This document shows positions 1 to 57,881 of a stretch of DNA of 57,881 nucleotides, one piece after another. Within the stretch, counting starts at the first letter, position 1. Every line of letters begins with the position of its first letter. The notes under the pieces were generated by a model that saw only the letters and a list, made by a program, of their open reading frames with translations, made no database searches and had not been told where the DNA came from. Position numbers and translations under genes: made by a program. Origin of the DNA: Candidatus Uhrbacteria bacterium (GTDB taxonomy: Bacteria; Patescibacteriota; Patescibacteriia; JACRJV01); the NCBI GenBank assembly GCA_016215325.1, contig JACRJV010000012.1, positions 1 through 57,881 on the forward strand. Reading direction: 5' to 3'.

Positions 1-576
1 CCATCCAACAAAGTTGCCGATTGGGATCCCATAATACCAGCCGTTGGCATGCCATTGCCAAGAACCAAGCTGGACTTGGATGGGGTCCAGGAATAAATCG
101 ATGCTGACCGCGATAAACCCATCCGCAATGAGCAGGAAAGGAATCGCCTTCGTGGGAAATCGATCGATGCCGCTGAACCATCGGAACACGGCATTGCTCA
201 AACAGTACGAAAGGTATATAAACAGCGGCCAGTACAGCACCACCAGAATCGGAACCTGCGCAATCAACAACGTGTGCTGTGGGTACGAATACTGCCCACC
301 AAAAACGACTCCGTACGTGAGCCCAATTTCTTCAAAGAGGAATCCAACCGCCCCACCCACCCCCATGAGCAACGCTGTAAATCGCCAGGAGAACGACCAC
401 GCGCTATGCAGCACGGTAAACACAACAGGCAATAGCATGATTACCACAACAATCCATGATCCCTCCCGGATATTCACCCAAGGAATATTGCCCGTTGTAA
501 CAAGCTGCAGCGTCAACAGCGCTGTTTCAATGGCGCAGATACTCAATACGAGAATATGTTTTTGGGATATGGTCAT
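1..576 (-). CDS. Multi-pass membrane protein, carotenoid-biosynthesis-associated (DUF422-like) family; C-terminus runs off the window
   Basis: Absent from the ORF track because it is open at the window edge. My minus-strand translation from the ATG at 574-576 reads MTISQKHILVLSICAIE...LGSWQWHANGWYYGIPIGNFVGW with no stop down to base 1. It is hydrophobic, and the W-x-W...G(I/V)P..NF.GW tail resembles DUF422. The listed + ORF 44..583 is its antisense shadow. Confidence 0.45.
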   Translation of the reverse strand, partial: MTISQKHILVLSICAIETALLTLQLVTTGNIPWVNIREGSWIVVVIMLLPVVFTVLHSAWSFSWRFTALLMGVGGAVGFLFEEIGLTYGVVFGGQYSYPQHTLLIAQVPILVVLYWPLFIYLSYCLSNAVFRWFSGIDRFPTKAIPFLLIADGFIAVSIDLFLDPIQVQLGSWQWHANGWYYGIPIGNFVGW

Positions 577-720
577 AAAGTAAATATCTATCGTCAACAT
601 CAGTATATCGCTTATCTTCACTCGTATGCTAGAGATTAGTCCGTCGATCGGTTGGACAAGAGGCGTTCCATGCTGTATGGTTACTGCAAGCATTATTGTA
701 GTACGTCATACCCCTTCTCT

Positions 721-1644
721 ATGTCTAAACGTCTCGGAATCGGCGTTGCCATAGGTATTTTCGTTCTCGTTTTTGTTCTTTTGAGTGCCAGGTCGTTACG
801 AAATCCGATCGATGACTCTGATACCACTATAAATGTTGTTGCGTCCTTTTACCCCTTGTATTATTTTGCTTCGGCGATTGCCGGGGACGATGCGACCGTA
901 CACAACCTCACCCCCGCAGGAGTAGAGCCCCACGAGTATGAGCTCACGCCCAATGACATTGTTCTGTTGGAAAACGCCAAGCTTCTGCTGCTCAATGGCG
1001 CTGGCCTTGAGCCATGGGCAAACGATGTAAAGTCTACGCTAGAGGGGAAAGGCGTTGTGATTGTCGACACCAGCGGAGATGTTGCAACCGTAACGACAGA
1101 AGCAGATGGTACGCCCCTCCAAGATCCGCATGGGTGGTTGAGCCCAGTCGCCGCACAGGCACAGGTCGACCGCATTGTCGAAGGATTTGCAAAGGCGGAT
1201 CCGCTCCGCGCCTCCGTTTACCAGCAGCGCGCAAGCGATCTTAAAGTGAAGCTCGCCGCACTCGACCGGCAATATACTCAAGGATTGAAGCAGTGCAATA
1301 AACGGAGCTTTATTACCTCCCACAATGCTTTCGGGTATCTTGCTCGGCAGTACAACCTCAATCAAGTGGCGATTGCGGGCTTTTCTCCGGATGAAGAGCC
1401 GACTGCGAAGGCATTGGCGCGCGTGGCCGATCTGGCGCGGTACTACCAAGTGCGCGTGATTTTTTTTGAAACATTAGTAAGCCCCAAACTCTCCCAGACG
1501 ATTGCCGCCTCTGTCGGTGCGCAGACACTGCCGCTCAATCCCATCGAGGGATTGAGCGAAGCAGAACTTGCACAAGGCAAGGATTATGTGAGCGAGATGC
1601 AAAAGAATTTAGAGAGCTTACGGTTTGCCTTGGAGTGCCGATAA
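721..1644 (+). CDS. Metal (Zn/Mn) ABC transporter substrate-binding protein, ZnuA/TroA family
   Basis: ORF 652..1644. VVASFYPLYYFA...HNLTPAGVEPHEYELTPND...LNGAGLEPW...DPHGWLSP is the classic cluster-9 SBP pattern. The probable start is the ATG at 721 (MSKRLGIGVAIGIFVLVFVLL signal anchor). Confidence 0.85.
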   Translation: MSKRLGIGVAIGIFVLVFVLLSARSLRNPIDDSDTTINVVASFYPLYYFASAIAGDDATVHNLTPAGVEPHEYELTPNDIVLLENAKLLLLNGAGLEPWANDVKSTLEGKGVVIVDTSGDVATVTTEADGTPLQDPHGWLSPVAAQAQVDRIVEGFAKADPLRASVYQQRASDLKVKLAALDRQYTQGLKQCNKRSFITSHNAFGYLARQYNLNQVAIAGFSPDEEPTAKALARVADLARYYQVRVIFFETLVSPKLSQTIAASVGAQTLPLNPIEGLSEAELAQGKDYVSEMQKNLESLRFALECR

Positions 1645-1945
1645 AAAAACTTGTACAAAGGGCGCCCTCTCAGATTCTAAAGGTATTAGTCGAGCGACTC
1701 ATTGCAGATGGGATCTTGCGCACACCCGCATCGCGATGGAAGAGCTCGACAAGCGCAATCGGCGCTGAAGTCAGGTCTACTGGCGCCGGGATTCGTGCAC
1801 GCAGCATGAATCCCGGCTTTTTCTCAAACAAAGAACCGCTCCGATTTGGAGAGGTTCTCACTTCATTGATTTCCTGGGGCCAGCAAGCCTGCCCGCAATG
1901 CTGCGCTCGCATAGCGCTGCAGGCGGGTGAAGGATGTTAGAACTT
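1645..1945 (+). ncRNA. Structured non-coding region X (candidate ncRNA or ribozyme-derived element heading the cassette array)
   Basis: 300 nt between convergent gene ends. Perfect hairpins at 1786-1816 (CCGGGATTC/GAATCCCGG), 1832-1858 (AGAACC/GGTTCT) and 1888-1927 (CCTGCCCGC/GCAGGCGGG). The 3' 40 nt nearly match the tRNA-Thr intron at 50687-50723. The overlapping ORF 1635..1940 has no protein-like features. Confidence 0.35.
1822..1943 (+). repeat. Cassette-junction repeat, copy A (long form with 40-nt hairpin insert)
   Basis: tctcaaacaaag-[hairpin]-cattga..tGGGGCCAGCAAG-[cctgcccgc...gcaggcggg]-tGAAGGATGTTAGAAC. It ends 5 nt before the stop of the minus-strand gene 1948..2634. Confidence 0.7.
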
Positions 1946-1947
1946 AT

Positions 1948-2634
1948 TTAAGGCGATACGTACCCCTTGCGTAGTGGGATATCTTTAAGAAAGTCTTCGA
2001 TCTTCAATTCTGTATGAATGTCTAAACTGTCGCGACTGTTGAGTTCTTCCTCCAATGCTTTCCAAAATTGTTCTAATATTCTGAAGGCATCGGCAGGTTT
2101 CAATACTTTAAAATGAAATTTGAATAGGTAGGTTGCTTGGGCTGTTGAACTATTATCAGGGTAGGCATCCTCAGCCTCTTTTTGAGTGGTGTTTCTGAGC
2201 GCCATTGCTTTTTCCTCTGCCGACCCATTAACTCGTTTGATTGCACTATTGAATAATGTTTCGAGAAAATTTTCTATCTCAATTTTTTCGGTAGTGCTTA
2301 CATTTTTTTCTAGAGAAAGAAGATAAATATGAGCGTCGCGTTCAATTTTTTGATGTGCCAGTTCTTTTGGCCGTTGTTCATATAACATTGATCCATCTAC
2401 TTTAACATGCCCTGTGCACGAAGAGCATGTTTGAGTCTGAGAGTTTGGAAAACGATCTTGTGTAATTCGATTGATCCTTTTCAAAGTAGCTTGTATTGGA
2501 AGCTCACATTCACGTTCGATTTCTTCCCAAAGTGAGCGCTCCGCATCTGATTGGGGCGCCAGGTCTTTGGTAGGTATTGGTGCTCTCCAGGTTGGCTCCG
2601 GGGACATGAGTTTGATTTTAACAGCACTACTCAA
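1948..2634 (-). CDS. Hypothetical protein (cassette 1)
   Basis: 228-aa ORF in a low-GC region, bounded by junction repeats A and B. I recognise no family motif. Confidence 0.55.
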   Translation of the reverse strand: MSSAVKIKLMSPEPTWRAPIPTKDLAPQSDAERSLWEEIERECELPIQATLKRINRITQDRFPNSQTQTCSSCTGHVKVDGSMLYEQRPKELAHQKIERDAHIYLLSLEKNVSTTEKIEIENFLETLFNSAIKRVNGSAEEKAMALRNTTQKEAEDAYPDNSSTAQATYLFKFHFKVLKPADAFRILEQFWKALEEELNSRDSLDIHTELKIEDFLKDIPLRKGYVSP

Positions 2635-2690
2635 AAGAGTATCACATTTCGTACTAAAGGTGTAAACGCAAAGTCAGCTACTTTTTTAAT

Positions 2691-2760
2691 GGTATCAAAA
2701 AATAACCAAAAACCATTGAATGTTCTTTGATGGGGGCCCGCAAGTCGAGGATATTAGAAC
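2691..2760 (+). repeat. Cassette-junction repeat, copy B
   Basis: ggtatcaaaaaataaccaaaaaccattgaatgttctttgatGGGGGCCCGCAAGtcgaGGATATTAGAAC. It shares the extended 5' arm with copy D. The BrnA stop codon lies inside 'ttagaac'. Confidence 0.7.
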
Positions 2761-3071
2761 CTGTCTGCGGTTTCTTTCTCCCCGCACTCCGAATGCCGTA
2801 ATGGTTTTTTCTTCCCATCCATAGATTCTGCAAGAATCACCTTAATATACGACTGGTAGGGAACGTCGCGTTGATTGGCTTGTGATTGAATGCGGGCAAG
2901 GAGATCTTCTGGTAGCCGAATGCTAATAGTTCTCGTAGAAGTTTTGAGGTTTGGGAAGACTGCGTGTTGAGCTTTCGACCAATCCAAATAATCAGCAGAA
3001 TCATGGCTTGCCCAGAACTTGCGTTCTTCTTGTTCGGTTTTAAAATGGGGGATTTTTTTATGCTTGTTCAT
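2754..3071 (-). CDS. brnA: BrnA-like antitoxin (CopG/RHH family)
   Basis: HFKTEQEERKFWASHDSADYLDW...TISIRLPEDLLARIQSQANQRDVPYQSYIKVIL is the typical BrnA pattern. It overlaps brnT by 14 nt. Confidence 0.85.
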   Translation of the reverse strand: MNKHKKIPHFKTEQEERKFWASHDSADYLDWSKAQHAVFPNLKTSTRTISIRLPEDLLARIQSQANQRDVPYQSYIKVILAESMDGKKKPLRHSECGEKETADRF

Positions 3072-3351
3072 AGTGATGGCGTTCCTTTCTGCTCATGTCT
3101 CGAGCAGAGATGATGCGGAGTGATTCTCTACGCATCGTAAAGGAAACAAAGAGTAATCGATCAATATTTGTTTTGCCTAACGCATACCATCGGTGTTCTC
3201 TTGTGGAGTGCAGGGCATCTTCTTGGATAAGGAGGGGAGTATTGAAGAACACCTGCTCACACTCCTCATTGGTCACTTTGTGTTTGGTAATATTTTTTTG
3301 ACTATTCCCACGATCCCATTGAAAACCTTCAATCGTTGAAATATCGAGCAT
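3058..3351 (-). CDS. brnT: BrnT-like toxin (DUF497 ribonuclease)
   Basis: FQWDRGNSQKNITKHKVTNEECEQVFFN...RIISARDMSRKERHHY is the DUF497 signature. It lies upstream of brnA in one operon. Confidence 0.9.
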   Translation of the reverse strand: MLDISTIEGFQWDRGNSQKNITKHKVTNEECEQVFFNTPLLIQEDALHSTREHRWYALGKTNIDRLLFVSFTMRRESLRIISARDMSRKERHHYEQA

Positions 3352-3462
3352 AGTCCCATATAAATTTGTATATTACCATCATATACTATTATTCGGATAT
3401 TGTCAAGTGTCCATAGATCGATCGAAAAACAGTTCCATCAAGGAATCCCTGGAGTTTTTTAT

Positions 3463-3485
3463 CAGGGCCAGCAAGATGTTAGAAC
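3463..3485 (+). repeat. Cassette-junction repeat, copy C (minimal form)
   Basis: caGGGCCAGCAAG-ATGTTAGAAC, 12 nt downstream of the fic stop at 3497. Confidence 0.6.
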
Positions 3486-3496
3486 TTTCGTGCCCA

Positions 3497-4708
3497 CTAT
3501 CTCTTAAAGAGATCAAGATACTCATGCAAAATGAATATCCGATTTCTTGAGAATCCAGTAACCTCCTTAAGAATCCCCACTTTCTCCATTTCTCTGATGA
3601 GCGTATTGGTTGCGCTAATGGAAGTTTTGAGGTGTTTTGATGCTCCAGAGACATTCGTGGCAGGCTTAGAGAATAGTTGTATGAGGAGTGCATGAGCAAG
3701 TTTTGCCCTTCGGCCCAGTTCAAAGATTTTTTTTTCGTAACTTGCCCTTAGACTAATGATTTTTTCAAATGTGTCCTCACTCTTTTTTGCTGTTTCAATG
3801 ACAGCAGAAAGAAAAAAAATTAACCATTGGTCAAGGTCATTACGTTCACGAACGAACGTAAGAGCATCATAGTATTTTGCCTTGTTTTTTTCAAAGAAAT
3901 CGGAAAGATAGAGTGTTGGTTTTTTTAGGATTCCCATTTCGATAAGGTGGAGTGAAATTAGCATACGCCCAACACGTCCATTCCCATCGTTAAACGGATG
4001 GATTGTTTCAAACTGATAATGGGATATTGCAATTTTAATCAGGTTGGGCATGTTGAGTCCTTTATTGTGCCAGAAAAATTCCAAATCCTTTAACATGTCA
4101 GGAAGATCATCTGGGTGTGGGGGAATGAATCCTGCGGTCTGGATATTCGTACCCCCAATCCAGTTTTGGGCTATTCGAACCTCGCCGGGTTGTTTGTGTT
4201 CGCCCCGGACTCCAGAAAGTAAAATTCGATGAGCGACGTTTAGTAATCGCATACACACTGGAAGTTTTCTTAGTTGGGCAATTGAGTAATTTGTTGCTTT
4301 AATGTAGTTTTGAACTTCAGTCCAGTCATCTCGTTTTTCGGGGGAGATTTCTTCTTTTGGTAACACCGCTTCGTCCATTCCCGTACGAGTGCCCTCAATG
4401 CGACTCGATTTCACTGCTTCATTACGTACGTGCATTTGGATGAAGAAATCAACATCGGGTACCAAAAGAGAATAGGCATTGAGCTCGCCCACTAGGCGTA
4501 TCGCCTCTTCAAGGAGAACGGGGATTCTTTTATCTTGCCATTCGTAGGGCTGATTCACCAGAGACGGGGAGAAGCTACGGTATTCGTACTCTTTTCCCCA
4601 GAAATGTTTCGTGTAGGTTCCGGCACTAAAGTTATTTTGGAGTTTGGGCATATGATACAAAGTAGGGTTTGATATATCTATATTACTAGATTGAGCCGAA
4701 AGTTGCAA
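3497..4708 (-). CDS. Fic family protein (AMPylase-type Fic domain, C-terminal wHTH)
   Basis: Contains [14 protein letters not shown], which matches the Fic motif HxFx(D/E)GNGRxxR. The N-terminal region is Fic_N-like. The track start is a TTG at 4708; an alternative ATG lies at 4651 (MPKLQNN). Confidence 0.9.
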
Positions 4709-4761
4709 TATGGAAATTTATATTACGACTTGTAATAGAAAGGTTCTACTATCCCGTTCTT

Positions 4762-4830
4762 GGTATCAAAAAACACCCAATAAACATTGGATGTTCTTCG
4801 ATGGGGCATCTTTACGACTCCGCTCGAACC
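4762..4830 (+). repeat. Cassette-junction repeat, copy D (degenerate 3' half)
   Basis: ggtatcaaaaaacacccaataaacattggatgttcttcgatGGGGCatctttacgactccgctcGAAC. The first ~45 nt align with copy B. Confidence 0.55.
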
Positions 4831-5289
4831 TATTTTCAATCAAATCTCCCGACGAAGTCGGGTCGATTGCGGAGGCCTGTACAAGCCATGCGTTTGGATC
4901 AGAGTATTACTAAGGACGACTATGACAGAAAGTTGCAAGAGCTGAAAGATGAACAGTATCGCCTCAACAATGAGCTAGAAGAACACACCAAGGCAGACCA
5001 CAATTATTCTATCCATGTATCTACAGTGTTTGATCTCTGTCGCAGGGTTAAGGAAATTTTTGTGAGTTCTAAAACAACAGAGAAACGTGCGCTTTTGAAC
5101 TACCTACTTCAGAACCCAGTTGTTGAAGGCAAGAAATTTGAGTTTTCGTTAAAATCTCCTTTTGATTTAGTGCTTTCCCTCGCTTCTGAACAAAGCAAAA
5201 GCAGGGCTTTAAACCCTGCTCGTACAACTTGGGGCCAGCAAGTGAAGGATGTTAGAACTTGTCTGGTTGCTTTACAGATGACCCAGTAG
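4801..5289 (+). pseudogene. 3' fragment of a large serine recombinase gene (catalytic and zinc-ribbon domains missing)
   Basis: ITKDDYDRKLQELKDEQYRLNNELEEHTKADHNYSIHVSTVFDLCRRVKEIFVSSKTTEKRALLNYLLQNPVVEGKKFEFSLKSPFD matches the C-terminal coiled-coil tail of large serine recombinases as I recall it. There is no resolvase domain upstream. The ORF tail reads through junction repeat E. Confidence 0.55.
5185..5258 (+). repeat. Cassette-junction repeat, copy E (long form lacking the 40-nt hairpin)
   Basis: ttctgaacaaag-[AGCAGGG cttt aaa CCCTGCT hairpin]-..ttGGGGCCAGCAAG-TGAAGGATGTTAGAAC. It is collinear with copy A, with a compensatory hairpin and a precise absence of 1888-1927. Confidence 0.7.
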
Positions 5290-5493
5290 ATCTTCCACCG
5301 TCCAATCAATATCCTCGAGAATTCCTTTGAGTGTTCCGTTAGGTATATCGCGTGTATGCATGGGGATGACGCTCATCCGACCGTCGATATGTCGCAGGAT
5401 AATATGGCTGCCGCGCTGGCGATCAACGAAAAAGCCTTGTCGCTGCAAGGCCTTGATAAGTTTCTTTGGTGTTACCACGGGTAACTTAGGCAT
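5272..5493 (-). CDS. hicA: HicA-like mRNA interferase toxin
   Basis: MPKLPVVTPKKLIKALQRQGFFVDRQRGSHIILRH...IPMHTRDIPNGTLKGIL is the HicA/YcfA pattern. I placed the start at the internal ATG 5491-5493, which overlaps the hicB end. Confidence 0.8.
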   Translation of the reverse strand: MPKLPVVTPKKLIKALQRQGFFVDRQRGSHIILRHIDGRMSVIPMHTRDIPNGTLKGILEDIDWTVEDLLGHL

Positions 5494-5749
5494 ACTCTCG
5501 TTGTTGAATTTTAGATCGTTGTTTTGCCTTTTCAACAAACACTGTTGTAAACGATTCGAAACTTTGTTCTTCGGGGATGGATTTTCCGTTCTCCATAAGT
5601 GATTCGAGATAGACACCCACCGCCTCTTGGAGGTGTTTTTTTGTTTCAGGGATTGTTTTTCCCCAAGTATGACAACCCTTCAAGGATGGGACGTATCCAT
5701 GGAATCCTTTTGTGTCTGGTTCGATAATGATGCGATAGGTGTGATTCAT
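5486..5749 (-). CDS. hicB: HicB-like antitoxin
   Basis: YRIIIEPDTKGFHGYVPSLKGCHTWGKTIPETKKHLQEAVGVYLESL matches the HicB N-terminal fold signature. It sits immediately upstream of hicA. Confidence 0.8.
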   Translation of the reverse strand: MNHTYRIIIEPDTKGFHGYVPSLKGCHTWGKTIPETKKHLQEAVGVYLESLMENGKSIPEEQSFESFTTVFVEKAKQRSKIQQREYA

Positions 5750-5798
5750 ATGCCTACAGTATAGCAGGCGAGGGTTAAGTATTCAAGCGGAATTTTTC

Positions 5799-5848
5799 GT
5801 GGGCCGGCAAGACTATATTCTGTAGCTTTAGCGTAGGAGGGTTAGAAT
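5799..5848 (+). repeat. Cassette-junction repeat, copy F (distal end of the array)
   Basis: gtGGGCCGGCAAGactatattctgtagctttagcgtaggaggGTTAGAAT. It lies upstream of hicB at the switch from low to high GC. Confidence 0.5.
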
Positions 5849-5862
5849 CATTATTCTCGCCG

Positions 5863-5892
5863 TTGGACATTTGGATAAAGTTGTGGCATAAT
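5863..5892 (+). promoter_or_regulatory. Candidate sigma70-type promoter
   Basis: TTGGAC, 18-nt spacer, TGg-CATAAT (extended -10). It is followed by AAGGAGG and the ATG at 5938. Confidence 0.4.
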
Positions 5893-5937
5893 ATAGAATT
5901 GCAGAACGCAGATCGGTGAACAAAGGAGGAATTTCAA

Positions 5938-6357
5938 ATGGAATGGAGACCGATTTGGGGCTTCGGTGGATACGGTGACGACGATGAGGAATCGTCGAGT
6001 CCGTTTCTACCGGACTCATCCGCCGCCCCTGCACCAGTCGCGTCAAGCGAATTCGATGCGGAGGGGGAGGCTCCGGCTGGCCCTCCGAAGCCTCGGTGGA
6101 ATCGCTACGATCCCATGCCGAACAGCAGACTGTTCAACCTGCCCGCCGTGCGCATGCAGAAGACGACCGACCAAGACAGCAACCTCACATGCAGCCGGGC
6201 CGGATGCACACGGGAGGCCTGGATGAAGTCCGTCGGGCTCAAGGTTGAGCTACGCCACTGCAACAGCGGTAAGCACAACGCCGCTGTCACGCGTCAGTTC
6301 CTCAACCAGGTGGCCGAGGAGGGTAAGTTGAGGGACCTCAAGACTCAGAGGGACTAA
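5938..6357 (+). CDS. Hypothetical protein (high-GC, acidic/Pro-rich N-terminus, Cys/His-containing C-terminus)
   Basis: 139-aa ORF with a strong SD (caaaGGAGGaatttcaaATG). GC is clearly above that of its neighbours. No family recognised. Confidence 0.5.
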   Translation: MEWRPIWGFGGYGDDDEESSSPFLPDSSAAPAPVASSEFDAEGEAPAGPPKPRWNRYDPMPNSRLFNLPAVRMQKTTDQDSNLTCSRAGCTREAWMKSVGLKVELRHCNSGKHNAAVTRQFLNQVAEEGKLRDLKTQRD

Positions 6358-6591
6358 TCCGCGCATCGCGAGATGCGCTCCAATCTTCTCAACGAGAGGA
6401 GGTGAAATCATTCGAACTCGAACGACCAAGGGCAGTCGGCGTCCTAACCCGTGGGTACTCCCACGGCATCCCTACGGCGTCGGGACGCCTTCAGAGAAGC
6501 GGTGCTGGAAAGGACCCAAGAACCGCTGCACGTGCCGGTATCATATGATCGTCTACTCAAGCGACGGTCGTCCATCGAAGGTCTTTCTTTT

Positions 6592-6873
6592 TCACTGACG
6601 CACTCGCTGAGCAACAATGGTGAGCATCATGGCAACATCCGGGGAGCAGTGTTCCTTTTTGAGAGTGATTTGTTTTGTATTAAGTAGCCGTTCGGCTTTT
6701 TGTAACTCATCCGCGAACGCTCCGGTCATGGATACCACGTCGTTAAAGTCGAGGATTACTTCGCCAGGATGATCGGCCAGGATTATATCACGGAGTTTTA
6801 TCGCCATATGCCGGCCCCAGCAGGAAGAGCCGATCAACGCTTGCACATGATATATTTTAGCGGAGGATGTCAT
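6592..6873 (-). CDS. STAS-like (DUF4325-type) small protein
   Basis: MAIKLRDIILADHPGEVILDFNDVVSMTGAFADELQKA resembles the DUF4325/STAS-like pattern (..V.LDF.GV...s.sFadE). The start is uncertain (ATG at 6873 or 6807). It overlaps the upstream ATPase stop. Confidence 0.55.
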   Translation of the reverse strand: MTSSAKIYHVQALIGSSCWGRHMAIKLRDIILADHPGEVILDFNDVVSMTGAFADELQKAERLLNTKQITLKKEHCSPDVAMMLTIVAQRVRQ

Positions 6874-7609
6874 AGAGGTTGATGGATTGTTGCGGCAAGG
6901 GGGATTGAAGGTGCGCAATTGTTCCTTGCCAAAAGAAGGGAAGTGCATGACATTCGATTACGTCATGATGAGCACGCAGTGCCGCGGATGCGGAAATGAG
7001 CCACAGTTCTCCGTTGAAGAGTTGGGTTATTGCCCTTTGAATGCTGGGCAATCCAGTGCCCCGTTCTTCCACGGTTTTTGTGGAGATGCCGTTGAGTGCC
7101 TTGCGGAGCGCCTCACATTCATCGCTGACTGCGATATGTGACTGCCGGTAGGCGTTGGGGATGGAAACCCCCATGTCCGCGACGGTGAGAGAAAATCGTT
7201 CTTGTCCTAGCGCCGAGGTCGCGATGCCCAATGGTGTCTGCGCATGTTCATGCAGATTGTCGATCAGTTCTCCGATGATGTACAAGATGGTTGTGCGAAT
7301 ATCGGGTCGAATTTTTTCTAGAGGGGCAAGTGTTTGTTCCAAGAGATTAGTTGCATTTTCAGACGGATCGATCAGCACCCCCTGCGTGTGTTCGGCAGTG
7401 ATCTGAATAAGATATCCTTCCCGCTGTTTTTGTTGGCTTAGCAGTGTTGTGAGTGCTGGGAGGAAAGAAAGCGGATCGCGGTGAGCATCAATAGTGATCC
7501 AGTGTTCCTCATTGCGCCGTAGCGATTGGAACTGTTCAGTGAGTCGTTGGAGTTCTTTCAGTGTCTCTTCGAGCGTGTTGTGTTCTGGAACGACACAGGT
7601 GATTTCCAT
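6857..7609 (-). CDS. GHKL/HATPase_c ATP-binding protein (RsbW/SpoIIAB-like)
   Basis: N-box IIGELIDNLHEHA, G1 VADMGVSIP and G2 ERGTGLPSI are present. The track ORF 6857..7711 runs into tRNA-His, so the real start is most likely the ATG at 7609 (MEITCVVPEH). Confidence 0.7.
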   Translation of the reverse strand: MEITCVVPEHNTLEETLKELQRLTEQFQSLRRNEEHWITIDAHRDPLSFLPALTTLLSQQKQREGYLIQITAEHTQGVLIDPSENATNLLEQTLAPLEKIRPDIRTTILYIIGELIDNLHEHAQTPLGIATSALGQERFSLTVADMGVSIPNAYRQSHIAVSDECEALRKALNGISTKTVEERGTGLPSIQRAITQLFNGELWLISASAALRAHHDVIECHALPFFWQGTIAHLQSPLPQQSINLYDILR

Positions 7610-7633
7610 AAGAAAGAGATCATGAAATTTTAT

Positions 7634-7709
7634 TGGGGCGGCCAACGGGAATTGAACCCGTATATCCGGTGCCACAGACCGGCGCTCTAACCATTGAGCT
7701 ATGGCCGCC
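7634..7709 (-). tRNA. tRNA-His (GTG)
   Basis: The minus strand reads G-GCGGCCA-TA-GCTC..GAGC-G-CCGGT-CTGTGGC-ACCGG-..CGGGTTCAATTCCCG-TGGCCGC-C-CCA. G-1 pairs with C73 and CCA is encoded. Confidence 0.9.
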
Positions 7710-7781
7710 ACGTCAAACGTGGATTACTGCCACGTTCTACTAGAATATAGAAAATTGCATCTTGAATCAAGAGTAGATACA

Positions 7782-8021
7782 TGTCCCCGGGAGGAAAGGA
7801 ATCGAACCAATAACAGCTGGTCTTTGTCTCCGCGAGGAATCGAACCTCGATCCGGAGCTTAGAAGGCTCCTGTTTTATCCATTAAACTACGGAGACAAGG
7901 ACCAGCACTCATTGGAGGCTTATCCCGCAGCGTGCGGGACCCCATCTGTGGGCAGTGGGAAGGCGGATGCTCTACCCATGGGATCCCGCTGTTGGCGAAC
8001 AGCGGGATGAACTACAGGGAC
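7782..8021 (-). other. tRNA-like shell (decayed Gly-like tRNA?) enclosing tRNA-Arg and two TCCCGC/GCGGGA hairpins
   Basis: The minus-strand ends GTCCCTG (8021) and CGGGGAC-A (7782) can form a 7-bp acceptor-like stem. Also present: a D-arm-like GTTCA..GGGTAGAGC, an anticodon-arm-like TCCGC-CTTCCCA, and a T-loop GGTTCGATTCC at about 7797-7807. No clean cloverleaf can be drawn. Confidence 0.3.
7825..7896 (-). tRNA. tRNA-Arg (TCT), no encoded CCA
   Basis: The minus strand reads GTCTCCG-TA-GTTTAATGGATAAAAC-A-GGAGC-CTTCTAA-GCTCC-GGATC-GAGGTTCGATTCCTC-GCGGAGAC-A. It is flanked by a 9-bp helix extension, GCTGGTCcTT/AAGACCAGC. Confidence 0.85.
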
Positions 8022-8050
8022 AGTAAGATTTCATTGTTCGTTTCACGTTT

Positions 8051-9052
8051 CTATCTTTTATCTTCTCGGCGTTTCCCGTGGAATGCTTGATGTACTTCTT
8101 TTAAATGTTGGTCAGTAACATGGGTATAAATTTGCGTGGTGGTGATTGAGGCATGCCCGAGCAGGGTTTGCACGGCGCGGATATCGGCGCCACCGCGCAA
8201 AAGATCAGTGCCAAAGCTGTGGCGGAGCGTATGCGGCGTGATGCGTTTAGTGATCCCTGCGATGCGCGCATACCGCGATACAATACGCTCGATCGATCGC
8301 GGCGTCAACGGTTGCTCGATTTGAGATTTGAGATTTGAGATTTGAGATTGCTCGGCCGCGGGGTCGTGGCGCACAAAGACAAAGGGTGATGGGTCAGTGC
8401 GCGTATCAAGATAGCATTGGAGCGCTTGTTTTGCCGAGCTTGACAAAAAAACGACACGAATTTTCCCACCCTTGCCCCGGACCGAGAATTCATCGCGTTT
8501 GAGATTGATTTGATCGCGGTTAAGGTTAGCCAATTCCGCCACCCGTAGTCCGGTGGAAAAAAGTGTTTCCAGCATCGCTTTGTCGCGCAGTCGGATCAGA
8601 GTAGCATGTGCTCGGAGTTTCGGATTTCGGATTTCGGATTTCGGATCTTCTCGATTCGAGGGTGCTGCTAGCAGCCGCGCTAATTCACGATCTTCTAGTA
8701 CGCTCACATGTCGTTCTTCCATTTTACCCAGTTCAATTTTTTCTGGTGTCAGTGATTTAATATCTTCGCGCGCAAGATATTTGAGGAATGCGCGCAACGC
8801 GATCATGTGGTAATTGAGCGTATTCACCTTGAGCTCTTCGCCGAATCGGTTCCGCAATTGTTTGAGCCAGACGCGGTATTCATGGACAAGGGCTGCCGAA
8901 ATTTGTTTGGGTTCTTGCAGGTTGTGTTTCGCTGCCCATAACAAAAAACGATGCAGATAATATTCGTACGTTCGGATGGTTTGCAGTCGGCGGTTCTTTT
9001 CGACAGAGCAATATTCCAGGAACCGCTTTACGAGGTTCTCCAGCGTCGTCAT
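8051..9052 (-). CDS. Tyrosine site-specific recombinase, XerC/XerD-integrase family
   Basis: It has an N-terminal SAM-like domain (VKRFLEYCSVEKNRRLQTIRTYEYYL). The catalytic motifs are ..LFSTGLRVAEL.. and HTLRHSFGTDLLRGGADIRAVQTLLGHASITTTQIYTHV. Confidence 0.85.
   Translation of the reverse strand: MTTLENLVKRFLEYCSVEKNRRLQTIRTYEYYLHRFLLWAAKHNLQEPKQISAALVHEYRVWLKQLRNRFGEELKVNTLNYHMIALRAFLKYLAREDIKSLTPEKIELGKMEERHVSVLEDRELARLLAAPSNREDPKSEIRNPKLRAHATLIRLRDKAMLETLFSTGLRVAELANLNRDQINLKRDEFSVRGKGGKIRVVFLSSSAKQALQCYLDTRTDPSPFVFVRHDPAAEQSQISNLKSQIEQPLTPRSIERIVSRYARIAGITKRITPHTLRHSFGTDLLRGGADIRAVQTLLGHASITTTQIYTHVTDQHLKEVHQAFHGKRREDKR
8318..8348. repeat. Heptanucleotide tandem repeat (ttgagat x4.4) inside the recombinase CDS
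   Basis: Read directly at 8321-8348 as four perfect ttgagat units. It encodes SQISNLKSQIS on the minus strand. Confidence 0.9.
8613..8648. repeat. Heptanucleotide tandem repeat (cggattt x about 4-5) inside the recombinase CDS
   Basis: Read directly as cggagtt t cggattt cggattt cggattt cggatct. It encodes PKSEIRNPKSEIRNPK. Confidence 0.9.
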
Positions 9053-9091
9053 AGTGTATAAGTAGTATTCGCATTATGTATTCTACGATCA

Positions 9092-9120
9092 TTGACTTTT
9101 GAGGGCAATACCAGTATAGT
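9092..9120 (+). promoter_or_regulatory. Candidate sigma70-type promoter for rpsO, giving a ~165-nt leader
   Basis: TTGACT (9092-9097), 17-nt spacer, TATAGT (9115-9120). Confidence 0.5.
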
Positions 9121-9204
9121 GTGAACATTATTTACATTCGTTCTCTTGGATTGGCCTTTTGAGCAAAGACCATTCTCGGAGAAACGATTATCGGGGAAGG
9201 TTCT

Positions 9205-9275
9205 AGTCAATAGGTTCTAGGTTTTAGATTTCGTTAGCGATCCTCTAGCCCCTAGCCCCTAACAACCTAGTCCCT
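9205..9275. repeat. Heptamer-phased block (aggttct aggtttt agatttc ... agcccct agcccct)
   Basis: 7-nt periodicity is visible by eye in the rpsO leader. Confidence 0.5.
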
Positions 9276-9284
9276 CGCCATTGT

Positions 9285-9659
9285 ATGCTCTCCAAAAAGA
9301 GTAAAGATAAAGTTATACAGAAGTTTAAGACGCACCCGAACGATACCGGTTCGAGCGAGGTCCAAATCGCCATCTTGAGCGAGGAAATCCGGGAACTCAC
9401 TGAACATCTTAAAACGCATAAAAAAGATTTTTCTTCTCGCAGGGGGTTACTCAAAAAGGTCATGATGCGTCGAAAACTTTTGCGCTATCTCGAGAGCGAA
9501 AGCATCGAACGTTTCGAGTCACTCGTTAAGCGCCTCAAGCTCAAGATCTCTCGTACGCCACAGCAAGACGCTGCCGCATTGGATGAAGTGATTGCAGCCG
9601 ATTCCGATGCTGTCGGCGCGACCGAGCAACCGGTCGAAAAAACCGAAGAGACGGTATAA
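9285..9659 (+). CDS. rpsO: 30S ribosomal protein S15 with a ~35-aa C-terminal extension
   Basis: [50 protein letters not shown] is conserved uS15 sequence. Confidence 0.9.
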
Positions 9660-9669
9660 CCAAAGCAGT

Positions 9670-10179
9670 ATGTTTAAACATCCGGAACAGCGCGTTGGGG
9701 TTTTTGTGGACGTGGGCAACATGTACCACTCCGCAAAGAATCTTCATAATGCGAAAGTCAATTTTAAAGAAGTGCTAAAGGCGGCTGTTTCGGATCGTAA
9801 ATTGGTTCGCGCTATTGCCTACGTGATTAACTCCAAAGCCCAAGAAGAACAGAAATTTTTTGAAGCATTAGATAACCAAGGATTTGAGGTGCGGATGAAA
9901 GACCTGCAAGTGTTCTTGGGGGGCAACAAGAAAGGGGATTGGGATGCGGGCATGGTGGTGGACGTCATTAAATTGGCGCCGAAGCTGGATGTGGTTGTAT
10001 TGGTGACGGGTGACGGCGACTTTGCTCCGCTGGTTGAATATCTCCAGGCGCATGGCACATTGGTAGAGGCTATTGGCTTCCGCGAAACAACATCGGCAAG
10101 ACTCATCGAAACCGCAGATGACTACACCGACCTTTCTGATCCGAATAACGGCGGTCGACGGAGATTTTTATTGCGCTAA
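9670..10179 (+). CDS. NYN/LabA-like (DUF88) domain protein
   Basis: VGVFVDVGNMYHSAKN...RAIAYV...KKGDWDAGMVVDV...VVLVTGDGDFAPLVEYLQAHG is the NYN pattern. I placed the start at the ATG at 9670, not the track's 9592, which overlaps rpsO. Confidence 0.8.
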   Translation: MFKHPEQRVGVFVDVGNMYHSAKNLHNAKVNFKEVLKAAVSDRKLVRAIAYVINSKAQEEQKFFEALDNQGFEVRMKDLQVFLGGNKKGDWDAGMVVDVIKLAPKLDVVVLVTGDGDFAPLVEYLQAHGTLVEAIGFRETTSARLIETADDYTDLSDPNNGGRRRFLLR

Positions 10180-10210
10180 CAGACGGAGCGAACCGTAAAG
10201 AATAAAATTC

Positions 10211-10238
10211 AAAAAACCCGTTTTTTACGGGTTTTTTG
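10211..10238 (+). terminator. Rho-independent terminator
   Basis: AAAAAACCCGttttttaCGGGTTTTTT. Confidence 0.75.
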
Positions 10239-10257
10239 CTGTATTCCCATACACCTC

Positions 10258-10286
10258 TTGACGCAGCAGCTAAAATATGATATGAT
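10258..10286 (+). promoter_or_regulatory. Candidate sigma70-type promoter
   Basis: TTGACG, 17-nt spacer, TATGAT. Confidence 0.5.
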
Positions 10287-10316
10287 TTTGGGTTAAATTT
10301 TTGGGACCTTTTTGAT

Positions 10317-11486
10317 ATGACCGCCAAACGCATGACAGTGGCCATGATTGGATCCAAGGGGATCCCGAGCAAATCTGGTGGAGTGGAGCGGCACGTTGAG
10401 GAATTATCTAAACGGCTGGTTTCTGATGGCCTGGAGGTGATCGTCTATACGCGCGGTTGGTACGTCCGCCGAAAACAAAAGACATTTTATGGAGTGCGGT
10501 TGATCCAATTGCCGTCTATCCATACCAAGCATTGGGACGCGATTACGCACTCCCTGATTGCTGCCGTCCATGCAATTGTTATTGTCCGCGCCGACATTAT
10601 TCATATTCATGGAATTGGCCCGGCGTTGATTACTCCGTTGGTCCGGCTTATCCCCGGAGTGCGCGTGGTCGTGACGTATCATTCTCCAGATTACTATCAT
10701 CAAAAGTGGGGGCGTCTTGCCCGCTTACTGTTGCGAGCGGGGGAATGGATGGCGTGCCGTTATGCGCATGAGCTTATTGTGGTGTCAGAAGAATTGAATC
10801 GCCATGTGTGGAGTGTGTATCGTCGGCAAGCGGCGGTGATCCCCAACGGCGCCGTTGTCCCAGAGTCGCGACCCGTTGCGACAACACGAGAGCTCTTGCG
10901 TCGCATGAAAATCGGTAACGCTGGGTACATTTTATATGTTGGCCGGTTAATCCCGCACAAAGGAGTGCACACATTAATTACGGCATATGGATCGCTTAAG
11001 AAGAATATCCCGTTGGTGATCGTGGGCGATGGCCACCACACCGATCACTATGTGCAGACGATCAAAATCCTTGCTCGTGCAAATAAAGATATCCTCTTTG
11101 TTGGGGAGCGTTATGGACGCGAGCTGGATGCGCTGTGGCGCGGCGCCGCGGTGGTTGTGCAGCCGTCAGAATCCGAAGGATTGTCATTGAGTTTGCTTGA
11201 GGCGATGAGTTATCGCAAACCCGTTGTGGTCAGTGACATTGCGGAGAATCGTGACGTCGTGCCGAACCCGGATTTTTGGTTCCATACGAATGATGCGAAT
11301 GATCTCGTGCGTGTCTTGCGGTTTGTTCTCGCCCGCGACGATGCGGCGCAACGGCAGGCGCGGGTGAATCAATCGATTGTCCGTGACCGCTACAATTGGG
11401 ATCGGATTGCGCAGCGGACAGTATTGGTGTATCAGCAATTGGCGCGACCGGCCGCTCCCGTGGCCGCAGAGCTTGCGAGAACTTAA
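10317..11486 (+). CDS. Glycosyltransferase, GT4 (GT-B fold) family
   Basis: MIGSKGIPSKSGGVERHVEELSKRL, ...GRLIPHKGVHTLI... and QPSESEGLSLSLLEAMSYRKPVVVSD (E-x7-E region) are present. Confidence 0.85.
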   Translation: MTAKRMTVAMIGSKGIPSKSGGVERHVEELSKRLVSDGLEVIVYTRGWYVRRKQKTFYGVRLIQLPSIHTKHWDAITHSLIAAVHAIVIVRADIIHIHGIGPALITPLVRLIPGVRVVVTYHSPDYYHQKWGRLARLLLRAGEWMACRYAHELIVVSEELNRHVWSVYRRQAAVIPNGAVVPESRPVATTRELLRRMKIGNAGYILYVGRLIPHKGVHTLITAYGSLKKNIPLVIVGDGHHTDHYVQTIKILARANKDILFVGERYGRELDALWRGAAVVVQPSESEGLSLSLLEAMSYRKPVVVSDIAENRDVVPNPDFWFHTNDANDLVRVLRFVLARDDAAQRQARVNQSIVRDRYNWDRIAQRTVLVYQQLARPAAPVAAELART

Positions 11487-11504
11487 AAAGGCAACAGAAT
11501 CCAT

Positions 11505-11530
11505 CCCCAGGCAGATCGCCTGGGGTTTTT
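11505..11530 (+). terminator. Rho-independent terminator
   Basis: CCCCAGGC-agatc-GCCTGGGG-TTTTT. Confidence 0.8.
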
Positions 11531-11607
11531 GTATACTTGACCATAGAGTTCCCTCGCCACGAGGGAGAGGGTTTAGGTGAGGGGATTCGTCAAAAGGAGG
11601 ACGGACA

Positions 11608-14598
11608 ATGAACCTTTACAAGTCGGTTTCCGTTTCCATTTTGGTCTGTGCTGTTACCGGGAGCGGTTGGTGCCAGACTACGAGCACGATTGATCTCCAC
11701 CGCGGGGTCAATATTGTTGCACTCGAACGGCAAGATCCTCGGCTCGCGACCATCGATGATCTCTGCGGTCGTACCGGTTCTCCGTTTGTGGCGATTGCTC
11801 AAGGGCAGCGTTGGCAGACGATTGTGCGTTTTTCCGATGCGGCACAATCGATGCGACTCTCTGGCAATCAAGGGTATGTGGTGGTCAGTTCTCGAGCGCG
11901 CACGATTGCGCTGACCGGCAGTCCGTGGGGGACCGAGGCGTTGACGATTCGTCCGCACCAAGGCCTCATGTTGTTTGTGCATCAGAGACCGAACAACGCA
12001 TCAGCCGGAGAGATCGTCGATGCGTTGGCGGCGACGGCGTTGTTGCGCGTTCGTTCCACTGGTACAGGTCTTGGATGGCATCCGATCGCATCCCCATTAT
12101 TGGGAATTATCGGATCCGATCCGCTCGAGCGAGGCGTCGTATATGCGGCGATCCTGCCGAGCGCTGTGGCAACCAGCGTGGTGCTGCCAAACAGCGATCA
12201 ACCGCCGGTAGCGCTTACCAACGATCTGCCGGTTTCGGCAACCGTCGGCACAACGCTCACGTTGGCGAGTCGATCAACCGACGCGGACGATGCGCCTGAG
12301 GCGCTGCGGTATGCATGGTCCGTGCGGTTCGGGCAATCGGCACTGTTGCAATCGACCAATTCCGTGGTCGTGGTGACTCCAACTGCTGTTGGAATCATGG
12401 TTGTCGATCTGGTCGTCACTGATGGATTGGCGCGATCCAATATCCGACAATCCATTGCGATCGCGCAATCCACAACTTCAACCATCAACGAGATCCAAAC
12501 TCCGCTTGGGCCGTTTTCCCTCAATGTCTTCGGGGTGGTTGGCCATCTCCCCCGCGTGCCCGTGAGTGGCAGCCCACTCCCTGACAATCCCAGTGGATAC
12601 CGGATTCGACAGGAAGCGCGCGCCATTGCGTTGCCAACAGGCGTGGAGCAGCTCGGACTCACTCGGGAGTTGGGATACGGTAATATCCCCGACCTCGAGC
12701 GTGATCCCCAGGGAGTGGTGATCCCGCTCCCTCTCCAACTTTCGGTAGAGGCCGGTTTGAGTCAAACTGCCGATTTGCTTGTCGAGTCGTCGGTGGTGAG
12801 CGGATTCGATAGTCCGGCGACCACGACGTTTTCGTACTACGCGTTCACCGACGACGGAGCGAGCACATCGGTGCAGGCAGTGGGCAAGGGCATTGTCCAG
12901 CAGTGGCGGCAGTGGCATACGCAACTGGCCGCTACCGCGCGTCGATTTACCCCCGTGAGTTTGGCGAACCTCGCGAGCAATCGCGTCGGGTATGGGTTTA
13001 CGCGCGTGCATCCAGATACACCACGTGGGCGTCGTCGCCCCGTGTTCCATCTCCATGGTTTTGACCCACGCAGTGAGTTCGCGCCACTGGGCGACACATT
13101 CCTCCGAGCGCAACATCGTTGGGATTCGTTTTTTGGAGTTGCGCGCGACAGTCCTGCGGGAATCTCGCCGAACATTGCGGTGCTCGAAAAAGATTTCGAT
13201 TTTATCCTGCTCACGTACCCGACCACACGACCGATTACTGAAATTGCCGTGCGGTTGGCAGAACTCTATGAGCAGAATATTCCCGAAGACACCGAGGATG
13301 GGGTTGTTATCTGCTATAGCGAAGGCGGCGTTGTGGATATGGCCTGGGAGAACACAATAGTGCGCGGCAAGCGCATTGGCGATCGCATCAAGCACCGCAT
13401 TGCCATCGCGGTGCCGTATCATGGAGCTTCCGTTGCGACCGCGCTCACGAACCGCTACTTTGATGCGCGATTTTTTACGCGCCAAGTGATGCCGCGAGCG
13501 GCATGGCCGCTCTTGCAGTACGGGCTTGTGCCGCCTTCGGATGGGTTGCGCAATTTGCGCTACGACAATTCTTGGAAAACAGGGGACGGCCGCGTTGCAT
13601 ACCCCACCTTGAATCCGTCGCTGAATGCGCTCCACAGCCAAGATGCATTCGCGCAGAGTACAAATGTTTTCTTTCTGGTCGGGGCAACCGAATACGACCT
13701 TCCGTTGCCCAATACAGAAATGGAAACGGCACGCAACGCATTCGTGACCGAAGTGGAGCGTGAATATTCTGATGGCGTGGCATGGACCGAGAGCACAGTG
13801 CCCAAGGACAAGCACGGATCCTCGAAAGGGGACACCGACGAATTTGTCGGTTGGCGAGCCGACGGCACGCTCGATCGCGTTGGAGTGTACTGGGGGTTTG
13901 ATCACCTTCAGATGTTTGAGCATCCAGACGTGATGTGCGCGCTCCACCGGTTGCTGGCCCAGATCAAGGATCGCTCCAATGATCCGCCGGTTGATCTCAC
14001 ACCGGAGTTGATCACACTCAATGTCGGTCAACGTTCGGTTGAGCTCACGCCGTTTGCATCGGCAACCGATGCCAACGGCGATATGATCACGGACCATTGG
14101 ACGTTCTGGCGCACATGGCCGGATCAAGGTCGCGCGCGATGGGACAGCGCGAACAAGACGCTTACCACCACTGGATCATGCAATATGGTGATGAGTCATG
14201 TGGTGGCAGACGGGCGCGGGATGATCGCGCATACGTTCGTGATCGTGTATCGCCCGATGCCACCGGTCGACCCATTTGTGTCCGATGTACCGGGACTGGA
14301 ATTTACGTTGCGGCCCCGGTTTGATCCGCGCCGCAGCGGTAATGTGGTGGAATGGTCGCGCACGCCATCGGGGGGCGTCAGCCAGGACTCGGAAGAGTAC
14401 GATCTGTGGATTGACCTGCGGTCCGATAGCGGCATGGTCCCCAGGGCCAACAACACCAGCGTGTACGGAGCCTATCGCTGGTGGAGCGGGCGCAAACTGT
14501 ACGGAGCATACCAAGGGCCAGCCCTCAATGGCGGTCCGTACCTGTTCTCCAACATCGCCGTTGCAGAGCCGATATCTGTGCATTTGTTGGACCGATAA
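11608..14598 (+). CDS. Large secreted protein with PKD-like repeats and a lipase/esterase-like alpha/beta-hydrolase core
   Basis: Strong SD (AAAGGAGGacggacaATG) and signal peptide MNLYKSVSVSILVCAVTGSGWC. It contains VFHLHGFDPRS...VVICYSEGGVV...VPYHGAS (GxSxG-like elbow) and segments YAWSV..VVDLVVTDG and HWTFW..VVADGRG. GC is about 60%. Confidence 0.6.
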   Translation: MNLYKSVSVSILVCAVTGSGWCQTTSTIDLHRGVNIVALERQDPRLATIDDLCGRTGSPFVAIAQGQRWQTIVRFSDAAQSMRLSGNQGYVVVSSRARTIALTGSPWGTEALTIRPHQGLMLFVHQRPNNASAGEIVDALAATALLRVRSTGTGLGWHPIASPLLGIIGSDPLERGVVYAAILPSAVATSVVLPNSDQPPVALTNDLPVSATVGTTLTLASRSTDADDAPEALRYAWSVRFGQSALLQSTNSVVVVTPTAVGIMVVDLVVTDGLARSNIRQSIAIAQSTTSTINEIQTPLGPFSLNVFGVVGHLPRVPVSGSPLPDNPSGYRIRQEARAIALPTGVEQLGLTRELGYGNIPDLERDPQGVVIPLPLQLSVEAGLSQTADLLVESSVVSGFDSPATTTFSYYAFTDDGASTSVQAVGKGIVQQWRQWHTQLAATARRFTPVSLANLASNRVGYGFTRVHPDTPRGRRRPVFHLHGFDPRSEFAPLGDTFLRAQHRWDSFFGVARDSPAGISPNIAVLEKDFDFILLTYPTTRPITEIAVRLAELYEQNIPEDTEDGVVICYSEGGVVDMAWENTIVRGKRIGDRIKHRIAIAVPYHGASVATALTNRYFDARFFTRQVMPRAAWPLLQYGLVPPSDGLRNLRYDNSWKTGDGRVAYPTLNPSLNALHSQDAFAQSTNVFFLVGATEYDLPLPNTEMETARNAFVTEVEREYSDGVAWTESTVPKDKHGSSKGDTDEFVGWRADGTLDRVGVYWGFDHLQMFEHPDVMCALHRLLAQIKDRSNDPPVDLTPELITLNVGQRSVELTPFASATDANGDMITDHWTFWRTWPDQGRARWDSANKTLTTTGSCNMVMSHVVADGRGMIAHTFVIVYRPMPPVDPFVSDVPGLEFTLRPRFDPRRSGNVVEWSRTPSGGVSQDSEEYDLWIDLRSDSGMVPRANNTSVYGAYRWWSGRKLYGAYQGPALNGGPYLFSNIAVAEPISVHLLDR

Positions 14599-14725
14599 AA
14601 AAGTTTTTCTTGATCGTACGGGTCTTGTTCGGATAATATTGCGGGCTCCTCTCAATTATTTCTTGAGCGGGGCCCGACTGTTTTCAACTCCATTTTTTGC
14701 ATGATGGCCGTGTGCATAACTATGA

Positions 14726-14754
14726 TTGATCAAACCATTTTTTTATGCTATAAT
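14726..14754 (+). promoter_or_regulatory. Strong sigma70-type promoter with extended -10
   Basis: TTGATC (14726-14731), 17-nt spacer, TGc-TATAAT (14746-14754). Confidence 0.6.
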
Positions 14755-14760
14755 ACAAAA

Positions 14761-15180
14761 GTAATGAACATTGAAATGTGCTGTTCTTTAAAAAAAAGAA
14801 TAGAAGAGCGATCGAGCGGAGTTGCTCCCAACCCCTTTCGGTTGCTCTGCTGTTCGAGGCCGACCAACCGGCCCATAAATAAAACAAAAACACAATAGGC
14901 TACTGTCGATGCCAAGGCCTCCAGCCGGCTCGATTCTGTAACCACCAGAACGGCAGACTACATTCCTTCGCTCATGTTGGTAAGCGAGGGCGAACTTCCC
15001 TGCTTCAGGATCATTGCATTCTTCCATTCTGGAGGATCGCGATGCGGAGGCAGAGAAGATGGCGCGGGTTCCCCGAATATTTTCCCTTGATCAACATCAG
15101 GGCGCGGGGTTTATCCCCGCGCCTTTTCATTTCCTCAAACCTTGTTGTATAGTAGAGGAACTTCTGATTGATTTAAAAGT
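14761..15180 (+). promoter_or_regulatory. Long structured leader upstream of pheS (candidate attenuator or riboswitch-like element)
   Basis: About 420 nt of non-coding sequence between the promoter and pheS. Hairpins at 14859-14873 and 14964-14990. A terminator at 15101-15127, plus an upstream duplicate of its 5' arm (GGCGCGGG at 15061-15068). Confidence 0.4.
15101..15127 (+). terminator. Rho-independent terminator/attenuator 54 nt upstream of pheS
   Basis: GGCGCGGGG-tttat-CCCCGCGCC-TTTT. Confidence 0.65.
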
Positions 15181-16239
15181 ATGAATACTCAAACTCTTCA
15201 AACGCTTGCGCAACAGTTCCGTGCGGATCTTACCACCGTTACCAGTGCCGATGAGTTGCGCGAATTGGAGATCCGTTATCTCGGAAGGAAGCAGGGGCTC
15301 GTGACAGAGCTGTTGCGCAAACTCAAAGACCTCTCCATTGAACAACGAAAAAAAATTGGACCCCAGATCCAGCAACTCAAAGTTGAGATCACGGCAGAGA
15401 TAGAAAATACAGAATCCCAAATCTTAAATTTCAGATCTCAAATTTCCGTCGATGTCACATTGCCAGGAGAAAAAATTCCGGTTGGTCATTACTGCCCACT
15501 CACGACGATCCGCCGACAAGCGGAAGATGTTTTCCGATCGATGGGCTTCATGGTGATTGATGGGCCGGAGCTCGAGAGCGAATATTATAATTTTGAAGCA
15601 GTCAATATTCCGGCTTGGCACCCCGCACGGGAAATGTGGGATACGTTTTACGTACGCGATCCCGAAAGAGACAAGGAGATGAAGAGACAAGGAGATGAAG
15701 AATCGAATCGGTTGTTATTGCGAACGCACACGAGCGCGATGCAAGTGCGGATTATGCGTGAGTTCCCATTGCCCATTAAGGCGATCGTTCCGGGCACGGT
15801 ATATCGCAACGAAGCCACCGACGCTCGACATGAAAAAGCGTTCCTCAATGTTGAAGGCTTACTTGTGGGCAAGGGTATTAGTTTGCAACATTTGATTTCG
15901 GTTAACCGCGTGTTCCTCAAAAAGGTGTTGGGCGATGATGTCCAAGTGCGGTTCCGGCCAGGGTACTTCCCATTTACCGAACCGAGCCTTGAGCTCGATA
16001 TCAGTTGTTTGATTTGTAAACAAACAGGATGCAGCGTCTGCAAGAAGACCGGCTGGTTGGAATACATGGGGGCCGGTATGGTCCACCCGAATGTCTTGCG
16101 CGCTGGCGGGATCGATCCAAAAAAATATACCGGCTTCGCTTTTGGATTTGGGTTGGATCGATTGGTGATGCTCAAGTACGGCGTCGACGATGTTCGATTA
16201 TTCCGCAGCCAAGATTTGCGATTCATCCAACAGTTTTAA
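15181..16239 (+). CDS. pheS: Phenylalanine--tRNA ligase alpha subunit
   Basis: LRELEIRYLGRKQGL, WHPAREMWDTFY, LLRTHTSAMQVR, FRPGYFPFTEPSLELD and GAGMVHPNVL are class II PheS motifs. Confidence 0.95.
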   Translation: MNTQTLQTLAQQFRADLTTVTSADELRELEIRYLGRKQGLVTELLRKLKDLSIEQRKKIGPQIQQLKVEITAEIENTESQILNFRSQISVDVTLPGEKIPVGHYCPLTTIRRQAEDVFRSMGFMVIDGPELESEYYNFEAVNIPAWHPAREMWDTFYVRDPERDKEMKRQGDEESNRLLLRTHTSAMQVRIMREFPLPIKAIVPGTVYRNEATDARHEKAFLNVEGLLVGKGISLQHLISVNRVFLKKVLGDDVQVRFRPGYFPFTEPSLELDISCLICKQTGCSVCKKTGWLEYMGAGMVHPNVLRAGGIDPKKYTGFAFGFGLDRLVMLKYGVDDVRLFRSQDLRFIQQF

Positions 16240-16242
16240 TGT

Positions 16243-18687
16243 ATGTATCTTTCTGATAACGAGCTCAAATCAATTGTTGCGCATACACTACCGCCGGAGA
16301 AATTCGCCCGACTCCTCACCGAGAAAGTGGTGGAAGTAGAAGCTCTGCATCGATGGGAACTCGATCATGTTGTGGTCGGAGCGGTGAAGGCGATCAAGCC
16401 GCATCCGAATGCGGATCGGTTGCGGTTGGTGGAGACACTGGTGGGGGAGCGTACGCTCACCATCGTATGCGGCGGGAAAAATTTGTACCCCGGGCAGCGG
16501 GTGGCGGTCGCGCTAGAAGGTGCAATGGTCCGTTGGCATGGACAGGGAGAAAAAGTAAAACTAGAACCCGCAACGATCCGAGGAGTGAAGAGCGAAGGCA
16601 TGATTTGCGCGGCCTCTGAGCTCGATCTGCCTATCAACGATCGTCATCCTGAACCGAGTAAAGGATCTCGTGAGATTCTTCGTGCTGCTCAGAATGATGA
16701 TGACGGGCCGTTCATTCTTGACCTTACCCGGTTTATCCCTACGACGAAACCGGGTACGCGATTGGATGTCGCACTGGGATTGGACGACGTGCGCTACGAG
16801 ATTGATAACAAGTCGCTTGCGCGCCGGGCAGACCTTTGGGGCTATTGGGGTATGAGCCGCGAGGTTGCACTGATTACCGGAGCTCGACAGAAATCGCAAG
16901 CATTTCCGTCCGTCCGATATGCCAAGCCCACGATTGCAAAGATCCAAGACAAAACGGGATGCTGGCGGTACATTGCTGCGCGGATTGGAAACGTGCGGGT
17001 CGTAGAGTCGCCGTGGGAAGTGCAACAGAAGTTGATCCAGGCGGGGCTGCGACCGATTAATTTGATCGTGGATTTGACCAATCTTGTCATGATCCAACTC
17101 GCGCAGCCGATGCACGCCTTTGATGCGCGATCCATCGATCGTATTATTGTGCGCCGAGCAAAAGCAGGAGAACGGCTGATTGCGCTCAATGGCAAGGAAT
17201 ACGGACTGTCTCCGGCCGATTGTGTGATTGCCAATTCCAAAATCCCCATGGCGCTCGCGGGCATTATCGGCGGGGAACATTTTGGGATCCAGCAAGACAC
17301 CACTTCTATTATTGTCGAGAGCGCAACATTTGATCCGGTCATGGTGCGAAAAACTTCCCAGCGGTTGTTGCTGCGTACGGATTCTTCGGCCCGGTTTGAA
17401 AAAGGCCAACCGGTGGAAATGGCCGACGTTGCGCTGCGGCGGTTCTTGTTCTTGTTGAGACAGTATCAGCCGAATATTGTTCTTGCGCATGCCGAGTCGA
17501 GCGGAGAGAGCAAGACGGTCAATAATACGGTCCGTGTGGATCTGGCGTGGTTGGACCAACTCATTGGCCCCGGAGTTATCCCCGTGTCAACAACAAAAGC
17601 AATCCTCAAAGGGCTTGGAATGAAGGTGGGCGGGAATACGAAGACGCTGATTGTGACAGCGCCGTACTGGCGCAATGACGTTGATATTCCAGAGGATATT
17701 GCCGAAGAGGTTTCGCGCATTTTCGGGTTCAATTCGATCCCCGACCGTTTACCCGATCTGCCGGCGACCCTGCCGTACCGCGATGGCGCGCGCGATCTCA
17801 CAGAGTCGATTCGGAGTTTTTTGGTTGACCGATGCGCCATGGATGAAACAGAAAGTTACCCCTTTGAAGTGCCGCAAGCGATGGCGGATGACCGATTGCG
17901 AATTGAAGTCATCAGCCCGATTTCGCAAGATAGCAAATGGTTGCGCACGGATTTGGGGTACAATGTGTTAGAAGGGGTTGCAAAAAATCTTCGATTTTCT
18001 CAACGTGTGGAAATGTTTGAAATCGGAAAAGTGTTCCATGCGGGTTTGCCGGGTCCATACCCCATCAAGACGGGTTCGAAACAATTCCTGCCCGACCAGC
18101 CGATACACTGTGTGGTTGCTATTTCTCATCAAGGAGATTTATTTCGATCACTCAAAGGACGTGTTGAGCTGATGGGCCAAGTGCTCGGTTGGGAGTTCGG
18201 GTTCAAGCCGGCATCCATGCACCCGCTGCTGGATCCGGCCCAGTCTATTGATATCCATTGCGCCGGACAACCCGTTGGCATACTCGGGCTCGTTAGCGCC
18301 CCAGCGCTGCGCCGGTTTGACATCAAACAACCGGTTGCGTTGTTAGACCTCAATCTTGGCGCTCTTGCCCAGTGTCCGCGACAAGAAAAGAATTATACTC
18401 CGATGAGTGCCTATCCATCGGTGCTCCGCGACATTGCGGTCGTGATGGACCACACAGTACCCTACGAGCAGCTCGCCACCGTGCTCAACGATTCCTCCGC
18501 GTTGCTCCAGAGCTATGAATTGTTTGATGAATATACTGGGAAGGGATTGCCAGAAGGGAAGAAGTCGCTGGCGTTGCACTTGAGGTTTTCTTCTTCAGGG
18601 CGAACGCTCACTAATGAAGAAGTGGATAGCGAAATACGCATGATGACAACCATTCTCCAGAGCGAACTAAGGGGAGATCTTCGATAA
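16243..18687 (+). CDS. pheT: Phenylalanine--tRNA ligase beta subunit
   Basis: 814 aa directly after pheS. It has a tRNA-binding N-domain (HPNADRLRLVETLVGE), B3/4 and B5 regions, and a C-terminal FDX-ACB-like region (YPSVLRDIAVVMD). Confidence 0.95.
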   Translation: MYLSDNELKSIVAHTLPPEKFARLLTEKVVEVEALHRWELDHVVVGAVKAIKPHPNADRLRLVETLVGERTLTIVCGGKNLYPGQRVAVALEGAMVRWHGQGEKVKLEPATIRGVKSEGMICAASELDLPINDRHPEPSKGSREILRAAQNDDDGPFILDLTRFIPTTKPGTRLDVALGLDDVRYEIDNKSLARRADLWGYWGMSREVALITGARQKSQAFPSVRYAKPTIAKIQDKTGCWRYIAARIGNVRVVESPWEVQQKLIQAGLRPINLIVDLTNLVMIQLAQPMHAFDARSIDRIIVRRAKAGERLIALNGKEYGLSPADCVIANSKIPMALAGIIGGEHFGIQQDTTSIIVESATFDPVMVRKTSQRLLLRTDSSARFEKGQPVEMADVALRRFLFLLRQYQPNIVLAHAESSGESKTVNNTVRVDLAWLDQLIGPGVIPVSTTKAILKGLGMKVGGNTKTLIVTAPYWRNDVDIPEDIAEEVSRIFGFNSIPDRLPDLPATLPYRDGARDLTESIRSFLVDRCAMDETESYPFEVPQAMADDRLRIEVISPISQDSKWLRTDLGYNVLEGVAKNLRFSQRVEMFEIGKVFHAGLPGPYPIKTGSKQFLPDQPIHCVVAISHQGDLFRSLKGRVELMGQVLGWEFGFKPASMHPLLDPAQSIDIHCAGQPVGILGLVSAPALRRFDIKQPVALLDLNLGALAQCPRQEKNYTPMSAYPSVLRDIAVVMDHTVPYEQLATVLNDSSALLQSYELFDEYTGKGLPEGKKSLALHLRFSSSGRTLTNEEVDSEIRMMTTILQSELRGDLR

Positions 18688-18737
18688 TGACTGACGGTAG
18701 ACCATCGCGCGGTATCATCAATTGTGGTAGAATAAAA

Positions 18738-18764
18738 GGGCACTATCCATTATCGTGCCCTTTT
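18738..18764 (+). terminator. Rho-independent terminator after pheT
   Basis: GGGCAC-tatccattatc-GTGCCC-TTTT. Confidence 0.6.
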
Positions 18765-19079
18765 ATGTTCCAAACTTCCCAAGATGTATTTTTTGTTGTC
18801 GCATCGATCGCCATTGTTTGGGTCGGCGTGTTTCTTTGTTGGGCTTTGTATCGATTGACGATTTTTTTGCGGTCGATCAATGACGTCACCCTTGATCTAA
18901 AGGAACACATTGAAGGAATAGAAGGATGGTTTAATGATATGCGCTCTCGTTTTGCGCGGACCGTTGGAGCGATTACGGCCGTGCAAAAAGCGGTGAATGT
19001 TGGGCTCTCGATCCTCGAGCGACGGCAGCGGAAGGGATCGGCGCGGACGTCGAAGAAGGATGAGAGCCCATCGGGATGA
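18765..19079 (+). CDS. Small membrane protein, hypothetical
   Basis: Start at ATG 18765 (MFQTSQDVFFVVASIAIVWVGVFLCWALY). One TM helix followed by a basic tail. Confidence 0.5.
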   Translation: MFQTSQDVFFVVASIAIVWVGVFLCWALYRLTIFLRSINDVTLDLKEHIEGIEGWFNDMRSRFARTVGAITAVQKAVNVGLSILERRQRKGSARTSKKDESPSG

Positions 19080-19098
19080 GTGATCATGTGCTCCCCCT

Positions 19099-19635
19099 AT
19101 GTATTTGTTTGTCTTACCGTTAGAGATCATCGCTTCAATATTTGTTTATCGAGATGCCCGCAAGCTCCAGAGGCAGGGGTTTACGATCCACCCGGGGGAT
19201 ACTGTATTTGTGCTCTTGGTTGTTCAAGCGATCGTTGGTATAAGCTTTTTTATTGGACAGATCCTTTCCGATCGATTTTTTGTTTTTACTGATTTTACGA
19301 TAAATCTTGTGGTGCTGTTTATAGGCATCATTGCATATTTCTTCTATCAGCGATCTGTACAACAAAGGGGGGTGCCAGCAGTGGCGATGCCAACGAGAGG
19401 GCTCTCGCCGGTGTTTGATAGTATCGTTTTTATCCTTGTTTTGATCGCGACGGTTTTTGGCGGGATGATCGGGGCATTTATTGCGGTCTGGGCTGCAGCG
19501 GATGGACAGGACTATTCTTATTTCTGGTCATTAATCGTTGGGCTGACGTTGTCCGTAATCCTGGAGACGGTATTAGGGATTCGTATTTGGAAGAAAATTC
19601 GGCATCGACCGGCAAAGACTCCTTCGCAACCGTGA
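19099..19635 (+). CDS. Integral membrane protein, hypothetical
   Basis: 178 aa with about 5 predicted TM helices by hydrophobic runs. No family recognised. Confidence 0.55.
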   Translation: MYLFVLPLEIIASIFVYRDARKLQRQGFTIHPGDTVFVLLVVQAIVGISFFIGQILSDRFFVFTDFTINLVVLFIGIIAYFFYQRSVQQRGVPAVAMPTRGLSPVFDSIVFILVLIATVFGGMIGAFIAVWAAADGQDYSYFWSLIVGLTLSVILETVLGIRIWKKIRHRPAKTPSQP

Positions 19636-19754
19636 TTGTGAATGCACACCGAGGTTGACCCCGTTAGAGCCTCACTCATTGGTTGCTTCGCTACCAACGT
19701 TATTGTTCCCAGTCCACAATTGCAAACAATGCAATCCAGGGCTCTAAAACGGGG

Positions 19755-19783
19755 TTGACAACAGTGTCGCTTTCCTTTATCCT
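19755..19783 (+). promoter_or_regulatory. Candidate promoter upstream of tuf
   Basis: TTGACA, 17-nt spacer, TATCCT. The -35 lies in the right arm of an imperfect inverted repeat (19653-19671 / 19739-19762). Confidence 0.4.
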
Positions 19784-19905
19784 ATCAGCATGTTGAACGC
19801 TCGCAATAGAGCGTTTTCATTCGCAAATTTTTTCTCTTTATTCATATCGACCTCGTGCGCTCATGCGTGAGGCCTTAATAATTCTCTTTTTAGAGAGAAA
19901 ATACT

Positions 19906-21093
19906 ATGGCAGGGAAATTTGAACGGACAAAGCCCCATATCAATATTGGTACCATTGGCCACGTTGATCATGGCAAGACCACGCTTACCGCTGCCATCTT
20001 AAAAGTGATGGCTGCCAAAGGTTTTACCGCGCAAGCAAAGAGCATTGATGATATTGACAATGCTCCGGAAGAGAAAGCCCGCGGCATCACCATTAACACC
20101 GCGCATGTTGAATACGAATCGGCCGGACGGCACTATGCCCACGTTGACTGCCCCGGGCACGCGGACTATGTGAAGAACATGATTACCGGCGCCGCTCAAA
20201 TGGATGGTGCGATTTTGGTTGTTTCTGCCACCGATGGTCCGATGCCTCAAACCCGCGAACACATTCTTCTTGCGCGTCAGGTCGGTGTGCCATACATTGT
20301 GGTGTTTTTGAATAAAGTGGACATGGTGGAAGACAAGGAACTCGTTGATTTGGTCGAAGAAGAAGTCCGCGATCTGCTCAAGAAATACGAATTCCCGGGC
20401 GATACCATCCCGGTTGTTCGTGGAAGCGCCCTCAAAGCATTGGAAGACCCGAATGGGGAATGGGGGAATAAGGTTTTAGAGTTGATCACGAAGGTTGATG
20501 AATATATTCCGGAGCCCGTTCGCGCAACCGACAAACCATTCTTGATGCCGATCGAAGACGTATTCTCCATTGAAGGGCGCGGGACTGTGGTGACTGGTCG
20601 TATCGAACGCGGGCTTATTAAAATTAATGAAGAAGTTGAAATCGTCGGTATCCGGGCGACCCAAAAGACTGTTATCACCGGTATTGAAATGTTTAATAAA
20701 CAGTTGGATGAGGGCCGCGCAGGGGATAATGCCGGGCTATTGCTTCGCAGCACCAAGAAAGACGAAGTGGAGCGCGGCCAAGTGATTGCCAAGCCTGGTT
20801 CTGTTACGCCGCACACCGAATTTGAGGCAGAAATTTACGCACTCAAGAAAGAAGAAGGCGGACGGCACAAGCCATTCTTTAATGGATACAAGCCGCAGTT
20901 CTATATCCGTACAACAGATGTGACGGGAGAAGTGAAATTGCCCGCCGGAACCGAAATGGTCATGCCGGGCGACACCGTGAATCTGACGGTCAAACTGATC
21001 ACCCCGGTTGCATTGGAAGAAAAACTCCGTTTTGCCATCCGCGAGGGTGGACACACCGTGGGTGCGGGCGTTGTGACAAAAATTTTACAGTAA
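19906..21093 (+). CDS. tuf: Elongation factor Tu
   Basis: [21 protein letters not shown] and NKVDMV are the G-domain motifs. 395 aa. Confidence 0.98.
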
Positions 21094-21097
21094 TTGA

Positions 21098-21487
21098 TTG
21101 AGGATCTCCGCCCCTGTGACTGCCCAAACACCAACGACTGAACCAGCGTCCGCAAAACACGGCGGTAAACGTGAAGAGGACGGCCGTCAGCGTATCCGCA
21201 TCAAGATTCGCGCGTACGATCATAAGATCATTGATCAATCGGCGCAGACCATCTTGGAAGCCGCGCAACGTACAGGAGCAGAAGTATTAGGACCCATTCC
21301 TTTGCCAATTGAAAAGAAAAAGGTAACTGTCAATCGATCAACATTCGTCCATAAAGATGCCCGAGAACAATTTGAAATGCGTACACATAAGCGACTGGTT
21401 GATATCGTCGATCCGACACCCAAAACAATGGATGCGTTGATGAGCTTGCAGTTACCCGCCGGAGTTGATATTGAAATAAAGATGTAA
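21098..21487 (+). CDS. rpsJ: 30S ribosomal protein S10 with an N-terminal extension (start uncertain: TTG 21098 or GTG 21116)
   Basis: [40 protein letters not shown]...THKRLVDI. Confidence 0.9.
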
Positions 21488-21511
21488 ATCAAAGCCCGCA
21501 TAAAGGGCTAT

Positions 21512-21573
21512 AGAAGGGAAGATGCGTTGGCTGTCCCCAAGGGGAAACGCAGCGCATGATCCCCTTCTTTTTG
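21512..21573 (+). promoter_or_regulatory. Terminator-like compound hairpin in the rpsJ-rplC spacer
   Basis: AGAAGGG..ATGCG...CGCAT..CCCCTTCT followed by TTTTTGTT. A second hairpin, GTTCTG-ggacc-CAGAAC, lies at 21573-21589. Confidence 0.4.
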
Positions 21574-21604
21574 TTCTGGGACCCAGAACTCTGTGTCCAC
21601 TTGT

Positions 21605-22228
21605 ATGCCCGTAGCAAAAAAATGTCTCATCGGAAAAAAAATTGGCATGACCCAGGTCTTTGATGCAGCGGGGAATGTGCGGCCTGTTACTATGCTGACC
21701 GTTGGCCCCTGTGTCGTTACGCAGGTCAAAAAAAAGGAGACCGATGGGGTGGATGCTATCCAGTTAGGGTGGGGGTTTGCCAAGCATGTTGCAAAGCCGC
21801 AGCAAGGACATCTCAAAGGATTAGGGAGCTTCAAGACCTTGCGGCAATTCCGTGTGGATCCCACGCAATTCGCTTCTTTGGAACGGGGCAAGACAATGGA
21901 TGTGAGTCTCTTTGAACTTGGAGAACAGGTGACGGTGATTGGTACATCAAAAGGTCACGGATTCCAAGGGGTGGTAAAACGTCACGGATTCAAGGGGTCT
22001 CCGGCCAGCCATGGTCACAAAGACCAATTGCGTATGCCGGGAACTTCGGGCCCAGGCGGACTCCAGCACGTTGCAAAGGGCAAGCGGATGGGCGGCCACA
22101 TGGGCGATGCGCGCGTCACTGTGAAAAATTTGCCCGTCATGAAGGTTGACCTTGCAGCCAATCAATTATGGGTGGGCGGTGCGGTGCCGGGAGCGCGCGG
22201 ATCATTGGTTAGTATCTTGGTGCAATAA
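21605..22228 (+). CDS. rplC: 50S ribosomal protein L3
   Basis: LIGKKIGMTQVFD...; I took the ATG at 21605 as the start (the track gives GTG 21593). Confidence 0.93.
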   Translation: MPVAKKCLIGKKIGMTQVFDAAGNVRPVTMLTVGPCVVTQVKKKETDGVDAIQLGWGFAKHVAKPQQGHLKGLGSFKTLRQFRVDPTQFASLERGKTMDVSLFELGEQVTVIGTSKGHGFQGVVKRHGFKGSPASHGHKDQLRMPGTSGPGGLQHVAKGKRMGGHMGDARVTVKNLPVMKVDLAANQLWVGGAVPGARGSLVSILVQ

Positions 22229-22230
22229 GT

Positions 22231-22887
22231 ATGTCCTCGACAATCCCCATTTTTTCATTTGATGGTACAGCAAAGAGTGAAGGGCAGGTGCTTCCGGAGC
22301 AATGGCTTGATGCAAAGCCGCTCAAGCCGGGGACTATCGCGCAGGTAGCGGTTGCATTACAGTCGCATGGGCGCCCAGTACTCGCTCATACCAAGACACG
22401 CGGGGAAGTATCTGGCGGAGGGAGGAAGCCCTGGAAGCAAAAGGGGACTGGCAGGGCCCGCCAGGGGTCGATCCGTAGCCCGCAATGGAAGGGCGGTGGT
22501 GTGGTCTTCGGCCCGCGCAATAATCGGAATTATTTTTTAAACATTAATAAGGCCATGGTCCGCCGTGCATTTGCGCAGTTATTAAAGGAGCACGCGACAG
22601 AAGGCGGGATGGCCGTGTTGGAGACAAACGGGGGGATTGAGCCCAAGACCAACGCAATGGCCAAAACGCTCAAAAAATTGAGCAGCCAGTGGAAACCATC
22701 GGGCCCGTTGATGATGGTTGTGGGCGGTGACGCAGATGCCAACGTCCGACGCATGACGCGGAATTTGAAAGAATGCGCACTCACTGATATTGCAGAGCTG
22801 GGCGTGTTGGATCTATTGAAATATCCGGCAGTATTATTCACGCATACCGCTTTCGATCAGTTGGCAAAGCGAACAACCAAGAAATAA
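22231..22887 (+). CDS. rplD: 50S ribosomal protein L4
   Basis: GGGRKPWKQKGTGRARQGSIRSPQWKGGGVVFGP. Confidence 0.95.
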   Translation: MSSTIPIFSFDGTAKSEGQVLPEQWLDAKPLKPGTIAQVAVALQSHGRPVLAHTKTRGEVSGGGRKPWKQKGTGRARQGSIRSPQWKGGGVVFGPRNNRNYFLNINKAMVRRAFAQLLKEHATEGGMAVLETNGGIEPKTNAMAKTLKKLSSQWKPSGPLMMVVGGDADANVRRMTRNLKECALTDIAELGVLDLLKYPAVLFTHTAFDQLAKRTTKK

Positions 22888-22891
22888 CTCT

Positions 22892-23350
22892 ATGGCAGCA
22901 GGAATCCGAGGATTATTCAAAAAAGACAAGAAGAACGATGCCGTGGTCACCACCCAGCCACCGGTTGCTTCCGCGCAGAACAAGTCGGATGCTACTGAAC
23001 AACAATCGGCCAAATCGTTCGCAAAGAAAAAGCACGCAGAGAAACTTTCTGTTGCCTTGAGGACAATCCTCCACCCATTGGTCACAGAGAAAACCGCCCG
23101 ACTGGGAACCGAGGGAGAGCCGAGTGTGACGTTCCGAGTGTTAGCGAGCGCAACAAAGAGTGACGTGAAAAGGGCGGCGAAAGAACTGTATGGCGCTCAT
23201 GTCACCTCGGTTCAGGTCATCAACACCCCACAGCGACAGACACGAACTCGATTTGGAGCGGGTCGAGTCAAGAAAGGGCACAAGAAAGCCATTGTACGAT
23301 TTGCCCCAGGAAGCACTGTTGATATTACGAAGTTTCCTACTATCAGCTAA
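22892..23350 (+). CDS. rplW: 50S ribosomal protein L23 with a ~55-aa N-terminal extension
   Basis: ILHPLVTEKTARL...VTFRVLASATKSDVKRAAKELYG. Confidence 0.9.
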   Translation: MAAGIRGLFKKDKKNDAVVTTQPPVASAQNKSDATEQQSAKSFAKKKHAEKLSVALRTILHPLVTEKTARLGTEGEPSVTFRVLASATKSDVKRAAKELYGAHVTSVQVINTPQRQTRTRFGAGRVKKGHKKAIVRFAPGSTVDITKFPTIS

Positions 23351-23358
23351 CGAATTGT

Positions 23359-24192
23359 ATGGCCGTTAAACAGTACAAACCACTCACTCCCGGACGCCGG
23401 TTTGCCACCGTGGATCCGATGAACGACGTCACGACACGCGACCCCCTTAAACAACTCGTGATTTCCAAGAAGCGGACAAATGGCAGGGATTCTAGCGGCC
23501 AGATTCGTGTTCGACATCGCGGCGGCGGCGCCGCGCGCAATATTCGCATTGTCGACTTCCGGCAACAGCGATTGAACGAGCTAGCAACGGTGAAGGAGAT
23601 CGAATACGACCCGAACCGATCCGCACGCATTGCGCGTGTTCAATTCCCCGATGGGCAGTTCCGATACATCCTGGCGCCAGATGGTCTGCGTGTTGGCATG
23701 ACCGTTGTCTCGAGCCCCACCGGTGGGGAAATCCAAGTCGGCAATCGTTTCCCGCTCAAGCACATTCCTATCGGCAGTCTTGTTTGCAACATTGAGCTTA
23801 AGCCTGGTCAGGGAGGGAAGATGGGCCGATCCGCTGGAACGAGTATCCAGCTCATGTCGATTGATGCAGGGTTTGCTCAACTGCGCCTGCCATCGACCGA
23901 GGAGCGGTTGGTCCCGGAATCATGTTTTGCAACCATTGGGATGATAAGCAACCCTGATCATCGCCATCATGTGTTGGGCAAGGCCGGACGCCGCCGGCAC
24001 AAAGGCTGGCGCCCCAGTGTGCGAGGGAAAGTCATGAACCCGGTGGATCACCCGCATGGCGGCGGTGAAGGGAAGCAACCGATTGGTATGAAATTCCCAA
24101 AGACTCCCTGGGGCGCTCATGCCCTTGGGGTGTATACCCGGGTGAATAAGAAATATTCTGATTCGGCTATTCTTCACCGAAGAAAGAAATAA
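23359..24192 (+). CDS. rplB: 50S ribosomal protein L2
   Basis: RHRGGGAARNIRIVDF, GQGGKMGRSAG and MNPVDHPHGGGEGK. Confidence 0.97.
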   Translation: MAVKQYKPLTPGRRFATVDPMNDVTTRDPLKQLVISKKRTNGRDSSGQIRVRHRGGGAARNIRIVDFRQQRLNELATVKEIEYDPNRSARIARVQFPDGQFRYILAPDGLRVGMTVVSSPTGGEIQVGNRFPLKHIPIGSLVCNIELKPGQGGKMGRSAGTSIQLMSIDAGFAQLRLPSTEERLVPESCFATIGMISNPDHRHHVLGKAGRRRHKGWRPSVRGKVMNPVDHPHGGGEGKQPIGMKFPKTPWGAHALGVYTRVNKKYSDSAILHRRKK

Positions 24193-24195
24193 TAT

Positions 24196-24546
24196 ATGTC
24201 TCGTTCCATCAAAAAAGGTCCGTTTGTTGATCCAAAACTCCATGATCGCGTGACCAAGGCAGTGGCCGCTGGGAGCCGCGCCCCTATCAAAACATGGTCT
24301 CGCGACTCTACCGTGATTCCCGAAATGGTTGGGTTGACGCTGGGTGTCTACAATGGTAAAGTGCACGTCCCTGTTGTTGTAGTAGAGAATATGGTTGGGC
24401 ATAAACTGGGGGAATTTTCACCGACCCGGCGTTTTATCCGCCATGGAGGAAAGATTGCGAAGGAACAAGAAATGGCCCAGAAAGAAGCAGAGAAAAAAGC
24501 GCTCGAAAGCGTGAAGGCCGCGAACGAACCTGCAAAGAAGAAGTAA
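24196..24546 (+). CDS. rpsS: 30S ribosomal protein S19 (C-terminal extension)
   Basis: [15 protein letters not shown]...[23 protein letters not shown]...[11 protein letters not shown]. Confidence 0.95.
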
Positions 24547-24554
24547 TATAAAAT

Positions 24555-25058
24555 ATGAAAGTCCAGGCCGTCGCAAAATTTGTACGAGTCTCGCCCAGGA
24601 AAATGAATATCATGGCTGGGTTAGTTCGGCGCAAGTCACTCGAAGCCGCACGCGAGCAATTGAGCATCCGACCGGAACGCGCCGCTCGGTTGTTATTGTC
24701 CGTATTAGATTCTGCGGCTGCGAATGCGTATGAAAATCATTCATTAGATCGATCGGCATTGATTGTGAATGCGATCGAAATTGGTCAAGGGCCCCGATTA
24801 AAGCGGTTTACGCCACGCGCTTTTGGTCGCGCTACCCCGATCCGGAAACCCACCAGCCATATCCGTGTCGTGATCGAAGGTGAAAAGACGGTTGTGAGAA
24901 CAAAAAAGGTGAAACCAACGACCGTCGCCAGCCAATCAAAAGCTTCAGAAACAGAAGAAGGGCAACGGTCAAACACAAAGGAGTCGTTGGGTCAAAAACA
25001 AGCCCCAGAGAAGAAAGGATTTTTACGCAAGGTATTTCAACGTAAATCTGGCATGTAG
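24555..25058 (+). CDS. rplV: 50S ribosomal protein L22 (C-terminal extension)
   Basis: AVAKFVRVSPRKMNIMAGLVR...GPRLKRFTPRAFGRATPIRKPTSHI. Confidence 0.95.
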   Translation: MKVQAVAKFVRVSPRKMNIMAGLVRRKSLEAAREQLSIRPERAARLLLSVLDSAAANAYENHSLDRSALIVNAIEIGQGPRLKRFTPRAFGRATPIRKPTSHIRVVIEGEKTVVRTKKVKPTTVASQSKASETEEGQRSNTKESLGQKQAPEKKGFLRKVFQRKSGM

Positions 25059-25060
25059 CT

Positions 25061-25708
25061 ATGGGACACAAAGTGAACCCCGTTGTATTTCGAACCGGCA
25101 TCCTCTGGGGATGGAAATCCAACTGGTTTTCGCATAAGAATTATGCCGTGTGGCTCAAGCACGACATTGAGATGCGTCGGATGATCACAAAAAAATTTAA
25201 AGAAGCCGGCGTTGCAGGAATCGAGATAGAGCGAACGAGCAGAATCCTTAAACTCACGATCCATGCCGCAAAGCCCGGTGTGATCATTGGTCGTGGCGGG
25301 GCAGCGTCGGAAGAATTGAAGAAAGATCTGAAGAAGAAATTTGCAGGAAATTGCGAGCTTCAACTTAATATCATCGAGGTCGCGCAGCCGGGACTCACAT
25401 CCGCGGTTGTCGTCCAGAATATGGCGGCCGATATTGAGAAGCGCATGCCCTTCCGACGCGTGATGAAACAAGTGATCGACCGTGTGCAAAAAGCCGGCGC
25501 GCAGGGAGTAAAGGTCATTATCTCTGGCCGCTTAGATGGAGCCGAAATAGCCCGGCGAGAAACGTTGGCGTGGGGCAAGATCCCGCTGCAAACATTGCGA
25601 GCAAATATCGATTACTCGCGGAGCGCGGCCTACACGACCTACGGAGCGATTGGGTTGAAGGTCTGGATATACAAAGGAGAGGTCTTCGATGAAAAAAAAC
25701 CTGCGTAA
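25061..25708 (+). CDS. rpsC: 30S ribosomal protein S3
   Basis: MGHKVNPVVFRTGI...KPGVIIGRGG...SGRLDGAEIAR. Confidence 0.96.
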   Translation: MGHKVNPVVFRTGILWGWKSNWFSHKNYAVWLKHDIEMRRMITKKFKEAGVAGIEIERTSRILKLTIHAAKPGVIIGRGGAASEELKKDLKKKFAGNCELQLNIIEVAQPGLTSAVVVQNMAADIEKRMPFRRVMKQVIDRVQKAGAQGVKVIISGRLDGAEIARRETLAWGKIPLQTLRANIDYSRSAAYTTYGAIGLKVWIYKGEVFDEKKPA

Positions 25709-25711
25709 TGT

Positions 25712-26125
25712 ATGTTACTGCCCAAGAAAGCAAAATATCGAAAGTGGCACAATCCCCCCGTCCGTTCTGGTGTTAGCTGTCGGAAGAATGATTTGAATTT
25801 TGGAGAGTTTGGTTTGAAGAGCGATTCCGCCGGGTGGGTCACAAGCCGTCAGATCGAAGCGGCCCGCCGTGCGGTCACTCGATATGTCCAACGTGGAGGG
25901 AAATTGTGGATCCGGATTTTCCCTGATCGTCCGGTAACAAAAAAGGGTTCTGAGGTGACCATGGGAGGCGGCAAGGGCGCAGTCGACCATTACATGTGCA
26001 GTGTGCGCTCGGGAACGATCCTTTTTGAAATCGATGGAGTGACCCGCGCTGTCGCCAACGAGGCGCTCACATTAGCGGCCTTTAAATTGCCGGTCAAAAC
26101 GCATATTGTCAGTCGTTCGGCGTAA
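25712..26125 (+). CDS. rplP: 50S ribosomal protein L16
   Basis: MLLPKKAKYRKWH...ARRAVTRYVQRGGKLWIRIFPD. Confidence 0.96.
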   Translation: MLLPKKAKYRKWHNPPVRSGVSCRKNDLNFGEFGLKSDSAGWVTSRQIEAARRAVTRYVQRGGKLWIRIFPDRPVTKKGSEVTMGGGKGAVDHYMCSVRSGTILFEIDGVTRAVANEALTLAAFKLPVKTHIVSRSA

Positions 26126-26131
26126 CATCTT

Positions 26132-26311
26132 ATGTCGCGTATCCCATCGCAACTCGATACACAACAGAAGCAAGAGATGCGACAGCTCGCCTCAACATTA
26201 TTGGAATTGCAATTTGAACACAAGAATCGATCGCTCAAAGATGTTACGAAATTAAAAAAGATACGACGGCAACGTGCGCAATTGTTGACGCGCGTCCGAA
26301 CCACCAAATAA
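26132..26311 (+). CDS. rpmC: 50S ribosomal protein L29
   Basis: Below the track cutoff (59 aa). My translation is MSRIPSQLDTQQKQEMRQLASTLLELQFEHKNRSLKDVTKLKKIRRQRAQLLTRVRTTK. It sits at the expected slot between L16 and S17. Confidence 0.85.
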   Translation: MSRIPSQLDTQQKQEMRQLASTLLELQFEHKNRSLKDVTKLKKIRRQRAQLLTRVRTTK

Positions 26312-26312
26312 T

Positions 26313-26558
26313 ATGAGCCGAAGAGTACTACAAGGCACGGTCGTTTCGATTGGGAATGCAAAAACATGTGTCGTTCGAGTTGACCGCACCCTTAAACATC
26401 CAAAGTATTTAAAACTTTTCCACCAGAGCAAACGGTACGCGGTGCATGACCCCAACAATCAAGCCGTTGTGGGAGGAGAAGTGGAAATCGAAGAAACGCG
26501 TCCGATCAGTAAAACGAAGAAATGGCGGTTAGTCAAAGTTTTGAATGCTGGCCAATAA
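26313..26558 (+). CDS. rpsQ: 30S ribosomal protein S17
   Basis: [27 protein letters not shown]...[12 protein letters not shown]. Confidence 0.95.
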
Positions 26559-26563
26559 ATCGT

Positions 26564-26935
26564 ATGGTTCAACATCGCACCATGTTCGTTTCTGCCGATA
26601 ATACCGGAGCGCGTAAGCTCCAATGCATCCATGTGCTTGGAGGGTACAAAAAACGCATCGCCTATATCGGTGATATCGTAAAAGTTTCTATCAAAGAAGC
26701 ACAGCCGCAAAGCATGGTGAAGAAAGGGGAAATTTATGATGCAGTGGTCGTACGCACGAGAAAGGAGTGGAGGCGACCGAACGGGACGGCGATTCGATTC
26801 AGTGAGAATGCCGTTGTATTAGTAGATAAAAAATCAAAAGAATTAAAAGGGACTCGCGTGTTTGGGCCCGTTCCGCGGGAATTACGCGATCGCGGATTCA
26901 CAAAGTTAATTTCATTGGCACCGGAGGTTTTATGA
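26564..26935 (+). CDS. rplN: 50S ribosomal protein L14
   Basis: [28 protein letters not shown] placed the start at ATG 26564, not 26522, which overlaps S17. Confidence 0.95.
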
Positions 26936-27243
26936 GGATCAAGAAAGGCGACACCGTTAAGATGATGGGTGGGAAAGATCGTGGGAAGGCCGGCAAAATC
27001 ACCCGGGTGCTTGCGAGTGAAGACCGCCTCGTCGTTGAGGGCTTGAATATCGTCAAAAAGCATCGCCGACCGCGCCGCCAGGGGGAGGCGGGGCAGATTG
27101 CAGAATTTGCCCGCGCAATCCCGGCATCGCGCGTGATGTTGATTTGCCCGCAGTGTGGTAAGCCAACGCGCGTCGGAGTAGTCCGTTCAACGGACGGTTC
27201 GGCAACTCGTCGTTGTCATCATTGCCAAGCAACGTTTGCGTAA
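26932..27243 (+). CDS. rplX: 50S ribosomal protein L24 (KOW domain, C-terminal CxxC...CxxC)
   Basis: [23 protein letters not shown]...[10 protein letters not shown]...CHHC. Confidence 0.93.
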
Positions 27244-27247
27244 CCCT

Positions 27248-27736
27248 ATGGCAGCATCCAACAATATCATGAATAAGCCGAAACTCACCAAGATCGTTTT
27301 GAATGTGGGTATTTCGTCTAAAACCAAGGATCCAAAGTTTTTAGAAACTGTTCGTGCAACACTGTCCCGCATTACCGGGCAGAAAACAGTGGATACTCTT
27401 GCCAAAAAATCGATTTCGAGTTTTAAAATCCGAGAAGGCATGGTTGTAGGCGTGATGGTCACCTTGCGCGGGCGACGGATGCAAGATTTCTTAAAAAAAT
27501 TGACACAGATTACATTGCCGCGAACGCGTGATTTTTGGGGGCTGTCGCCCAAGCATGTGGATGCACGCGGGAATTTTACCCTCGGACTCAAAGAACATTT
27601 GGCGTTCCCCGAGATCCGATCGGATGAAGTCGAGCATGTCCATGGGTTGCAGATAACGTTGGTCAGTACTGCAAAAGGGAAAGAACAGGCGTTAGCATTT
27701 TATACGTCATTGGGATTGCCGTTACTTGATTCATAA
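27248..27736 (+). CDS. rplE: 50S ribosomal protein L5
   Basis: KIVLNVGIS...[25 protein letters not shown]...LPRTRDF. Confidence 0.93.
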
Positions 27737-27747
27737 TTTTTTATTCT

Positions 27748-27933
27748 GTGGCCACCGAAGCACAAATTTCAAAATCAGCGCGAACGCCAAAATACTCCAC
27801 ACGCATTGTACGACGATGCTGGAAGTGCGGGCGACGTCAGGGATATCTTCGTCAATTCAAGCTTTGCCGAATTTGTTTCCGGGAGCTCGCAAACCGTGGT
27901 GAAATTCCTGGTGTTCGAAAATCGAGCTGGTAA
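27748..27933 (+). CDS. rpsN: 30S ribosomal protein S14, type Z (zinc-binding)
   Basis: 61 aa with a GTG start. It contains [23 protein letters not shown]. Confidence 0.93.
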
Positions 27934-27942
27934 ATACTCCCT

Positions 27943-28329
27943 ATGACCGATCCTATTGCAGACATGCTTACTCGAATACGCAACGCCGCGTTGATCCGGC
28001 AACGCCGGGTATTAGTGCCGTATTCAAGAATGAAGTTGACTATCGCCGAGATCTTGTCCCGTGAAGGATGGGCGGGCGCTGTCACCCGGACACAAGAGCC
28101 CGACATGATTGCGATCGAGCTCCTGTATGACGGGCAAGGAAAATCGGTACTCACTCACCTTAAACGATTAAGCACTCCCGGACGACGTGTGTATGTCAAA
28201 CGGTCTGCGGTTCCCAATGTGTTGAATCGTTTCGGACTTGCGATTATCTCCACGCCGCAAGGAGTGATGACGGATCGCGAAGCCCGCAAGCGCGGAGTCG
28301 GCGGCGAGCTGATCTGTGAGATTTATTAA
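27943..28329 (+). CDS. rpsH: 30S ribosomal protein S8
   Basis: MTDPIADMLTRIRNA...ISTPQGVMTDREARKRGVGGELICEIY. Confidence 0.96.
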   Translation: MTDPIADMLTRIRNAALIRQRRVLVPYSRMKLTIAEILSREGWAGAVTRTQEPDMIAIELLYDGQGKSVLTHLKRLSTPGRRVYVKRSAVPNVLNRFGLAIISTPQGVMTDREARKRGVGGELICEIY

Positions 28330-28332
28330 TCT

Positions 28333-28884
28333 ATGTCTCGTCTTGCTCGTAAACCACTTCCGATCCCCGCCGGCGTCACGGTCGCGGTCAGCGGTAGCGT
28401 TGTCTCGGTGAAGGGGCCGAAAGGGGCGCTCGAAAAAACACTTCCCGTCTCTGTGCATATTGCCGTCGACGCCAATGCTGGCGTTGCCGTGACGGTGGAC
28501 CATCCCGACCAATCAGGGGATAAAGCGTTACAAGGCCTTTGGGTGCGACTCATTCAAAATATGATTGTCGGTGTTTCCGTTGGGTTTGAGCGCGTGCTCG
28601 AAGTGGAAGGAATCGGCTATAAGGTTGTCGTGAAGGGGAAAGAGGTTGTGCTTGACATTGGCTTTAGCCATGAAGTTCCAGTGGCTCTACCCGCAGGGAT
28701 TGAGGCGGTTGCGGAGAAAAATGTATTGCGCATCCGGGGGATTGATAAAGAAGCAGTTGGAGGGTTTGCGGTATTTGTTCGCAATCTCCGTCCACCAGAA
28801 CCGTACAAGGGGAAAGGAATCCGATATCAAGGTGAAATTATTCGACGAAAAGCGGGGAAAGCCGCTAAGACGTCGGCAGGATAG
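28333..28884 (+). CDS. rplF: 50S ribosomal protein L6
   Basis: MSRLARKPLPIPAGVTV...PEPYKGKGIRYQGE. Confidence 0.95.
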   Translation: MSRLARKPLPIPAGVTVAVSGSVVSVKGPKGALEKTLPVSVHIAVDANAGVAVTVDHPDQSGDKALQGLWVRLIQNMIVGVSVGFERVLEVEGIGYKVVVKGKEVVLDIGFSHEVPVALPAGIEAVAEKNVLRIRGIDKEAVGGFAVFVRNLRPPEPYKGKGIRYQGEIIRRKAGKAAKTSAG

Positions 28885-28889
28885 CATGT

Positions 28890-29267
28890 ATGCGAAGAAC
28901 AATTCCAAAGCGCACAATTCGACATCGACGGATTCGGACGCGATTGAGTGGAACCGCTGAGTGTCCGCGATTAAGCGTGTACCGATCATTGAATGGCGTG
29001 CAACTGCAGCTTATTGACGACCAGCACGGTCGAACGATTGGTTCGGTATCGTTGCCGTCACTTGTCAAAACGAAACCTTCGGTAACGGTGCCGGATGAAT
29101 TCAAGGCAACAAAAACAGCACAAGCATTCCAATTGGGGTGGTTGCTCGCGCAGCAAGCGAAAGAACAATCTATTGAGCGTGTCGTCTTCGATCGTGGTGG
29201 ATATCAATACCATGGTCGCGTCCGAGCAGCGGCAGAAGGCGCGCGTGCCGGAGGGTTAAAATTTTAA
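28890..29267 (+). CDS. rplR: 50S ribosomal protein L18
   Basis: RHRRIRTRLSGTAECPRLSVYRSLNGVQLQLIDD...FDRGGYQYHGRVRAAAEGARAGGL. Confidence 0.95.
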   Translation: MRRTIPKRTIRHRRIRTRLSGTAECPRLSVYRSLNGVQLQLIDDQHGRTIGSVSLPSLVKTKPSVTVPDEFKATKTAQAFQLGWLLAQQAKEQSIERVVFDRGGYQYHGRVRAAAEGARAGGLKF

Positions 29268-29270
29268 AGT

Positions 29271-29807
29271 ATGACAGCAATGCAACAACAGCGCGGACGG
29301 CGGCGATCATCTGGTCGATCGCGCGATGCGCATGAACCGAAGGAATTCGAACAAAAGGTGCTTGAGGTCGCTCGCGTCACTCGTGTGACAGCGGGGGGGA
29401 AACGCATGCGTTTCCGCGCGCTTGTTGTCATCGGCGATGGCAAGGGTCGTGTGGCGGCAGCCGCTGCAAAGGGGAGCGACGTCTCGCAGGCGATTGCAAA
29501 ATCCACAGAACGCGCTCGCAAAATGCTTTGGGCGATCCCGATGACCTCTGGGACAATCCCGCACCGCGTACAGAGCAAGTATGGGAGTTCGGTGGTTCTG
29601 CTCAAACCGGCCCCGGTCGGCACTGGGATTATCGCCGGTGGCGTTGTCCGACAAGTCCTCGAAATTGCTGGTGTCGGTAATATCGTGAGTAAAATGTTGG
29701 GTTCGCACAATAAACTGAATACCGTACGCGCAACGATCAAGGCGCTGCAAGCTTTACGCACCGCTACTCCGAGTCGGCGTGTGAGCGAAGCGCAGTCCAA
29801 GGCCTAA
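29271..29807 (+). CDS. rpsE: 30S ribosomal protein S5
   Basis: VARVTRVTAGGKRMRFRALVVIGDGKGRV...AGVGNIVSKMLGSHN. Confidence 0.96.
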   Translation: MTAMQQQRGRRRSSGRSRDAHEPKEFEQKVLEVARVTRVTAGGKRMRFRALVVIGDGKGRVAAAAAKGSDVSQAIAKSTERARKMLWAIPMTSGTIPHRVQSKYGSSVVLLKPAPVGTGIIAGGVVRQVLEIAGVGNIVSKMLGSHNKLNTVRATIKALQALRTATPSRRVSEAQSKA

Positions 29808-29808
29808 T

Positions 29809-30255
29809 ATGCATACACTTCATACTCTTCAACATGCTCCAGGGGCGCGTACAAAACGGGTGCGCGTGGGCCGCGGGACCGGCAGCGGTATTGGCACCTA
29901 TAGCGGTCGCGGGATCAAAGGACAGAAAGCGCGCAGTGGGGGACGCAAGGGGCTTAAGGCCCGTGGGATGCGCGCGCTCATTTTGCGCATTCCCAAAATG
30001 CGCGGGTTCCATCGCGAGCAAGCAGCCACGCTTGAGTTATCATCGGGCAAGATAAATGCAATGCTCCAGGATGGCCAAACGCTTTCACCGCAGGTATTAA
30101 AGAGCCAAGGTTTATGGAAGCAATGGCACCAGCGAGCAAAAATATTGGGCGGTAAAGACACCTGGCAGCGGAAGAATATTACGGTGATTGGGATCGGGGT
30201 GAGTCGCTCGATTGCAAAAACGATCCGCGAATTGGGCGGAACGATAAAGAAATAG
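29809..30255 (+). CDS. rplO: 50S ribosomal protein L15 (follows S5 directly, with no L30 gene)
   Basis: RVRVGRGTGSGIGTYSGRGIKGQKARSG. There is only 1 nt between the S5 stop and the L15 start. Confidence 0.95.
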   Translation: MHTLHTLQHAPGARTKRVRVGRGTGSGIGTYSGRGIKGQKARSGGRKGLKARGMRALILRIPKMRGFHREQAATLELSSGKINAMLQDGQTLSPQVLKSQGLWKQWHQRAKILGGKDTWQRKNITVIGIGVSRSIAKTIRELGGTIKK

Positions 30256-30256
30256 T

Positions 30257-31543
30257 ATGGAGACCTTGCGTTCAATTTGGAAGCTTCGCGACTTGCGAAA
30301 TAGCCTCCTGTATGTTTTTGGAATGCTCCTGATTTTCCGTATCGCCGCACATATTCCCATCCCGGGAGTCGATGCCGCATCGCTCAATCAACTCTTTGCG
30401 ACCAACCAATTTTTTGGACTCCTCAACATTTTCTCTGGCGGGGCGCTTGAGCAATTTTCGGTGGTTGCCATGGGTGTTGCGCCCTATATTACTGCATCCA
30501 TCATCTTTCAACTGCTGGTGATGGTGATCCCTTCGTTGGAAGAGCTCCAGAAGGAAGGCGAATATGGTCGCATGAAAATCAATCAATATACGCGCTATGC
30601 CACCGTCCCATTAGCCGCATTGCAAGCTTTTGGGTTGCTTGCCCTATTGGAACAGGGTGGCCGGAGCGGAGGGGTCAAGATTTTCCAAACAGCATTGTCC
30701 CGTTGGGAGACCGCCGTGGTTGTCGTTACATTGGTAGCGGGATCGGTTTTCCTGATGTGGATCGGGGAACTGGTGAGCGAAAAACACGTTGGCAATGGGA
30801 TATCGCTACTCATCTTTGCTGGGATCTTATCGGGGCTTATAACGGGGCTTCAACAATTTTTTTCTATCTTGGACCCAAGCCAGATCCCGTCAGTGATTGC
30901 ATTTACCGTCATCGGGTTAACTACTATTATTGGGATCGTGGTGATGAACGAAGGGCAACGCAATATACCGGTTTCGTACGCTAAAATTGTTCGGGGGAAT
31001 CGGATGCTGGGTGGGGTTAATACCCACCTGCCATTGCGGGTGAGCCAAGCCGGCGTGATCCCTATTATCTTTGCGATTTCGATTATCTTGTTCCCGCCGA
31101 CGATCGCTCAATTTTTACTGACCTCCACCAATAGTGCCGTACGTTCGGCAGCCACATTTGTCCAACAGTTGTTTAACAATCAGCTCTTTTACGGTATTGC
31201 ATATTTTGTTTTAGTCTTCCTCTTTACCTATTTTTATACCGCCGTCATTTTCCAGCCTGAACAGATTGCGGAGAATTTGCAAAAACAAGGAGGATTCATC
31301 CCTGGGATTCGCCCGGGGCGGCCGACAGCAGAATATCTTCAGACTACGATCAATCGATTGATTTTGCCCGGAGCCGTCTTTTTGAGTTTGATCGCCGTGT
31401 TGCCGATCGTGGTGCAGACATGGACGGGGATCACAACGCTCACCGTTGGCGGGACGAGTATTTTGATCGTGGTTTCGGTCGTGATCGAAAGTGTCAAGCA
31501 GATCCAAGCCCAGATTACGATGCGGCAGTACGAGGGATACTAG
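30257..31543 (+). CDS. secY: Preprotein translocase subunit SecY
   Basis: 428 aa with 10 TM helices. It contains LFRIAAHIPIPGVD, FSGGALEQFSVVAMGVAPYITASII and GGFIPGIRPGRPT. Confidence 0.97.
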   Translation: METLRSIWKLRDLRNSLLYVFGMLLIFRIAAHIPIPGVDAASLNQLFATNQFFGLLNIFSGGALEQFSVVAMGVAPYITASIIFQLLVMVIPSLEELQKEGEYGRMKINQYTRYATVPLAALQAFGLLALLEQGGRSGGVKIFQTALSRWETAVVVVTLVAGSVFLMWIGELVSEKHVGNGISLLIFAGILSGLITGLQQFFSILDPSQIPSVIAFTVIGLTTIIGIVVMNEGQRNIPVSYAKIVRGNRMLGGVNTHLPLRVSQAGVIPIIFAISIILFPPTIAQFLLTSTNSAVRSAATFVQQLFNNQLFYGIAYFVLVFLFTYFYTAVIFQPEQIAENLQKQGGFIPGIRPGRPTAEYLQTTINRLILPGAVFLSLIAVLPIVVQTWTGITTLTVGGTSILIVVSVVIESVKQIQAQITMRQYEGY

Positions 31544-31547
31544 ACGA

Positions 31548-31647
31548 AAAATTTCTAATTTCTGATTTCTAATTTCCAATGATTGCTCAATGGACAATGT
31601 TCATTGGACATTCGTGAGAAATTGGATATTGGGAATTGGAAATTTTT
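31548..31647. repeat. Heptamer-phased AT-rich dyad block after secY
   Basis: aatttct aatttct gatttct aatttcc aatgatt ... aattgga tattggg aattgga aattttt. The arms AATTTCCAAT and ATTGGAAATT are inverted. Confidence 0.7.
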
Positions 31648-31696
31648 AATATAAGATGGTAGGATTGATCTTGTTGATTTCACAACGGAATGTCAT

Positions 31697-32368
31697 ATGA
31701 ATAGACCTCTCGTAATCATTTTGGGCGTTCCTGGCTCAGGCAAAGGCACGCAAGGCCGGAAGATCGCCGAGACGTTTGGCATGGCGTACTTGGCAACAGG
31801 GGATCTCGTGCGCGCGGTACGAAAGCGCGCAGGCACTGGTGATGCGTTTGCCGATCAAGTCAAAGAACGCTACGATCGCGGGCGTCCGCAACCGGATGAG
31901 GTGATTGTCAAAATTTTGCGCGATACGCTCGCTGCCCTGGATTTAAACAAGGGGATCATTCTAGATTCATTTCCGATTTCGCTGGGCCAGACCCAAGAAC
32001 TCTTTCGCATTGTCAATGATTTCCAACTCGACCGGCCGGTCGTTTTATTTTTGCAGATTGATGAATGGGAATCGGTCAAACGCATTTCCAGTCGCAAATT
32101 CTGCCCCACCTGCAGCGTGGCATTCAATCCAGGAAGTGAAGCTTATACAAAGGGTGAATGCCCGACGGACAAGAGTAAACTCATCACCCGGGCTGATGAT
32201 AATTTCCGCATCGTGCGCACGCGTATGCAGGAATATACAGCACGAATGAATCATATCCGTCAGTATTTTCAGCACAAAGGGTTGGCGGTGGATATTAATG
32301 GCGGGCAATCGATTGAACAGGTATTTGAGGAGATCCTTACAAAGTTGAAGGAAAAGGGGGTTGGATAG
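31697..32368 (+). CDS. adk: Adenylate kinase (zinc-lid type)
   Basis: ILGVPGSGKGTQG (P-loop). The lid is CPTC...CPTD. Confidence 0.95.
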   Translation: MNRPLVIILGVPGSGKGTQGRKIAETFGMAYLATGDLVRAVRKRAGTGDAFADQVKERYDRGRPQPDEVIVKILRDTLAALDLNKGIILDSFPISLGQTQELFRIVNDFQLDRPVVLFLQIDEWESVKRISSRKFCPTCSVAFNPGSEAYTKGECPTDKSKLITRADDNFRIVRTRMQEYTARMNHIRQYFQHKGLAVDINGGQSIEQVFEEILTKLKEKGVG

Positions 32369-32538
32369 GGGAGAAATACTCCATTCGTTATCAGGTCGAT
32401 CGACGCGTCTGGCTTGCCGTAGTAGTGGTGAGCCGGGCGCGTTTTGAAAGAAATGTTTTGACAGATCACAGGGGGTATGTTGCAATGATGGGCACGACGG
32501 AGTATGACATGCACATTTGACCGACAGGAGGGACTTCG

Positions 32539-33948
32539 ATGTACTCATCTTCCATCATCGTGGGGGTTCGGGATGCCAATCTCTGGACGGAATTCCAGAG
32601 CACCATTCCAACGTGGAGCTCGCAATGGGCAGTGTTCCCGACCCAAACTCTAACGTCCGGGGCGATTACTGACGCGCTTGCCAGCGGTCATGGGTCGTTC
32701 CTGATCTTGGGCAGCGAGTTTTTGGGTTGCAGCGCACTCATGGACATTATCCACGGGATCGGCATCCCGTGGATCCTCGTGGCTCCACAACTCACCAATG
32801 AGGTGATCCGGGTCGCTATGCGGTACGATGCTCGTGATGCGTTCCAGGTGCCACTATCGGATGAAGCAGCGGTGATGGAGCTGACTCGTTCCATCCAAGA
32901 CAACATTATCATGCCGAATCGGCGAGGCGTTTTGGCTTCGGATCGAGCCGGTTCCAACGGCCATCGTCGGGGCATCATCATCACCTTCATCTCTCCCTGG
33001 TGGGGAAGTGATTGCACACAGGCGATGATTAACGCTGCGGTGAGGATAAAAAGCATCTACCAGCGGTACAATCCCAACGTCGTCTTGTTGGACGGCGATC
33101 CGGCCAATGGGGATGTGGCTCTCCAACTGCGGTTGGAGCAACAATGCATGAACGAGCACGACAGCGACGGTGTGAAGATCAAGGAATTGCGGCGCAATGT
33201 GCTCGCGTTGTGTTGTCGGCACCCTGATCCCAAGACGTGGACGCCGGAGATGCTGGACACGATCACCATCCACCACAGCCTCTCGGGTCTGGACGTGATC
33301 GCGTCACCTATGGAGCCTATGGAGGTCGACCAGGCGCTGGCCCCCGAGGTATACATGCAGCTCATGAACGTCGCTCGGAAAAAGGCAGACGTCTTGTGCG
33401 TGGGGGTCCCGTGGGCGAACTGGCAGTTTGCGTTGGAGGCAGCGTACCACAGCTACAGCGTGGTCATCTGCGCTCCACAGCGCATGCCCACTTTCCCCTT
33501 CGCCCGCCAGGTTCTGCGGTTGATGCGGGCCACAAACGTTCCCATCAAGGGTCGGACCTACATCCTGCCCACATTGTGGAATGACTCGGAGGCCATGACC
33601 GGTATGAGCATGAAGGAGTACCGCCAGCAGTTTAGCGGGTGGCCGGTGGAATTCCTGGAGCCTCTCCCGGACTCTCGGGACGCAATTCTCGCCCTCAACA
33701 AGGGCAGGCCCATGGAATGCTTTGATCGGGAGAATGATATCCCGCCTGGTTGCCATGCCCCTCTCAAGAAGATCGTCGAGCGGATCCTGCGGGTGTCGTT
33801 TACGGCAGCAGAGACCAAGGCGCGGCAGATCGAAAGCGAACGGCCCTGGGGGTACACGCGCATCTTCCGTAAGGGCGTCCAGACATTGAGCGGGCGAACC
33901 ATGGCAGGGTTGCCCTGGGAACAGGGGGACGGCGAGCCGCAGCGGTAG
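32539..33948 (+). CDS. Receiver-like N-domain fused to a ParA/MinD-fold (CpaE/TadZ-like) domain with a degenerate Walker A
   Basis: Strong SD (cAGGAGGGacttcgATG). IIITFISPWWGSDCTQ occupies the position of KGGxGK[ST]. The downstream layout is ParA-like (VVLLDGDPANGD, LDVIASP, ADVLCVGVP, SVVICAPQ). GC is about 58%. Confidence 0.45.
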   Translation: MYSSSIIVGVRDANLWTEFQSTIPTWSSQWAVFPTQTLTSGAITDALASGHGSFLILGSEFLGCSALMDIIHGIGIPWILVAPQLTNEVIRVAMRYDARDAFQVPLSDEAAVMELTRSIQDNIIMPNRRGVLASDRAGSNGHRRGIIITFISPWWGSDCTQAMINAAVRIKSIYQRYNPNVVLLDGDPANGDVALQLRLEQQCMNEHDSDGVKIKELRRNVLALCCRHPDPKTWTPEMLDTITIHHSLSGLDVIASPMEPMEVDQALAPEVYMQLMNVARKKADVLCVGVPWANWQFALEAAYHSYSVVICAPQRMPTFPFARQVLRLMRATNVPIKGRTYILPTLWNDSEAMTGMSMKEYRQQFSGWPVEFLEPLPDSRDAILALNKGRPMECFDRENDIPPGCHAPLKKIVERILRVSFTAAETKARQIESERPWGYTRIFRKGVQTLSGRTMAGLPWEQGDGEPQR

Positions 33949-33957
33949 ATCGTTGCT

Positions 33958-34004
33958 GTGCCCCGCGGTCTGTTTGGGGGACAGATCGCGGGGCACACTC
34001 TTTT
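33958..34004 (+). terminator. Long-stem terminator
   Basis: GTGCCCCGCGGTCTGT-ttggggg-ACAGATCGCGGGGCAC followed by actcTTTT. Confidence 0.65.
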
Positions 34005-34117
34005 GATGTGGCAACACGGTAACAGATCTAGTATCTGCAACGCTTGGTTGACAACATATGTATACTTGTGTTAACGTATTAATACGATAGTACAACACTT
34101 CTTTTTGCCATGTTGTT

Positions 34118-34420
34118 ATGCATACAAAACGGCAGTATCACTGGGAAAATCAGGAAACAAAGGAGTTATTCCAAGCGGTCACAAAGCTCCAAAACGCTGA
34201 TGAATCGCACCGATTTTTTCGCGACCTTTGCACACCCGAGGAAATAGATGAGATGGCCCGTCGATGGCAGGTGGCGCAACGGCTTGCAAAGAAGCAATCG
34301 TATCGAAAAATTGCCCGAGACGTTGAAGTGAGCACCGCCACGGTGAGCCGAGTTGCACAATGGCTGTATTCGGGCAAAGGAGGCTACCAGTTAATATTAA
34401 AGCGGTTACACCTCACTTGA
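34118..34420 (+). CDS. TrpR-like YerC/YecD family DNA-binding protein
   Basis: LFQAVTKLQNADESHRFFRDLCTPEEIDEMARRWQVAQRLAKKQSYRKIARDVEVSTATVSRV is the YerC/YecD signature. Confidence 0.85.
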   Translation: MHTKRQYHWENQETKELFQAVTKLQNADESHRFFRDLCTPEEIDEMARRWQVAQRLAKKQSYRKIARDVEVSTATVSRVAQWLYSGKGGYQLILKRLHLT

Positions 34421-34674
34421 TGTCAAGAATTATATTGGTTATGTATCAATGTATTAATACGTTAGCACAAAGCAAATTGTTCATTACTTCCCATCATTAC
34501 AACCGTTCTCGTTTGAGAAAGGGTTGTGGTTAATGTTGAGTGCTCTTCTGTATTGTTTACTCCAACCCCTTCTCCAACGAGAAGGGGTTTTGTTTTCCCG
34601 CACTCGGGAAGGCGCTCCGCATCTGCGGAGTCTCCCCACGAGAGAGCTCGAGTACGTTGACAAGGAGGTTGGTC

Positions 34675-34965
34675 TTGAAGATCAGGTCGTTGCGCGACAT
34701 CGAGCGCGTGCGCTCGATTATCGGGGATGAGAATGCGGATGCCGCCACAAAAGCGCACCGCGATGGTTGTCAGCAATGGATATTTACCTCGCAGGATGAA
34801 GTGGACCGATCGCGCTCGTTGAACTCAGCCGAGCGCGAATTCTGCCGTAAGAGGTTCTCGGATGGCGAGCCGTACGCGGGGATCTGCCGCAGTCGTAATA
34901 CGTCCGCACCGTTGGGACGCGCGTTGTTTATCCGCGGTCCTCTTACCGGGAACTGGAGTCACTGA
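34675..34965 (+). CDS. Hypothetical small protein (high-GC)
   Basis: Within track ORF 34540..34965. I placed the start at TTG 34675, after cAAGGAGGttggtc. No family recognised. Confidence 0.35.
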   Translation: MKIRSLRDIERVRSIIGDENADAATKAHRDGCQQWIFTSQDEVDRSRSLNSAEREFCRKRFSDGEPYAGICRSRNTSAPLGRALFIRGPLTGNWSH

Positions 34966-34983
34966 CACGGATCGGAGGAATTC

Positions 34984-35394
34984 ATGAGCGCACGAACGAA
35001 GAAGGATCGGGAGAAGTTCAAGGTCTCGATGGAGCAATCTCAGCGATCGATGCGGGTCAAGTCGCTGGATGAACTCGAGCGCCTGCGCGAGCATTGCGAC
35101 CAAGGCAACTATCAGAACTTTCGAAGGGTACTGGAGTGCGGTGGCGAAGTGTATTTCTTCCGCGACGAGGCAGACTTGCAGAACTGCACCGATGACCTCC
35201 GGCCGGAGGAATTGCGGGATCTCTACCAGCTCTACTACCAGCAGATGAAGCCGGTGTGGCTCTATCGGGCGCCTAAGCGCCGTATCAAGATCCCGGGGTT
35301 GACGCAGGTCGGCCCGGATGGGCGCGGGGGTTTCTATGACGCTCACGGCAACTACCACAGCGGCGGGGGGTCCTCGCACGGCGGGATTCATTAG
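34984..35394 (+). CDS. Hypothetical protein (high-GC, Gly/His-rich tail)
   Basis: SD cGGAGGaattcATG. 136 aa, followed by a nested-hairpin terminator at about 35470-35520. Confidence 0.45.
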   Translation: MSARTKKDREKFKVSMEQSQRSMRVKSLDELERLREHCDQGNYQNFRRVLECGGEVYFFRDEADLQNCTDDLRPEELRDLYQLYYQQMKPVWLYRAPKRRIKIPGLTQVGPDGRGGFYDAHGNYHSGGGSSHGGIH

Positions 35395-35547
35395 AGTCCG
35401 TGTCATGCTGGCTTGATCAGCATCTAATTCGACGCCACCGGATCCTGGCCAAGCCAGGATGACGATTTTGGACGGCTCGCTGTACAGGGTTCAACCCCCT
35501 GCGCTGCGAGTCGTTTTCTTATACCTTTTTTGTTACAATTCGTGCAT

Positions 35548-35784
35548 ATGCAATGGAATCACAAGGACATTTTCCTTACGACTGTAATCGGGCTTTGCAT
35601 CATTGGCCTCGTCTTATTTATTGCCAGCCAAAGGATCGAATCCAACGATCTCGAGGTGCCAGCGAACGCTGTGGTTTGTGGTGGTCCTACCAAGGTAAAA
35701 TGCCAGAAGCAGTATATTTGTCGATATGATATCGTGGGGGGAAAGAAACAAGATACTGGCATTTGCGTGTTGCGGCAGAAATGA
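35548..35784 (+). CDS. Small secreted/membrane-anchored Cys-rich protein
   Basis: MQWNHKDIFLTTVIGLCIIGLVLFIAS, then a 4-Cys C-terminal region. Low-GC segment. Confidence 0.4.
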   Translation: MQWNHKDIFLTTVIGLCIIGLVLFIASQRIESNDLEVPANAVVCGGPTKVKCQKQYICRYDIVGGKKQDTGICVLRQK

Positions 35785-35980
35785 TACCTTCTGATTCCGT
35801 TTTGATTTAGGGTTTCAGCCAAGTCAGAGTCTTGTGAACAGGCCCAGATATGTGTCTTTTTTGACCTATTTTGGCCCATTTGCCCCCTTGATTTTTAGGC
35901 TGTTTCTTGCTATAGTGTTCGGTCCGGCTACAACGAAGCCGGTATGGATGCATGCGCATCCTGACAGAAAGGAGAATGCC

Positions 35981-37447
35981 TTGAAGAAGAGCTTCAACGG
36001 CAACCAGTTCTTGTCTCTCGTCGTCGTCATCCTCGTCGCCATGGTCATCGGCGGCTGCGGAGGAGGCGGGGGCGGAGGCGCCTCGGGAGGAGGCGGGGGC
36101 ACAGCGCTGCCCTCCAAGACGTTCGACGTCACGATCGACGTCACGTCGACGCTCTCCGCGTTCCCGACTTCGACCGCCGTCGCGTACGGGGAATTTCCCG
36201 ACGCGGCGCATCCGGTCAATTACCCGCTCGACCCGTCGCAGTGGACCAGCGTCGAGCGAGTCGACGCTACTCACTTGCGGATCCGCGCCAAGGCCGCCCC
36301 GGGCCGTCACACCTTCAACGTGCTGTTCGGTGCGGCCCCCGGTACGTGGCTGGATCGGATCAATGGGGTCGTCGCGTCGATCGGAAACGTCGCCGTCGAC
36401 TTCGTGGACAACAATTTTGGCAATGGTAGCCGAAGTCTTGTGTTCACGATCAACGACTCCGGGGGGCCGGTCGGCACTGTCATCACTCCGCCCTCGGGCG
36501 GGGGTGTCACCTCCGTGGCGGGCGCTCTCGCGCTTACCATGGGGTTTCAGTGGATCGGTTCCCCGCGGGACAGCAGCACGCCGGTTTTGTACGGTGAGAT
36601 CCCTACCGCCCAGGATCCGCGCTGGCCCGGCTCGGATTCCTCCAGCCGCTATACGGTGCAGCGGCTGGACAATGGCCAGCGGTTCAAGTTCGGCACGACC
36701 GCTGTCCCCGGTCGGCACGAAACCAACTTCCTCGTGGGGCCGTTGTCGGGCAATCTCTTTGGAGATTTGCTCGTCCGGCTCACGCAGGGAATCGCCACCG
36801 TGGGTGGGGTGGTTCCGCAGCTCGTTTCCAACGAGCTCGGCGGTTTCAACTTTGCCTGGTGGTTCACGACCACCGGCGAAGTCGCTCCCGCCCCTGGGCT
36901 ACTCACCGTCTTCGGAGACTCGGTGGATGCGACGGGGCTGATCAGGGTCAAGCTCTACGCCAGCACAATCGCGGGAGCTATCGGGTATCAGTTCCTGATC
37001 GCCACCGGTCAGGACACCGTGGGTCAGACCATCAATACCACCAGCCCGGTGGCGGAGGTTCTGTTGCCGGCATCGCAGCCGGTGAGAGTTAAAGTGGTGG
37101 CGAGCACCACGAACCCTTCGACGGTTGCGCCAGTCCGGGTGGTCGCGTTCCCTGGCATTCCGGTCACCATCGTCGCCCGCTGGGACGCCGACCCCGGTGT
37201 GGTCACCATGCTGGGTGGACTGCCCATCAACGGCGTGTTCAACGCTGCCGGGATTCCCGTGGCGGGCTCGGGTCTCACCCGGACGTTCGTCACTCAAGTC
37301 CCGGTCGGTCAGTTCAGTTGCCAGTTGACGTCGTCGGCCAGCAGGTCGCTGATCCAGGCGACCGTCAACGGGACGACCATCCAGGCCGGCACCACGGGCG
37401 CGTGCTCCTTCTCCGTCCTTCACTCGACGGCCATCCGCGCCCCGTGA
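35981..37447 (+). CDS. Lipoprotein with poly-Gly linker and an internally duplicated ~135-aa beta-rich domain
   Basis: aaaGGAGaatgccTTG start. The lipobox is LVAMVIGGC, followed by GGGGGGGASGGGGG. YGEFPDAAHP..APGRHTFNVLFG (about 36185) is repeated as YGEIPTAQDP..VPGRHETNFLVG (about 36590). GC is about 63%. Confidence 0.6.
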   Translation: MKKSFNGNQFLSLVVVILVAMVIGGCGGGGGGGASGGGGGTALPSKTFDVTIDVTSTLSAFPTSTAVAYGEFPDAAHPVNYPLDPSQWTSVERVDATHLRIRAKAAPGRHTFNVLFGAAPGTWLDRINGVVASIGNVAVDFVDNNFGNGSRSLVFTINDSGGPVGTVITPPSGGGVTSVAGALALTMGFQWIGSPRDSSTPVLYGEIPTAQDPRWPGSDSSSRYTVQRLDNGQRFKFGTTAVPGRHETNFLVGPLSGNLFGDLLVRLTQGIATVGGVVPQLVSNELGGFNFAWWFTTTGEVAPAPGLLTVFGDSVDATGLIRVKLYASTIAGAIGYQFLIATGQDTVGQTINTTSPVAEVLLPASQPVRVKVVASTTNPSTVAPVRVVAFPGIPVTIVARWDADPGVVTMLGGLPINGVFNAAGIPVAGSGLTRTFVTQVPVGQFSCQLTSSASRSLIQATVNGTTIQAGTTGACSFSVLHSTAIRAP

Positions 37448-37607
37448 TTACGCCGTCCGGCCCTTCCGGGGGCCGGCATTCGGCAACCGCGCAGATCGCT
37501 CGAGGACCTCCCCAACGGTGGTTCTCGGCGGTTTGCGCGGTGTTTTTATTTTTTTGGCATGCATGCTATAGTTTCTCTGCATTCAGTATTCTATTCCTTC
37601 CGATCGT

Positions 37608-37892
37608 ATGCTTACCTCCGAAGAAATCAAACAAATTGGCCAAGAAGTTGCGAGGGTAATTGAGGACAATATTAACCCTCAATTCGAGACTCTGCGCACA
37701 GATATTCAAGAAATCCGCGGTGATATTAAAGACATTCGCAGTACAATGGTCACGAAAGACTATCTTGATGAAAAGCTTGCTCAACAAAAGCAACTGCGAT
37801 CCCTTGTCGATTTGCTACAGGCAAAACAGGTGATTTCTTCTGATGAAGCCAAGCGGTTGTTTATCATAGATCCATTCCCGCAGGCATCGTAA
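37608..37892 (+). CDS. Hypothetical coiled-coil protein
   Basis: 94-aa ORF with core-like GC. It is flanked by duplicated terminator-promoter modules at 37526-37550 and 37937-37964. Confidence 0.45.
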   Translation: MLTSEEIKQIGQEVARVIEDNINPQFETLRTDIQEIRGDIKDIRSTMVTKDYLDEKLAQQKQLRSLVDLLQAKQVISSDEAKRLFIIDPFPQAS

Positions 37893-37987
37893 TGATATTG
37901 GGTGGCCGTCCCACTCTTAATGTCAACTGTCGAAAACGCCGCGGTTTGCGCGGTGTTTTATTTTCGGGTACTCTATAGGTACTTCAT

Positions 37988-38773
37988 ATGGTCATTCCTA
38001 TTAAAACAGATCAGGAAATTTGGAAGATGCGCGAAGGTGGCAGGCTCCTGGCAACGATCATGGGAGAACTTCGGCAAATGGTAGAACCAGGAATTTCCAC
38101 CCAACAACTCGAAGACCATTTTAATAAACGACTTGGGCAGCTCGATGCCCGCACAGCGTTCAAGGGATATAAGAATTCGCCCAGCGCTCCGCCCTTCCCC
38201 TCCAGCCTTTGCACCTGTATTAATGCAGAAGTGGTCCATGCGCCGGCGCTGCCGGGACGCGTGGTCAAAGAAGGAGATTTGCTCTCGATTGATGCCGGAC
38301 TCATTTTCCCCAAAGACAATGGGCTGTATGTGGATATGGCGGTGACGGTGCCGGTGAGCTCGGTAAATGAGCGCCTGCTTAAACTCATTGCTGTCGCAAA
38401 GCAATCTTGCGAAGAAACGATTGCGTCGCTCAAGCCCGGCATGAGCGTGCGCGATATTTCAAAATCAGTCCAACACATTGTGCAAGCGAATGGGTTTGCT
38501 ATTGTCAAAGAGTTTGTGGGGCACGGGGTAGGGAAGAAGCTCCACGAAGAACCCCAGATTCCGAATTATGTTGACCGCCGGTTCCCCAACTTCCCACTTG
38601 ATCGCGGTATGTGCTTGGCGATCGAACCGATGATCGCGGTGGGTAGCGCAGATGTTGAAATACTGTCGGATGGCTGGACGGCCGTGACTGCCGACGGGAG
38701 TATGAGTGCGCATTGGGAGCACACAATCGTGGTTACTCCAGAGGGAGCTGAAGTACTCACAAAAGTGAATTAG
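37988..38773 (+). CDS. map: Methionine aminopeptidase, type I
   Basis: IKTDQEIWKMREGGRL...DLLSIDAG...GHGVGKKLHEEP...LAIEPM...HWEHT carries the metal ligands. Confidence 0.95.
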   Translation: MVIPIKTDQEIWKMREGGRLLATIMGELRQMVEPGISTQQLEDHFNKRLGQLDARTAFKGYKNSPSAPPFPSSLCTCINAEVVHAPALPGRVVKEGDLLSIDAGLIFPKDNGLYVDMAVTVPVSSVNERLLKLIAVAKQSCEETIASLKPGMSVRDISKSVQHIVQANGFAIVKEFVGHGVGKKLHEEPQIPNYVDRRFPNFPLDRGMCLAIEPMIAVGSADVEILSDGWTAVTADGSMSAHWEHTIVVTPEGAEVLTKVN

Positions 38774-38802
38774 TGGAGTTTATCGGACCAACAAGATATC
38801 TT

Positions 38803-38897
38803 TAATTTTCAATTATCAATTTCCAATTTTTAATGAATGACTTAATTTTAAAACATTGAAAATTCAATGAAAATTATAAATTGAAAATTGAAAATTT
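38803..38897. repeat. Heptamer-phased AT-rich dyad block after map
   Basis: aattttc aattatc aatttcc aattttt ... attgaaa attcaat gaaaatt ... gaaaatt gaaaatt. Confidence 0.7.
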
Positions 38898-38898
38898 T

Positions 38899-39288
38899 AT
38901 GCGCTATCTCGGCATCGACTACGGTACGCAGCGGATCGGCTTGGCGCTTGGCAGCAACGAAACGTCCGCGGTGCCCTTATCAGTGATCAGCGAACAGGGA
39001 TCAGTGATCACTGCAGTAATAGATATTATTAAAAAAGAAGGGATTGATGTGGTGGTGATCGGCAAGCCGCAACACATGCATGGTAAGGGTGATGGAGAAA
39101 TTGAAAAGGAGATCCAGAAGTTTATTGCAGATCTCCAATCGCGAACTACTATTATCGTCGAGCGCGTTGATGAGCGCCTTACGAGCAAAGCTGCCGATGC
39201 GATGAAAAAAGAATTCGGTGGTTCGGGGCAACGGGATGCCGTGGCAGCGATGCTGATTCTTGATTCTTATTTACAACGGAAGAAATAA
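38899..39288 (+). CDS. ruvX: Holliday-junction-resolvase-like pre-16S rRNA nuclease RuvX/YqgF
   Basis: MRYLGIDYGTQRIGLALG...VVVIGKP...DERLTS. Confidence 0.88.
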   Translation: MRYLGIDYGTQRIGLALGSNETSAVPLSVISEQGSVITAVIDIIKKEGIDVVVIGKPQHMHGKGDGEIEKEIQKFIADLQSRTTIIVERVDERLTSKAADAMKKEFGGSGQRDAVAAMLILDSYLQRKK

Positions 39289-39294
39289 TAACTT

Positions 39295-41112
39295 ATGTCC
39301 AATCTTCAAGATCTCGCAAAACTAGTTCGATACTATAGTTTGCTCTGTTCCACATTGGCCGGATCTGGGCATCCGACGTCTTCGTTGTCTGCCGCAGATC
39401 TGCTCACCACCATCTTGTTTGGTGGATTTTTCCGATACAATCCCGCGGACCCTGCGTACGCCAACAATGACCGCCTTATTTTTTCTAAGGGCCATGCTTC
39501 ACCCCTCTTTTATGCGCTTTGGACCGTTGCGGGGGTCATCACCGAAGATGAGCTCAAGACTTATCGCACATTTGGAAGTACTCTCGAGGGGCATCCGACT
39601 CCACGATTCCGATGGGCAGAAGCAGCCACAGGGTCACTGGGCCAGGGCCTCTCGATCGGCGCTGGTATGGCGCTGAACGCAACATATATTGATCATCTCC
39701 CATACCGCACCTGGGTGTTGCTGGGCGATAGCGAGATGGCCGAAGGATCCGTATGGGAAGCAATAGAGTTTGCCGCGCACCGGAAGCTCAATAACTTGGT
39801 TGGTATTATTGACGTGAACCGTTTGGGGCAACGCGGCCCCACGATGGTAGAACATCATTGCGAATTCTATCGTGCCCGATGCGAGTCCTTTGGGTGGAAG
39901 GCTATTGTGATCGATGGACATGACCTCCCGGCGATTGAGCGCGCGTGCACCGAAGCGGTCCAGAGTTCGGACCAACCCGTGATGATCATTGCTCGGACGC
40001 TCAAAGGTAAAGGCGTAAGCTTTATCGAAGACAAAGAAGGATGGCACGGGAAAGCCTTGACCAAAGAAGATTTTGACCGGGCGGTAAAAGAATTTGGAAC
40101 ATTGGATACATCGTTGCGCGGCAATCTTGCGAAGCCAGAGCAACTATCGGCGACTCCATCGGCGATCGCGCCATCGGATCTTGCCCTACCAACCAAGGAT
40201 ATTGCAACTCGGAAGGCCTATGGTGACGCGTTGGCGCGGTTGCTGCCAATGTACCCCCAGATTGTTGCGCTGGACGCTGAGGTGAGCAACTCCACCTATG
40301 CCGAAGACTTTGGCAAACGCCACCCCGACAATTTTTTTGAAATGTATATTGCAGAGCAGAACATGGTTGGGGTTGCATTGGGGTTGAGCCTGCGTGGCAA
40401 GATCCCATTTGTTTCGAGCTTTGCGGCATTCTTGAGCCGGGCGTTTGACCAAATCCGTATGAGCCAATATTCGGGCGCCAACATCAAGTTCGTTGGTTCC
40501 CATGCCGGAGTTTCTATCGGGGAAGACGGGCCGAGTCAGATGGCGTTGGAGGACCTTGCAATGTTCCGAAGCATTCGCGAAAGTGTTGTGTTCTACCCCA
40601 GCGATGGCATGAGCGCGCACCGGTTGATCGCGTTGGCAGCCAAGCACCGCGGGATTGTCTATGTGCGCATGAGTCGCCCGGTGACACCGCTCTTGTATAA
40701 TGAGTCAGAACAATTTGCGATTGGGGGGAGTAAAACGCTGCGTTCCAGTCCGAGCGATGTTGTGACTGTTATCGCGGCCGGGGTAACACTCGTCGAGGCA
40801 CTCAAGGCCTACGACTTGCTGCAGAAAGAGGGGGTCGCAATCCGCGTCATTGATTTATATAGCATTAAGCCGGTTGATGCCGCGGCACTCCAAAAGGCCG
40901 CAGTCGAAACAACGGCATTGATTACGGTTGAAGACCATTATCCCGACGGCGGCATTGCCGATGTAGTGCGAGCAGCCATCAGCACCCCCGTGTACTCACT
41001 CGCCGTCAAGAAATTGCCCATGAGCGGCAAACCCGATGAACTACTGCATTACGAAGAGATTGATGCAGAGGCGATCGTGAAAAAAGTGAAAGCAATTGTA
41101 GGAAACAGTTAA
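39295..41112 (+). CDS. tkt: Transketolase
   Basis: GSGHPTSSLSAADL, LLGDSEMAEGSVWEA, EQNMVGVA and GEDGPSQMALEDLAMFR. Confidence 0.93.
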   Translation: MSNLQDLAKLVRYYSLLCSTLAGSGHPTSSLSAADLLTTILFGGFFRYNPADPAYANNDRLIFSKGHASPLFYALWTVAGVITEDELKTYRTFGSTLEGHPTPRFRWAEAATGSLGQGLSIGAGMALNATYIDHLPYRTWVLLGDSEMAEGSVWEAIEFAAHRKLNNLVGIIDVNRLGQRGPTMVEHHCEFYRARCESFGWKAIVIDGHDLPAIERACTEAVQSSDQPVMIIARTLKGKGVSFIEDKEGWHGKALTKEDFDRAVKEFGTLDTSLRGNLAKPEQLSATPSAIAPSDLALPTKDIATRKAYGDALARLLPMYPQIVALDAEVSNSTYAEDFGKRHPDNFFEMYIAEQNMVGVALGLSLRGKIPFVSSFAAFLSRAFDQIRMSQYSGANIKFVGSHAGVSIGEDGPSQMALEDLAMFRSIRESVVFYPSDGMSAHRLIALAAKHRGIVYVRMSRPVTPLLYNESEQFAIGGSKTLRSSPSDVVTVIAAGVTLVEALKAYDLLQKEGVAIRVIDLYSIKPVDAAALQKAAVETTALITVEDHYPDGGIADVVRAAISTPVYSLAVKKLPMSGKPDELLHYEEIDAEAIVKKVKAIVGNS

Positions 41113-41201
41113 GTTTGGATTCAGAAATAAAATCAACGTGGATTCCGGATCAAGTCCGGAATGACAGACGGTCATCAACGCACGACTTTTAGAAATTCTG
41201 T

Positions 41202-42068
41202 ATGCGTCCTGCCAATCTCAACACCCGCATCTTCCTCGACGGTGGTGATCCGCAAGAAACTCGTTCGATCAAGGACCGACTTGGTTTTTTGGACGGCCAA
41301 ACGACCAACCCCACACTGATCTCCAAGAACCCCGAAGCAAAACACCACCTAGAATCTGGAAAGAAGTTTTCCAAGCGGGAAGTTTTTGAGTTTTATCAGA
41401 CGACCGTTCGGGAAATATCCGGCCTCATTCCGGACGGGTCGGTTTCCGTTGAAGTGTATGCTGATGCACAAACAACAGCGGAGGAAATGTTGATGCAGGG
41501 GCGTGAGATGTTCGGTTGGATTCCCAACGCCCACGTTAAGTACCCGTGCACGCGCGAAGGTCTTACGGCAGCGGAACAATCCGTAAAAGAAGGAATGCGG
41601 GTGAATTTGACGCTCGTGTTTAGCCAACAGCAAGCCGCGGCTGTGTATGCGGCAACAAAGGGCGCGAAAGAAGGTCAGGTGTTTCTGTCGCCCTTTATCG
41701 GCCGGTTGGATGATCGGGGAGAATGTGGACTCGATCTTCTCGCCAATATTATTCGCATGTATACAGAAGGGGATGGGCATGTGCAGGTGCTCACGGCGAG
41801 CGTCCGCACGCTTGATCATCTCATGGCGGCCATTGGGTTGAGTTCGGACATTGCGACGGTCCCGGGATCGATCCTTACCCAGTGGGCCGATGCGGGGTCT
41901 TCGACATCTGCACGGGGCCCTTACGATTGCGGCAGCCTCACGCCAATAGATTTTGAAGCGTTGTCATTGGCGCAACCGTGGCAGTCGTTTGACCTTCGAC
42001 ATTCATTAACAGATGTTGGCATTCAGAAATTTTCGTCAGACTGGAATCAACTCATCGCTCCTCATTAA
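41202..42068 (+). CDS. tal: Transaldolase family protein
   Basis: IFLDGGDP, GQTTNPTL, VKYPCT, NLTLVFS and LSPFIGRLDD. Confidence 0.88.
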   Translation: MRPANLNTRIFLDGGDPQETRSIKDRLGFLDGQTTNPTLISKNPEAKHHLESGKKFSKREVFEFYQTTVREISGLIPDGSVSVEVYADAQTTAEEMLMQGREMFGWIPNAHVKYPCTREGLTAAEQSVKEGMRVNLTLVFSQQQAAAVYAATKGAKEGQVFLSPFIGRLDDRGECGLDLLANIIRMYTEGDGHVQVLTASVRTLDHLMAAIGLSSDIATVPGSILTQWADAGSSTSARGPYDCGSLTPIDFEALSLAQPWQSFDLRHSLTDVGIQKFSSDWNQLIAPH

Positions 42069-42818
42069 TTGTGGATTGTGTTTGACTCTCAAGTCATCCT
42101 CTTGCGAAAACGCGTCTTCCGCGAGAATGATTATCTTTTGACGTTTTTTACGCAGCACGAAGGGAAGAAGACATTGTTGGGCCGCGGCATGCAAAACATG
42201 AGCAGCAAACTTGCCCCGCATTGTGCAGATTTTTTTGTTGTAAGCCGTATCCGGTGGGTACCGGGGAAATCCTTTGATACGATTACGAGCGCGACTGCAG
42301 AACAATCGATGGACGGGATCAGCACGGAGTTACTTCGGATTGGTGTTGGTTTCCAAGTCTTGGAATCCTTGGATCGCTGGACCAGAGACGACAATCCTGA
42401 GCCGCAACTGTGGAATGCGGTTATGACAGTACTCCAGCAGATCAGCACATCCGCCAGCCCCTGGCTTGTGGTCCAGGCGTTTTTCGTTCGAGCGCTCGCC
42501 CTCCTCGGTTGGAAGCTCCAGTTGGATCGATGTCTTGTCTGCCAATCTCCGGTTACGGCAGGGGCGCGATTGAACATATCAGCCGGGGGGGTGTGGTGCA
42601 CCCAGCAACATGGCGTTGCGTCCGCTACCGCGATTAGCCAAAATGACATCAATATATTAAAATACCTCCAGTCTGATCAATGGAACACCGTATCCACCGA
42701 TCAAGTAAAACCATTACTACCTATTATTCGTGAGAGTATCGATCTCCATCGGGAGCGCCCATGGTCCTCTGATCAATGGGTGAGCTGGGTGGGGCGCCAT
42801 GTCTATGCACGCGCATGA
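42069..42818 (+). CDS. recO: DNA repair protein RecO
   Basis: ILLRKRVFRENDYLLTFFTQHEGKKTLLGRG and the zinc motif CLVCQ are present. The start is uncertain (TTG 42069 or GTG 42078). Confidence 0.8.
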   Translation: MWIVFDSQVILLRKRVFRENDYLLTFFTQHEGKKTLLGRGMQNMSSKLAPHCADFFVVSRIRWVPGKSFDTITSATAEQSMDGISTELLRIGVGFQVLESLDRWTRDDNPEPQLWNAVMTVLQQISTSASPWLVVQAFFVRALALLGWKLQLDRCLVCQSPVTAGARLNISAGGVWCTQQHGVASATAISQNDINILKYLQSDQWNTVSTDQVKPLLPIIRESIDLHRERPWSSDQWVSWVGRHVYARA

Positions 42819-43830
42819 TTTGAACGATATCCGATTGTTCGCGCTCCCATCCCATCCCGCATGGGCCAAAGAGGCCGCCGATTTGTTAGGGATCCCATTG
42901 TCCCCCGTTCATGTGGAACAGTATCCGCTCGGACAATTCCGGATTCAGTTGGCTGATAATGTCCGTGAAAAGCGCGTTTGCATCATTGGTTCTACCGATG
43001 GGGATACGAATCGGACGTACGCAGAATTGGAACAAATGATTTCGGCGGCGAGCCGTACGGGCGCCGCGTCCGTCGATGTGGTGATGCCCTACTATGGGTA
43101 CGCACGTTCCGATAAAGAAAATCATCCGCGCGTCCCCATCATTGCCCGCATCAAAGCGGATATTCTTCAGACCGTTGGGGCAACGCGCATAACGTCGCTC
43201 AATATCCACAACCCCGCGATCCAAGGGTTCTTTAGCATTCCGTTTGCGCGGTTGGACATTACTCCGTTGATGATCCTGGCCCTCAAACAACTCTACGGCG
43301 CCAAGGGTGTCTTTACGTTTTCGAGCCCAGATCTTAAGGGCGGGGAGTTGGCAACGCCATTTGTAAAAGCCTTCCCGGGGTCGCACTTGGTGAGCATATG
43401 GAAAAAACGAGAGCAATCAGGGGAAACAAAAATCGTTGATATCATCGGTGAGGTGAACGGGCCAACAGTGCTCGTGGATGATGAAATTGCAACTGGCGGG
43501 TCCATGGCCAGCGCGGGTCGAGCCTTACACAAGCGCGGGGCAACGCATGTGGACTATGTTGCTGCCCATGGGATATTCAGCGGCGAGGCTTGGAAAAAAT
43601 TGCTTGCCACAAAACCACGGTATATTTTGGTATCTGATAGTGTGGAATTTATCCGTCCCAAGGGAGGAACGGGCAAGACAAAAGTTTTTGTGCTACCCAT
43701 AGCACCTATGATTGCGGAGGCAATCCGACGGAATATGTTTGGCGGCTCGATGCACGAGCTCCACGATTTGGCCTACTGGCAGCAGTGGTTTGCTGATCAC
43801 CCGGAATGTCCAATAATGAGGCCACTGTAA
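42799..43830 (+). CDS. prs: Ribose-phosphate pyrophosphokinase
   Basis: VVMPYYGYARSDK...LVDDEIATGGS (PRPP loop). Confidence 0.9.
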   Translation: MSMHAHDLNDIRLFALPSHPAWAKEAADLLGIPLSPVHVEQYPLGQFRIQLADNVREKRVCIIGSTDGDTNRTYAELEQMISAASRTGAASVDVVMPYYGYARSDKENHPRVPIIARIKADILQTVGATRITSLNIHNPAIQGFFSIPFARLDITPLMILALKQLYGAKGVFTFSSPDLKGGELATPFVKAFPGSHLVSIWKKREQSGETKIVDIIGEVNGPTVLVDDEIATGGSMASAGRALHKRGATHVDYVAAHGIFSGEAWKKLLATKPRYILVSDSVEFIRPKGGTGKTKVFVLPIAPMIAEAIRRNMFGGSMHELHDLAYWQQWFADHPECPIMRPL

Positions 43831-43916
43831 GTCGAATACGTTAATTTCATTGTCCTTGCTTTCCGGGGGGAATTTGAGTATAATTGAGAACGATTCTTCG
43901 AACTGACGCTCGAACT

Positions 43917-45707
43917 ATGTTTCGTTCTCACACGTGCGGCGAACTAGGAAAAACTGATGTTGGCAAGCAGGTTACGCTCTCCGGATGGGTGAATACCCGT
44001 CGCGATCATGGAGGGCTTATTTTTATTGACCTTCGGGATCGCTACGGGCTTACTCAAGTTGTCTTTGATTCGGAGAAGTATCCTCCGGCATGGGCAGTCG
44101 CCGAAAAGTTGCGCGATGAGTTCGTGATCCGTATTGAAGGAGTGGTTACTGGGCGGCCTCCCGAAATGGTGAACCCGCACCTCCCAACGGGATCAATTGA
44201 AGTGCGCGTGAGCGGCGTTGAAGTGCTTAATTCCAGCAAAACTCCGCCGTTTGAAGTGAGTTACCTCCCCGCGGAAGGGGATACATCAACTCAGACGGTG
44301 AATGAGGAATTACGGCTTAAGTATCGATTTATTGATCTCCGACGCCGACGAATGTTAGAGAACTTGGAATTCCGATCGCGTCTCACGCTGTTTATACGGC
44401 AATGGATGGTTAAGAATGGGTTTATCGAAGTAGAGACACCGATTCTCACCGTGTCTTCGCCCGAGGGGGCTCGGGATTTTTTAGTGCCGTCGAGGCTCCA
44501 CCCGGGCAAGTTCTATGCGTTGCCGCAAGCGCCGCAGCAGTACAAACAACTCCTCATGGTGGGTGGAATTGATCGGTACTTTCAGATCGCGCCGTGCCTG
44601 CGCGACGAAGACGCGCGCGCGGACCGGAGCCCTGGAGAGTTCTACCAGTTGGATGTGGAGACAAGCTTCATGACGCAGGAAGAATTTTTTACGCTCATGG
44701 AGCCGCTCTTCATCGAACTCACCGAGACTCTCACGAAAAAGAAGATTTTAAGAAAGCCATTCCCGCGTATCCCATTTGCCCAGGCCATGGCCAAATACGG
44801 CACGGATAAACCCGATATCCGATTTGGTTTAGAGATACAGGATGTGACCAGCATGGTGGCAGAGTGCGGATTTTCGGTGTTTAGCGAGGCGGTGAATTCT
44901 GGAGGGGTGGTGCGGGCGATTGTCGCCACCGGCGCCGCGGGGATGAGTCGTTCGCAAATTGATGAACTCACCGAGGTGGCACGGAAGAACAAGGCTAAGG
45001 GCCTAGCCTATATTGTTGTAAAAGAAGATGAGTTGAGTTCTCCCATCATCAAATTTCTCGGTGAAGAATTAGCTCTAGAGCTCGTAAAAGAACTGAACGC
45101 CAAACCTGGGGACACCATTTTTTTTGGCGCTGCGGACAAGGCGATTGTCGCCGCGTCGCTGGGTGCGGTTCGAGCTGAACTTGGGAAACGCTTGGACCTC
45201 ATCGATTCGACGATGATGGCGTATTGCTGGATTGTTGACTTCCCGATGTTTGAATACAACGAACAAGAAAAGAAAGTTGATTTTTGCCATAACCCCTTTT
45301 CTTTGCCGCAAGGTGGGCTTGAGGCACTCAACACCCAGGATCCGCTCACGATTCTCGCGTATCAATATGATATCGTCTGCAATGGCGTGGAGCTCTCCAG
45401 TGGAGCGGTCCGTAATGTGACTCCGGATATCATGTATCGGGCGTTTGAGATCGCCGGGTATACGCGTGAGCAAGTTGATGCAAAATTTGGGCACATGATT
45501 CGGTCGTTTGAGTTTGGGGCGCCGCCGGAATGTGGATTTGCGCCCGGCATTGAGCGCATGGCGATGTTGTTGCGGGACGAGCCGAACATTCGAGAGATTA
45601 CGGCATTCCCCAAAAATGGCAGAGCAGAAGATGTGATGATGGGGGCGCCTTCCGAAGTGGACGCCCAGCAGCTAAAAGAACTCCATATCAAAGTTGCCCA
45701 CGATTAA
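43917..45707 (+). CDS. aspS: Aspartate--tRNA ligase
   Basis: RSHTCGELGKTDVGKQVTLSGWVNTRRDHGGLIFIDLRDRYG, FYALPQAPQQYKQLLM, RDEDARADR and GFAPGIERMAMLL. I placed the start at ATG 43917. Confidence 0.95.
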   Translation: MFRSHTCGELGKTDVGKQVTLSGWVNTRRDHGGLIFIDLRDRYGLTQVVFDSEKYPPAWAVAEKLRDEFVIRIEGVVTGRPPEMVNPHLPTGSIEVRVSGVEVLNSSKTPPFEVSYLPAEGDTSTQTVNEELRLKYRFIDLRRRRMLENLEFRSRLTLFIRQWMVKNGFIEVETPILTVSSPEGARDFLVPSRLHPGKFYALPQAPQQYKQLLMVGGIDRYFQIAPCLRDEDARADRSPGEFYQLDVETSFMTQEEFFTLMEPLFIELTETLTKKKILRKPFPRIPFAQAMAKYGTDKPDIRFGLEIQDVTSMVAECGFSVFSEAVNSGGVVRAIVATGAAGMSRSQIDELTEVARKNKAKGLAYIVVKEDELSSPIIKFLGEELALELVKELNAKPGDTIFFGAADKAIVAASLGAVRAELGKRLDLIDSTMMAYCWIVDFPMFEYNEQEKKVDFCHNPFSLPQGGLEALNTQDPLTILAYQYDIVCNGVELSSGAVRNVTPDIMYRAFEIAGYTREQVDAKFGHMIRSFEFGAPPECGFAPGIERMAMLLRDEPNIREITAFPKNGRAEDVMMGAPSEVDAQQLKELHIKVAHD

Positions 45708-45716
45708 GCAACGCCT

Positions 45717-46025
45717 ATGCGGTTGAGCACTCTGCAAAAGTCCATTCTCCTCCAGTGCTTCGATCAAAAAAGGCTCAAGAAAAAAGCACTGGATGATTGG
45801 TATGCGCATCAGGCGGCGCCATCACGATCAGTGCGATACAAGGATACGCAGAATACCGTCACAAAAACATTGGAAAATTTGATTGACAAGGGGTGTTTGA
45901 CGGGAGTCGGTATCCGGACACAACAAAAGTGGTTTGTTCATGAAGTACGACTGACACCGGACGGCAGGAAGATCGCGAAAAAATTGCGCGGAGTTCAGCA
46001 AGCGCTCCCACTTCAGCCATCGTAA
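45717..46025 (+). CDS. Hypothetical small (winged-helix-like?) protein
   Basis: 102-aa basic ORF. No family recognised. Confidence 0.45.
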   Translation: MRLSTLQKSILLQCFDQKRLKKKALDDWYAHQAAPSRSVRYKDTQNTVTKTLENLIDKGCLTGVGIRTQQKWFVHEVRLTPDGRKIAKKLRGVQQALPLQPS

Positions 46026-46107
46026 TTTCCAATGCCTAATATCTAATTCCCAACAAAATGTCCAATGCCCGTCTCATTGGAAATTAGAAATTGGGAATTT
46101 GAAATTT
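46024..46107. repeat. Heptamer-phased AT-rich dyad block
   Basis: aatttcc aatgcct aatatct aattccc ... cattgg aaattag aaattgg gaatttg aaattta. The arms AATTTCCAATG and CATTGGAAATT are inverted. Confidence 0.7.
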
Positions 46108-46114
46108 ATACTGT

Positions 46115-46609
46115 ATGTCCATTTCCAAAAAGCTTCTCAAGCACCTCGAAGCAGGAAAGGTTCGATACGATGTGGTAGATCACCGGAAGGTCTACACTGC
46201 CTATGATCTCGCAGCGACGCTCAAGAAAAAATTAGACACGATCGCCAAATCCGTTATCATTGTGGTTGATCGCAACCATTGGATCGCGGTGTTGCCGGGA
46301 AACCGCCGCGTGGATTTGAGCAAACTCAAAAAGGTGCTCAAGGCCAAGCAGGTCACCATGGCAAAAGAATCCGTGCAGCAAACCGTAATGAAGATCCGCC
46401 GAGGAGGGATCACGCCATTTGGAGTTCTCTATGGGAATATGCCGGTCGTTGTTGATCGAACGCTTTCGAAGATGAAGAAAATTCTTGTTTCTACGGGCTC
46501 ATTCGAACAGTCACTGCATCTTTCCGCTAAGGCTTTGCTGGACGCCACTCAAGCAAAAGTTGCCGATTTTTCCGTGCGCGCCCCGGTGATAAAAAAGAAG
46601 AGGAATTGA
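46115..46609 (+). CDS. YbaK/EbsC-type aminoacyl-tRNA editing domain protein
   Basis: YDVVDHRKVYTAYDLAATL...KSVIIVVD...VDLSKLKKVL...GGITPFG. Confidence 0.75.
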   Translation: MSISKKLLKHLEAGKVRYDVVDHRKVYTAYDLAATLKKKLDTIAKSVIIVVDRNHWIAVLPGNRRVDLSKLKKVLKAKQVTMAKESVQQTVMKIRRGGITPFGVLYGNMPVVVDRTLSKMKKILVSTGSFEQSLHLSAKALLDATQAKVADFSVRAPVIKKKRN

Positions 46610-46626
46610 GTCTTGACCGTGGGGGT

Positions 46627-47316
46627 ATGCAGCCAATTGCCATTGAGCAGTTCGAAGGTCCGCTCGACTTGCTATTGCAGCTCATCGAACGGGAAAAATT
46701 GCCGATCACCGAAGTGTCGCTCGCACAAATCACAGAGCAATACCACCGCTATGTGTTTGAAGGTTCGCTACCGACAGAAGAGATTGCGGACTATATTGTG
46801 ATTGCGTCCAAATTATTGCTCATGAAATCGAAGGTGTTATTACCGCAACTTGAGCAACCCGAAGAGGAGGGAGAATCGCTGGTGGATCAACTCAAGATTT
46901 ACCAACAATTCCATGAAAAGACGATTGTGTTGCTGCAGCGGTGGAACAATGATCAGCATTCGTATCCCAGGACGAAAGCGCCGGAAGCATGGGTGGTCCA
47001 ATTCCGCCCCCCGCTCGGCTGGTCTGCAATTGATCTCCTCCGCAGTATGGAGCGACTCGTCGCGGCGTTGGTGCCCCCCAAGGTCCTCATTCGCCAATTA
47101 GTTGATCGTGCAGTGACGTTGCAGCAACGAATGACGGATCTCGTAACCCACCTGGCCAGCAGAATCCAAACAAGCTTCCGTTCGTTCCTGGGGGACCGCA
47201 AGAACCGTACAGAGATTATTGTTAGCTTCCTTGCGCTGTTGGAACTGGTCAAGCGACGGTCGGTCCGCATCCAGCAATCAGATTTGTTTTCGGACATGAC
47301 GATTGAAAAATTATGA
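46627..47316 (+). CDS. scpA: Segregation and condensation protein A
   Basis: FEGPLDLLLQLIEREKLPITEVSLAQITEQY. Confidence 0.9.
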   Translation: MQPIAIEQFEGPLDLLLQLIEREKLPITEVSLAQITEQYHRYVFEGSLPTEEIADYIVIASKLLLMKSKVLLPQLEQPEEEGESLVDQLKIYQQFHEKTIVLLQRWNNDQHSYPRTKAPEAWVVQFRPPLGWSAIDLLRSMERLVAALVPPKVLIRQLVDRAVTLQQRMTDLVTHLASRIQTSFRSFLGDRKNRTEIIVSFLALLELVKRRSVRIQQSDLFSDMTIEKL

Positions 47317-47855
47317 GTCAACCCCAAGAGCTCCAGGCCGCGTTGGAAGCAATCCTCTTTGTTTCGATTAAGCCATTATCGATGAGCACGATCGCGCAGT
47401 TATTGCATTGTGATTCGTCGCAAGCGCAAGAAGCGGTCGAAGCGCTTGATCAGTGGTATAGAGGGCAGAACAGAGGGTTGCAGGTTCTGCGGCAGGGCAA
47501 TACCATACAATTGATGAGCCATCCGCGGTTTGGTGCTCTTGTTTCGGCACTCTATCGCGAAGAAACAACCGGGGAGTTGACCCGGCCGGCATTAGAGACG
47601 TTGACGATCATTGCCTACCGTGGGCCGATCCGCAAGTCAGAACTTGACCAAATCCGTGGAGTCAATTGTGCGCTTATTTTGCGCAATTTGATGTTGCGTG
47701 GTCTAATCCTAGAGGAAGAAATTGCGAAAGAGCGGATGTATTGCCTGACGATGGAGTGCATTCGCAGCTTGGGCATCTCACGGGTTGAAGAATTGCCGGA
47801 GTATGCCCTGTTGCATAGCAATGAAAAAATAAATGCTGTTGCGGGCGATGTATGA
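47313..47855 (+). CDS. scpB: Segregation and condensation protein B
   Basis: LEAILFVSIKPLS...LTRPALETLTIIAYRGPIRKSELDQIRGV. Confidence 0.9.
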   Translation: MSQPQELQAALEAILFVSIKPLSMSTIAQLLHCDSSQAQEAVEALDQWYRGQNRGLQVLRQGNTIQLMSHPRFGALVSALYREETTGELTRPALETLTIIAYRGPIRKSELDQIRGVNCALILRNLMLRGLILEEEIAKERMYCLTMECIRSLGISRVEELPEYALLHSNEKINAVAGDV

Positions 47856-48856
47856 ATAACAAACGATTGCGACAAATCGTTGGGGTGGCTGTTGGGTTGT
47901 TGTTGATTGCGACACTGACACAACTGCGACCGTTGTTTGTTGATGCCACGATCACCAAAGAGCTGGACGCTCCTCAAGCGCCTCAAACGCCGGTATCAGC
48001 GGCCGGTTCGCCACGCGTGACGCTCGAGAGTGCGCCGGTGGTGTTGCCGATACCACTGCCCGTTTCTATTGAGCGCAACCTTACAGCCCGTCATGCCGTT
48101 GTCATGGATATATCGAGTGGTCGTGTTGTCGGGCAGCGACAGGCGCTCACACCGTACCCTATGGCGAGTCTTACCAAGTTGCTTGCCGCGCTCGTACTGG
48201 TTGATCGGGTGCATGATTGGGAACAGTTGGTAGAAATTACGTCAGGAGATGTGCGGGAAGGAGAGCCGGTGGTACGGGTCGGTGATCGTCTCGAGCTGTA
48301 TGATCTGTTTGCCGTCACCTTGATTCGTTCTTCCAATACCGGCATTGAAGCTATTGCACGCTCCGTGGGCTTGACGCGGGCATCGCTTGTGCAAGCAATG
48401 AACGAAATGGCCCAATTACATGGTTGGACAACTGTCTATATTACCGATCCCACCGGGCTTGCGCCGACGACTGTTGGCAGCGCCGAAGATATATCCCGGA
48501 TATTGGCATTGGCATTGTCTCGGCGTGAGATTGCCTCCGCGCTTGGTGCCGCCCGTTACCAGTGGTGGACGTATTCCGCGGATAATAAACCGTTAAAGCA
48601 ATACACTACCTTTTCGACGAATGAGTTGATTCACCCCACTGCGTCGACCGAAGGATATTCTGTCATCGGTGGGAAGACGGGGTACATCCCGGAATCGGGC
48701 TATAATGTTGCGGTAGAGGCAGTCAGTTCCCAGGGGGCTCGGCGTATGATTGCCGTTGTATTAGGATCTTCAACCTTTGACCGACGTTTTATTGAGGCGG
48801 ATGAACTTCTGCGTTGGGCGTTTACAATGAACCCCGCAGAACAATTTTCTCTATGA
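47852..48856 (+). CDS. D-alanyl-D-alanine carboxypeptidase (S11, PBP5-like)
   Basis: Signal anchor, SxxK (MASLTK), SxN (RSSN) and KTG (GGKTGY). Confidence 0.85.
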   Translation: MNNKRLRQIVGVAVGLLLIATLTQLRPLFVDATITKELDAPQAPQTPVSAAGSPRVTLESAPVVLPIPLPVSIERNLTARHAVVMDISSGRVVGQRQALTPYPMASLTKLLAALVLVDRVHDWEQLVEITSGDVREGEPVVRVGDRLELYDLFAVTLIRSSNTGIEAIARSVGLTRASLVQAMNEMAQLHGWTTVYITDPTGLAPTTVGSAEDISRILALALSRREIASALGAARYQWWTYSADNKPLKQYTTFSTNELIHPTASTEGYSVIGGKTGYIPESGYNVAVEAVSSQGARRMIAVVLGSSTFDRRFIEADELLRWAFTMNPAEQFSL

Positions 48857-49614
48857 TTCTCTCCAATCCGTTAATTATCGCCAATTGGAAAATGGGCGTG
48901 CCCTGCTCTGAAGCAAGGGGCTGGGTTGACCAATTTGAAAAATTAACGACCCCTGCGAGCCGCAAGCACGCCGTCATTCTGCCCAGCTTCCTTTCACTGT
49001 CGATTGTACGCCAAGTCGATCGCGCATTATTTTTGGGATCGCAAGATTGCAGTGCATTCGGGGAACCCGCTCATACCGGATCAATACCGGCAACCGACAT
49101 CAAAGAAATTGGTTGTCAATATGCGCTCATTGGACATTCTGAACGTCGTCGTTGGAATGGCGAAACAGACGAACTCATTCATGCCAAAGTGATCCAAGCC
49201 ACTGCCGCTGGGCTTACCCCCATCCTTTGTATCGGCGAGGATGCACAGCAACGGAAGATCGGTAAAACAAAAGTCGCCCTTCGGTCACAGTTACGACACG
49301 CTTTACAGCCATTGCCAGAGAAATTGACGGCATTGATTGTGGCATATGAGCCAGTTTGGGCAATCGGGGGCAGTGCCGCCGCAAGCCCCACCATCATCAC
49401 AGAAACGCATCGATGGATCCGTCAAATACTCGATCGGCTGCCCATCAAACATTCGTTGATTGTGTATGGCGGGGCGGTTGATGAGATGACGCTCCCCTTG
49501 ATCTGTCAGTTGCCCAATGTCAATGGAGTGTTAGTCGGACGGGCGAGTTGGAAAGCGGAATCATTCTCCCGTCTTGTTTTGGCTGTTCACGATAAGGGCA
49601 GTCGCTTGGTATGA
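48853..49614 (+). CDS. tpiA: Triosephosphate isomerase
   Basis: LIIANWKM, ALIGHSERR and YEPVWAIG. ATGA overlap with the upstream stop. Confidence 0.9.
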   Translation: MILSNPLIIANWKMGVPCSEARGWVDQFEKLTTPASRKHAVILPSFLSLSIVRQVDRALFLGSQDCSAFGEPAHTGSIPATDIKEIGCQYALIGHSERRRWNGETDELIHAKVIQATAAGLTPILCIGEDAQQRKIGKTKVALRSQLRHALQPLPEKLTALIVAYEPVWAIGGSAAASPTIITETHRWIRQILDRLPIKHSLIVYGGAVDEMTLPLICQLPNVNGVLVGRASWKAESFSRLVLAVHDKGSRLV

Positions 49615-50423
49615 GCAATATTGTCATCATCATGGAGATTGTTTTTGTTTTTTCGATCGCTGCGCTGGCGACATTACTTTGGCGCCACCGCGGACATTGG
49701 TTTATCCCATTTGAACAATTGGACCGCCACGAACAAGAATATCATCGGAAGAAAGAATTGGTGGTGCGCAGGGCCGAACGGCAAATGGAAGAATGGTGGT
49801 CAACCATCAAGACTTATGCGCGCCCGATTATCAGCAGCGCCGTGAGTATAACGAAGAGGTGGTATCAGGCATTAATAGAATTGGAACAGCGCTACCGAAA
49901 AAACGTGGAAGCGCTGAAATTAACCGGTCCCCAGAAAGTAGAACGGATTACAACGATGTTGGATGCGGCCGATGCCGAAATGGCAAAGGAAGATTGGGGG
50001 CAGGCCGAGGCGAAATTTATCGAGGTCCTGACGATGCAGAATACCCACTTGCGCGCATACGAAGGGTTAGCCGAAGTGTATTGGAATATGGGTAAATGGA
50101 AAGAAGCGATGGAAACGTACAAATTTGTGGCACGGCTCTTACAGGAGAAAACGCCCATTGGTTATTATCATCGATGGGCGGAAGCGGCAAAAGAATGTGA
50201 GCGGTATTCTCAAGCGATCAAGGCGCTCCAGAAAGCCATCGAGATTGAGCCGAATAACCCCCGCACGCTTGATCTTCTCACAGAGAATGCTATACTGGAT
50301 GGCAATCTTGACCTCGCGAGGGATGCTCTTGAAAAATTGAAAATTGCCAATCCGGAAAATCAAAAAATTGCCGATTTCCAAAAGAGGATCGATGAGACGG
50401 GAGCTCTCGCGTCAACCCTGTAA
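49611..50423 (+). CDS. TPR-repeat protein with N-terminal TM helix
   Basis: IVFVFSIAALATLLW, then TPR-like repeats (AEAKFIEVL..., WKEAMETYKFV..., YSQAIKALQKAIEIEPNN). Confidence 0.7.
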   Translation: MSNIVIIMEIVFVFSIAALATLLWRHRGHWFIPFEQLDRHEQEYHRKKELVVRRAERQMEEWWSTIKTYARPIISSAVSITKRWYQALIELEQRYRKNVEALKLTGPQKVERITTMLDAADAEMAKEDWGQAEAKFIEVLTMQNTHLRAYEGLAEVYWNMGKWKEAMETYKFVARLLQEKTPIGYYHRWAEAAKECERYSQAIKALQKAIEIEPNNPRTLDLLTENAILDGNLDLARDALEKLKIANPENQKIADFQKRIDETGALASTL

Positions 50424-50470
50424 AATGACTGATATTAATTGTTTAGAAGTGCTTCATAGTGATCGAACAT

Positions 50471-50781
50471 GCCGTTGTAGCTCAGCTGGTAGAGCAACTC
50501 CATGGTGGGGACGCAACCCCTGCCCATCCCGATGGTAACATCGGGATGAATCCCGAATAACGGTTAACGGCCGACACACGGTCAAGACCGTGGCCCGACA
50601 TTCGTCAGGGCCCGAACGACTGACAAGGGGACCCAGTAGTGAAATACGGGGTTAATATACAGTCTAGCCCTCTTATAAGTGTTGTCCCTGCCCGCAATGC
50701 TTTCGCATAGCGATGCAGGTGGGTAAAAAGAGGTGTAAGCGAAGGAGTAGGTCCGCGGTTCAATTCCGCGCAACGGCTCCA
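50471..50781 (+). tRNA. tRNA-Thr (GGT) interrupted by a 235-nt intron in the anticodon loop
   Basis: The exons at 50471-50506 and 50742-50781 join to GCCGTTG-TA-GCTCAGCTGGTAGAGC-A-ACTCC-ATGGTAA-GGAGT-AGGTC-CGCGGTTCAATTCCGCG-CAACGGC-T-CCA, a 76-nt cloverleaf with G1-C72 and C2-G71. This is the only splice choice that gives a 7-nt loop with the 5' exon ending in U and the intron ending in G. Confidence 0.8.
50507..50741 (+). ncRNA. Group-I-like intron (no ORF)
   Basis: Inserted after anticodon position 36, as in known bacterial tRNA group I introns. It has a 10-bp hairpin with a GTAA tetraloop (50525-50548). GACTG (50618-50622) and CAGTC (50660-50664) form a P7-like pair, the latter inside an S-element-like AATATACAGTCTAGCC. 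The terminal nucleotide is G. Confidence 0.6.
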
Positions 50782-50793
50782 GATAATTTGATT

Positions 50794-50880
50794 GGGCGGG
50801 TACCGAAGTGGTCAAACGGGGCACGCTGTAGACGTGCTGGCCTTGCGCCTTCGGGGGTTCGAATCCCTCCCTGCCCACCA
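50794..50880 (+). tRNA. tRNA-Tyr (GTA), long variable arm
   Basis: GGGCGGG...GCACG-CTGTAGA-CGTGC-long variable arm-GGGGGTTCGAATCCCTC-CCTGCCC-A-CCA. Confidence 0.9.
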
Positions 50881-50886
50881 CCCCTT

Positions 50887-51735
50887 ATGATCATCGCGGC
50901 GTTTTGGATACTGCGTATTGGCCTGGCAGCAACGCTCATTTATGCCGGAATCGACATGATGATCCAACCCCAGGTGTGGTTGGGTTTTTTCCCTGCATTT
51001 GCGTTGGCGGCAAGTCCGCTCAAAGAGACTCCCACCGTGATCATGCATGGGATTGCCCATATCGTTCTTGCTGTAGGATTATTGTATCCGAAGACCGTGC
51101 GATGGGCTGCGGTTTTCACAGCCTTGCTGTTGATGGGGGTTCTGATTTTTTCGGGTGATTGGTTTGTCACCTTCCGAGACGTCGGTTTGTTGGCAATTGC
51201 CGTGGCGCTTATTGTCTGGCCGAAATCCGTTGCCGAGCCATCGACGCATAACACGCTGCAAGTGGGCGCCATCTGCCTGCGGCCGACATTTAACTCGTTG
51301 GAAGTGTTGTGTGCGCAGCGGACGAGTGATCAGGTCTATTATCCTTCCCAATGGGATTGCGGGGTGGGACGCGCTCGTATGGACGAAACGCTCGAGCAAG
51401 CGGCGGAACGCAAAATTCGTGAATCCTTTGGAGTCGAATCGCGTGCACTAGCGCCAGTGGCGTCGTTCTCATTTTTTCCCACTGGTCGTAAAGTTACTCA
51501 AGGGGTAAAGTACGTTTGCCTTTTTCAAAAGTATCTTAATGGCAAAGGTGTTGCGCTTGATAAAAAAGAGTTTTCGCAATGGCAATGGCTGCCGATCGAA
51601 CAATTGGATGCCGTTGCCTGGATTCAAGGGCGGGAACGAAGCGCCGCAGACGACGTTCGTTCTGCAATCAGTTATTATAAGGCGATGGGAGAGTTTGATC
51701 GGCGCAACGCCCCCGCTGCTCGGTCGCTCGCGTAA
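50887..51735 (+). CDS. Membrane (DoxX-like) N-domain fused to a Nudix-like hydrolase domain
   Basis: I placed the start at ATG 50887 because the track start 50713 overlaps both tRNAs. Four TM helices are followed by GVGRARMDETLEQAAERKIRESFGV, a partial Nudix box (Gx5Ex7R.U..E.G). Confidence 0.6.
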   Translation: MIIAAFWILRIGLAATLIYAGIDMMIQPQVWLGFFPAFALAASPLKETPTVIMHGIAHIVLAVGLLYPKTVRWAAVFTALLLMGVLIFSGDWFVTFRDVGLLAIAVALIVWPKSVAEPSTHNTLQVGAICLRPTFNSLEVLCAQRTSDQVYYPSQWDCGVGRARMDETLEQAAERKIRESFGVESRALAPVASFSFFPTGRKVTQGVKYVCLFQKYLNGKGVALDKKEFSQWQWLPIEQLDAVAWIQGRERSAADDVRSAISYYKAMGEFDRRNAPAARSLA

Positions 51736-51742
51736 GCATTAA

Positions 51743-51817
51743 GCCGGAGTAGCTCAGTGGTAGAGCAGCGCTTTTGTAAAGCGTTGGTCGGGGGTTCAAA
51801 TCCTCTCTCCGGCTCCA
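51743..51817 (+). tRNA. tRNA-Thr (TGT)
   Basis: GCCGGAG-TA-GCTCAGTGGTAGAGC-A-GCGCT-TTTGTAA-AGCGT-...-CTCCGGC-T-CCA. Confidence 0.88.
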
Positions 51818-51900
51818 GGATCAGCAAAGCGAGATAGGCAAGATAAGCGAGATAAGCCACAGAGCTTAATTTACTTATCTTGCTTACTTCACTTAATTTA
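51818..51900. repeat. Heptamer-phased dyad block (gataagc gagataa ... cttatct tgcttac ttcactt aatttac)
   Basis: Read directly. The arms are GAGATAAGC.. and ..GCTTATCT-like inverted segments. Confidence 0.55.
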
Positions 51901-51906
51901 CTTCGT

Positions 51907-52065
51907 ATGAGCCAAGACAACCTTATCGGGTTCGAATGCATGGACTGCCGCCATGTGAATTATTATTCTAAGAAGAACAAAAAGAAACTGAAGGCGCGGT
52001 TGGAAATGAATAAGTTGTGTACTACCTGCGGTCATCATACCAAGCATAAAGAAACCAAGATCTAA
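51907..52065 (+). CDS. rpmG: 50S ribosomal protein L33
   Basis: MSQDNLIGFECMDCRHVNYYSKKNKKKLKARLEMNKLCTTCGHHTKHKETKI (CxxC...CxxC). Confidence 0.88.
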   Translation: MSQDNLIGFECMDCRHVNYYSKKNKKKLKARLEMNKLCTTCGHHTKHKETKI

Positions 52066-52069
52066 TCCT

Positions 52070-53179
52070 GTGTCACTCCGAGGCCACGAAGAGTTCATGC
52101 GTTTGGCAATGGACCAAGCCCATCGGGGAGAGGGCACCACCAGCCCCTACCCCTCGGTGGGATGCGTTATCGTCAAGGGGGGGCGCGTCGTCGGCAGAGG
52201 CTTTACGCAACCAAAGGGTCGTGAGCACGCAGAAGTCCATGCCCTCAAACGGCTCGGCAACCGAGCAAAAGGGGCAACTCTTTATTCGACTCTTGAGCCG
52301 TGCCATCATAATGACTACACGGATTGCGAACCGTGCTCCCAATGGATTGTGGGTAGTGGGATTCGCACGGTGGTGTGGGGCGCTCGCGACCCCAACCCCA
52401 AGAATGCCGGTGGTTGCACGCGATGGTTATCCGCGCGTCGGGTTCGAGTGATCGGCCGCGTTCTCCAAAAAGAGTGTGAGCAGCTTCATGAGGTTTTTCT
52501 CGTGAGCCTTGCGCGCAAACGACCCTTTGTACTGGTGAGCACCGCGGTGTCGCTGGATGGCAAAATTACTTGGCAGAAGGGGAAGTCTTCTAAAGGGGAG
52601 TTTTCTTCTGGCGCCGCATTCCGGCGCGTCCATGATCTGCGCAGCCGCGTAGATGCGATCGGCGTAGGGATTACAACCATCCAGATTGATAATCCGCGGT
52701 TGACCGCTCGGGTTGGGCACCGATCAACGCCTGCGCGAGTCATTATTGATTCCCATTGCGAGACTCCGGTATCCGCAAAGGTATTCGAAGCAAAGCAGGG
52801 GGCAGTGATCGTGGTGACCACGGCCTATGCGCCACTGATTCGCCGCGAAGAATTGGTTGCAGCGGGCGCGCAAGTGATTGTGGCTGCTGAAACCTCCACA
52901 GGGCAAGTGAATCTTAAAGACGCACTCAAGCGCCTGTATCAGCAGGGGATTACCAGTTTGATGATCGAGGGGGGCGGAGAATTGATTGCGAGCGCCTTGA
53001 AGGCAAGGCTTGTTGATAAAGTGTATTTGTGGTATGCTCCATTGCTCATCGGCGGGCGCGATACCCCGACGCTGGTGGAAGGAGAGCCGTTGGAGCGCTT
53101 GAGCGATGCAACGCGCTTAAAAGATGTGACGAGCGAAAAAATCGGCAATGATATATTAATCGGTGGATACATCCGTTAA
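52070..53179 (+). CDS. ribD: Bifunctional riboflavin biosynthesis protein RibD (deaminase/reductase)
   Basis: HAEVHAL...TLEPCHH...C (CMP/dCMP deaminase zinc motif), then a RibD_C reductase region (VSLDGKIT, MIEGGGEL). Confidence 0.9.
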   Translation: MSLRGHEEFMRLAMDQAHRGEGTTSPYPSVGCVIVKGGRVVGRGFTQPKGREHAEVHALKRLGNRAKGATLYSTLEPCHHNDYTDCEPCSQWIVGSGIRTVVWGARDPNPKNAGGCTRWLSARRVRVIGRVLQKECEQLHEVFLVSLARKRPFVLVSTAVSLDGKITWQKGKSSKGEFSSGAAFRRVHDLRSRVDAIGVGITTIQIDNPRLTARVGHRSTPARVIIDSHCETPVSAKVFEAKQGAVIVVTTAYAPLIRREELVAAGAQVIVAAETSTGQVNLKDALKRLYQQGITSLMIEGGGELIASALKARLVDKVYLWYAPLLIGGRDTPTLVEGEPLERLSDATRLKDVTSEKIGNDILIGGYIR

Positions 53180-53180
53180 G

Positions 53181-53210
53181 ATTTGAAATTTGAGATTTGT
53201 GATTTTATCA
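53181..53210. repeat. Heptamer-phased block (gatttga aatttga gatttgt gatttta)
   Basis: Read directly. It has the same unit family as the repeat inside the recombinase gene. Confidence 0.6.
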
Positions 53211-53213
53211 TGT

Positions 53214-53287
53214 GGGGGTGTAGTTCAATGGTAGAACAGCCGTCTCCAAAACGGCTGACGTGGGTTCGATTCCTACCGCCCCCGCCA
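53214..53287 (+). tRNA. tRNA-Trp (CCA)
   Basis: GGGGGTG-TA-GTTCAATGGTAGAAC-A-GCCGT-CTCCAAA-ACGGC-TGACG-TGGGTTCGATTCCTAC-CGCCCCC-G-CCA. Confidence 0.9.
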
Positions 53288-53345
53288 AAATAACTCCTCT
53301 GTTCAGAGGAGTTATTTTAGTGAAAAGAAGGAATCGAACGGGCAG
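53269..53345 (+). repeat. Direct repeat copy 1 (tRNA-Trp 3' end + terminator + antisense T-arm-like fragment)
   Basis: attcctaccgcccccgccaaaataactcctctgttcagaggagttattttagtgaaaagaaggaatcgaacgggcag. Confidence 0.85.
53289..53318 (+). terminator. Rho-independent terminator after tRNA-Trp
   Basis: AATAACTCCTCTG-tt-CAGAGGAGTTATT-TT. Confidence 0.7.
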
Positions 53346-53429
53346 AAACGAGCTGTAGCGAGTGATCGCCAAGCTGCCAGTGGCAGGTTGGCGCTGCCCA
53401 GGGCAACGAAGCCCGAAGGGCGAGGCGGA

Positions 53430-53506
53430 ATTCCTACCGCCCCCGCCAAAATAACTCCTCTGAACAGAGGAGTTATGTGAGTGAAAAGTAGGAATCGAAC
53501 GGGTAG
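53430..53506 (+). repeat. Direct repeat copy 2 (161 bp downstream of copy 1)
   Basis: attcctaccgcccccgccaaaataactcctctgaacagaggagttatgtgagtgaaaagtaggaatcgaacgggtag. About 90% identical to copy 1. Confidence 0.85.
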
Positions 53507-53578
53507 CGTCTGACGTCCGGGCAGAAGCGAGCACCCTCTTGTCTTGACACGTTTTTTTTGGTAGAACTACTGGGTATT

Positions 53579-54619
53579 ATGAAAAAGAAAATCCTTTTTA
53601 TCGTAATGGGTGTGACTATTGGCATGACGCAGGGTCGGGGGGGGGGTGCGCTACGACCTCATTGGAGTGCCAAATCATTTCTTGTAATCGTTCCAACTCT
53701 TGGGAAGAAAGCGAACATTGTTTGCGAACAGCTTGAGAATCTTGATAGTTCAAATGTTAACCCTGGCCATTGGTCTACATTAGCTCGTCGAATTGGGAGG
53801 GTGAACACTCGGTATGATGGTATCATTGTAACGCATGGGACTGATACGATGGCGATTACTGCAACGGCCACGGCATTGGCGTTGGGGCGGGGCCTTCAGA
53901 TTCCGGTTGTGTTTACGGGTTCACAACTTCCGTTGATGGCGTTTGGATCGGACGCACGATTTAATCTTGAGAATAGCGTTAAAACAGTTATAGAGGCGTC
54001 AGATCAGAAAATTGCCGAAGTTATGATTGTGTTCGGGGACCGGGCTCTGCGGGCAGTACGGACAACAAAAATCAGCGAAGCGAGCTTCACCGCCTTTGAC
54101 TCTCCGCTATTCCCACCCCTTGCTCGCATTTCCGCTACAGGCGTAATGTTTAGCGATCAGGCGTATCGTCGGATACAGACCCGTTCGTCGTTGGAGGTTC
54201 GAGACCAATTTGATAGCAGCATTCTTGTTATTGACATCATGCCCGGCTTGCAGTCGGATGTCCTGCTGGACATTGTTCGTTCGAAGAAGTGCCACGGGTT
54301 GATTCTGCGTTCTCTGGGCGCGGGTAATCTCCCCACTGTTGGTGGTTATTCGTTTATCCCACTCATTAAAGAAGCAAGCAAACGTGGAGTACCGATTTTC
54401 ATCACGACAAAATTTTTTGGGGGGCGGACGCACTCCGATCTGTACGAACCGGGGCAGTCCGCATTGGACGCGGGTGCAATCTTTACCGGGGATCTCACCG
54501 ATGATGCACTTCAAGTGAAGTTGATGTGGGCGTTGGGTCAGGGATATCGGTCTCATACAGATCTTCAGAACGTAATCCATAAGAATTTTGTGGGGGAAGT
54601 CAGTTCAGCTTCATCGTAA
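53579..54619 (+). CDS. L-asparaginase family (type I / GatD-like) protein with a substituted N-terminal threonine motif
   Basis: IVTHGTDTMAITA (the HGTDT motif) and the overall AnsA layout are present. The N-terminal TGGTI(A/G) motif reads MGVTIGM. Confidence 0.7.
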   Translation: MKKKILFIVMGVTIGMTQGRGGGALRPHWSAKSFLVIVPTLGKKANIVCEQLENLDSSNVNPGHWSTLARRIGRVNTRYDGIIVTHGTDTMAITATATALALGRGLQIPVVFTGSQLPLMAFGSDARFNLENSVKTVIEASDQKIAEVMIVFGDRALRAVRTTKISEASFTAFDSPLFPPLARISATGVMFSDQAYRRIQTRSSLEVRDQFDSSILVIDIMPGLQSDVLLDIVRSKKCHGLILRSLGAGNLPTVGGYSFIPLIKEASKRGVPIFITTKFFGGRTHSDLYEPGQSALDAGAIFTGDLTDDALQVKLMWALGQGYRSHTDLQNVIHKNFVGEVSSASS

Positions 54620-54640
54620 CAGTATACTTCAGAAAAAAGT

Positions 54641-55597
54641 ATGGAGTCGGATCATTCCATTACCATCAATACTGGCCAGAGCATACCTCTCTTGGGCCTA
54701 GGCACTTGGCAATCAGAGCCGGGCAAGGTTGGCGCTGCGGTTGAATACGCGCTGTCCATCGGGTATCGGCACATCGATTGCGCGGCGGTCTACCGCAATG
54801 AGAAAGAAATTGGCCAAGCATTCCATACTGTTTTTTCAAAGGGGCAACTTAAGCGCGAGCAGGTGTTTGTCACCAGCAAGCTCTGGAACACCGCCCATGC
54901 TCCAGAGGATGTTGCACCAGCTTGCAAGCAAACACTCCAAGATTTGCAACTCGACTCCCTCGATCTCTATCTCGTGCATTGGGGGTTGGCAACGCCCCAT
55001 GTGACAGCGCAAGATGAACAGAATCATCGAGGGGAGCCCTTGGATGAACATGGCGTTTTGCGGACATTGTCGATTTCGCTCCAATCCACCTGGCAGGCGA
55101 TGGAGCAGTTGGTGAGCGAGGGGCTTGTCAAAGCCATTGGGGTGGCGAATTTTACAGGGCCCATGCTTATTGATCTGCTTTCGTATGCGCGCATTGCCCC
55201 GGCCATGAACCAAATTGAATTGCACCCGTACAACAGCCAGCAAAAACTCGTCGATTTTTGCCAATATAAAAATATTGCAGTCACAGCCTATTCGCCGTTG
55301 GGCCGGCCTGGGCAAACGCATGGCCATGGGGATCATGGGCATATTGTGGATGATCCGGTGGTCATTGGTATCGCCAACGTTCATCACAGAAGCCCAGCGC
55401 AAATTTTGTTGCGATGGGGGATCCAACGCAGCACGGTGGTGATCCCCAAAAGCGTGACCTCTGCGAACATCAAAAGCAATGTTGAGGTTTTTGACTTTGA
55501 ACTTTCCAAGCAAGAGATGGAGCAGCTGGGCAAGTTGGATCGAAAACAGCGCTTTGTGGATCCATATGAATGGTGGAATGTGCCGTATTTTGAGTAG
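54641..55597 (+). CDS. Aldo/keto reductase
   Basis: LGLGTWQSEPGKV...GYRHIDCAAVYRNE...LDLYLVHW...IELHPY...IPKSV. Confidence 0.9.
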   Translation: MESDHSITINTGQSIPLLGLGTWQSEPGKVGAAVEYALSIGYRHIDCAAVYRNEKEIGQAFHTVFSKGQLKREQVFVTSKLWNTAHAPEDVAPACKQTLQDLQLDSLDLYLVHWGLATPHVTAQDEQNHRGEPLDEHGVLRTLSISLQSTWQAMEQLVSEGLVKAIGVANFTGPMLIDLLSYARIAPAMNQIELHPYNSQQKLVDFCQYKNIAVTAYSPLGRPGQTHGHGDHGHIVDDPVVIGIANVHHRSPAQILLRWGIQRSTVVIPKSVTSANIKSNVEVFDFELSKQEMEQLGKLDRKQRFVDPYEWWNVPYFE

Positions 55598-55615
55598 ATA
55601 ACATCGCAGAAAAAT

Positions 55616-56878
55616 TTGTATATGTTTGGTGAACATCCAGCAATCGGATCAGAGGCGGTTAATGGACAGGACCCCAAGATTGGTAGTGAGCAGCGATTGG
55701 AAAGGGATTTCTTACTAAATTTTCAATACCAAAAGACTATCTGCCAGTGGCAAACAGATCTTTTATCTCCACTTTCATCAGAATCGCAGTCCGAACGTAT
55801 TAAAGCTCTCGACGGCTTTATACGCCAAGCAAAGAAAACATGTCAGGTCGAAGATGGTCGTTGCAAAGGCGGTTGGACACGCATGATGCAAGAAATGGTC
55901 ACTGACCAGCGGTTGGGGGTTGTGATCGACGCAGTAGATCAGAGTAAATTTTCAGAATTGATTGCTGAAATACCATTGGAGGAGGGTCGTGTCGAGACCA
56001 TCAAGAGTGCAAGTTTGGCCTGTGCGATGAGCGAAGTGGTGAACGAGCGAATGATTTTTCTTGAAAAATTGTTCATAGTAACATCCCGAGCAATCGAGCG
56101 AGAGCAAGTTCTCGACAACGAGATCATTAATCTATGGGTGAATTTATTTAAACAATTTTCGCTCTTGCGAGCAATGGCGCTCCAAGAACGCCTTCGTGAA
56201 CAGATCGAAGTTATTCAACGCGTTCGCGAAGAAACCCTACGTCGGCTCCAGCAAGTCTACGGGGCAAAGTTATCAGTTGAGGCGATTAAGCGCGTTCGCA
56301 CAGCGACCATCTCGATCGCCGATGAATATCTCAGCGCGAGTGCAGTATTTCGGGGCCGACTTCGACCATTTTGGGAAGCGGCATACTCTGCCAATGAAGA
56401 TAGTCCCACTGTATCCGTTGAACTCCACGGTCTTCTCGAGTGGTCACAATCAAATATTCCAAATCAACTATCGCATGAGTTGTGTCATGCATCCACCGGG
56501 CATGGCCCGCAACAACCGCAACAACCCAAGGACCCCACCGACCACATTATGGGTCAGCGTCGTGTTGGATTGAACAAATACAGGTGGGTCAACGAAGCGA
56601 TGACGGAACGCAGACGGGGGAAAATCTATAGTCTCCCCTCAGGTGAGCTTCACTATTTGACCGAACGACAAGTTGTCCAGAGCATGATTGATCAAGGTGC
56701 CATCAGCGAGGATACGTTAGAGGATTGGATTGCGGTTGAGGGCGACGATACGGAAATTGAGCAACATGTTCGAACGGCACACCCTCTCTTTTCGCAATAT
56801 CTTGATAAAATAAGATATGCGAACCCGTTCAGCGGGCAAAGAGAGCTCACACAATTGCTAAAAGAGATGAGTATTTGA
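55616..56878 (+). CDS. Hypothetical protein with an HExxH motif (putative metallopeptidase-like)
   Basis: 420 aa. It contains LSHELCHAS. The rest is helical and low-similarity, and I recognise no family. Confidence 0.45.
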   Translation: MYMFGEHPAIGSEAVNGQDPKIGSEQRLERDFLLNFQYQKTICQWQTDLLSPLSSESQSERIKALDGFIRQAKKTCQVEDGRCKGGWTRMMQEMVTDQRLGVVIDAVDQSKFSELIAEIPLEEGRVETIKSASLACAMSEVVNERMIFLEKLFIVTSRAIEREQVLDNEIINLWVNLFKQFSLLRAMALQERLREQIEVIQRVREETLRRLQQVYGAKLSVEAIKRVRTATISIADEYLSASAVFRGRLRPFWEAAYSANEDSPTVSVELHGLLEWSQSNIPNQLSHELCHASTGHGPQQPQQPKDPTDHIMGQRRVGLNKYRWVNEAMTERRRGKIYSLPSGELHYLTERQVVQSMIDQGAISEDTLEDWIAVEGDDTEIEQHVRTAHPLFSQYLDKIRYANPFSGQRELTQLLKEMSI

Positions 56879-57036
56879 AGTGAAGCATCTTGCTATCCGG
56901 TCATGGACTCGTACCGCAAAACCCTCAATAACAGCCATGTATCTGTTAGGCCCGTGATTGGGGCACCGTTGGGGATGCTCGCATACAAATATATATCCAA
57001 CGAGAAGTAAATCTTATTATTTTATAGAGTTTTCAT

Positions 57037-57786
57037 ATGCTCGAAGTATCAAGTAATGTCCCTGCCATCGCGCGATGTCAGCATGGGAATGTTGCAAGAA
57101 ACTGCGAGCAGTGCCAGCAAGGGAAAGCAGGCAACGGCGAAGTTGTTGCACAAGAACTCCATGACGGATTGCCCGTCATCAGTTCGGAAGAGTTTTCGCG
57201 GCTGTATAATACGGACGTAAGAGCTTTGGGGTCCTTAACGGCTGCCACATTTGATTTTAGAGGTTTTGTTCGGGCAATACAGGGAGTGGGCGAGCATTAT
57301 GTCGATGCGATGGCGACCAATGGTCTTCGTAAAGATGAGCAACAACCCGGGATTCATGTAGGAACAGATGGGATCACTAACTACTCTTATAACAGGCCGA
57401 TGAGTTCTCCAAAACAAGTGGGAGAATATGTTGTGTATATCGAGGTACCCGGGCGTCTCCAAAAGAAGATGGGGGTCGTCTGCAAGTATGATTCCTGTTT
57501 TACTGCCGATGGATTTAAAAAACAGTTTGATACGGATGATCAGGAAATTGCTCAAATTCAGGTACAAGAGAGCGGCCATATTGTTGTCCGCCTGAGTGTC
57601 GACCCAAAAGAAGACACATTAGCTCGCCAAAAGGCAAAAGTCATTCATGACGCGATTACCAAATACATTGAAAACGGTGGCGCTGTTGAGCAGATCAAAG
57701 ATCGTGTTGCTGATTTAGAGGAGAGGTTGCAAGATGTTAGTTCGGAGGATCTTATGGGCGATAAAAAGGTGTTGCAACAAGAATAG
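57037..57786 (+). CDS. Hypothetical protein
   Basis: 249-aa ORF with an N-terminal CxxxxxxxxCxxC segment. No family recognised. Confidence 0.45.
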   Translation: MLEVSSNVPAIARCQHGNVARNCEQCQQGKAGNGEVVAQELHDGLPVISSEEFSRLYNTDVRALGSLTAATFDFRGFVRAIQGVGEHYVDAMATNGLRKDEQQPGIHVGTDGITNYSYNRPMSSPKQVGEYVVYIEVPGRLQKKMGVVCKYDSCFTADGFKKQFDTDDQEIAQIQVQESGHIVVRLSVDPKEDTLARQKAKVIHDAITKYIENGGAVEQIKDRVADLEERLQDVSSEDLMGDKKVLQQE

Positions 57787-57881
57787 AAGTTTGTAATTGA
57801 CAGCTTGGGTTCATTTATGGCAGGCTAAGCAAGCAATGCCTATGGTGGACCCTCTCAGCACTAATTCGGTCAAAATCATGG

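Follow-up and report, generated by a model that had tools for sequence, protein, structure and literature searches.

What has assembled the string of small modules lying near the start of this DNA is the question that the locus raises. Six repeat copies (A to F) separate toxin-antitoxin and Fic genes within the window, as we call the whole stretch of 57,881 nucleotides that was analysed, and the initial annotation hesitated between tandem accretion of small elements at one att site and an integron-like cassette platform. Judging from the sequences, the region from 1822 to 7708 is probably an island to which a large serine recombinase (LSR) has repeatedly added DNA, by site-specific insertion at the CCA-bearing 3′ end of a tRNA-His gene. 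The toxin-antitoxin and Fic genes between the repeats were in all likelihood gained by such repeated insertion at tRNA-His.

The six copies were found at the positions proposed for them, all on the plus strand, and at the boundaries of the expected modules (hypothetical gene, BrnA/BrnT, Fic, recombinase stump, and HicA/HicB). A scan of the window allowing at most one mismatch located GATGTTAGAAC at 1933, 2750, 3475, and 5248, plus one unpaired match at 39843, and GGGGCCAGCAAG at 1876, 2733, 3464, and 5231 only; the two halves are collinear at exactly four places. This two-part motif is borne by A, B, C, and E and is absent from the rest of the 57.9 kb, and the total motif counts were reached by no shuffle of the window. 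An exact 19-mer is common to A and E. D and F are weaker members of the family: D retains just TGGGGC and ...TCGAAC, its tie to the family being the arm already described as common to B and D (46 nt, 87% identity), and F reads TGGGCCGGCAAG ... GGTTAGAAT with a 28-nt insert. The weak similarity of D and F to the other copies was counted against the island reading.

Three parts can be distinguished in the repeat. The core of 6-7 nt, (T)TGGGGC, is the reverse complement of the tRNA-His CCA end; the right arm (P′), of about 23 nt, imitates the next 18 nt of the tRNA, with what appears to be a modest likeness; and the variable left arm is either the 3′ end of an LSR gene (its last codons, in A and E) or a tRNA-type terminator (in B and D, weakly in C and F). 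The initial annotation had recognised neither the mimicry of the tRNA-His 3′ end nor the recombinase ORF end in the left arms of A and E, and it had overlooked the real target, the tRNA-His gene 1.8 kb past copy F. By folding, a minus-strand hairpin followed by a U-rich tail was seen in the left arms of A, D, and E and in the tRNA flank of the related contig L032. In place of the single A/E helix with compensatory changes that had been proposed, A and E have, at the same position, terminator-like hairpins that differ from each other. The inverted 7-mers described at the repeat ends are present in A and E and in no other copy.

The left arm of junction A (1822-1874, plus strand) is a relic of the last ~50 nt of an LSR gene, collinear with the arm of E, 82% identical to positions 1368-1444 of L032, and carrying on the minus strand its terminator-like hairpin and U-rich tail. 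Junction A proper (1875-1943, plus) has the core TGGGGC at 1875-1880 and a P′-type right arm, CAGCAAG...TGAAGGATGTTAGAAC, split by a GC-rich hairpin of 40 nt (1888-1927) that is indeed missing from E. It is followed by the first cargo gene (1948-2634, minus strand), a hypothetical protein with no family match. Junction B (2691-2760, plus) has the core TGGGGG at 2731-2736 and a P′ arm extending to 2760, inside which lies the BrnA stop codon (2754-2756, within TTAGAAC, as had been observed); its left arm, GGTATCAAAAAA..., is a decayed terminator arm of tRNA-His type, like the one in the tRNA-His flank of L032. The second module (2754-3351, minus) is composed of brnA (2754-3071) and brnT (3058-3351). 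In junction C (3444-3485, plus; core CAGGGC, 3463-3468), the left arm ends in ...ttttat, resembling the flank of the live tRNA-His, and the right arm has attB-type spacing, with 17 nt to GAAC. The third module is a Fic protein of the SoFic type (3497-4651, minus), and it is followed by junction D (4762-4830, plus; core TGGGGC, 4802-4807), with a strong terminator-type hairpin on the minus strand of the left arm (z = -4.7) and a divergent P′ arm ending in TCGAAC (22 nt).

The fourth module is the LSR gene stump (4882-5229, plus); its final ~45 nt serve as the P arm of junction E and contain a minus-strand terminator (5199-5221). Junction E (5230-5258, plus; core TGGGGC, 5230-5235; 23-nt P′ arm CAGCAAGTGAAGGATGTTAGAAC) makes with this P arm a complete attP-like site (P-core-P′), and the stump ORF runs through it to 5289, in agreement with the earlier reading. 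The fifth module (5272-5749, minus) contains hicA (5272-5493) and hicB (5486-5749). Junction F (5790-5849, plus) is a degenerate copy with the core TGGGCC (5800-5805), a left arm ..aatttttcg, and a right arm that ends in GGTTAGAAT past the insert. The sixth module (5850-7633) adjoins the tRNA and has three ORFs, at 5938-6357 (plus, 60-62% GC), 6592-6948 (minus, DUF4325/STAS-like), and 6857-7612 (minus, HATPase_c). The modules of the window measure 0.4-1.8 kb, each with one gene or one toxin-antitoxin pair, and the array is low in GC as proposed (0.38-0.46 inside versus 0.51-0.62 in the flanks). These cargo genes do not look promoterless, as brnT and hicB are preceded by promoter-like sites and the hypothetical gene by a weaker one.

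The tRNA-His gene itself (7634-7708, minus) is the live target and is still intact (73 bits). On the plus strand its 3′ end reads TGGGGC followed by GGCCAACGGGAATTGAAC, that is, the core plus a B′ arm with 18 nt to GAAC, the core corresponding to CCA together with the discriminator and the final 2 nt of the acceptor stem. This end (7634-7657) is a seventh, functional member of the repeat family. As in tDNA islands, insertion is at the 3′ end of a tRNA gene whose end is restored by the element, and the six att copies of the same orientation together with the tRNA delimit the modules, none of which has an intact recombinase. The distance from the (T)xGAAC end to the core is 22-24 nt in the P′ arms of B, D, and E versus 18 nt in the tRNA, and the same shift of +5 nt was present in a tRNA-Asn family (L091, 17 versus 12 nt). 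In a Listeria integrase the zinc-ribbon motif lies 5 bp farther out in attP than in attB, and the same work asks whether this shift extends to other LSR systems (PMC3783163). Our sites would satisfy a spacing rule of ~5 bp, on the assumption that the motif compared is the zinc-ribbon motif.

A profile of 495 positions, built from 36 full-length relatives, matched the stump at positions 387-491 with 166 bits. By this match the stump is the C-terminus of an LSR, consisting of the second coiled-coil helix and the C-terminal tail, and the suspected link of the array to a serine recombinase remnant is supported. Full-length or contig-end-cut relatives lie tail-to-tail with tRNA genes at 21 loci; with 9 stumps added, there are 30 loci where the end of the LSR ORF overlaps the 3′ end of an opposite-strand tRNA (Asn, Trp, Gln, or His). 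One full-length relative (L077), with Resolvase, Recombinase, and Zn_ribbon_recom domains, abuts tRNA-His. At 28 loci all that is left of the LSR gene is the same stump of ~100 codons, truncated at the coiled-coil tip, and frameshifted LSR pseudogenes occur in L061 and L070.

The comparison with related metagenome contigs gave the arrangement of the sites. In L111 the same stump is joined directly to tRNA-His at the core (...CTTGTACAACT|TGGGGC|GGCTAACGGGGATCGAAC, P-core-B′), and its P arm matches the E-type arm of L032 and L031 at 50 of 50 nt; in L032, L031, and copy E of the window, the same P arm and core are followed by P′. Three site types with the common (T)TGGGGC are thus observed: P-core-P′ (E of the window and of L032), X-core-B′ (tRNA-His), and P-core-B′ (L111). 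As in LSR att sites, a short core is common to attP-, attB-, and hybrid-type sites and the arms are exchanged at it. The insert between stump and tRNA is 0 nt in L111, ~0.95 kb in L032, and 2.4 kb in the window, and the fifth and sixth modules are both missing from L111. L032 has the landmarks of the window (A-type arm 82%, stump 92%, tRNA-His 86%) and none of its cargo, different genes lying between the same landmarks. The GGTATCAAAAAA arm flanks in L032 both the live tRNA-His and one internal junction. Accretion at one att site is supported by the triad together with this insertion polymorphism.

Similar arrays recur in L091, L109, and L028: L091 has at least 6 copies and ends at tRNA-Asn, L109 has 4-5 copies, and the modules of both measure 0.45-1.2 kb with minus-strand cargo. 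L109 and L110 have the same stump, followed by more cassettes in one or by the tRNA in the other; presence and content differ between these two as they do among L111, L032, and the window. Of 82 loci, 16 had additional copies of the tail/att region on the same strand, and none had them on the opposite one. A scan of 185,579 species genomes for the junction motif returned only single matches in unrelated taxa, which look like chance. The junction site was not found flanking Fic homologues elsewhere, no module recurred in identical form in another context, and neither circular nor excised forms were observed. From the source sample, two Logan contigs are pieces of the window and give no sign of variants there.

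Taking these sites together, we propose that the enzyme would be an LSR whose own ORF crosses its attachment site, with (T)TGGGGC as the crossover core. The left arm of each junction would be the right end of an older module, and the right arm P′ the left end of a younger one, imitating the acceptor/T-loop part of the tRNA. An incoming circle (left arm-core-P′) would recombine with the core at the tRNA, and the right end of the inserted element would restore CCA and give the tRNA a terminator. The older junction would be pushed outward, to lie on the minus strand just downstream of the new cargo, for which its hairpin may act as a terminator; perhaps for this reason the cargo is all on the strand of the tRNA and stops at or inside the P′ arm. 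We infer that the modules devoid of a recombinase owe their movement to an LSR acting in trans and encoded elsewhere, and are not the remains of full elements; the order in which the modules arrived is inferred likewise. The array is probably static now, considering that across the 57.9 kb a profile search found no intact LSR of the stump's family. This absence also counts against the proposal, as does the restriction of canonical LSRs to recombination between attP and attB: inserting beside a P-type arm, the attR-like situation of L111, would call for a directionality factor or for relaxed specificity, unless L111 arose by deletion and does not represent the ancestral state. The inserts in the P′ arms of A (40 nt) and F (28 nt) should, by their position, inactivate both.

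An explanation of the same origin dispenses with cassettes: the modules would be full-size autonomous LSR elements after internal deletions, the small ones never mobile alone, the island shaped by deletion bias, and the toxin-antitoxin genes persisting by resisting loss. The LSR-derived arms have varying left boundaries (~50 nt in A, ~350 nt in E) and fixed right ones, the fourth module is plainly a gutted element, L061 and L070 have frameshifted LSR pseudogenes, and the cargo is mostly toxin-antitoxin. However, the left arms of B, C, D, and F are not LSR-coding and are of terminator or tRNA-flank type, and the GGTATCAAAAAA arm at both sites of L032 suggests modules whose native end is an arm of this type. 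Small-module arrays also recur in unrelated loci, and outer landmarks common to the window and L032 with different cargo inside are not predicted by pure accretion followed by decay. We regard this explanation as possible and rather unlikely.

It is more doubtful that the LSR family runs a genuine cassette platform, the counterpart of an integron with a serine recombinase. The minimal module would then be a P′ arm plus a gene or toxin-antitoxin pair, seemingly with its own promoter and a terminator-type arm, captured and shuffled at the tRNA CCA end by a recombinase in trans. The recurrent stump would be a functional part: in cis it could provide the resident P arm and an anchor for homology, or its coiled-coil interference might allow or block insertion at an otherwise inert attR-type site.

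Tyrosine-integrase tDNA islands typically have long identity blocks, and the 6-7 nt in common here fit serine recombinases instead. An island made by such an integrase, the LSR stump being incidental cargo, is very improbable. In favour of this reading, most known tDNA islands use tyrosine integrases (PMC4383910), and a candidate exists at 8051-9052, 340 nt past tRNA-His with tRNA-Arg between. However, this gene is located beyond the tRNAs, 5′ of them and outside the island, and by its score it is of the XerC/D type (230 bits, XerD); the 30 overlaps of LSR ORFs with tRNA 3′ ends also argue against such an integrase.

The integron/CALIN-like reading, with the repeats as noncanonical attC sites of an IntI-type tyrosine integrase, is scarcely credible. 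The copies are of one orientation and each lies 3′ of cargo genes, a stop codon falls within the repeat (brnA here, hicA in L032), and A and E end in imperfect inverted 7-mers. On the other hand, attC sites are imperfect palindromes of 57-141 nt that fold into hairpins and bear R″/R′ boxes (RYYYAAC/GTTRRRY); these boxes are matched only imperfectly, in A and E only, and no attC-like hairpin common to the copies was found, B, C, and F folding like shuffles (z -0.4 to -1.3). The window has no IntI: the sole nearby tyrosine recombinase is the Xer-like one, with 115 bits against TIGR02249, whose cut-off is 265 bits. The fixed core common with the tRNA end, the LSR ORF crossing it, and the promoter-like sites of the cargo also contradict this reading, which fails. 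A dispersed REP-like or terminator-associated repeat gathering in intergenic spacers, suggested by the terminator-like hairpins of several arms, has a negligible chance, given that the paired motif occurs nowhere else in the window (a lone half with 1 mismatch at 39843), the genome scan gave only chance-like single matches, the junctions are strictly of one orientation, and L111 shows precise presence/absence at the core.

The initial annotation knew of no described system with this site, which holds for the site itself and not for its kind: tandem serine-recombinase islands at the 3′ end of t(m)RNA genes or rlmH are already described. The island favoured here is most likely a miniature, recombinase-less version of that kind and not an integron. 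The closest known systems are the tandem SCC islands and the ssrA-specific islands of Dehalococcoides, with the CcrB-like serine recombinase DsiB (McMurdie et al. 2011, PMC3146451). The latter resemble the window in that serine-recombinase elements enter a tRNA-like gene at its 3′ end, that multiple islands stand in tandem, bounded by short direct repeats of the target end, that GC is low, and that several islands are without an integration module and were proposed to be cis-mobilizable (PMC3146451). They differ in the target (the tmRNA T-loop with a 20-bp repeat, versus the tRNA-His CCA/acceptor tip with a 6-7 nt core and a mimic arm), in being multi-gene with a 6-gene integration module beside attL, versus modules of 0.4-1.8 kb, and in having no LSR ORF across the site. 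Staphylococcal SCC/psi-SCC (CcrAB/CcrC) also insert by LSR at a conserved gene 3′ end, form tandem arrays bounded by direct repeats, and include ccr-less psi-SCC elements presumed to move in trans; unlike our modules, they target rlmH, measure several kb to tens of kb, and are not known to have tRNA mimicry or a recombinase ORF across the site. The window system works like these two, but is not a member of either, being set apart by its tRNA gene target. In CIMEs with ICEs/IMEs and in Prochlorococcus tycheposons, repeated integration at a single tRNA also displaces older elements inward, and partial tRNAs, degenerate elements, and remnants devoid of an integrase stay behind (PMC5704250), but the recombinases of these systems are overwhelmingly tyrosine ones (910 of 937 tycheposon-type elements), the identity segments are long, and the modules are much larger. 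With integrons and CALINs the array has in common small same-orientation cassettes, mostly single-gene or toxin-antitoxin, and a recombination site after each that may include the stop codon; it differs in the recombinase class (serine versus the tyrosine type of IntI), in double-stranded core-plus-arm sites derived from a tRNA end versus folded attC hairpins, and in the promoter-like sites upstream of several cargo genes.

The island offers a mechanism by which small genomes of groundwater communities may accumulate, at a single tRNA locus, genes for toxin-antitoxin systems and defence (BrnTA, HicAB, SoFic). Its attachment sites also constitute a naturally occurring series for an LSR, with core, attP-type and attB-type arms, and hybrid, and this series is a ready test case for the attP/attB spacing rule and for LSR-site mining. 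That the recombinase gene is truncated again and again at one point is a regularity now open to testing. If the recombinase-less modules move singly, they would represent a cassette system relying on a serine recombinase and not on an integron integrase.

All six copies of the repeat were found, on the + strand throughout, where the initial annotation had placed them: 1822-1943 (A), 2691-2760 (B), 3463-3485 (C), 4762-4830 (D), 5185-5258 (E), and 5799-5848 (F). They were compared with metagenome loci (L-numbers) carrying relatives of the C-terminal stump of a large serine recombinase (LSR) that lies in the array. In L111, from Hainich groundwater, a stump 92% identical to that of the window is joined straight to tRNA-His, reading ...CTTGTACAACT|TGGGGC|GGCTAACGGGGATCGAAC. 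Copy E of the window, L031, and L032 have the same left arm and core followed by CAGCAAGTGRAGGATGTTAGAAC, the left arms of L111 and L032 being identical in 50/50 nt, and the live tRNA-His of the window (7634-7708, - strand) reads ttttat|TGGGGC|GGCCAACGGGAATTGAAC on the + strand. L111 is a hybrid site, formed by the left arm of the stump and the tRNA. From these three types of site it follows that the sites exchange arms at a core of 6-7 nt, which, when reverse-complemented, gives the two final acceptor bases, the discriminator, and the encoded CCA. A crossover at AGAAC|YT, where the similarity between copies ends, had been considered and was dropped when L111 shifted it to the TGGGGC core.

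Relative to L111, the insert at the core amounts to 2.4 kb in the window (5236-7633, comprising hicAB and the tRNA-His-side module) and to about 0.95 kb in L032. The window and L032 have in common an A-type arm (82% identity), the stump with its E site (92%, 4906-5258), and tRNA-His (86%), and none of the cargo between these landmarks. A search for strain variants among Logan contigs from the source sample recovered nothing but pieces of the window (3444-4831 and 4836-8347). The att core is also the point of a natural insertion polymorphism between L109 (1-5406) and L110 (6346-8298), the second such case: the contigs are 100% identical through the LSR stump and diverge at the core, after which one contig continues with tRNA-Asn and the other with further cassettes. 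L109 holds 4-5 copies of a 104-nt site, and L091 at least 6 copies across 9.3 kb, the last one at tRNA-Asn, with modules of 0.45-1.2 kb whose - strand cargo consists of Peptidase_S51, NUDIX, and a zeta-toxin-like kinase. Extra tail or att copies were present on the same strand in 16/82 loci and on the opposite strand in none. L085 and L101 are 99.8% identical right of the core and only 95% in the LSR tail, a step that is expected if all DNA left of the core belongs to the element.

Taken as repeated LSR insertion at the 3′ end of tRNA-His, the array has one serious rival, itself a variant of this model, in which the modules are mere deletion remnants of full elements; we consider it plausible but less likely. 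To our knowledge, canonical LSRs do not insert beside a P-type arm. Either this LSR family tolerates such sites, as is said of Ccr enzymes, or L111 is the attP x attB deletion product of a window-like array. The core, the three types of site, the insertion polymorphism, the association of LSR with tRNA, and the spacing rule are seen in the sequences themselves. Under repeated insertion, we infer the order of module arrival, the movement in trans of the recombinase-less modules, and the present inactivity of the array.

The recombinase itself was traced through the + strand ORF at 4888-5289, which is the C-terminus of an LSR; some of its homologues are likewise short, and others are longer ORFs that match it at their C-terminal end. 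A metagenome scan gave 80 loci, and an LSR profile of 495 positions, built on 36 full-length relatives, matched the window at profile positions 387-491; the relative in L077 has the domains Resolvase, Recombinase, and Zn_ribbon_recom. The end of the LSR ORF overlaps the 3′ end of a tRNA, on the opposite strand, in 30 loci (21 with an ORF full-length or cut by the contig end, 9 with stumps), the tRNA being mostly Asn and in some cases Trp, Gln, or His. Because of this overlap, odd C-terminal peptides such as ...LRGQDSNLRP are the tRNA read backwards. In the window, copy E encodes the ORF tail W-G-Q-Q-V-K-D-V-R-T. No intact LSR of this family was detected in the window, no left end of an autonomous element within about 6.8 kb upstream of the full-length LSRs, and no phage or circular form in IMG/VR, where only one truncated relative occurs. 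An island mobilized by a tyrosine integrase is unlikely, considering that the Xer-like gene (8051-9052, - strand) is not part of the island and sits beyond it, 5′ of the tRNAs. Two heptanucleotides are repeated in tandem and in frame within this gene, GATTTGA x4 and TTTCGGA x4 (8318-8345 and 8618-8645), so that an otherwise XerC/D-like recombinase contains the repetitive peptides SQISNLKSQISNLKSQI and PKSEIRNPKSEIRNPK. Elsewhere, ARAGORN called a 91-nt tRNA-Gly(TCC) at 36793-36883, where the Rfam tRNA model was silent at gathering score; it could be a false call or a gene interrupted by an intron or insert.

In 28 loci the LSR gene is cut back to a 3′ stump of about 100 codons starting at profile position 387-395 of 495. 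Such stumps are found in the window (4882-4906) and in loci of the range L028-L111, for example, at 8004 in L032 and at 8001 in both L101 and L110. The start is mostly exactly ...GN|ATTACTAAGGAYGAYTATGAC (I-T-K-D-D-Y-D), with GGNGN before the joint, and judging from the consensus sequence it would lie at the tip of the coiled coil. The loci have unrelated upstream DNA, which at times cuts into another ORF. Among three related tRNA-His stumps the left breakpoint differs in every case, but dN/dS is low (0.02-0.13). Translation of the stump into a protein is made less likely by the lack of a start codon close to most stumps and of an SD-like site in all of them. Three explanations remain for the recurrent boundary: a hot spot, a cis-acting function, or an inherited boundary whose sequence is refreshed by homologous recombination with incoming LSR genes. 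Tail remnants of another, rarer class start near profile position 459-462 (..YLLQNP..), with just two independent examples, L091 3083-3184 and L109 231-338 (equal to L110 6576-6683).

Each junction joins two modules. The right arm, P′, forms the left end of the module after it; A, B, C, and E have it in conserved form, and its sequence is similar to that of the tRNA itself. From the end of the (T)xGAAC motif to the core there are 22-24 nt in B, D, and E versus 18 nt in the tRNA; the same offset of +5 nt was observed in the tRNA-Asn family of L091, and copy C has attB-type spacing (17 nt). In the Listeria integrase system the zinc-ribbon motif of attP lies 5 bp farther from the centre than that of attB, and whether this difference applies in other LSR systems has been examined (Rutherford et al. 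2013, PMC3783163). Inserts in the P′ arm occupy the same internal position, between CAGCAAG and GATGTTAGAAC, in A (1888-1927, a GC-rich hairpin of 40 nt), in F (5813-5840, 28 nt, non-hairpin), and in an L032 junction (about 6830-6857, a different GC hairpin). The left arm, formed by the right end of the module before it, is of three kinds: the LSR tail (A and E), a GGTATCAAAAAA... hairpin arm (B and D, the L032 flank of the live tRNA-His, and an internal L032 junction), and ...ttttat or ...tttcg (C, F, and the window tRNA). The arms of A, D, and E and these two L032 arms have a hairpin and then a U-rich tract on the - strand, and to judge by this pattern they look like terminators just downstream of the tRNA end. 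That the arms of B and D are LSR C-termini in decay ('..KPLNVL..') was considered and dropped, as the same arm in L032 is the terminator flank of the live tRNA-His.

The module layout agreed with the earlier description, and so did the low GC of the array, 38-46% against 51-62% in the flanks. On the - strand are a protein without family match (1948-2634), BrnA and BrnT (2754-3351), Fic (3497-4651; PADLOC SoFic model, 364 bits), and HicA and HicB (5272-5749). The module at 5850-7633 adjoins tRNA-His; it includes an ORF without family match at 5938-6357 (+ strand, 60-62% GC) and a DUF4325/STAS-like gene (6592-6948) that overlaps a HATPase_c gene (6857-7612), the pair beginning about 20 nt from the tRNA-His 3′ end and neither gene having a PADLOC match. 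Close Fic homologues (72% nucleotide identity) lie in other contexts without these sites and are thus uninformative on cassette mobility. Organism-named homologues of LSR and Fic are mostly from Parcubacteria/Patescibacteria, one Fic homologue being labelled Actinomycetota; the window, with an overall GC of about 50%, also encodes RibD (52070-53179) and ZnuA (652-1644). The TAA within the P′ arm (GTTCTAAC, - strand) is the stop codon of two unrelated cargo genes, brnA (2754-2756) and, in the GATGTTAGAAC of the internal L032 junction, hicA (L032 6863-6865), like the stop codons in the R″ boxes of integron attC sites. The integron-like reading proposed initially was rejected: IntI is missing (115 bits versus a cut-off of 265 bits), the copies do not share an attC-like fold, and brnT and hicB have promoter-like sites in front of them, the hypothetical gene a weaker one.

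Allowing at most one mismatch, GATGTTAGAAC occurs in the window at 1933, 2750, 3475, and 5248, plus one unpaired match at 39843, and GGGGCCAGCAAG solely at 1876, 2733, 3464, and 5231; the two are collinear at exactly four places (A, B, C, and E). The copies exceed their shuffled control, total motif counts of the window being reached in no shuffle. A and E have an exact 19-mer in common, and the arm that B and D were said to share was recovered (46 nt, 87% identity); D retains just TGGGGC and ...TCGAAC, and F is degenerate. Rfam gave no RNA family in 1600-6000, whether the gathering threshold or permissive E-values were applied. Across 185,579 species genomes, GGCCMGCAAG-N(0-30)-ATRTTAGAAC had 26 single matches in unrelated taxa, by a rough estimate within the range for chance, and the Peribacteria match, when examined, was due to chance. 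A dispersed REP-like repeat was rejected on this confinement of the motif pair to four places of the window, the chance-range single matches, and the L111 junction lying precisely at the core.

Among known systems, the array is alike in kind to the ssrA islands of Dehalococcoides, with a CcrB-like serine recombinase, a 20-bp ssrA repeat, and tandem islands, some without integration modules (PMC3146451), to SCC composite islands, and to accretion at tRNA genes, for example, in tycheposons. It differs in its target, the CCA tip of a tRNA, in a recombinase ORF that crosses its own site, in the terminator-like arms, and in modules of integron size. A full-text literature search combining LSR, tRNA, and Candidate Phyla Radiation found nothing. 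We propose that a circle with arm, core, and P′ would enter by recombination at the tRNA core, where its right arm would rebuild the CCA end and supply the tRNA terminator. The older junction would be moved outward and, on the - strand, come to follow the new cargo directly; its hairpin may then terminate the transcripts of that cargo. Such displacement of junctions may be the reason why all cargo has one orientation, why stop codons abut or enter P′, and why each copy has a fixed right and a variable left edge.

Follow-up and report, generated by a model that had tools for sequence, protein, structure and literature searches.

The structured region between znuA and a small cassette array in a Candidatus Uhrbacteria genome: a probable composite zone with a candidate recombination-site unit

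Does the densely structured DNA that lies between a zinc-uptake gene and a series of small gene cassettes correspond to one RNA, such as an integration-target gene or the relic of a ribozyme, or to a set of unrelated parts that happen to be neighbors? This question is raised by positions 1645-1945 of the window, the stretch of 57,881 nt analyzed here, which is contig C8 of a Candidatus Uhrbacteria genome of 1.14 Mb in 27 contigs (92.6% complete; hereafter G000). The left bound of the region is the stop codon of znuA (721-1644, + strand; Pfam ZnuA, 3.7e-78), coding for the periplasmic component of a zinc-uptake system. To its right, the G+C content falls to 0.40-0.44 versus 0.49-0.56 in the flanks, along a stretch with four small sets of genes that share the - strand (a 228-aa ORF, BrnA/BrnT, Fic, and HicA/HicB), and a repeat with the constant parts GGGGCCAGCAAG and GTGAAGGATGTTAGAAC between them.

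The comparison on which much of the following is based is with L010, a metagenome locus found by a ZnuA scan of metagenome contigs. Its ZnuA protein is 70% identical to that of the window (the next best being 53%), the two genes share 69.4% nucleotide identity over 808 nt, and in both loci a carotenoid-synthesis-like gene precedes znuA on the left. In public records, the relatives of this ZnuA are mostly labeled as candidate-phyla-radiation bacteria. From our analyses, 1645-1945 is probably a composite intergenic zone, made of a stub of the pcm gene, a terminator, a resident site unit and an inserted palindromic hairpin, and not one RNA.

Folding and RNA-family searches

Taken together, the 301 nt of the region fold better than shuffled sequences on both strands (z -4.47 on the + strand, with 0/100 shuffles as good; z -4.33 on the - strand, with 1/100). 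This excess is local. It comes from the terminator (1780-1830 on the + strand, z -5.86, 0/200 shuffles as good) and from the junction unit (1826-1945, z -3.15 and 1/200 on the + strand, z -2.40 and 6/200 on the - strand), and the left 140 nt contribute none of it, since 1645-1784 folds at chance level in either direction (z -0.68, 46/200 on the + strand; z +0.16, 108/200 on the - strand).

The sequence-only reading of this DNA had described three large hairpins as elements of a single structured region. All three are present, but they are not parts of one RNA. The first, given as a perfect 9-bp hairpin at 1786-1816, has a longer stem of 14 pairs at 1785-1817; the second, with 6+4 bp at 1832-1858, was recovered by folding as described; the third, at 1888-1927, is strong but is not the perfect 9-bp inverted repeat it was taken for, since CCTGCCCGC is not the reverse complement of GCAGGCGGG. 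The two 5-mer pairs also reported, GGCGC/GCGCC and AGCGC/GCGCT, do exist, though inside the portion that folds at chance, in an orphan sequence (1728-1784) with no excess structure and no Rfam match. This orphan sequence likewise holds the segment said to resemble the R element of group I introns, a resemblance that is not borne out: no intron family appears in Rfam at E≤10 and the host segment folds at chance.

Searches for known RNA families gave a similar picture. At gathering scores, Rfam retrieved five tRNAs from the whole window and nothing else, none of them below position 7600. At E≤10, the interval 1550-2050 had four matches to unrelated families, which scored 11.7-16.6 bits where 42-70 would be needed to reach the gathering scores; introns, tRNAs and tmRNAs were not among them. 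In 50300-51000 and 4700-5300, the search yielded tRNAs at most. ARAGORN found no tRNA before 7634 and no tmRNA. In L010, the sole close relative, local alignment found no counterpart of 1728-1825, and a DNA search of 61 relatives with 1600-1950 produced matches confined to a 40-nt hairpin. The proposal of a discrete non-coding RNA, a tRNA/tmRNA-like target or a ribozyme relic is thus not supported, in view of the silence of Rfam and ARAGORN, the left half folding at chance, the absence of 1728-1825 from L010, and the decayed coding sequence (the pcm stub, see below) in part of the region.

A genuine small RNA could take another form, either as an independent sRNA or as the structured 3' UTR of one of the two adjacent genes (znuA and the 228-aa ORF), with the hairpins acting jointly; its role may be that of a processing or stability element or of an integration-target RNA gene. 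The overall fold (z -4.5 and -4.3 on the + and - strands), the location of the hairpins where two convergent transcription units have their 3' regions, and the strand-specific U:G pair of the 1888-1927 hairpin would all suit such a molecule. Nevertheless, we consider it very unlikely, given the lack of any Rfam, tRNA or tmRNA match, the left half at chance level and the missing 1728-1825 segment in L010. Moreover, the conserved pieces recur at every cassette junction or in unrelated genomes, and their conservation is therefore not specific to the znuA locus.

The pcm stub, the terminator-like hairpin and a dispersed palindrome

In L010, an intact pcm gene coding for a protein-L-isoaspartate O-methyltransferase of 201 aa (PCMT, 6.2e-55) begins 6 nt past the znuA stop. 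At the matching position of the window, 1686-1727 on the + strand encodes LVERLIADGILRTP, which has 11/14 identities (tblastn) with LVKKLIEDGILRTP of L010; at the nucleotide level, the local match to the L010 gene is 26/30, with a score of 35, whereas 200 shuffles averaged 13.5 and never exceeded 18. The motif corresponds to the conserved N-terminus of the Pcm proteins of the class, and 10 of 16 such proteins (from L010 and 15 other class genomes) match 1686-1727. Past 1727, no similarity to the L010 pcm or to its downstream spacer was found (score 16, shuffle mean 17.9). Elsewhere in G000, no intact pcm was found: the Pfam model gave a single 23-bit match, located in another methyltransferase-sized frame, and the L010 Pcm protein had no match in this genome at 1e-10, although 15/60 relatives did match. 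Judged by these comparisons, 1686-1727 is the remnant of a pcm gene that once followed znuA, and a deletion would have removed all of it but the N-terminal stub.

The ORF at 1635-1940 had been regarded as spurious, and our results agree: it has no Pfam family, no PCMT domain and no homologue among proteins of 92-2000 residues, and it reads through the pcm stub. In this protein search, its first 52 residues gave 40 candidates, none with E≤10, which is weak evidence because the stub accounts for just 14 residues. A motif on the - strand resembling the Pcm C-terminus (EKKPGFM, E 0.2-0.4) was taken as chance. The sequence-only reading had itself named decayed coding sequence as an outcome that speaks against an RNA, and the stub shows that part of the region is of this kind.

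The hairpin at 1785-1817 opens a predicted intrinsic terminator (1785-1825, + strand). Its G+C-rich stem of 14 pairs, nine of them G-C, closes a 5-nt loop, has an energy of -28 kcal/mol, represents 86% of the ensemble and is followed by a T-tail, TTTTTCTC. The only + strand coding sequences upstream of it are znuA and the pcm stub. The stem, the loop and the T-run on the + strand are those of a Rho-independent terminator; in contrast, the hairpin sits 140 nt after the znuA stop and is missing in L010. By sequence criteria (a G+C-rich stem-loop, a U-run, and a position downstream of a gene on the same strand), 1785-1825 qualifies as an intrinsic terminator, and it may well terminate transcription at this point.

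The third hairpin, at 1888-1927 on the + strand (CCTGCCCGCAA...GCAGGCGGG), has a lower stem CCUGCC/GGCGGG including a U:G pair, continued by GC/GC. G000 contains three copies of it (1888-1927, 50687-50727, and one on contig C22). Of 401 class genomes, 22 contain the end motifs CTGCCCGCAA ... GCAGGCGGG, with 1-7 copies each and 42 matches listed, and the reversed-pattern control retrieved none. The 31 distinct copies are 33-41 nt long. Their stem extends into the variable part, where positions 10-15 are paired in 19-26 of the 31 copies; slid controls gave 0-10 at nine of twelve positions and 19-23 at the other three. A 36-nt form is present on seven contigs of a second sequencing run (X3) of the same study. 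Copies were also seen inserted in intergenic DNA and in an interrupted tRNA-like gene.

Dispersed copies whose ends are conserved and whose hairpin persists although the sequence varies are typical of a dispersed palindromic (REP-like) element, and on this basis we assign 1888-1927 to such a family. Since the 40-nt hairpin is dispersed across genomes, its copy here would be a secondary insertion, that is, a small palindromic element scattered through the genomes of the class that later entered the unit. It resembles REP/BIME-type and Rickettsia-type palindromes in its conserved ends, its variable top and its dispersal, and also in its surroundings, since copies adjoin other small palindromes and some lie inside apparent coding frames (read by eye), but differs from them in its low copy numbers (1-7 per genome). 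We found no description of this hairpin family in the literature on palindromic elements of the candidate phyla radiation.

Junction units, cassettes and the head unit

The remaining part of the region, 1826-1945 on the + strand, is the first of the junction units (copy A, hereafter the head unit). The alignment of 12 junctions from the window and L010 defines a modular unit composed of an optional GTTCTAAC-like left box, a hairpin module ATCAAAAAACACCC ... GGRTGTTYTTYGAT, GGGGCCAGCAAG, an optional inserted hairpin, GTGAAGGAT and the core box GTTAGAAC. In the head unit, these modules are the hairpin at 1832-1858, the left box GTTCTCAC (1854-1861), GGGGCCAGCAAG (1876-1887), the inserted hairpin (1888-1927), GTGAAGGAT (1927-1935), and the core box GTTAGAAC (1936-1943), and they are found again at every cassette junction, with core boxes at 1936, 2753, 3478, 5251 and 5841. 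The hairpin at 1832-1858 is a diverged form of the hairpin module, compared with those of unit B (2690-2735) and of a partial unit (4761-4806). Copy A had been called the fullest copy of the junction repeat; it is indeed the longest, but only because the 40-nt hairpin is inserted in it, and its first hairpin module is the diverged one. From unit to unit, homology stops at most about 6 nt after the core box and is ragged at the opposite end.

Cassette 1 (1948-2634, - strand) consists of the 228-aa ORF, for which no Pfam or NCBIfam family was found; the core box is 4 nt away from its stop, and a promoter-like site is located at 2666-2638 on the - strand. It is followed by unit B (2690-2762, + strand), composed of the hairpin module, GGGGGCCCGCAAG and TCGAGGATATTAGAAC, with 84.5% identity over 71 nt to L010 12112-12180. 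Cassette 2 (2754-3351, - strand) encodes a BrnA antitoxin and a BrnT toxin (Pfam CopG_antitoxin, 1.2e-32; BrnT_toxin, 1.6e-25), the brnA stop codon being inside the core box, and its promoter-like site (3406-3378) has 11/12 matches. Unit C (3437-3487, + strand) is a short form in which GGGCCAGCAAG is joined straight to ATGTTAGAAC. Cassette 3 (3497-4708, - strand) encodes a Fic-family protein (Fic_N, 1e-21; Fic, 1.2e-16), and next to it 4737-4806 on the + strand presents an inverted core box GGTTCTACTATCC and a hairpin module, in inverted and direct repeats, which is 93.6% identical over 47 nt to L010 12112-12158 (nhmmer, 3e-15); an insertion of about 420 nt lies between this segment and its right half. 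Unit D (5230-5260, + strand) is reduced to the 28-nt core GGGGCCAGCAAG TGAAGG ATGTTAGAAC, identical over 27 nt (100%) to L010 12153-12179, and a terminator-like hairpin follows it on the - strand. Finally, cassette 4 (5272-5749, - strand) encodes a HicA toxin and a HicB antitoxin (HicA_toxin, 1.6e-16; HicB_lk_antitox, 3.5e-10), and unit E (5800-5850, + strand), the last in the window, combines GGGCCGGCAAG, a different hairpin and GGTTAGAAT, with 80% identity over 56 nt to L010 14852-14907.

The toxin-antitoxin and Fic cassettes thus share the - strand orientation and stop at a distance of 0-13 nt from a core box. Promoter-like sites are more numerous than expected (14 observed versus 6.5). The hairpin modules pair better as - strand RNA, where G:U replaces A:C. 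Complete units have inverted end boxes GTTCTAAC...GTTAGAAC, 75-180 nt apart, and fold closed, as in L010 14203-14335, in which the boxes pair and close the structure (z -5.22); in the head unit as single-stranded DNA, the outer boxes likewise pair and close it. In units B, C and E, a convincing left box is lacking, and for B and C shuffled sequences fold just as well. A tRNA-like reading of the junction repeat, whose - strand end is ...CTTGCTGGCCCCA, was discarded, as no combination of T-arm and acceptor fitted by eye and both ARAGORN and Rfam were silent.

A further possibility, that the hairpins arise by chance or from the composition of decayed DNA and are devoid of function, should be weighed against these observations. 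It accounts for the left 140 nt folding at chance and for the gene stub that makes up part of the region. For 1785-1945, it is contradicted by the repeats and the controls, namely the z of -5.86 for the terminator, the recurrence of the junction unit five times in the window and at least six times in L010, and the hairpin family in 22/401 genomes versus 0 control matches, and as a general explanation it is hardly credible. The main hairpins are real, and each has a separate, ordinary explanation.

The L010 array lies at the matching locus, downstream of pcm, and shares the unit types with the window, while its cassettes are different (ParE/Phd-like, sigma-factor-like, DUF433/PIN-like, TrmB-like, HicAB, and a STAS and ATPase pair). 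The two head units (the window and L010 9522-9672) align along their length, with 74% identity over 73 nt; both have an insertion of about 40 nt at one shared position and YTATTT after the box, the L010 insert being diverged from the 1888-1927 hairpin of the window. The internal units, in contrast, are about 85-100% identical between the two loci. In this one comparison, with a single close relative, the head unit has diverged about as much as znuA, unlike the internal units, and therefore looks like a resident attachment site. We read this pattern as a resident site that would evolve with the chromosome, together with mobile units that would be exchanged or homogenized. In addition, the HicAB cassettes of both genomes have the same special unit type on their right (unit E and its L010 counterpart), which fits cassettes that carry their unit on the right side.

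These observations also bear on the earlier analogy with tRNA/tmRNA islands, in which an intact gene heads a series of inserts carrying partial copies. One part of it holds, as copy A heads the array beside conserved chromosomal genes in two genomes with different cassettes. The other does not, as no tRNA, tmRNA or Rfam match makes it an RNA gene. The RNA-gene and ribozyme readings are thus not supported, and the idea of a head copy is supported as that of a DNA attachment site.

The distribution of the unit is very restricted. In the 401 genomes of the class, strong matches were found in G000 only, and seven genomes had weak partial ones (E 6e-4 to 9e-3). Among 160 ZnuA loci, the three junction motifs occur together only in L010, as does a pcm gene next to znuA. 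Within G000, the hairpin module is found in this array only, plus a weak match at the start of contig C2. As far as these searches reach, the junction unit is confined to this lineage.

A candidate recombination site and known cassette systems

According to the model that we favor, the junction units would be the recombination sites of a small cassette array, with 1826-1945 as the copy that resides in the chromosome. The cassettes (toxin-antitoxin, Fic and unknown), mostly with promoter-like sites of their own, would have joined successively by site-specific recombination, each bringing its own unit. The crossover would take place at or just beyond the core box GTTAGAAC, and with entry at this point the body of the head unit would therefore stay beside the chromosome. 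We saw neither an empty site nor an excised circle or alternative junction, and the contigs of three DNA runs contained no joints across cassettes.

Integrons are the obvious term of comparison. Their attC sites are imperfect palindromes with inverted core sites (RYYYAAC ... GTTRRRY), folded with extrahelical bases; in a canonical integron, the last attC moves with its ORF and IntI, which has an extra domain, is encoded next to the array, while CALINs are clusters of attC sites without an integrase. The array resembles these systems in its short cassettes with many toxin-antitoxin pairs, split by imperfect-palindrome sites of about 50-180 nt that have variable hairpin centers and end in inverted boxes of the ...AAC / GTT... 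type (GTTCTAAC / GTTAGAAC), in its low G+C content relative to the host, and in the fixed first site beside the chromosome. However, searches recovered no integron integrase, several units have a degenerate left box or none, and the units are modular, with hairpins inserted as separate pieces. In addition, the genes are antisense to the conserved box, and the first site adjoins housekeeping genes and not intI.

The likeness becomes closer if the array is read on the - strand. The head unit would then be the last attC of an integron-type array, each cassette being an ORF with its downstream site; new cassettes would enter at the far right end, around 5850-6500, and the structured region would amount to the oldest attC with flanking debris. 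All cassette ORFs of the window and most of those of L010 are on the - strand, with stops 0-22 nt (once 66 nt) before the box, which reads GTTCTAAC on this strand. This is the usual order of ORF then attC in integrons and so supports the head unit as the last site. When GTTAGAAC is taken as the downstream box, every cassette gene runs antisense to that orientation. Further support comes from the hairpin modules, for which pairing improves in - strand RNA, from the terminator-like hairpin that unit D has on that strand, and from the complete units with inverted GTTCTAAC...GTTAGAAC boxes, 75-180 nt apart, which have closed folds (z -5.22 for L010 14203-14335). Against this stands the correspondence of the head units of the window and L010, insertion position included, despite different adjacent cassettes, as well as the unit homology, which is sharp at the GTTAGAAC end and ragged at the other, and the integron integrase that was not found. 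Within the overall explanation, we consider the resident entry site reasonably likely and the last site of an integron-type array unlikely.

The search for the enzyme gave few candidates. None was an integron integrase; in the 92.6%-complete assembly, the best score with TIGR02249 was 115 bits against a cut-off of 265. None of the cassette ORFs of the array matched a recombinase family, and neither the array nor its neighborhood revealed a dedicated integrase. Two tyrosine recombinases are present in G000, and NCBIfam classes both as Xer-like: one cut by the end of contig C15 and one complete at 8051-9052, which is located 2.2 kb beyond the array and is the only complete tyrosine recombinase of the genome. 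No serine recombinase domain was found in G000, nor were junction motifs upstream of the contig C15 fragment.

Two other families of mobile modules are also comparable. In the tandem islands of tRNA and tmRNA genes, the target is the 3' part of the gene and every island encodes its own integrase. Our array shares with them a resident site copy that heads the inserts, each of which ends in a further copy; in contrast to them, the resident copy is no tRNA, tmRNA or Rfam RNA, and the inserts are of 0.6-1.8 kb, with toxin-antitoxin, Fic or unknown ORFs and no recombinase match. IMEX elements and the pdif modules of Acinetobacter plasmids are small, lie between short sites without an integrase of their own, and often encode toxin-antitoxin pairs (BrnT/BrnA, for example); the dif site has 28 nt, organized as 11-6-11, and is cut by the host Xer recombinase. 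The modules described here are likewise small, often of the toxin-antitoxin type (BrnT/BrnA among them), bounded by short sites and devoid of their own integrase, the minimal unit GGGGCCAGCAAG TGAAGG ATGTTAGAAC has the 28-nt length of dif, and the sole complete tyrosine recombinase of the genome is Xer-like. However, the two arms of the unit are not inverted copies of each other, and their spacing varies from 0 to 46 nt. The dif-type reading of the minimal unit is possible but unsupported. A search of G000 for dif-like palindromes with these arms retrieved just one multi-copy site, ATTCTAATGTT-N6-AACATTAGAAT (C22:128779-128806), and no chromosomal dif was identified; this palindrome was rejected as dif because it occurs in up to seven copies per genome upstream of genes in relatives and looks like an operator.

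From these comparisons, one may tentatively suggest, with considerable reserve, that this Patescibacteria lineage has an undescribed, integrase-less system of cassette capture, with the 120-nt head unit as its resident entry site downstream of znuA-pcm and the Xer-like recombinase as the acting enzyme. Equally tentative is the corollary that the stacking of cassettes would take place through the 28-nt core GGGGCCAGCAAG-N6-ATGTTAGAAC embedded in foldable hairpin modules. In the part of the literature on integrons and gene cassettes of Patescibacteria or the candidate phyla radiation that was accessible to us, we found no description of such cassette arrays; one of these papers deals with resistance genes.

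The candidate RNA gene or ribozyme relic thus breaks down into ordinary components and does not merit further study as an RNA. For the class, the 33-41-nt hairpin family can serve as a compact marker of a palindromic element that moves or recombines. The head unit, found beside the same chromosomal genes in two genomes with different cassettes, is a defined candidate attachment site, useful for studying the stacking of small toxin-antitoxin cassettes in bacteria of the candidate phyla radiation, a setting in which we see no integron integrase. If the capture system proposed above is real, it would represent an integron-like platform operating on Xer machinery in an ultra-small genome.

Repeats and cassette sites around the array

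The array of small gene cassettes to the right of znuA contains, at window positions 4806-4892, an 87-nt repeat that has a hairpin inside it (CCCGACGAAGTCGGG) and recurs at the start of contig C2 of the same genome (73-160, in reverse). This repeat breaks a junction unit, its hairpin module (4761-4806) lying on one side and its core (5230-5260) on the other, and the contig depth over 4807-4973 reached 24.3 against 7-8 in the adjoining bins, approximately threefold (sequencing run X1).

To the right of unit E, the last recognised junction unit, a G+C-rich inverted repeat (GGCGTCCTAAC ... GTCGGGACGCC) is found on the + strand at 6434-6494, about 80 nt past an unknown + strand ORF (5938-6357). 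Its layout is attC-like, and it may represent a further cassette site beyond unit E, of a different type. A STAS/DUF4325-like gene paired with a HATPase_c gene is present both in the window (6592-7600) and in L010 (14930-16204), the metagenome locus most closely related at znuA, which carries an array at the same place with other cassettes. Junction units stand on both sides of the pair in L010, where it therefore forms a cassette of its own; the window has the pair between the array on one side and tRNA-His on the other, and no junction units are recognisable there. Many small hairpins are inserted into the L010 junction units (9455-9600, 14270-14320 and 16280-16400), sharing a loop/core CGTCAAACG or CGTTTGACG with varying stems, and no small hairpins with this loop/core were found in the window.

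A second cassette-like stretch

Contig C2 also contains a second small cassette-like stretch (340-1170), in which a hairpin module at 345-389 (E 0.07 by nhmmer) is followed by a + strand ORF and then by inverted boxes, GGTTCTAC (1082) and GGTTAGAAC (1161-1168). The ORF has an in-frame stop and resembles, by eye, the NYN-like ORF of the window (9592-10179). An identical copy of the C2 box with 10 nt of its flank is present, oppositely oriented, at L010 14207-14214.

Hairpin copies in coding-like frames and in a tRNA-like gene

A copy of the dispersed hairpin element on contig C22 of the source genome (92696-92731, locus L006), with an 18-nt direct repeat (TCTCAAATCTCAAATCTG) on both sides, lies inside an apparently unbroken coding frame; another copy, at locus L004, likewise lies inside an AT-rich frame of coding appearance. 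In the window, the two parts of a tRNA-like gene (50471-50782, +) are separated by roughly 230 nt of inserted sequence, which includes a copy of the 36-nt hairpin (50687-50727). The 5′ part (50471-50505, +) comprises the acceptor, the D arm and the 5′ anticodon stem, and the 3′ part (approximately 50744-50782, +) the anticodon stem, T arm, acceptor and CCA. ARAGORN made no call for this split gene, and Rfam returned no intron family and a tRNA match of 18 bits (E 0.64).

A palindrome on contig C22

Contig C22 further carries a perfect palindrome, ATTCTAATGTT-TTTAAG-AACATTAGAAT (128779-128806). In relatives, ATTCTNATGTTCTYRAGAACATNAGAAT occurs in at most seven copies per genome, including on contigs C4, C8, C13, C31 and C39 of the relative genome G001, and several of these copies are a short distance upstream of a ribosome-binding-site-like sequence or a start codon. 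This palindrome, with ATTCTNATGTTCTYRAGAACATNAGAAT, looks like the operator of a conserved regulator.

Follow-up and report, generated by a model that had tools for sequence, protein, structure and literature searches.

What interrupts the tRNA-Thr(GGU) gene on this contig, and does the interruption still allow a tRNA to be made? The window, by which we mean the whole 57,881-nt stretch of DNA analysed here, is contig C8 of a 1.14-Mb assembly (27 contigs, 92.6% complete). The original prediction held that positions 50471-50781 encode a tRNA-Thr(GGU) split by a 235-nt group I-like insert at 50507-50741. Our analysis leads to much the same answer: the insert is very probably a group I intron, presumably spliced, at U36/A37 of the only tRNA-Thr(GGU) gene found in the genome. 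This verdict is based on the exon structure, the empty site in relatives, the full set of helices, covariation and the distribution of the family.

Joined end to end, the exons form a 76-nt cloverleaf with a 7-bp acceptor stem, canonical D and T arms, the anticodon stem ACUCC/GGAGU, the loop A-U-G-G-U-A-A, discriminator U and an encoded CCA. ARAGORN labels this spliced sequence tRNA-Thr(ggt), and 75 of its 76 nucleotides are identical to the uninterrupted tRNA-Thr(GGU) gene of relative G023, the sole difference lying in the T-loop; the canonical tRNA-Thr expected upon removal of the insert is thus obtained. Four further uninterrupted genes in relatives are close to the spliced tRNA, and the 5' exon matches at every position the first halves of relatives' uninterrupted tRNA-Thr(GGU) genes. 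BLAST of 60 relatives, with genomes all of 0.4-1.6 Mb, found this insert, identically placed, in 4 genomes and intact genes in most others. Because of these empty sites, the insert can be bounded exactly, and the bounds coincide with the predicted ones; the U36 before the insert and the G at its end, both named beforehand as requirements of group I splicing, are present.

Neither ARAGORN without its intron option nor the Rfam tRNA model reported the interrupted gene. The intron mode of ARAGORN (-i), which had been proposed as a check, gave a mixed outcome: it recovered the split tRNA at 50471-50781 with an intron of 235 nt, but displaced the splice by 2 nt and labelled the product Arg(GCG). 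We rejected this reading, a tRNA-Arg(GCG) with its intron after nt 34, as the exons are those of uninterrupted Thr(GGU) genes, and both the U(-1)/omega-G rule and the covariation of P9.0 place the splice at 36/37. In the genome-wide tRNA census, Thr(UGU) and Thr(CGU) are present. An intact tRNA-Thr(GGU) gene elsewhere had been named as an observation that would speak against the original prediction; no second Thr(GGU) gene was found in this census of the 92.6%-complete genome. In a crude ORF set, ACC is the commonest Thr codon and accounts, with ACU, for 46% of all Thr codons. A separate entry of the census, 98 nt long on contig C27 and called 'Thr(AGU)' with an intron of 11 nt, is dubious.

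Table 1. Positions in the window of the exons, the probable intron with its structural elements, and the adjacent tRNA gene.
Feature	Position	Strand	Remarks
5' exon, tRNA-Thr(GGU) nt 1-36 (36 nt)	50471..50506	+	anticodon GGU at 50504-50506, exon strand of P1
Probable group I intron, 235 nt, ORF-less	50507..50741	+	between U36 and A37
P1, intron side	50507..50524	+	extension GGGG 50507-50510, L1, CCCC 50517-50520, bulged U 50521, guide GCC 50522-50524
P2, 10-bp hairpin, GUAA loop	50525..50548	+	compensatory changes at 10/10 pairs
P3	UCCC 50551-50554 with GGGG 50627-50630	+	pseudoknot with P7
J3/4 GAAUA	50555-50559	+	
P4	ACGGU 50560-50564 with ACCGU 50587-50591	+	invariant
Within P4: J4/5 UAAC, P5 hairpin (50569-50583), J5/4 AAG	50560..50591	+	P5 covaries
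P6 hairpin	50592..50612	+	compensatory changes at 4/4 modelled pairs
J6/7 CGAAC	50613-50617	+	
P7	GACUG 50618-50622 with CAGUC 50660-50664	+	G50618 in predicted guanosine-binding G-C pair
J7/3 ACAA, then P3 3' strand GGGG	within 50613..50630	+	
P8 hairpin	50631..50652	+	compensatory changes at 4/4 modelled pairs
J8/7 UAAUAUA (50653-50659) and P7 3' strand CAGUC	50653..50664	+	S element
P9.0	GC 50667-50668 with GC 50739-50740	+	
P9	CCUCUU 50669-50674 with AAGAGG 50728-50733	+	covaries by eye
38-nt hairpin in loop L9	50686..50723	+	copy of small repeated element
Omega-G	50741	+	final intron nucleotide
3' exon, tRNA nt 37-76 (40 nt)	50742..50781	+	CCA encoded
tRNA-Tyr(GUA)	50794..50880	+	12 nt downstream of 3' exon; uninterrupted here

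The predicted fold of the insert has an energy of -94.3 kcal/mol (z = -4.1), which none of 200 shuffles equalled, and the unconstrained fold alone gives the P1 extension, P2, P4/P5, P6, P7 around P8, and P9. All helices could be drawn in the canonical order, a P4-P5-P6 domain followed by a P3-P8-P7-P9 domain (Table 1). The hallmarks of group I introns found here include the U·G wobble in P1, omega-G with P9.0, the P3-P7 pseudoknot and, at the sequence level, a conserved R/S core with A-rich J4/5 and J8/7 and a P7 G-C pair predicted to bind guanosine. The GNRA-capped 10-bp hairpin seen originally corresponds to P2, the P7-like GACTG/CAGTC pairing to P7, and the S-like element AATATACAGTC to J8/7 together with the 3' strand of P7; the insert was also correctly described as lacking an ORF, as it holds only short shadow ORFs, none of them credible. 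Where the original reader could draw no convincing P1 or internal guide pairing, we find that the anticodon G34-G35-U36 pairs with a GCC guide to give the wobble U36·G50522, and this guide is GCC in 114 of 114 distinct family members. The P1 extension is variable in sequence yet still pairs, adding 1-7 bp in 108 of the 114 members. The three core pairs of P3 are 100% paired across the family, with changes between CG and UA at each, and for the fourth, the alignment gives most members a U·G, U-A or C-G pair. P10 was sought by eye; at most U50521-A37 forms, and it was treated as absent.

The classical group I S element has the form AAGAUAUAGUC and pairs with GACUA, as in Tetrahymena, and the canonical R element contains AGACUA. 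The R-like CGAACGACUGACAA and S-like AAUAUACAGUC sequences of this intron are close to that consensus, with the last P7 pair being G-C in this family versus A-U in the classical form. GACUG/CAGUC, J8/7 and the UAA of J4/5 are invariant or nearly so across the family; J8/7 reads UAAUAUA in this copy and AAGAUA in most members.

How far does this intron extend beyond a single genome? A core covariance model, built from 5 homologous sequences and leaving P3 and P9.0 outside, has a single match in its own genome, and the intron at this locus scores 144.5 bits, among the top five. When 401 genomes of the class were scanned, the model picked out 25 strong copies scoring 100-155 bits and one more, truncated where its contig stops, at 56 bits; for the phylum, likewise with 401 genomes, it gave 26 strong copies of 94-155 bits. 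The intron is present in about 6% of sampled genomes, class and phylum alike, and its carriers are scattered over many families. A search with the exact core pattern added at least 120 further species. Among the matches listed, named carriers are overwhelmingly Patescibacteria/CPR, comprising Saccharibacteria, Kaiser-, Yanofsky-, Wolfe-, Moran-, Uhr-, Doudna- and Peregrinibacteria and others, together with a few MAGs labelled Gammaproteobacteria, Pedobacter, Bdellovibrionales or Oscillospiraceae; the isolate Niastella populi CCTCC AB 208238 is also a carrier, with a copy of 181 nt (locus L159). We examined 126 family loci, of which 119 were resolvable, and in every one of these the host is tRNA-Thr(GGU), the site is U36/A37, and both U(-1) and omega-G are present. 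The 114 distinct introns range from 158 to 243 nt.

Covariation was computed for 36 pairs on 95 distinct core sequences (alignment A2). Overall, 95.3% of pair cells are paired, a value that is inflated for the modelled helices because the alignment was fitted to the core model; shuffling the columns gave 76.6%, and sliding the partners no more than 40.5%. Double-sided changes occur at 26 of the 36 pairs, and none of 500 shuffles matched any of five measures. P2, P5, P6 and P8 covary heavily. P4 and P7 are invariant across the family and, being never variable, provide no covariation evidence; the invariance of P7 is in part forced at loci that were fetched by the exact pattern. Tests without the alignment bias are offered by P3, P9.0 and P1. 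Across the 114 distinct introns, the first P9.0 pair is G-C in 66, A-U in 41, G·U in 4 and unpaired in 3, and the second is C-G in 58, U-A in 44, U·G in 6 and unpaired in 6. The P1-P9 anatomy and the covariation among homologues both sustain the group I assignment of the original prediction.

The Rfam model Intron_gpI (RF00028, gathering threshold 50 bits), which had also been suggested as a check, is silent: it has no match at the locus at E<=10, none in the whole genome, although control genomes do match, and none at E<=1 in five Thr(GGU) introns (L037, L040, L046, L049 and L055). Yet the family model and the covariation show the fold, and in their light the silence was set aside as evidence against it; we regard it as a limit of RF00028. 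A covariance model without a group I match had been counted among the refuting observations, and here that criterion would have misled. In the same scan, the introns of relatives' neighbouring tRNA-Tyr(GUA) and tRNA-Thr(UGU) genes score 43-57 bits, and the family core model matches these introns weakly (E 1e-4 to 5e-8). A family sequence HMM likewise matches two seeds of Williams, Pgr210.Thr.2Ug (E 5e-4) and Mba143.Tyr.4Ug (E 5e-3). Taken together, these matches make the family a divergent relation of introns already recognised as group I. The HMM did not match any of five IC3-type seeds (Azoarcus Ile2.5Ug, Sel1.Leu.3Ug, Rba53.Thr.5Ug, Mti5.Thr.3Ug and Wba81.Asp.4Ug), and the core strings differ by eye too; an assignment to subgroup IC3 is therefore not supported, and by sequence the family is something other than IC3.

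The kind of intron described here is already known. According to the preprint of Williams 2020 (bioRxiv 10.1101/2020.01.27.920355), 5292 split bacterial tRNA genes have been mapped, raising the tRNA/site types from 4 to 21, with high frequencies in metagenomic 'unnamed phyla' and with a Thr.5Ug seed; the four classical bacterial tRNA introns are described there as IC3. The title of the 2025 preprint by Nakagawa et al. announces group I introns in Patescibacteria tRNA genes. Beyond these two reports, our literature searches yielded no other account of introns in the tRNA-Thr(GGU) genes of CPR bacteria. Judged by its tRNA-Thr host, its place after anticodon-loop position 5, U(-1) and omega-G, the intron falls within the Williams 'Thr.5Ug' type; a kind already on record gains a new member. 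The expectation that a Thr(GGU) host would be unusual does not hold, given the 21 types of Williams 2020, Thr.5Ug included.

Three comparisons help to place the family among named systems. With Rba53.Thr.5Ug it shares a 5' exon ending in GGU, the 36/37 site, U(-1), omega-G, a UGCC guide and a GNRA-looped P2. The core of Rba53.Thr.5Ug is of IC3 type, AAAUUCGGGGAAA ... CAAUCCCGAGCCAAG ... GUAGAGACCAGACGG ... GGAUGGUCC, whereas that of the present family reads AAUCCCGAAUAACGGU ... AAGACCGUGG ... CGAACGACUGACAAGGG ... AUACAGUCUA. Since the cores differ and the HMM misses Rba53.Thr.5Ug, it therefore appears that two intron lineages use position 36/37 of tRNA-Thr(GGU). The closest core by sequence belongs to the tRNA-Tyr(GUA) and tRNA-Thr(UGU) introns represented by Mba143.Tyr.4Ug and Pgr210.Thr.2Ug. 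Shared with the family are the core ...UG-AA..-P3-(G/A)AUA-ACGGU..AA...AA(U/G)-ACCGUGG..., a compact size near 200 nt with no ORF, and the same bacterial class. Where they have a 6-bp P3, J6/7 GUAGA, the canonical P7 GACUA/UAGUC and the RF00028 signal reported above, the Thr(GGU) introns show roughly 4 bp in P3, CGAAC as J6/7, GACUG/CAGUC as P7 and no RF00028 signal.

The third comparison is with the Azoarcus pre-tRNA-Ile(CAU) intron, an IC3 intron ('Ile2.5Ug' in the nomenclature of Williams). As originally noticed, the two have the same insertion point, after nt 36; both are small and ORF-less, and in both P1 consists of the three anticodon nucleotides and a 3-nt guide. In relatives G008 and G029, L2 is a GAAA loop and P8 contains an 11-nt-receptor-like motif, CUAAG...UA(U/C)G, a combination that suggests by analogy an Azoarcus-type docking of L2 into P8. 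The copy described here is unlike Azoarcus in its host tRNA and core, its GUAA loop in L2, its P8 without an 11-nt receptor and its non-tetraloop L9. Moreover, self-splicing has been demonstrated for Azoarcus, whereas for the Thr(GGU) intron it is a prediction.

Outside bacterial chromosomes, the R/S core CGAACGACUGNCAA...AUACAGUCUA also occurs in 20 IMG/VR viral contigs, and in some of their introns, such as L222, the whole P2-P9 layout matches that of the Thr(GGU) family. These viral copies lie outside tRNA genes (ARAGORN reports none) and are flanked by long open reading frames; some contain an ORF inside the intron, unlike the copy here.

The intron of this genome is the third longest of the 114 because of the 38-nt hairpin in L9. 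The element runs from CTGCCCGCAA through an inner hairpin whose stem covaries to GCAGGYGGG. This genome holds 3 copies of it. Among 301 genomes of the class searched, 18 have the element, a single genome carrying as many as 7 copies; a control search with the pattern reversed found none. Rfam returned only a sub-threshold match to COG2908-RNA (14.9 bits) for it.

The tRNA gene has housekeeping neighbours. Those upstream encode a D-Ala-D-Ala carboxypeptidase family protein, triose-phosphate isomerase and a TPR protein; downstream come tRNA-Tyr, a DoxX-Nudix protein, tRNA-Thr(UGU) and RibD. A promoter scan yielded nothing above chance, and tRNA-Thr(GGU) and tRNA-Tyr(GUA) are probably co-transcribed. 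In some relatives, tRNA-Tyr(GUA) bears a group I intron of its own. There is no homing endonuclease ORF in the intron or among the neighbouring genes, and for this reason the present copy is most likely a fixed passenger whose splicing is required for the reading of ACC and ACU. The patchy distribution of the family and the viral copies agree with a history of horizontal spread and loss.

On this anatomy, splicing would proceed as follows. Once the Thr-Tyr tRNA precursor is transcribed, the intron would fold into the P1-P9 group I architecture, and pairing of the GGU anticodon with the GCC guide would mark the 5' splice site with the U36·G wobble. An exogenous guanosine docked on the P7 G-C pair would attack after U36; omega-G, brought by P9.0, would next occupy that pocket, and the 3'-OH now free on U36 would attack after omega-G. 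Ligation of the exons, which would be held together by the anticodon stem and not by a true P10, would give mature tRNA-Thr(GGU). We infer that the intron itself is catalytic and that, in vivo, it may act independently of protein.

Dependence on a protein is the point at which this scheme might be challenged, as the intron could be a group I intron that needs a host or partner protein, maturase-like or a chaperone, to splice in vivo. Many natural group I introns need protein help, and here P3 is short and P10 essentially absent. However, no maturase or LAGLIDADG gene is present in or near the intron, PF14528 and PF00961 have no match anywhere in the genome, and compact tRNA introns such as that of Azoarcus self-splice, according to PMC13168695; we consider protein-dependent splicing rather unlikely. 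A different objection is that the copy is dead, the L9 insertion or other changes blocking splicing, and that the gene is a pseudogene, with tRNA-Thr(UGU) superwobbling all ACN codons. Small genomes can use U34 superwobble, and the L9 hairpin, absent from the other family members inspected by eye, could in principle impair folding. Against this stand the intact helices and family-invariant core positions, the high score with the core model, the frequent use of ACC and the lack of another Thr(GGU) gene in the census. L9, moreover, is a peripheral loop that varies freely in length and sequence across the family, and the insertion is for that reason expected to be tolerated. A dead copy thus seems quite improbable.

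It could still be asked whether the insert is an intron of this type at all, and not a non-splicing mobile insertion (a MITE or IS remnant) or an archaeal-type intron spliced by proteins. The silence of RF00028 would suit such a view, and a repeated hairpin does sit in the insert. Yet the 38-nt L9 hairpin is the only part repeated in the genome, which led us to reject a MITE or IS insertion; the remaining insert is single-copy, and reading its ends revealed neither terminal repeats nor a target duplication. Covarying group I architecture, and 119 resolved copies at one site with U(-1) and omega-G, would be hard to reconcile with either origin, and protein-spliced tRNA introns are archaeal or eukaryotic (PMC4090602). 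The probability of this reading is close to nil, and a group I intron in tRNA-Thr(GGU) remains the reading that we adopt.

These findings leave the general understanding of how group I introns work unchanged. A joint reading of the evidence, possible but on balance somewhat doubtful, is that the family is a structurally distinct, unclassified group I subclass common to phage protein-coding genes and Patescibacteria tRNA-Thr(GGU), that it colonised position 36/37 independently of IC3-type introns, and that in this genome the intron was invaded by an undescribed miniature hairpin. Such a subclass would be marked by its short P3 of about 4 bp, by J6/7 CGAAC and by a P7 closed by G-C instead of A-U, and would reach beyond Patescibacteria to a few bacteria, among them the cultured Niastella populi; the locus would then show three levels of nesting, a hairpin within an intron within a tRNA. 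Through the family, more than 100 natural versions are available of a compact intron (158-243 nt, ORF-less) in which the anticodon itself is read by the guide, and N. populi, a named strain with a non-MAG genome, makes a direct splicing test feasible. For the organism, the sole tRNA found for ACC and ACU, 46% of its Thr codons, is missed by default ARAGORN and by the Rfam tRNA and Intron_gpI models. Because default scans miss the gene, carrier genomes, about 6% of the sampled relatives, could seem to be without tRNA-Thr(GGU).

Group I introns are also found in other tRNA genes of some relatives: their tRNA-Tyr(GUA) and tRNA-Thr(UGU) genes are split by introns of their own, approximately 190–230 nt long, which score 43–57 bits with the Rfam group I intron model (RF00028). 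In two of these genomes (G198 and G069), tRNA-Tyr and tRNA-Thr(GGU) are both interrupted. The tRNA-Tyr and tRNA-Thr(UGU) genes of the window both lack an intron.

The R/S core of the tRNA-Thr(GGU) family recurs in group I introns of viral contigs from IMG/VR (loci L212–L231), which are located in regions with long open reading frames rather than in tRNA genes. An open reading frame with an HTH-like motif (...ITYSNINAIRSNRSWKY) lies within the introns of L216 and L226, and the whole P2–P9 layout of L222 and L231 matches that of the tRNA-Thr family.

One relative carries a duplicated exon: on the minus strand of G029:C7 (locus L011), the 36-nt 5' exon, with GGU as its last three nucleotides, is present as an exact second copy, ~200 nt upstream of the intron-bearing tRNA-Thr(GGU), in the order extra 5' exon, unrelated sequence and whole intron-containing gene. 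The arrangement resembles a scar left behind when an element integrated into, or recombined within, the anticodon loop.

A small repeated hairpin element of ~35–44 nt was also observed, consisting of CTGCCCGCAA, an inner hairpin with a covarying stem and a loop of about GCAUAGC, and then GCAGGYGGG. The genome of the window (G000) holds three copies, one of them within the peripheral intron loop L9, and the copy on contig C22 is flanked by a direct repeat, TCTCAAATCTCAAATCTGC. By pattern search, the element occurs in 18 of 301 genomes of the class, with at most seven copies per genome, and a reversed-pattern control returned zero matches. Its only Rfam match, to COG2908-RNA at 14.9 bits, is sub-threshold. 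The element may serve as a protein-binding hairpin or may belong to the REP-like miniature mobile elements.

Split tRNA genes of relatives and copies of the repeated hairpin element
Feature	Locus or sequence	Position	Strand
Split tRNA-Tyr or tRNA-Thr(UGU) gene	L046 (G198)	482-766	
Split tRNA-Tyr or tRNA-Thr(UGU) gene	L049 (G069)	1717-1991	
Split tRNA-Tyr or tRNA-Thr(UGU) genes	L063-L066		
Hairpin element, copy in intron loop L9	window	50686-50723	
Hairpin element, second copy	window	1889-1927	
Hairpin element, third copy	G000:C22	92696-92731	minus

In the window, the 91-nt 'tRNA-Gly(UCC)' called by ARAGORN at 36793-36883 is probably a false positive; the Rfam tRNA model gave it no support at the gathering threshold. 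The 340-aa open reading frame listed at 50713-51735 would begin at an ATG inside the intron, and its frame would then span both tRNA genes. When translation is begun at 50887, directly after tRNA-Tyr, the product is 282 aa long and has a NUDIX domain as well as weak DoxX/MauE-like matches; the true start is therefore probably near this position.

The family also has a member in a cultured Bacteroidota isolate, Niastella populi CCTCC AB 208238 (L159; NZ_LWBP01000002.1), whose 181-nt tRNA-Thr(GGU) intron scores 120 bits with our covariance model of the family, and which offers a tractable organism for splicing tests.
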